From assembly GCA_040901985.1 (NCBI GenBank), contig JBBDYC010000008.1:314636-333373 (forward strand): a stretch of 18,738 bases of DNA, given 5' to 3'. The position numbers and the translations under genes are program-made. Each line of letters starts with the position of its first letter. The stretch's first letter is position 1. This document shows positions 1-18,738 of the stretch, piece by piece. The DNA comes from Gemmatimonadaceae bacterium (GTDB lineage: Bacteria > Gemmatimonadota > Gemmatimonadetes > Gemmatimonadales > Gemmatimonadaceae). The notes under the pieces were generated by a model. The model saw only the letters and a list, made by a program, of their open reading frames with translations, searched no databases and had not been told where the DNA came from.

Positions 1-174
1 GTGGCGGGGGGGGGGCGCGGGCGTGGCCGGCGCCCGCCCCGCGCGCTTGAGTGCGTCGCGCAACAGGAACTCGATCTGCCCGTTCAGGCTGCGCAGGTCG
101 TCATTGGCCCACCGCTGGACCGCGTCGAGCAGCTCGCGGTCCACGCGCAGCAGGAAGGGCTTCTTCTCGGCCAC
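1..174 (-). CDS. Small Arc/ribbon-helix-helix DNA-binding protein, truncated at the window edge (not in ORF track)
   Basis: Read by hand from GTG at 174: MAEKKPFLLRVDRELLDAVQRWANDDLRSLNGQIEFLLRDALKRAGRAPATPAPPPRH..., with no stop before position 1. The FLLR beta strand, helix, RSLNGQIEFLL pattern is typical of Arc/RHH proteins. It starts 18 nt after the SPFH stop. Confidence 0.85.
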   Translation of the reverse strand, partial: MAEKKPFLLRVDRELLDAVQRWANDDLRSLNGQIEFLLRDALKRAGRAPATPAPPPRH

Positions 175-192
175 TGGCGGGCTCGGCCCCGA

Positions 193-1062
193 TCAGGTGT
201 AGAGCGAGCCGGTGTTCACCACCGGCTGCGTGGCGTGGTCCGAGCAGAGGACCACCAGCAGGTTGCTCACCATCGCCGCCTTGCGTTCGTTGTCGAGCAC
301 GACGATGGACTTGGCGCTCAACAGCTCGAGCGCCGTCTCGACCATCCCCACCGCGCCCTCGACGATCTTCTGCCGCGCCGCGATGATCGCGCTCGCCTGC
401 TGCCGCTGCAGCATCGCCGCCGCGATCTCCGGCGAGTAGGCCAGGTGGCTGATCCGCGCCTCGACCACCTCGACCCCCGCCTTCAGCAGCCGCTCGACCA
501 GCGCCTTCTCCAACGCGAGCGAGACCTCCTCGGTGTGCGTCGAGAGCGACATCTCGTTCGTCGAATGCGAATCGTAGGGATACTGCGTGGCCACCGAGCG
601 GAGCGCCGACTCCGACTGCACCGACACGTACACCGCGTAGTCGTCCACCTCGAACAGCGCCTCGGCCGAGTCCACCACCTTCCAGACCACGATCGCGCCG
701 ATCTCGATCGGGTTGGAGTGGTTGTCGTTCACCTTGAGCTTGGAGGTCTCAAAATTCCGGATGCGGAGCGAGATTGCCTGCTTCGTCAGGAACGGGTTGG
801 CCCACCAGAAGCCATCCTTGCGGACCGTGCCCTTGTAGGTGCCGAAGAGGACCAGCGCCTTGGCCTCGTTGGGGTGCACGATGAAGAGGCCGGCGAGGAG
901 GAACGACGCCAGGACGACGACGAGCAGCGCCGCGACGCCGGTCACTTCGTGCCCCGCGTGGAACTCGCGGATCATCGCGGCCACGCCGGCGATGTTGACG
1001 ACGAGCAGGCCGATCAACACGGGGAGGCCGCTGGCCGCAGGGTACGGCTTTTCTTGATACAT
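193..1062 (-). CDS. SPFH/band-7 (stomatin/prohibitin-like) membrane protein, 289 aa
   Basis: Two N-terminal hydrophobic segments, then [43 protein letters not shown] and [22 protein letters not shown]. Start placed at ATG 1062 rather than 1092 because AGGAG lies 9 nt upstream of it and 1092 abuts the predicted -10 box. Confidence 0.93.
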
Positions 1063-1093
1063 CGGGTGGAACTCCTGATAGGGTGGTAGCATT

Positions 1094-1122
1094 ACGATAT
1101 CATATCAATATCCTGCTGTCAA
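1094..1122 (-). promoter_or_regulatory. Sigma70-type promoter for the SPFH-RHH operon
   Basis: Minus strand reads TTGACA (1122-1117), 17 bp, TATCGT (1099-1094), with an extended -10 TG. This is an AT-rich patch in GC-rich DNA. Confidence 0.75.
1096..1112. promoter_or_regulatory. Candidate operator with three ATATC direct repeats
   Basis: GATATC-ATATC-AATATC overlaps the promoter spacer and -10 box. It includes the palindrome GATATC. Confidence 0.5.
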
Positions 1123-1257
1123 GGGCCCCGTAAGTCGTGTGCGCCACGTCGCATAGCCGATGTGGCCTCCAACGTTGCGCCGAAGCCGCAATCGTCGGAA
1201 TATTGGTCACCCGTACCTGCGACTTCCCGGTCCCATCTATAGAGAGAGTTCGCACGC

Positions 1258-2934
1258 TTGATCTGCGTCCACTGCAGCACGCCCGTCCCTGACGAAGCGA
1301 AGTTCTGCCACTCGTGCGGGTCGCTTGTCTCCGATGCCGGAGGCCAGGCGGCGGCGACGGCGTCAATGGACCAGAACGCGTTTGCGCATCTCGAGAACCT
1401 CCTGCGGGAGGAGATCAAGGGCGAATTCACGCTCGGCAAGATGCTCGGGCGCGGCGGAATGGCGGTGGTGTACCTGGCGACGGAGACGCACCTCTCCCGC
1501 AAGGTCGCGCTGAAGGTTCTCCCGCCGGAGCTGACCTTCGGCCACGGGGTGGACCGTTTCATGCGCGAGGCCAAGACGGCCGCCGCGCTCGACCATCCGC
1601 ACATCATCCCGATCTACCGCATTGGCCAGGGCGGGAAGATTTTCTGGTATGCGATGAAGTTCCTCGAGGGGACGTCGCTCGACGACGTGCTCAAGGACCG
1701 CGGCCCGTACGAGCTCGACGAGGCGCTCGACATCCTCGAGCAGGTGGCCGACGCGCTCGACTACGCGCACGCGCACCAGGTGATTCACCGCGACATCAAG
1801 CCGGCGAACATCATGCTCGACCAGCGGAAGAACGTGGTGATCACGGACTTCGGCATCGCCAAGGCGCTGACGGAGGGCGCGCTGACGGCGTCGGGGTCGG
1901 TGATCGGGACGCCGTACTTCATGTCGCCGGAGCAGGGGATGGGAAAGCCGGTGGCCGGCGCCGCCGACCAGTACTCGGTGGCGGTGATGGCGTACCGGAT
2001 GCTCGCCGGCCACGTCCCGTTCGACGGTGACTCGGCGATTGACATCCTGCACAAGCACTGTATGGCCGAGGCGCCGCGGCTGGACGAGGATATGGAGGGC
2101 ATCCCGACGCACGTCGCCAGCGCGATCGAAAAGGCAATGGCGAAGAAGGCCGCCGACCGGTTCCCGACGGTGAGCGACTTCGTCGCGGCGATGCGGGACG
2201 AGCACCATCTGTACGCTCGGCCGAGCGTGAAGACGGTGATGCTGAGCCCGGACGAGGTGGCAAAGGCGACTTCCGGCCCGCGGAAGCAGGTCACCAAGGC
2301 ATCGGCGAAGAAGGCGGCGAAGACGATGGCGGCGCGCGCGCGGCCGGTGCCGGCGGCGCCGGCGCCGAAGAGCCGTGCCGGCCTCTTCGTCGCGCTCACT
2401 GTGCTCCTCCTCGGCGGGGGCGGCTATGCCGGCTGGACCGTGCTGAACAGGCCGGCCGCAGACCCAGGGTCTGGTACGGTGGCCGAGGCGCCGCCAACGA
2501 CGGATGCGTCAGGCCCCGCCGTCGCGCCCGACTCGACGCCGGCGGTGGTGACGCCGCCGCCGGTCCAGACGCAGCGACAGGACCCGCCGCCGACCACGCG
2601 GCAACCGGATCCAGCGCCGCGTGAGCCGCGGCCGCGCGAACAAGCGCGGGCCACTACACCGCCGGCAAACAACCCGACGCCACCGCCGCAGCAGCCGGCT
2701 CAGCCGCCGGCGGCGGCGGCGCCGGCGACGCTCCGGCTCGGCGTGTCGCCGCCGGCCGACGTGACGATTGACGGCGTGGCGCGGGGCCAGCAGCGGCAGC
2801 TAATTACCGAACTGACCGCCGGCCAGCACCAGATCCGGGTCGAGCGCGAGGGCTACGTCACCAAGGACACCACCGTCACCCTGACCGCGGGACAGACGGA
2901 AACCATCCGCCTGACGCTGGAGCAGCGGCCGTGA
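1258..2934 (+). CDS. Membrane-anchored Hanks-type Ser/Thr protein kinase with N-terminal zinc ribbon and C-terminal PEGA domain, 558 aa
   Basis: TTG start after AGAGAGAG. CVHC...CHSC zinc ribbon. Intact kinase motifs GRGGMAVV, VALK, HRDIKPAN, DFG, GTPYFMSPE and DQYS. Then a basic stretch, TM AGLFVALTVLLLGGGGYAGW (about 2380-2440), a Pro/Gln-rich linker and a PEGA-like domain (about 2725-2925: PPADVTIDG...LTAGQHQIRVEREGY). Confidence 0.95.
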   Translation: MICVHCSTPVPDEAKFCHSCGSLVSDAGGQAAATASMDQNAFAHLENLLREEIKGEFTLGKMLGRGGMAVVYLATETHLSRKVALKVLPPELTFGHGVDRFMREAKTAAALDHPHIIPIYRIGQGGKIFWYAMKFLEGTSLDDVLKDRGPYELDEALDILEQVADALDYAHAHQVIHRDIKPANIMLDQRKNVVITDFGIAKALTEGALTASGSVIGTPYFMSPEQGMGKPVAGAADQYSVAVMAYRMLAGHVPFDGDSAIDILHKHCMAEAPRLDEDMEGIPTHVASAIEKAMAKKAADRFPTVSDFVAAMRDEHHLYARPSVKTVMLSPDEVAKATSGPRKQVTKASAKKAAKTMAARARPVPAAPAPKSRAGLFVALTVLLLGGGGYAGWTVLNRPAADPGSGTVAEAPPTTDASGPAVAPDSTPAVVTPPPVQTQRQDPPPTTRQPDPAPREPRPREQARATTPPANNPTPPPQQPAQPPAAAAPATLRLGVSPPADVTIDGVARGQQRQLITELTAGQHQIRVEREGYVTKDTTVTLTAGQTETIRLTLEQRP

Positions 2935-4568
2935 AGCGCCTTCTTCTCCTTGTCGCCCTGCTGGTCGTCGCGGCACCGACAGCCGGCGCCCAGGGACGCC
3001 GCGCCGAACTCCTGCAGCAGGCGACCGCGGCGTACGACGATTTCGACGCGGCGCGCGCGCTTCGCCTCGTCCGCACGGCGCTCGACCCCGCGCTCGGGCC
3101 GCTCGACACGACCTGGGTGCGCGGGGTGCATCTGCTGACGCAGATCCTGATTGACGAGGACCAAGGACCGCTCGCCACCACGTGGGCGCGCTGGGCGATG
3201 CGCCTCGAGCCGTCCATGACGCTCGATACGGTGAACTTCGTCGCCGAGGTCGTGACCACGATGCGCGAGGCGCGCGCGACAGCGGCCCGCACCGCCGGCG
3301 ACGACGCCACGCGCTCGACGCACGACTGGCCGTCGTTGAACGACGAGGCGCAGCAGGGCAGGTTCCGCGTGGCGCCGAGTCCGGTCCCGGTGAACCTCCT
3401 CGTCGTCGGCCGCGGGCTGATTACCGCCGGCCCGGGGATGCAACTCCCGGCGGGGAGCTACGAGCTCGAGGCGAGTGCCTCCGGGTTCCTCCCCGCCCGC
3501 CTCACGCGCGAGGTGCTGCCTGGCGTGACGATCAACTTCAGCTTCACGCTGACGCCGGCCGCGGCGGCGGCGGCGACGCTTGCCGCCGACGTGCGCTCGC
3601 GCGTCGCGCGCGCGATTGTCCCGCTCAACATCACGCGCTTCGGGATGCCGGCCGCCTGTGCGGCGGGCGTCACGGCCGGCGGCGACAAGCTCGTCCTCAC
3701 GTCGTATCACGCGATCCGCGGCGCCGATGCCATCGTGGCCGGCGGCGGCGCCGCCGGCGCGCCCGACGCGATTCGCGTCGCCGCCTGGGATGTCACGGCC
3801 AACCTGGCCATCCTCGTCGTGCCGACCGCGCCGAGCGACACGCTGCCCCTGACGACCACGCTGACCGACGGGCAGGCGCTCTTTGGCATCGGACTCGCCG
3901 AGTGCCGAACGGCCAACGAGTCGCGCGTGCTGCTCGACACGTGGGCGGGCCGTCCGACCGGAGTGCTCCAGCTGTCCACCGCGCCGACGCTGGCGCTGGC
4001 CGGTTCGCCGCTGGTGGACTATCAGGGAACCATCGCCGGCATCTGGGCTGAGGGCCCGAGCGGCGTGCCGGCGGCAGTGGTCACGCCGCTGATTGCGCGC
4101 GCCCGCGTCAACATCGCGGCGCGGCAGCTGCGCACGCCGCAAGAGGTCGCGCTCGCCGAGCGCCATCGCTACGGCGCGGTGGTGATTGCCGCCGACGTGC
4201 CGACGGCACGAATCAAGGTCACGCCGATCGAGGCGTGGCATTGGGAAGGGCTGATCGCCGAGGGCGCGGGGCCTCTGACCTTCTCGGGGCCGGCCGGCCG
4301 CTACCGGGTGGAGGTCTCGGCGCCCGACGCGACCACGCGGACGCAGGAGATCACGATCATCGCCGGTGAACGGACGCGCGCGGCGGTTTCGTTGCGTCAG
4401 GTGGCCGGCGGGCCCGGCGTACCGGCGGCGCGGGGCCGTGGGCTGCCCCGTTGGGCGTGGTTCGCGATCATCGGCGGCGGCGCCGGGGTCGCGGCGCTCG
4501 CGCTCGGGGGCGGTGGCGGGGGCGGCGAATCCGGCGGCTCCATCGGCCTCTCGGTGCCCAACCCGTGA
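2931..4568 (+). CDS. Exported protein: signal peptide, helical TPR-like region, PEGA-like domain, degenerate trypsin-like domain, second PEGA-like domain, C-terminal TM/Gly-rich tail, 545 aa
   Basis: GTG start overlaps the kinase stop (GTGA). Signal peptide MKRLLLLVALLVVAAPTAGA-Q. PEGA-like motifs LPAGSYELEASASGF and PAGRYRVEVSAP. Trypsin-like motifs VLTSYHAI, DVTANLAIL and AGSPLVDYQGTIAGI. Tail RWAWFAIIGGGAGVAALALGGGGGGG. Confidence 0.85.
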   Translation: MKRLLLLVALLVVAAPTAGAQGRRAELLQQATAAYDDFDAARALRLVRTALDPALGPLDTTWVRGVHLLTQILIDEDQGPLATTWARWAMRLEPSMTLDTVNFVAEVVTTMREARATAARTAGDDATRSTHDWPSLNDEAQQGRFRVAPSPVPVNLLVVGRGLITAGPGMQLPAGSYELEASASGFLPARLTREVLPGVTINFSFTLTPAAAAAATLAADVRSRVARAIVPLNITRFGMPAACAAGVTAGGDKLVLTSYHAIRGADAIVAGGGAAGAPDAIRVAAWDVTANLAILVVPTAPSDTLPLTTTLTDGQALFGIGLAECRTANESRVLLDTWAGRPTGVLQLSTAPTLALAGSPLVDYQGTIAGIWAEGPSGVPAAVVTPLIARARVNIAARQLRTPQEVALAERHRYGAVVIAADVPTARIKVTPIEAWHWEGLIAEGAGPLTFSGPAGRYRVEVSAPDATTRTQEITIIAGERTRAAVSLRQVAGGPGVPAARGRGLPRWAWFAIIGGGAGVAALALGGGGGGGESGGSIGLSVPNP

Positions 4569-7500
4569 TGCGCGCCAGTCGTCGGCTCCTCGGTCTGGCC
4601 GCGGCCACCCTCGCGGGCGGCGTGATTGCGTCGTGCGACGACCCGACGCGTCCGCCGACCGTGGGCGAGATCGCGCCGCGGATTGCCCTCGTGATGCCCG
4701 ACTCGGCGACGCTCGCCTCGCTCGTGCTCCCGCTGACCGCGGTGCGCGCGCAGGTGATCGGCCCGACCTCGAAGATCGTGGATCTCACGCTCGTCGGGTC
4801 GTCGTGGACCGGCAAGGCCAGCGGCCTGAGCGCTGGCGACTATCAGGTGATCATCGAGGGCCTCGCCGCGGGCGAGGTGCAGTTCTACGGCCGCGTGCCG
4901 AGCGTCAGCGTCGTGCGCGGGGCGACCGCGTCGCCGTTCGTGTCATTCGCTGCCGCCGTGCCGGTCGTTGATGCACCGCCGCTGCTCAATACGACCAACT
5001 TCTCGCAACGGATCCCTTTCTCGGCCATTCCGGCGGCGACCGCGTACTCCGTCCAGGTCAGCCAGTCGAGCACCTTCGCGTCAGGGAACATCGAGTTCGT
5101 CACGACGGAGACCAATCCCATCGTGACCGTCACCGGGGTCGGCACCTGGTACGTCCGCACGCGTGCGACGTTGCCGGGAACCTCGTCGCCGGTGCCGTGG
5201 TCGGACTCGCGCACCTTCCAGGTCTTCGAGGCGCTGGGTGGCCGCACCGAGGATGACGCGACGTCCGTCCCGGTGGACCCGCTCCTCCCCGACACGCTGA
5301 GCGACCGCAACCTGACACCGGACGCACGCGAGGACTGGTTTGACTTTGCGGTGCGCGCCGGCGATTCGCTCTTCATCGAGACCGTCGCCGCGCGGCTCTC
5401 GCCGCCCTCGGCGCTCAACACCGTCCTGACGCTGTTCCACCCCGACGCGGTCACCCAGATCGCGACGGACGACAACGGCACCGGGACGGCCGACTCGCGG
5501 ATCGTCGCGGTCGCGCCGGTCACCGACACGCTCAAGATCCGTGTCACCGCGCCGGGCGGCACGTCGGGCCATTACGAGCTGGTGCGCGAGATCCGCCGCC
5601 TCCCGGCGGCGCCCACCGCGCTCGGCGCCACCGTCGTCTCGGGGACGCAGGTGGACCTCGCGTGGACCGACAACGCGGACAACGAGTCGCAGTTCGTCAT
5701 CGAGCGCTGCATTGGCGACAGCTGCACGAACTTCGCCGAGGTGGCGACCGTGCTCTCGAACGTGGTGGCCTATTCGACCAACACGTTGACGCAGGGGCTC
5801 GACTACCGCTGGCGGGTGCGGGCGCGGAACAGCCGCGGGACCTCGGCGCCAACGAACATCGTCCTCACGAGCACGGCCGGACCTGCCGCGCCGACGACGC
5901 TGGGGGCGACGACGATCTCGGCCACGCGGATTGACCTGGCGTGGACGGACAACGCCACCAACGAACTTGGCTACCGCGTCCGCCGCTGCACCGGCGTCGA
6001 CTGCACGCCGACGACGACCGAGATCGCTGAGCTGGGGCCCGGTGCGACATCGCATTCGGATTCCACGGTCGTGTTCGGGCAGTCGTATACGTACCACGTG
6101 ATCGCGTACAACAACGTGATGGAGTCAACGCCGAGCGCCCCGGCGACGGCAAACACCTTCCCGCCGGCCACGCCGTCATCGCTGGTGGCGACGGTGGCTG
6201 GTGCGACGCGGATCACCCTCGCCTGGACCGACAACGCGAGTGACGAGCTGGGCTTCCGGGTCGAGCGCTGCACCGGCGACACCTGCACCGACTTTACCGA
6301 GATTGCCGTCGTCGGCGTGAATGTCACGGCGCACGTGGACTCGGTCGGGCTCGCGTTCAATACCGGCTACCGTTACCGGGTGCGGGCCTTCCACGCCGTG
6401 ACCGGCGTGGCGTATTCGAACATCGCGAACGCCGACACGCGGCCGCCGACCGCGCCCACGTCGCTGACGGCGACCACGGCGCCGGGTCCGCAGGTGGGCC
6501 TGAATTGGACCGACACGTCGGACGATGAGATCGGATTCGTCATCGAGCGCTGTGTCACCGGCGGTTGCACGAACTTCGCGGCGATTGATACCGTGGCCGC
6601 GGGGGTGGTGGGCTTCGCCGACACCGATGTCGTGGTGGGCGAGTCGTACAGCTACCGGGTCTTTGCCCTTGGCGTGCCGGGGAACTCGGCGGTGTCGAAC
6701 GTCGCGAGCACCAACACCAACCTGCCCGGCGCGCCGAGTGGGCTGAGCGCGACGACCGTGAGCGCGTTCCGGATTGACCTCGCGTGGACTGACGGTTCGA
6801 CCAACGAGACGGGCTTTGAGGTCCAGCGGTGTGACGGCGTCGCGTGCGACACGTTCGTTTCGCTGGCGACCTTGGGTGCGGGCGTTCAGGCGCACGAGGA
6901 CTCGACAGCGGCGCCGGGACTGAGCTTCACGTATCGTGTGCGCGCGGTTGGCGTGGTGGGCAACTCCGGGTTCTCGAACGAGGCCACCGCCAACACATTC
7001 GCGCCGGCGGACCCGAGCGGCCTGACCGCGACGACGATCTCCGGCTCGCGGATAGACCTCGCGTGGGTGAACAACGCCCCCGAGGCGACCGAGATGCGGA
7101 TCGAGCGCTGCTCGGGCGTCGGGTGCTCCGGCTTTGTCGAGATTGACGTCGTGCCGGCCGCGCAGACGACGTACCAGAACCTAGGCGGCGCCTTCCCGGT
7201 CGCGCTCAACGAGACCTACAGCTATCGCGTCCGTGCGCAGAATGTGGCGGACGTGTCGGGCTATTCGAACACGGCGACGGCGCACACGATCCAGCCGTCG
7301 GCGCCGACGCTGATGGCGGTGACGGTCAGCGCTTCGCAGATTGACCTCTCGTGGACGGCCTCTACGCCCGACGTCACCGGTTACGAGGTCGAGCGCTGCA
7401 CGAATGTCGGTTGCACGAACTTCCTCTTCCTTGGCGGGACATCCACTCTCCTCTATTCGGACGCCACCGTCTCGGCGGGGAACGACTACCGCTATCGCGT

Positions 7501-10500
7501 CCGCGCGGTGAACGTCGTCGGACCGGGCCCGTACAGCAACACCGCTGACGTCAACACGCGGACGCCGGCGGCGCCGACCGGGCTCGTGGCGACGACGATG
7601 GTCGGAATCGTCCGCCTCACCTGGACGGACAACGCCGACAACGAACTCGGCGTGATCGTCGAACGGTGCGCCGGCGCCGCGTGTGTGCCGGTCGAGCTCA
7701 TCGTCCTCACGACGATCGGCATCGAGACGTGGGACGATTCGAGCGTCGTAGCCAACACCGAGTACACGTACCTCGTGAAGGCGTACAACAGCGCCGGCAC
7801 GTCGGTGGCGTCGTCGGAGTCCTATGCCAATACGCTGATCGCCGACCAAGTGACCGTGCTCTCGGCGACGGCCGTGTCGCCGACCCAGATAGACCTGGCG
7901 TGGACGCCAAGCGCCAGCCAAGGGACCGGGTTGATTCTCAACTACAACGTGTACCGTTGCGACGGCGCCTGCGACCCCGCGACCGGGGCATTGCTCGTGT
8001 CCCTGCCGGCCGATTCGGCGGCGTATGAGGACACCTCGGTCGAAGCCGACAGTGGGTACACGTACGCGGTCGTGCCGCGGACGGCGTTCGGCGAGACGCC
8101 GATTCCAGGGAGCGCAACGGCCTTCGCGAGCACGAAGCTGCCGGCGGCACCGAGCAACCTCGTCGGCACGCTGATGAGCCCGAGCAGCATTCAACTCGCC
8201 TGGACGGACAACTCCGGTAACGAGACGCATTTCGAGGTGGCGCAGTGCGCAGGTGTCGGATGCACGAACTTTGTGACGGTCGCGTCCCCGGGGGCGGGCG
8301 TCACGACGTTCCTTGCCGACACGCTGACCTTCGACGTGCGTTACCGCTTCATCGTGCGCGCGGTGAACACCGCGGGCAGTTCGGCGTGGTCTGACACGCT
8401 CGAGATTGGGACGACGGTGCCGGCGGTGCCGACCGACCTTGAGGCGTACATCACGGACGGCAGCGGCAACATCCGGCTGCTGTGGACCGACGCGTCGGAC
8501 AACGAGAGCGGTTTCGAGATTGATTACTGCGTCGGCGCAGACTGCGAGTCGTGGGTCCTCCTGACGGCGGCAGCCGCGAACACCACGCAGCTCGACCTTG
8601 GGTCCCTGGGAGCAAACACGTTCCGCTTCCGGATCCGCGCGACGAACGCGGCGGGGACCTCAGCGCCATCGGCGTTTACTGAGATCACGGGCGACGGGCC
8701 GTACGCGGCGCCCATTGGAACGATCGCGACGACGACGGGACCGACGAGCATTCTCATCACCTGGTCGGATCAGACCAACAACGAGACCATCTTCAGGATT
8801 CTCCGGTGCACCGGCGGTTCCTGCGACCCCCTCATGGGGACCGTGGTGGACTCCGTTGCCCGTGACGTCACGTCGTTCGACGATACCAGCGTCGGAACCG
8901 GGGCGCTCTATCGCTACGTGGTGGTTGCCGTGAACGGCTTTGGGGAGTTGGCGTCCGCGGCGTTCGACGGCCACACGATGCTGCCCGATGCGCCGGGCAC
9001 CCTGTCGGCGACGACGATCTCCAGCGCGGAGATTGCCTTGGCGTGGACCGACGGCGGGCCGTTCGAGACCGGGTACGTGATCGAGCGCTGCCAGGGCGGA
9101 GGGTGCACCGGTTTTGCGGTGATTGACACCGTACCGGCGAACTTCGTGTCGTTCAACGACACCGGATTGTCGGCGAACGCGACGTACCGGTATCGCGTGC
9201 AGGCGATCAATGCCGTGGGCGCGTCGGCGTACTCAAACATCGCCGAAAAAGCGACCGATATACCGGCCACGCCGACCGATCTCAGTGCGTTGGCGATGAC
9301 GACCACGCGGATTGACCTCGCCTGGACCGACAACGCGACGAACGAGGACTTCTACATCGTCGAGCGGTGCGCGGGCACCTGCGACGCCAGCGGGACGTTC
9401 GTCCAGATCGAGACGGGGCTCGCCCCGAATGCGCAGGCCTACACGGACAACGGCGTCAGCGCAGGCCAGACGTACAGCTATCGCGTACAAGCCCTGAATG
9501 CGGGCGGCGCGAGCCCGTACACGAACATCGCGACGGCCACCGCGGCAGCACCGATTGACCCGACCGACCTGACGGCGACGACCCTCAGCGGCACGATGAT
9601 CGCGCTGACGTGGACCGACAATGCGACGAATGAGCTGAGCTACCAGATCGAGCGGTGCACGAGCGCGACGTGTCCGACCTTCACGTTGCGGAAGACACTC
9701 GCGCCGGACGCGACCGGGTACGTGGATACCGTCGCGGTGGACGACACGTACACGTACCGCGTCCGCGCCGTCAACAACGTCGGCGCTTCGGGCTATACGA
9801 GTGAGGAGTCGGCGAACACGCTCCGGCCGTTTGCGGCGAGCGGCTTCACCGCCGTCACGGTCTCGGGGACGCGCATTGACCTCTCGTGGACGGACAACGC
9901 CGCCGACGAGGACGGGTACGTGATCGAGCGGTGCAGCGGCGTCGGCTGTTCGGACTTTGCCATTCTCGACTCGTTGCCGGTGGATGCGAGCGGCTATCAG
10001 AACGACGGCATTGCGACGGAGACCTCGTTCACCTACCGGCTGTACGGCTACAACGTTGCCGGTCCGTCGGACATCACGGGCCCCGTGACCGCGACGACAA
10101 TCACGCCAGCCGCACCCACGAGCTTGGCGGCGGTGCTTGCCGCGCCGGGCCAGATCGACCTCAGCTGGACCGACAACGCCGACAACGAGCTCCACTATCG
10201 CGTCGAGCGTTGTAGTGCGGGCACCAGCAAGTGCGCCACGGCGGACTCGATGAACGTCTACGCCGTGGAGATCGCGACGCTCGGGCCGGACGCAGTCAGC
10301 TATTCCGATGCCGGCCTCGCCCCGGCGACACTCTACTTCTATCGAGTCCGTGCGACGAACACCGCCGGCTCGTCGCCGTACTCGGCGATCGTGAGCCGGA
10401 GCACGAGCGTTCCGCCGGCCCCGACGGGCCTGGTGGCGGTGACGATCCTGGCCACGCGCATTGATCTGACTTGGACCGACGCCTCGGCCAACGAGGATGG

Positions 10501-13500
10501 GTTCCGTGTGGAGCGCTGCATCGGACCCGATCCGTGCACGAGCTTCACGCAGATCGTCGAGTTGCCGGCGAACACCACGAGCCACGTGGACTCGACGCTG
10601 ACCGCGGGACTTGAGGTGTGGTACCGCGTCCTCGCCTTCAACGGTGGCGGCGCGAACGCCTCCGGTGTCGTGTCGGCCACCACCATTGTGCCGGCGACAC
10701 CGAGCGACTTCTCGGCCGTGGCGAGCGGGCAGGCGACGGTGAACCTCGGCTGGGTGGACAACGCCAGCGACGAGGCTGGCTTCTACCTCGAGCGTTGCAC
10801 CGGTCTCGATTGCAGCGACTTCGTCCCGCTGGACACGCTCGCGATTGATGCGGTGGCCTACGCCGACCTGGCCGTGACGGCCGACAATGTCTATCGCTAT
10901 CGCCTGCGGGCATTCGGCAACGGCCACTCGGGCTACACGCCGATCGCATCGGTGGCGACGATCCTGCCGAACGCGGTGACGGATCTCGTGGCGACGGCGA
11001 TGTCCGATACGCGGGTGGATTTGTCGTGGACGGACAATACTTCCACGGATTCCCTGTGGAACGAGACGGAGTTTGCCGTTTATCGCTGCGCCGGAGTGTC
11101 GTGTACGCCCACGGTGCTCCACGCCTCGGTCGGGCGCGATACGACCTTCTTCTCCGATTCGTTGCTTCCGCCCGCCGAGACGTTCAGCTACCACATCGTG
11201 GCGTTGAACCTCGCAGGGGCCGCCGCGCCGAGCAATGTGGCGACGGCTGCCACGACGGTTCCCGCCATTCCGACGTCGCTCGCCGATTCCACCCTCTCGG
11301 CGACGGAAGTGCTGTTGACGTGGGTGGACAATGCCGGCAACGAGACGGGCTATGAGATCGAGCGGTGCGAGGGCGGCACGTGCACGGATTTCGCTCCGGT
11401 TGACACCGCGGCGGCGAATGAACAATCGCGCGTGATGGGTGGGCTCGTCGGGACGTCCGCGTACCGGTTCCGTGTCCGCGCCTTCAATGCCAGCGGAAGC
11501 TCCGGGTACTCGAACATCGTGCTGGCGCGTTCCGACGTACCGCCGGCACCGACGGCGCTCGTGGGCGCGACGGTCTCGCCGACGCAGGTGGCCCTCGCGT
11601 GGGCGGATAACGCCGAGAACGAGACGGCTTACGTCGTCGAGCGCTGCGACGGCACCGGATGCGGCGGCTTTGTCGTGATTGATTCGCTCGCCGCCGACGT
11701 GACGTCGTATCAAGACCTGTCAATCGCGATTGACACCGTCTATCGGTACCGCGTGCGGGCCAGCAACATTGTCGGTCCGTCGCCGTACACGGCCGAGATT
11801 GCGGTGAGCACCTATCGCCCAGCGACGCCGACGGACCTCGCGGCGACGCCAATCTCAGCGACGCGCGTGGACCTGACCTGGACCGACGTTGCCGTGAACG
11901 ACACGGTCATCATCGTCGAGCGGTGTTTCGGCCTCGGGTGCTCGTCCTTCGCCGACATTGACTCGTTGGCGCCCGACGCGACCGCGTACAGCGACACGAC
12001 CGTGACGGTCAACAACACATACAACTATCGGTTGCGCGCTGAGAACGCGGCGGGCGCCTCGGCGCCGACCGACTCGGTCGAGGTGGGGACGTTCATCCCG
12101 TCGGATCCCTCGGGACTGACGGCCGTGACGAACAGTGCGACGGAGATTACGCTGACGTGGGTTGACAACTCGGGCACCGACGAGCTCGACTTCCTCATCG
12201 AGCGCTGCGTGGGCGCGGGCTGTACGGTGTTCGATTCGCTGGCGGTGGTTCTCCTCGACGTGGTCACCTACCAGGACGCCACCGCGTCGCTGGGGAACGA
12301 GTATTCGTACCGCGTGATTGCGCGCGGCGGCGGCGGGAACTCCGCCCCGTCGAACGTGGCGACGGCCCACACCTTCCCGGCGGGGGATGTGACCGCGCTG
12401 ACGGCGTCGCCGCTGACTTCGACCACGTTGCAGCTCGCGTGGTCGGCGGCGGAGTTCGTCACGTCGTACCAGATCGCCACGGTGATCGGCAGCGATACGA
12501 CACTCTTCGCCACGGTGTCCGCATCGGTCACCGACACCGTCGTCACCGTGACGACGGGGCAGGTGTACAACTTCGTCGTGCGGGCGGGCAACGCCGCGGG
12601 CTCCGGTGCCTACGCTGGCGCCGAAGTGGCGATGACGCCGCCGCCGGCCCCGGTGGACCTCACAGTCTTCCCGCTCACCACCAGCCAGGCCTCGCTGGCG
12701 TGGGGCGACACCTCCGCTCGGGAGACCGGGTTCGAGGTCGAGCGCGCCTTCTTCAGCAGCGGCTCCTTCGGTAGCTACAGCACCGTGGCGACACTCGGAG
12801 CCGACGTTACTGCGCATATCGACGAAGTGAGCGCAGCGACGGGCCGCTACAAGTACCGGGTGCGCGCGGTCAACCAGATCGGCGCCGGCGACTATTCCAA
12901 CGAGGTTGACCTGACGTTGACGGCGCCGCTGGCCCCGAGCGGCCTGTCGGCGGCTGTGACCGCGCCAGGCCAGATCACGCTTCTGTGGACCGACAACTCG
13001 GACAACGAGCAGTCATTCTCGATCGAACGGAGCGTCGGCAACAACCTGAGCTTCGCACAGATTGCGACGGTCGGGCCCGGCCTGCAGTCGCACGTGGATT
13101 CGAGCGGTCTCACCATCAACACGACGTACTTCTACCGCGTCCGGGCCATCAACAGCATCGGCGCGTCGGGCTACACGAACGAGGCCTCCACGGCGACGAC
13201 GGTTCCGAACGCTGTCACTTCGATGACCACGCTGATTCTGAGCTCGACGAGCATCCAGGTGAACTGGGATGGGTCCGGGACGACGGGTGAACTTGGATTC
13301 CGCATCTATCGCTGCGTGGGGAGCAGTTGCACCGACTTCACCCTGCTGGACGGGTCGTTGCCCGCGGACGCGAGCACCTATGCGGATGTGGCCGCCGCCT
13401 ACGGCAATATCTATCGCTATCAGGCGCGGCCGTACAACATCGCGGGCGAACCGTCGAGCAATCCGACGGTCCAGCGCGCCTTGGTGTTGCCGACGCCGTT

Positions 13501-15010
13501 CATTCAGGTTGCCTTGCCAGTGAATCGCACGGATTTGCGAGTCCGGTGGAATGCCGCCCCATTCACCTGGGAAACGGACTTCGAAATCGAGCAGTGCGCC
13601 GGCCTCACGTGCTCAGACTTTGCGCCGTTGGCGACACTAGCGGCGGACGACTCAACGTACGTTTCGACGGGTTTGCCGGCTAACGGTGCCTGGCATCGGT
13701 ATCGTGTGCGCGCGGTGGCCGATGGAAACCTCGGGCCGTGGTCGAATCTCTTCTCGACGCACACGCCGAAGGAAGTGACGCTCGGCGACACCCTGGTGAC
13801 CGTGACGTCGCCGGAGTTGGTGAGCATCAATATGACGCACTACGTCGTGGCGATGCCGGCCGGTTCGCCGACCGTGGAGGTGTCGATTGGCGAGGATCCG
13901 GGCGGCACCACGTCAAACGGCGGCACGTTCCTGCTTGTGCAGCGCAGCAAGCCCATTGAGCGGCCGGCGAACGAGATCTTTAACACGGGTGCGTTGGTCG
14001 GCGATACGCTCTGCGCGCCGGGCGTCTTCACTCGCTCCTCCACCGCCCCGCATTCCGTCACCTGCTCGCTGCCGCAGCTGGGCGTGACCACCGACTACTA
14101 CATCACCACGTATTCCAATCCGTACACGAACCTGTTCCTAAGCGCGTTGCCGGGACCGACGACGTACGGATTCAACAACTGCACACAGACGGGGCGTCTC
14201 GGGCCGGTGCAGGGCCAGTGCGATGCGGCCTACGCGGGCACGTCGCTGGCCGCGCAGGTAGTTGTGGCCGACTCGGGCTTCCAGGACTGGACAGTGCCGT
14301 TCAGCGGACGCTGGGCGGTCGTTGCGACGGGCGCGGCGGGTGCCGCGGCGGACCCCGCCCGACTTGGTGGGCGCGGCGCGCGGATTTACGGCGAGTTTGT
14401 TCTCACGGCGGGGCAGAACCTGCGTGTGGCGGTTGGGCAGATGGGCAGCGGTGCCGGTACGAGCACCAACGGTGGTGGCGGAGGCGGCAGCTTCGTGTAC
14501 GATTTGACTGGGGCCACTCCGATGCTCATCGCGGGCGGCGGCGGCGGTACGCGCGCGGCCGTTGATCAGAATGGGTGTGATGCCTCCACGACCGTCTTTG
14601 GCACAATCGCCAGTGGCGACGCCACGACCACGCCATGTACAGTGAAGGTCACGGACGCTGGTCTGGGAGGCATTGTGAGTTCTGGCTCGTGGGGGTCAGC
14701 GGGCGCGGGATTCAACGGGAATGGCGCGGACGACTTCGACGAGCCGCTCGCAGGCGGTCGGTCGTGGGCGAACTTCATCCTCGGTGGCAGGGATGCCGGC
14801 TGCGGCAGCGGCGACGGCGGCTTCGGCGGCGCCGGATCCGGCTACGGCTGCTACGGCGGCGGCGGCGGCGGCGGTTACTCGGGCGGTGACGGCGGGCGCG
14901 TGGCCGGCGGCGGCGGCTCATTCAACGCCGGCACCAACACCGCGGCGGTCGTGGGCGTCGGTACAGCCCACGGCACCGTCATCCTGAAGTACCTCGGCCC
15001 CGTGGACTGA
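4568..15010 (+). CDS. Giant surface lipoprotein, 3480 aa: lipobox, N-terminal beta domains, PPC domain, 29 tandem FN3 domains, second PPC-like domain, ALK/LTK-like glycine-rich domain
   Basis: ATG 4568 overlaps the upstream stop (TGATG) and gives the signal peptide II MRASRRLLGLAAATLAGGVIAS-C23. The frame is uninterrupted for 10.4 kb. FN3 consensus is P.AP..L.A...S...I.L.W.DN..NE..F.IERC....C..F......Y.YRVRA.N..G.S..S. Confidence 0.93.
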   Translation: MRASRRLLGLAAATLAGGVIASCDDPTRPPTVGEIAPRIALVMPDSATLASLVLPLTAVRAQVIGPTSKIVDLTLVGSSWTGKASGLSAGDYQVIIEGLAAGEVQFYGRVPSVSVVRGATASPFVSFAAAVPVVDAPPLLNTTNFSQRIPFSAIPAATAYSVQVSQSSTFASGNIEFVTTETNPIVTVTGVGTWYVRTRATLPGTSSPVPWSDSRTFQVFEALGGRTEDDATSVPVDPLLPDTLSDRNLTPDAREDWFDFAVRAGDSLFIETVAARLSPPSALNTVLTLFHPDAVTQIATDDNGTGTADSRIVAVAPVTDTLKIRVTAPGGTSGHYELVREIRRLPAAPTALGATVVSGTQVDLAWTDNADNESQFVIERCIGDSCTNFAEVATVLSNVVAYSTNTLTQGLDYRWRVRARNSRGTSAPTNIVLTSTAGPAAPTTLGATTISATRIDLAWTDNATNELGYRVRRCTGVDCTPTTTEIAELGPGATSHSDSTVVFGQSYTYHVIAYNNVMESTPSAPATANTFPPATPSSLVATVAGATRITLAWTDNASDELGFRVERCTGDTCTDFTEIAVVGVNVTAHVDSVGLAFNTGYRYRVRAFHAVTGVAYSNIANADTRPPTAPTSLTATTAPGPQVGLNWTDTSDDEIGFVIERCVTGGCTNFAAIDTVAAGVVGFADTDVVVGESYSYRVFALGVPGNSAVSNVASTNTNLPGAPSGLSATTVSAFRIDLAWTDGSTNETGFEVQRCDGVACDTFVSLATLGAGVQAHEDSTAAPGLSFTYRVRAVGVVGNSGFSNEATANTFAPADPSGLTATTISGSRIDLAWVNNAPEATEMRIERCSGVGCSGFVEIDVVPAAQTTYQNLGGAFPVALNETYSYRVRAQNVADVSGYSNTATAHTIQPSAPTLMAVTVSASQIDLSWTASTPDVTGYEVERCTNVGCTNFLFLGGTSTLLYSDATVSAGNDYRYRVRAVNVVGPGPYSNTADVNTRTPAAPTGLVATTMVGIVRLTWTDNADNELGVIVERCAGAACVPVELIVLTTIGIETWDDSSVVANTEYTYLVKAYNSAGTSVASSESYANTLIADQVTVLSATAVSPTQIDLAWTPSASQGTGLILNYNVYRCDGACDPATGALLVSLPADSAAYEDTSVEADSGYTYAVVPRTAFGETPIPGSATAFASTKLPAAPSNLVGTLMSPSSIQLAWTDNSGNETHFEVAQCAGVGCTNFVTVASPGAGVTTFLADTLTFDVRYRFIVRAVNTAGSSAWSDTLEIGTTVPAVPTDLEAYITDGSGNIRLLWTDASDNESGFEIDYCVGADCESWVLLTAAAANTTQLDLGSLGANTFRFRIRATNAAGTSAPSAFTEITGDGPYAAPIGTIATTTGPTSILITWSDQTNNETIFRILRCTGGSCDPLMGTVVDSVARDVTSFDDTSVGTGALYRYVVVAVNGFGELASAAFDGHTMLPDAPGTLSATTISSAEIALAWTDGGPFETGYVIERCQGGGCTGFAVIDTVPANFVSFNDTGLSANATYRYRVQAINAVGASAYSNIAEKATDIPATPTDLSALAMTTTRIDLAWTDNATNEDFYIVERCAGTCDASGTFVQIETGLAPNAQAYTDNGVSAGQTYSYRVQALNAGGASPYTNIATATAAAPIDPTDLTATTLSGTMIALTWTDNATNELSYQIERCTSATCPTFTLRKTLAPDATGYVDTVAVDDTYTYRVRAVNNVGASGYTSEESANTLRPFAASGFTAVTVSGTRIDLSWTDNAADEDGYVIERCSGVGCSDFAILDSLPVDASGYQNDGIATETSFTYRLYGYNVAGPSDITGPVTATTITPAAPTSLAAVLAAPGQIDLSWTDNADNELHYRVERCSAGTSKCATADSMNVYAVEIATLGPDAVSYSDAGLAPATLYFYRVRATNTAGSSPYSAIVSRSTSVPPAPTGLVAVTILATRIDLTWTDASANEDGFRVERCIGPDPCTSFTQIVELPANTTSHVDSTLTAGLEVWYRVLAFNGGGANASGVVSATTIVPATPSDFSAVASGQATVNLGWVDNASDEAGFYLERCTGLDCSDFVPLDTLAIDAVAYADLAVTADNVYRYRLRAFGNGHSGYTPIASVATILPNAVTDLVATAMSDTRVDLSWTDNTSTDSLWNETEFAVYRCAGVSCTPTVLHASVGRDTTFFSDSLLPPAETFSYHIVALNLAGAAAPSNVATAATTVPAIPTSLADSTLSATEVLLTWVDNAGNETGYEIERCEGGTCTDFAPVDTAAANEQSRVMGGLVGTSAYRFRVRAFNASGSSGYSNIVLARSDVPPAPTALVGATVSPTQVALAWADNAENETAYVVERCDGTGCGGFVVIDSLAADVTSYQDLSIAIDTVYRYRVRASNIVGPSPYTAEIAVSTYRPATPTDLAATPISATRVDLTWTDVAVNDTVIIVERCFGLGCSSFADIDSLAPDATAYSDTTVTVNNTYNYRLRAENAAGASAPTDSVEVGTFIPSDPSGLTAVTNSATEITLTWVDNSGTDELDFLIERCVGAGCTVFDSLAVVLLDVVTYQDATASLGNEYSYRVIARGGGGNSAPSNVATAHTFPAGDVTALTASPLTSTTLQLAWSAAEFVTSYQIATVIGSDTTLFATVSASVTDTVVTVTTGQVYNFVVRAGNAAGSGAYAGAEVAMTPPPAPVDLTVFPLTTSQASLAWGDTSARETGFEVERAFFSSGSFGSYSTVATLGADVTAHIDEVSAATGRYKYRVRAVNQIGAGDYSNEVDLTLTAPLAPSGLSAAVTAPGQITLLWTDNSDNEQSFSIERSVGNNLSFAQIATVGPGLQSHVDSSGLTINTTYFYRVRAINSIGASGYTNEASTATTVPNAVTSMTTLILSSTSIQVNWDGSGTTGELGFRIYRCVGSSCTDFTLLDGSLPADASTYADVAAAYGNIYRYQARPYNIAGEPSSNPTVQRALVLPTPFIQVALPVNRTDLRVRWNAAPFTWETDFEIEQCAGLTCSDFAPLATLAADDSTYVSTGLPANGAWHRYRVRAVADGNLGPWSNLFSTHTPKEVTLGDTLVTVTSPELVSINMTHYVVAMPAGSPTVEVSIGEDPGGTTSNGGTFLLVQRSKPIERPANEIFNTGALVGDTLCAPGVFTRSSTAPHSVTCSLPQLGVTTDYYITTYSNPYTNLFLSALPGPTTYGFNNCTQTGRLGPVQGQCDAAYAGTSLAAQVVVADSGFQDWTVPFSGRWAVVATGAAGAAADPARLGGRGARIYGEFVLTAGQNLRVAVGQMGSGAGTSTNGGGGGGSFVYDLTGATPMLIAGGGGGTRAAVDQNGCDASTTVFGTIASGDATTTPCTVKVTDAGLGGIVSSGSWGSAGAGFNGNGADDFDEPLAGGRSWANFILGGRDAGCGSGDGGFGGAGSGYGCYGGGGGGGYSGGDGGRVAGGGGSFNAGTNTAAVVGVGTAHGTVILKYLGPVD
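5600..13768 (+). repeat. Coding tandem array of 29 diverged FN3 repeats (about 94 aa / 280 bp period)
   Basis: Counted by hand from LPAAPTALGA to NLFSTHTP. Recurrent nucleotide cores such as GACCTCGCGTGGACCGACAACGC and ATCGAGCGCTGC are visible. Confidence 0.9.
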
Positions 15011-15011
15011 G

Positions 15012-15039
15012 TTGCAGCGAGGGCGACGCACGGTAGTTT
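15012..15039 (+). promoter_or_regulatory. Possible promoter for a leaderless DUF72 transcript
   Basis: TTGCAG (15012-15017), 16 bp, TAGTTT (15034-15039), then 6 nt to ATG 15046 with no Shine-Dalgarno sequence. Confidence 0.4.
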
Positions 15040-15045
15040 CGGCCT

Positions 15046-15852
15046 ATGCGCATCCGACTCGGCTGCCAGGGCTGGAACTACCCGGCGTGGGTGGGCGGCT
15101 TCTACCCTGACCGCACCCGCGCCGCCGACTTCCTGACGGTCTACGCGCGCGCCTTCGACACGGTCGAGGTGGACTCCACGTTCTACGCCGTCCCCGCCGT
15201 GAAGTCCGTCCGCGGCTGGCGCGAGCGCACACCCGACGGCTTCACATTCGCCCTCAAGCTCCCGCAGGAGATCACGCACGAGCGTCGCTTCGTGGACGCG
15301 CTCGACGTCGCCGAGCGCTTCTACGACGTGGCCCGCGAACTCGGCCCCAAGCTCGGCCCGGTGCTGATCCAGTGCGGCCCTGACTTCGCGCCCACCGAAC
15401 GCGACGCCCTCGAGGAGTTCCTCCTCACGCTGCCCAAGGACATCGCCTTTGCCATCGAGTTCCGCCAGAAAGGGTGGATCAACGAGGCAACGCTCGAGAT
15501 GCTCACGCCGCGGAACGTGGCGCTCGCGCTCGTGGACGCGCGGTGGATCCCGGCGAAGTGGATGCAGAAGCTCGTCGAGCGGCCGACCGCGTCCCACGCC
15601 TACGTGCGATGGATGGGACCCGACCGCTCCATCACCGACTTCTCGCGCGTGCTGGTGGACCGGACGGCGGATCTCGAGGTCTGGGCCGAGCTCCTGCCGG
15701 CGCTCGCCGTGAAGGTCCCCGTGTATGGTTACGTGAACAACCACTTCAGCGGCCACAGTCCGGAGAACGTGCGGACGCTCCAGAAGTTGCTCGGCCAGAC
15801 GCCGAAGGACCCGGCCCAACTTCGAGAGCAGTTGGGATTGTTTGAGTGTTAA
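15046..15852 (+). CDS. DUF72 (YecE-like) domain protein, 268 aa
   Basis: Motifs IRLGCQGWNYPAW.G.FYP, FDTVEVDSTFYAVP, FTFALKLPQEITH, LGPVLIQ, AIEFR, YVRWMG and YGYVNNH. Confidence 0.92.
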   Translation: MRIRLGCQGWNYPAWVGGFYPDRTRAADFLTVYARAFDTVEVDSTFYAVPAVKSVRGWRERTPDGFTFALKLPQEITHERRFVDALDVAERFYDVARELGPKLGPVLIQCGPDFAPTERDALEEFLLTLPKDIAFAIEFRQKGWINEATLEMLTPRNVALALVDARWIPAKWMQKLVERPTASHAYVRWMGPDRSITDFSRVLVDRTADLEVWAELLPALAVKVPVYGYVNNHFSGHSPENVRTLQKLLGQTPKDPAQLREQLGLFEC

Positions 15853-15900
15853 CTCTATACCTGACAACACTTTAGCAGCTCACACCGTTTGCCCTACCAG

Positions 15901-16632
15901 ATGCGCCCGCGCACCCTGCTCGCCCTCATCATCCCGCTCTTTTGTGCGGCGCTCTTCGTGCGCCTCGGCCTTTGGCAACTCAATCGCCACCGCGACCGCG
16001 CGGTCATCAACGCGGCGCTGGCTACGAGGCTCGCTGCCGAGCCGATTCCGCTCGGCGCGCTCGCCTCCGACACGCTGGACCGTCGCTGGACACGTATCAC
16101 GGTGTCGGGACGCTTTCGCTACGACCTCGAGCAGATTCTCGCCGGACGAACGAGCGAGGGCTCGCCCGGCGTACACCTCCTGACGCCGCTGAGCGTCCCG
16201 GGGACGGATGCGCTGATCGTCGTCACGCGGGGCTGGGTCTATTCCCCCGACGCCGCGAGCGCCGACCTGGGCCGCTGGCGCGAGGCCGAGGAGGTGTCGC
16301 TGGCCGGTTATCTCCTGCCGTTGGCCTCCGCCCGTGCCGATGCGCCGGTGGACACCTCCGGTGCGCTCCGCGTGGCCACCCGCGCGGCGCTTGAGGCACG
16401 GCTGGGCCAGCCCGTTGCACCGGTGCAGATCGTGATGACTTCGGACTCGCTCGCCCGTGTTGACTCGGTGCCGCGGCGACTCCCCCCGCCGACGATTGAC
16501 GTCGGTCCCCACCGGTCGTACGCAATCCAGTGGTTCGCCTTTGCCGTCATCGCCGCCGTCGGCGGGGTGATTCTCTTTCGCTCATCCGGCAAGTCCCAGC
16601 GCGGCATTGTCGCCGACCGCGCCGGGGGGTAG
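15901..16632 (+). CDS. SURF1/Shy1 family protein (heme-copper oxidase assembly factor family)
   Basis: N-terminal TM ending LGLWQLNR, then PGVHLLTPL, VVTRGWV and C-terminal HRSYAIQWFAFA plus TM. ATG 15901 is preferred over TTG 15889, but the start is uncertain. Confidence 0.9.
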   Translation: MRPRTLLALIIPLFCAALFVRLGLWQLNRHRDRAVINAALATRLAAEPIPLGALASDTLDRRWTRITVSGRFRYDLEQILAGRTSEGSPGVHLLTPLSVPGTDALIVVTRGWVYSPDAASADLGRWREAEEVSLAGYLLPLASARADAPVDTSGALRVATRAALEARLGQPVAPVQIVMTSDSLARVDSVPRRLPPPTIDVGPHRSYAIQWFAFAVIAAVGGVILFRSSGKSQRGIVADRAGG

Positions 16633-16697
16633 CTATAAGTACGCTGCGGGAAGCCCTGCGACCCGCCGAGTGGGACCTTTCTCCGGAGGTGGCCGGG

Positions 16698-18617
16698 ATG
16701 GCCGACCAGAATACCGCCGACGTCGCCTCCGAACAGGAAGCGCGCGACGTCGCCGAGGACGCACGCGAGACCGAGTGGGAGTATCCAAGCTTCGTAAAGG
16801 AGCTTTTTCTCGGGCGGTTCGACTTCGGCCTGATCCACCCGCATCCAGAAGAGGATCCCGCCGCCGAGGCCGAGGGCGCGGCGTGGCTCGCCAAGCTCAA
16901 GGCGTTCCTCGAGCGCTACGACGCCGATATGGTGGACCGCACGGGCGACATTCCCGAGGCGTACGTGCAGGAGCTGCGCGAACTCGGCGCATTCGGGATT
17001 AAGATCCCCAAGGAGTACGGCGGGCTGGGGCTCTCGCAGATGACCTACGTGAAGGCGATGGAGCTCGTCACATCGCGCTGCGGCTCGCTCTGCGCAATGC
17101 TCTCGGCGTCGCAGTCCATCGGCGTGCCGCAGCCGCTCAAGCTCTTCGGCACCGAGGAGCAGAAGCGGAAGTTCTTCCCGCAGATCGCCAAGGGCGGGAT
17201 CACCGCCTTCGCGCTCACCGAGGTGAACGCCGGGTCCGACCCGGCGAATATGACGACGACGGCGACGCCGAGCGCCGACGGCGCCGAGTGGACGATCAAC
17301 GGCGAGAAGCTCTGGTGCACCAACGGCACGCGGGCGGACCTCTTCGTGGTGATGGCGCGGACGCCGAACCGCGTGGTGGACGGCAAGCTGCGCCGCAAGC
17401 AGATCACGGCGTTCATCGTGGAAGCGAAGACGCCGGGCATCAGGATCAAGCATCGCTGCCACTTTATGGGACTGAAGGCGATCGAGAACGGCTGGCTCTC
17501 GTTCACCGATGTGAAGGTCCCCGCCGAGAACATCCTCTGGGGCGAGGGGCGCGGGCTCAAGCTGGCGCTGATCACGCTCAACACGGGTCGCCTGACGATT
17601 CCGGCGTCCGTCGCCGGCGCGACGAAGGGGCTGCTGCGTGGGATCCGCCAGTGGGCGGGGGAGCGCGTGCAGTGGGGCCAGCCAATCGCCAAGCACGACG
17701 CGATCGCCCAGAAGCTGGCGCGGCTCACCGCCAACACCTTCGCGATGGAATCGGTGGCGCTGCTCTCGACCGCGCTGTACGAGCGGGGCGGGACGGACAT
17801 CCGGCTGGAGGCGGCGGTCGCCAAGATGTTCAACACGGAGCTGGCGTGGCGGAGCGTGGACGACGCGCTGCAGATCCGCGGCGGGCGCGGCTACGAGACG
17901 GCTGACTCCCTTCGTGCCCGCGGCGAATCGCCGCTACCTGTGGAACGGGCGATGCGCGACAGCCGGATCAACCTGATCTTCGAGGGGTCGAGCGAGATCA
18001 TGCGGCTGTTCATCGCCCGTGAGGCGGTGGACCAGCACTTCTCGATCGCCTTCCCGATCGTCGCGCCGGAGTCGTCGTTCGGCACGCGCGTGAAGGCGGC
18101 GCTCAAGGCGGCGCCGTTCTACCTCGCCTGGTATCCGGCGCGGTGGATCCCGTCGTTCCGCCGCTACGGGGAGTTCGGCCCGTTGGCGCGCCACCTGCGC
18201 TTTGCCGCCCGGGCCACCGAGCGGCTCGGCCGCGCGCTCTTCCACGCGATGGTACGGTTTGGCCCCAAGCTGGAGAAGCGGCAGATGGTCCTCTTCCGCG
18301 CCGTGGACATCGGGGCCGAGCTCTACGCGATGAGCGCGACGATCGCCCGCGCGCAGATGCTCCACGGGCAGGGGAACGCGCAGGCGCGCATCCTCGCCGA
18401 CGCCTTCTGCCGCGAGTCGCGCGACCGGATTGCGGCGAGCTTCCGCGCGCTCTACGGCAAGCACGACGTGGCGCTCTACCGGCTGGCACAGTCGGTCGTG
18501 CGCGGGGAGCACGCGTGGCTCGAGACGGGGATCGTGGACGACTTCGACGTCCCGCGCACCGTCGTGCCGGCGGTCCCTTCGTCGTCGCACGCTCGGGAGA
18601 CTGTCGGGGCTGGCTGA
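16698..18617 (+). CDS. Acyl-CoA dehydrogenase, long VLCAD/FadE10-like type, 639 aa
   Basis: GGAGG at 16685-16689 precedes ATG 16698. Motifs FALTEVNAGSD, NGEKLWCTNG, LNTGR, QIRGGRGY and RINLIFEGSSEI. The N-terminus EQEARDVAE.ARETEWEYPSFVKELFLG resembles actinobacterial FadE10 (from memory). It has a C-terminal extension. Confidence 0.93.
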   Translation: MADQNTADVASEQEARDVAEDARETEWEYPSFVKELFLGRFDFGLIHPHPEEDPAAEAEGAAWLAKLKAFLERYDADMVDRTGDIPEAYVQELRELGAFGIKIPKEYGGLGLSQMTYVKAMELVTSRCGSLCAMLSASQSIGVPQPLKLFGTEEQKRKFFPQIAKGGITAFALTEVNAGSDPANMTTTATPSADGAEWTINGEKLWCTNGTRADLFVVMARTPNRVVDGKLRRKQITAFIVEAKTPGIRIKHRCHFMGLKAIENGWLSFTDVKVPAENILWGEGRGLKLALITLNTGRLTIPASVAGATKGLLRGIRQWAGERVQWGQPIAKHDAIAQKLARLTANTFAMESVALLSTALYERGGTDIRLEAAVAKMFNTELAWRSVDDALQIRGGRGYETADSLRARGESPLPVERAMRDSRINLIFEGSSEIMRLFIAREAVDQHFSIAFPIVAPESSFGTRVKAALKAAPFYLAWYPARWIPSFRRYGEFGPLARHLRFAARATERLGRALFHAMVRFGPKLEKRQMVLFRAVDIGAELYAMSATIARAQMLHGQGNAQARILADAFCRESRDRIAASFRALYGKHDVALYRLAQSVVRGEHAWLETGIVDDFDVPRTVVPAVPSSSHARETVGAG

Positions 18618-18706
18618 GTCTTCGCGCGTCGGCTTCTTACAACGGGATCTGTGTGTTCGGTCGGGGGGCGGTCGCCCGGCTCCGGGGCCAACGCCTTACA
18701 CGCTGC

Positions 18707-18736
18707 GAGCCCGCGCGAACCGCCGCGCGGTCTCTT
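18707..18736 (+). terminator. Possible GC-rich hairpin/terminator
   Basis: CCGCGCG (18711-18717), 6-nt loop, CGCGCGG (18724-18730), flanked by GAG/CTC. The U tail is weak (TCTCTT) and the site is at the window edge. Confidence 0.25.
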
Positions 18737-18738
18737 GC

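Follow-up and report, generated by a model that had tools for sequence, protein, structure and literature searches.

We examined a window of 18,738 nucleotides (the whole stretch of DNA analysed) from a Gemmatimonadaceae genome of 2.64 Mb that is 99.97% complete and holds 27 kinase-like open reading frames. Three genes follow one another on its forward strand, and the original prediction that they are coupled through overlapping stop and start codons was borne out at both junctions, with GTGA at 2931-2934 between genes 1 and 2 and TGATG at 4566-4570 between genes 2 and 3. GC3 is 0.87-0.90 in all three, as in the neighbouring genes. The start of gene 3 was placed at the ATG at 4568, and a longer frame from a TTG at 4451 was dropped, because it would bury the signal peptide. 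The features are as follows.

1258-2934, + strand: gene 1, membrane Hanks-type Ser/Thr kinase of 558 aa (Pfam, motifs, TTG start)
1264-1323, + strand: Zn ribbon of gene 1
about 1429-2202, + strand: kinase domain of gene 1 (Pkinase, E 3.6e-46)
2377-2442, + strand: transmembrane segment of gene 1 (single hydrophobic stretch, residues 374-392)
2443-2724, + strand: Pro-rich stalk of gene 1 (94-aa linker, 30% Pro)
2725-2931, + strand: PEGA domain of gene 1 (Pfam, E 1.2e-10 at residues 500-557)
2931-4568, + strand: gene 2, exported candidate adaptor of 545 aa (Pfam, signal peptide, predicted structure)
2994-3554, + strand: N-terminal part of gene 2, a five-helix TPR-like domain (2994-3305) and a first PEGA-like domain (predicted structure)
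3585-4400, + strand: optional insert of gene 2, a dead HtrA/S1C-fold protease (3585-4118) and a second PEGA domain (4167-4400)
4431-4532, + strand: tail of gene 2, basic residues, then a Gly/Ala-rich hydrophobic stretch, then a poly-Gly linker
4533-4565, + strand: last beta-strand of gene 2 (G-x-I-x-I-x-V-P type), candidate donor strand
4568-15010, + strand: gene 3, giant lipoprotein of 3,480 aa (ATG start, lipobox)
4568-4633, + strand: signal peptide of gene 3
4634, + strand: lipidated Cys of gene 3 (Cys23, predicted from the lipobox)
4634-4963, + strand: conserved transthyretin-like base domain, candidate acceptor (conservation, predicted structure)
4664-4693, + strand: first (anchor) strand of the base
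4697-4735, + strand: variable loop of the base
4964-5233, + strand: second conserved beta-domain
about 5330-5602, + strand: PPC-like domain
5603-13771, + strand: stalk of 29 FN3 repeats, most with a Cys pair, mean mutual identity 34%
13754-14143, + strand: unassigned 130-aa domain before the tip
14144-15007, + strand: swappable tip, ALK/LTK-like TNF-like plus glycine-rich domain

The kinase retains the motifs GxGxxG, VALK, HRDIKPAN, DFG and SPE, which correspond to the Gly loop, VAxK, HRDxKxxN, DFG and APE-type motifs of Hanks-type Ser/Thr kinases. Together with the one hydrophobic stretch and the PEGA match, these intact motifs agree with the earlier proposal of a kinase whose PEGA domain would be extracytoplasmic. 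A quick tree without bootstrap placed the kinases of cassette loci in at least two separate groups.

Gene 2 carries a signal peptide, a Trypsin_2 match (E 6.3e-7) and two PEGA/CarboxypepD_reg domains, and its predicted fold (pLDDT 90) comprises five helices, a PEGA-like sandwich, an HtrA-type domain, a second PEGA domain and a low-confidence tail. The helical domain at its start had gone unnoticed in the original prediction, and we call it TPR-like tentatively, gene 2 itself having no Pfam TPR match. The protease-like domain has the chymotrypsin-like fold of the HtrA/S1C type (VIA Z 19.7, rmsd 3.1, 185 residues aligned); its catalytic His is retained, Asp is replaced by Asn and Ser by Ala. An active protease was rejected, since the full His-Asp-Ser triad occurred in 0 of 111 gene 2 homologues and in none of 19 further loci. 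The best fold match is the S1C domain of RsgI9 from Clostridium thermocellum (PDB 7sjy, the Z of 19.7 above), with DegS tying within 1 Z; in PMC12203970 the RsgI9 domain is described as a protease-like domain that binds cellulose within a transmembrane sensor. RsgI9 is an anti-sigma factor, whereas the protease-like domain of the cassette is an optional insert, absent together with the second PEGA domain from gene 2 forms of 277-308 aa. The PEGA-like and dead-protease parts of the earlier description of gene 2 therefore stand, but the C-terminal anchor is not its end, as a poly-Gly linker and a conserved beta-strand come after it.

In gene 3, the stalk of 29 FN3 repeats would reach ~100 nm at ~3.5 nm per repeat, beyond the size of the periplasm. 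Of 13 long relatives, 7 have exactly 29 FN3 repeats despite different tips, and the others have 23-25 or 33 (relatives named in this comparison are L028, L029, P0148, P0153, P0229 and P0255). Homology of the tip to LTK/ALK ectodomains, as first proposed, is genuine (phmmer E 2.7e-11, to LTK), although the tip falls below the Pfam PF12810 cut-off (E 3.5). Against the Atlas the tip scored 0.96, PF12810 being present on about 30% of cluster members, and these look-alikes are largely phage proteins. The corresponding module of the ALK/LTK receptors (PDB 7nx0, 7nwz) is a TNF-like plus glycine-rich ectodomain in the same chain as a transmembrane segment and a tyrosine kinase; in the cassette it lies in a separate chain from a Ser/Thr kinase. 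An ALK-like tip was found in 6 of 20 long relatives examined, some of them redundant, and was rejected as a defining part on that ground. The parallel with animal ALK-type receptors that the original prediction had drawn was not supported: with an optional dead protease and an ALK/LTK-like tip that is one among many, it is incidental. According to PMC13243192, glycine-rich domains like the tip are phage adhesin tips.

A divergent SPFH/Band 7 gene (193-1092, minus strand) precedes the kinase in the window and also in L001, L028 and L029; it occurs in several same-family loci and is absent from more distant ones. Downstream, positions 15046-18617 encode DUF72, SURF1 and acyl-CoA dehydrogenase proteins; among related loci DUF72 is found downstream in L029 only, and there was no sign that any of the three belongs to the system. 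As noted at the outset of the work, the 18,738-nt window contains no phosphatase or FHA gene; FHA genes were found in nine related loci, two of them confirmed by Pfam FHA. Promoter and terminator scans were at chance level, and an NCBIfam scan gave no name over the cut-off.

Conservation and co-occurrence of the cassette modules

Among 8,000 scored candidates we found 111 homologues of gene 2, those with names belonging to Gemmatimonas and Gemmatimonadaceae, and 42 metagenome loci were collected. Full-length matches occurred in 7 of 301 family genomes, the source genome included, while the gene 2 profile matched 109 of 401 phylum genomes, mostly weakly and partially (a tally that includes three unpublished genomes). 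At E 1e-4 the base-domain profile, built from 37 rows, hit 43 of 401 genomes of the phylum; 28 matches reached 3e-11 or better, and a gap separated them from the rest. In a sister family it hit 48 of 401 genomes. The cassette is patchy even close to home, being present in 4 of 8 other genomes of its own genus, and as a rule each locus has one lipoprotein. The linkage of kinase-PEGA, gene 2 and large lipoprotein that had been anticipated was recovered across the phylum; the cassette is real and conserved there.

The N-terminal domain of the lipoprotein is conserved across relatives while stalks and tips vary, again as predicted. It sits at the N-terminus in 122 of the best 150 representative proteins, at lengths of 122-4,599 aa, and among 19 base-bearing proteins scanned it is continued by FN3, Big, InlB-type or invasin stalks that end in RCC1-like, Kelch, PPC or glycine-rich domains. 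Turnover at the tip can be seen within the genus, where the loci L028 and L030 have kinases ~76% identical over the kinase region and a different tip.

At the other end of the cassette, the PEGA domain of the kinase and the N-terminal part of gene 2 were both present in 58 and both absent in 7 of 65 distinct pairs, with no mixed case. Six of the seven losses belong to a single lineage whose kinase has a double kinase domain and lacks a transmembrane segment (two scanned), and in which the kinase still adjoins gene 2, so that the joint loss amounts to about two events. By a strict pattern, 29 of 35 testable loci have a same-strand kinase immediately upstream, a figure that rose to 33 once four motif variants had been checked, leaving one divergent and one absent; the kinase is missing at L090, L189 and L200 and divergent at L107.

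Of 58 distinct gene 2 tails, 52 have at least 600 nt downstream, and 49 of these lead directly into a base domain, a figure that is partly circular because 36 of the tallied loci went into the base model; the three misses are two false matches of the pattern and one inverted piece. In held-out genomes, some of whose base-domain matches repeat training proteins, the tail lay directly upstream in 32 of 50 matches. The other 18 comprise five near a contig end, two with a damaged gene 2, two in or beside such an operon and nine stand-alone lipoprotein bases, and two further stand-alone base domains were found beyond this set. Gene 2 thus appears to behave as a two-sided adaptor, its TPR-like N-terminal part co-varying with the kinase PEGA domain and its tail with the lipoprotein base, which is consistent with the adaptor role first suggested for it.

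The same tail occurs in another class of the phylum on a protein of 151-171 aa with an unrelated N-terminal part, followed by a base domain, and the first gene encodes PEGA-caspase (4) or PEGA-SPOR (2) in place of the kinase in all six loci scanned; the caspase-fold neighbours retain His and Cys in three of four. In a sister arrangement, a TPR-like gene behind a kinase ends in two hydrophobic stretches in 18 of 20 cases and is mostly followed by a ~215-aa barrel-like protein (a weak Pfam match in one of four), with no base domain near the TPR-like gene in any of 20 loci. Since some loci lack the kinase or have another protein in its place, the invariant core consists of adaptor tail and lipoprotein base, and this core may be first of all a display device.

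These observations bear on whether the cassette senses anything at all. It could be a device for surface display or adhesin anchoring, in which the lipoprotein depends on gene 2 for its export, folding or tethering and no signal from outside is sensed, the PEGA protein acting as a periplasmic strut or as an inside-out controller of assembly. The replacement of the kinase in the other class and its absence at three loci fit such a device, as do the tips, built from modules typical of binding (RCC1-like and Kelch propellers, PPC, Big, glycine-rich), and the barrel-like protein behind the TPR gene in the sister arrangement. In the main class, however, 33 of 35 testable loci have an intact kinase immediately upstream, with its PEGA domain tied to the N-terminal part of gene 2, and FHA genes occur in nine loci; we regard the display reading, in its tethering and in its inside-out form alike, as unlikely but worth keeping in view.

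The tail of gene 2 and the lipoprotein base

Basic residues ahead of a hydrophobic stretch that is 60% Gly/Ala were found in the tails of 91 of 111 gene 2 homologues. Inner-membrane stop-transfer anchors follow the positive-inside rule, and the tail is unlike such an anchor because its K/R excess lies before the hydrophobic stretch and not after it (K/R more numerous ahead in 88 of 91 tails). On a hydrophobicity scale, the stretch is weaker on average than the kinase transmembrane segment (2.7 ± 1.2 versus 1.2 ± 1.5; 29 kinases), and in the source genome the kinase segment is about as weakly hydrophobic as the gene 2 stretch (2.25 versus 2.03). In nine loci (L069-L072, L076, L091-L094) the tail runs past the last strand into a short hydrophobic helix ending in Arg, which we take to bear a faint likeness to a PEP-CTERM sorting signal.

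The orientation of the tail also bears on a type I layout, in which gene 2, with its signal peptide and one C-terminal hydrophobic stretch, would be an inner-membrane co-receptor whose Ser/Thr-rich last strand lies in the cytoplasm and binds the kinase or is its substrate, the lipoprotein being a separate ligand-presenting partner. Thr and Ser do occur in the tail, and kinases without a transmembrane segment stand beside gene 2 forms without the TPR-like part (L089, L102, L198, L201, L202, L204). The reversed charge bias argues against this arrangement, as does the retention of the tail in kinase-free loci, always with a base domain, and its resemblance to the first strand of the lipoprotein. 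Both the cytoplasmic role of the strand and the separate role of the lipoprotein are improbable on this evidence.

The last strand of gene 2 and the first strand of the lipoprotein share the consensus T-T-G-S/G-I-x-I/L. Since the last-strand consensus equals that of the strand behind the lipoprotein Cys, the tail reads as a copy of the 'membrane anchor plus strand 1' of the lipoprotein. The mean BLOSUM score of this likeness was 12.1 for the lipoprotein first strand, compared with 8.8, 5.4 and 2.8 for three PEGA first strands. Strands of the same locus resembled each other more than shuffled pairs (13.1 versus 12.1 ± 0.5, p = 0.028; 72 pairs, kinship uncorrected), an effect that was not significant in the first 36 pairs (p = 0.088), and in 31 of 72 pairs the last strand had its best match within the first ~225 positions of its partner among the first 17. 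The window's own first strand is atypical, scoring 7.8 against tails, no better than the second PEGA domain of gene 2.

The base domain is modelled (pLDDT 90) as a transthyretin-like sandwich, to which N-domains of type V pilins can be aligned over 91-98 of 110 residues at Z 6.0-7.1, in comparisons where Z under 8 is common. They rank below a lyase domain (Z 9.3) and, at Z 9.1, a Bacteroides DUF4876 protein. Foldseek returned no match to the base domain at E 0.001; a PDB sequence search gave weak FN3-type rows and, among the best 60 of 89, no pilin except weak Gram-positive pilus rows; and Pfam gave no pilin family among the best 25 of 36 families. The loop behind the first strand varies from 6 to 83 aa across 37 loops, which have no R/K cleavage motif in common, and the loop in the window contains none. 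Asp directly follows the lipidated Cys in 48 of 93 relatives, and at least two of the residues after Cys are D/E in 41 of 93. Asp at +2 is an inner-membrane retention signal in E. coli. The acidic residues behind the Cys also resemble the surface export signal of Bacteroidetes (PMC5080379).

Structure prediction for a 34-residue tail with base residues 22-110, the first strand having been removed, scored 0.49, against 0.02 for the best of three controls, and the runs agreed in at least 95% of contacts with partner pLDDT of at least 51. Of 157 solved complexes 116 reach the pass mark, as do 2 of 215 mismatches; passing scores of 0.60 or less include only 18 of the 157 solved complexes but both passing mismatches. 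The base without its first strand presents a gap that many strands might fill, and no interface came with the output. The anticipated contact between gene 2 and the N-terminus of the lipoprotein thus gains weak support from modelling. Column co-variation between tail and base gave a top z of 5.5 against shuffled maxima of 3.1-5.2, with control pairs no stronger (78 pairs, effective 64, kinship uncorrected).

A co-transcribed block without any complex would account for part of this, the strand likeness then being a relic of duplication or the generic first strand of such folds. It would sit well with the stand-alone base lipoproteins (9 of 50), with the moderate correlation of module distances (Spearman 0.15-0.48, 24 loci) and with a co-variation signal so close to its shuffled maxima. 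Matched pairs of modules come and go together, however, while their neighbours are exchanged, the tail is conserved over a phylum, and the kinases of cassette loci form at least two separate groups, which makes a block without contacts very improbable. We consider a physical chain of some kind between the three proteins to be somewhat probable.

Proposed mechanism and relation to known systems

In the specific form that we favour, the three proteins form an envelope-spanning chain of kinase, adaptor and plug-in lipoprotein, for which the evidence is about evenly balanced. The kinase would sit in the inner membrane and raise its PEGA domain on the Pro-rich stalk to the TPR-like N-terminal part of gene 2 in the periplasm, as their co-presence suggests. 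The weakly hydrophobic stretch of gene 2 would anchor it in a membrane, most probably the outer membrane, with the last strand on the far side, where it would dock in the lipoprotein base, most simply in the groove of the lipoprotein's own lipid-bearing first strand. True strand replacement at the base is rather unlikely. If the variable loop were cut, the ~100-nm fibre would leave its lipid and pass to the adaptor, as a tip pilin of type V passes to its donor. In the weakest steps of the scheme, the variable tip would bind a surface or ligand, its occupancy, its load or completed assembly would be passed to the kinase, and the kinase would phosphorylate FHA-type targets, the FHA proteins of the nine loci being likely candidates. 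The fullest version, a plug-and-socket receptor in which giant lipoproteins are cut from lipid and strand-exchanged onto a single-pass outer-membrane adaptor that docks an inner-membrane kinase, we hold to be possible but on balance unlikely. If true, phosphorylation signalling across both membranes, without any barrel, would be coupled to the chemistry of type V pili, which up to now has been described only from Bacteroidia.

The parallel for the joint is the type V pilus of Bacteroidia (FimA/Mfa1 stalk, Mfa2 anchor, tip pilins), in which, according to PMC13655056, a protease cuts the loop behind the lipidated anchor strand and the C-terminal donor strand of a partner replaces that strand. 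Both the cassette and these pili have a lipidated Cys with an anchor strand behind it in a transthyretin-like N-domain and a loop after that, and both have a partner whose C-terminal strand is free and a variable adhesive tip without a donor strand; the cassette base matches the Cys, anchor strand and loop arrangement at fold level only. The donor strand of type V pili lies on polymerising two-domain lipoprotein pilins, whereas that of the cassette would lie on a TPR-PEGA protein with a hydrophobic stretch that is neither pilin nor lipoprotein. The cassette has no polymerising subunit, its stalk being 29 FN3 domains in one chain, it lacks the conserved Arg/Lys site of loop cleavage, a kinase is attached to it, and it belongs to another phylum. 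No gingipain (PF01364) was found in the source genome, and 14 control genomes were blank too. The cassette is not a member of the type V pili; by analogy, its tail-to-base joint would work like a type V anchor-tip pair.

In overall logic the proposed relay resembles the GlnH-GlnX-PknG system of Actinobacteria (PMC9769921), which likewise combines a lipoprotein, a membrane transducer and a Hanks kinase with FHA targets. There GlnH is a small solute-binding protein, GlnX has four transmembrane helices and PknG is cytoplasmic, whereas the cassette kinase carries a transmembrane segment and a PEGA stalk of its own. The two systems have unrelated folds and the host of the cassette is two-membraned; domain content differs for all three proteins, and the cassette does not belong to this relay. 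The geometry of the proposed contact calls to mind the TonB-dependent transducers. In FecA-FecR-FecI, the periplasmic domain of an inner-membrane protein meets the periplasmic extension of an envelope protein that senses the outside. The cassette differs in having no TonB-dependent barrel, anti-sigma or sigma factor, with phosphorylation as its output, and no TonB-dependent transducer, anti-sigma or ECF sigma gene was found among the window genes.

No description of a kinase-adaptor-lipoprotein cassette was found in searches of the open-licence literature, and the main text of PMC11032199 contains no 'PEGA'; as far as searched, the cassette is undescribed. Kinase-rich diderms have many membrane kinases without an evident sensor, and the cassette is a candidate route by which such kinases could read the outside across the outer membrane, with two small interfaces, one between PEGA and the TPR-like part and one between an 11-residue strand and a 110-residue domain. 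If the proposed chain is correct, donor-strand anchoring of surface lipoproteins would extend beyond Bacteroidia and the cassette would provide a natural modular display platform, with cargo as long as 4,600 residues. A side interest of the ALK/LTK-like tip in bacteria is the origin of that domain.

Variant and sister loci

In the other class of the phylum, seven loci (L113-L116, L162-L164) have a secreted PEGA-Ig-caspase or PEGA-SPOR protein ahead of a tail protein without a Pfam family and a base lipoprotein, and genome G310 has four loci of this kind. The lineage of double-domain kinases without a transmembrane segment, whose gene 2 forms have no TPR-like part (the six loci from L089 to L204 named above), has an FHA-bearing gene upstream, and L202 has a tandem second copy of gene 2 and lipoprotein. 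At L211 (384-1800), a 208-aa TPR protein of another family with the same tail lies ahead of a base lipoprotein and behind a PEGA-like gene; it may stem from another lineage, the bin being 7% contaminated.

The lipoprotein gene or its start is inverted relative to gene 2 at L060 (6761-9264) and G713:C79, which represents either misassembly or a real inversion switch. Frameshifts break cassette genes in L031, L102, L103 and L098, which are few-contig assemblies, and are probably sequencing errors; an apparent fusion of kinase and gene 2 at L103 was rejected as a frameshift artefact, with an out-of-frame stretch and a second signal peptide. The source genome itself carries a second cassette, of the sister type, on the minus strand (G000:C9:128391-133230), which consists of a kinase, a 363-aa exported protein with a helix and strand at its end and a lipoprotein-like barrel-type gene.
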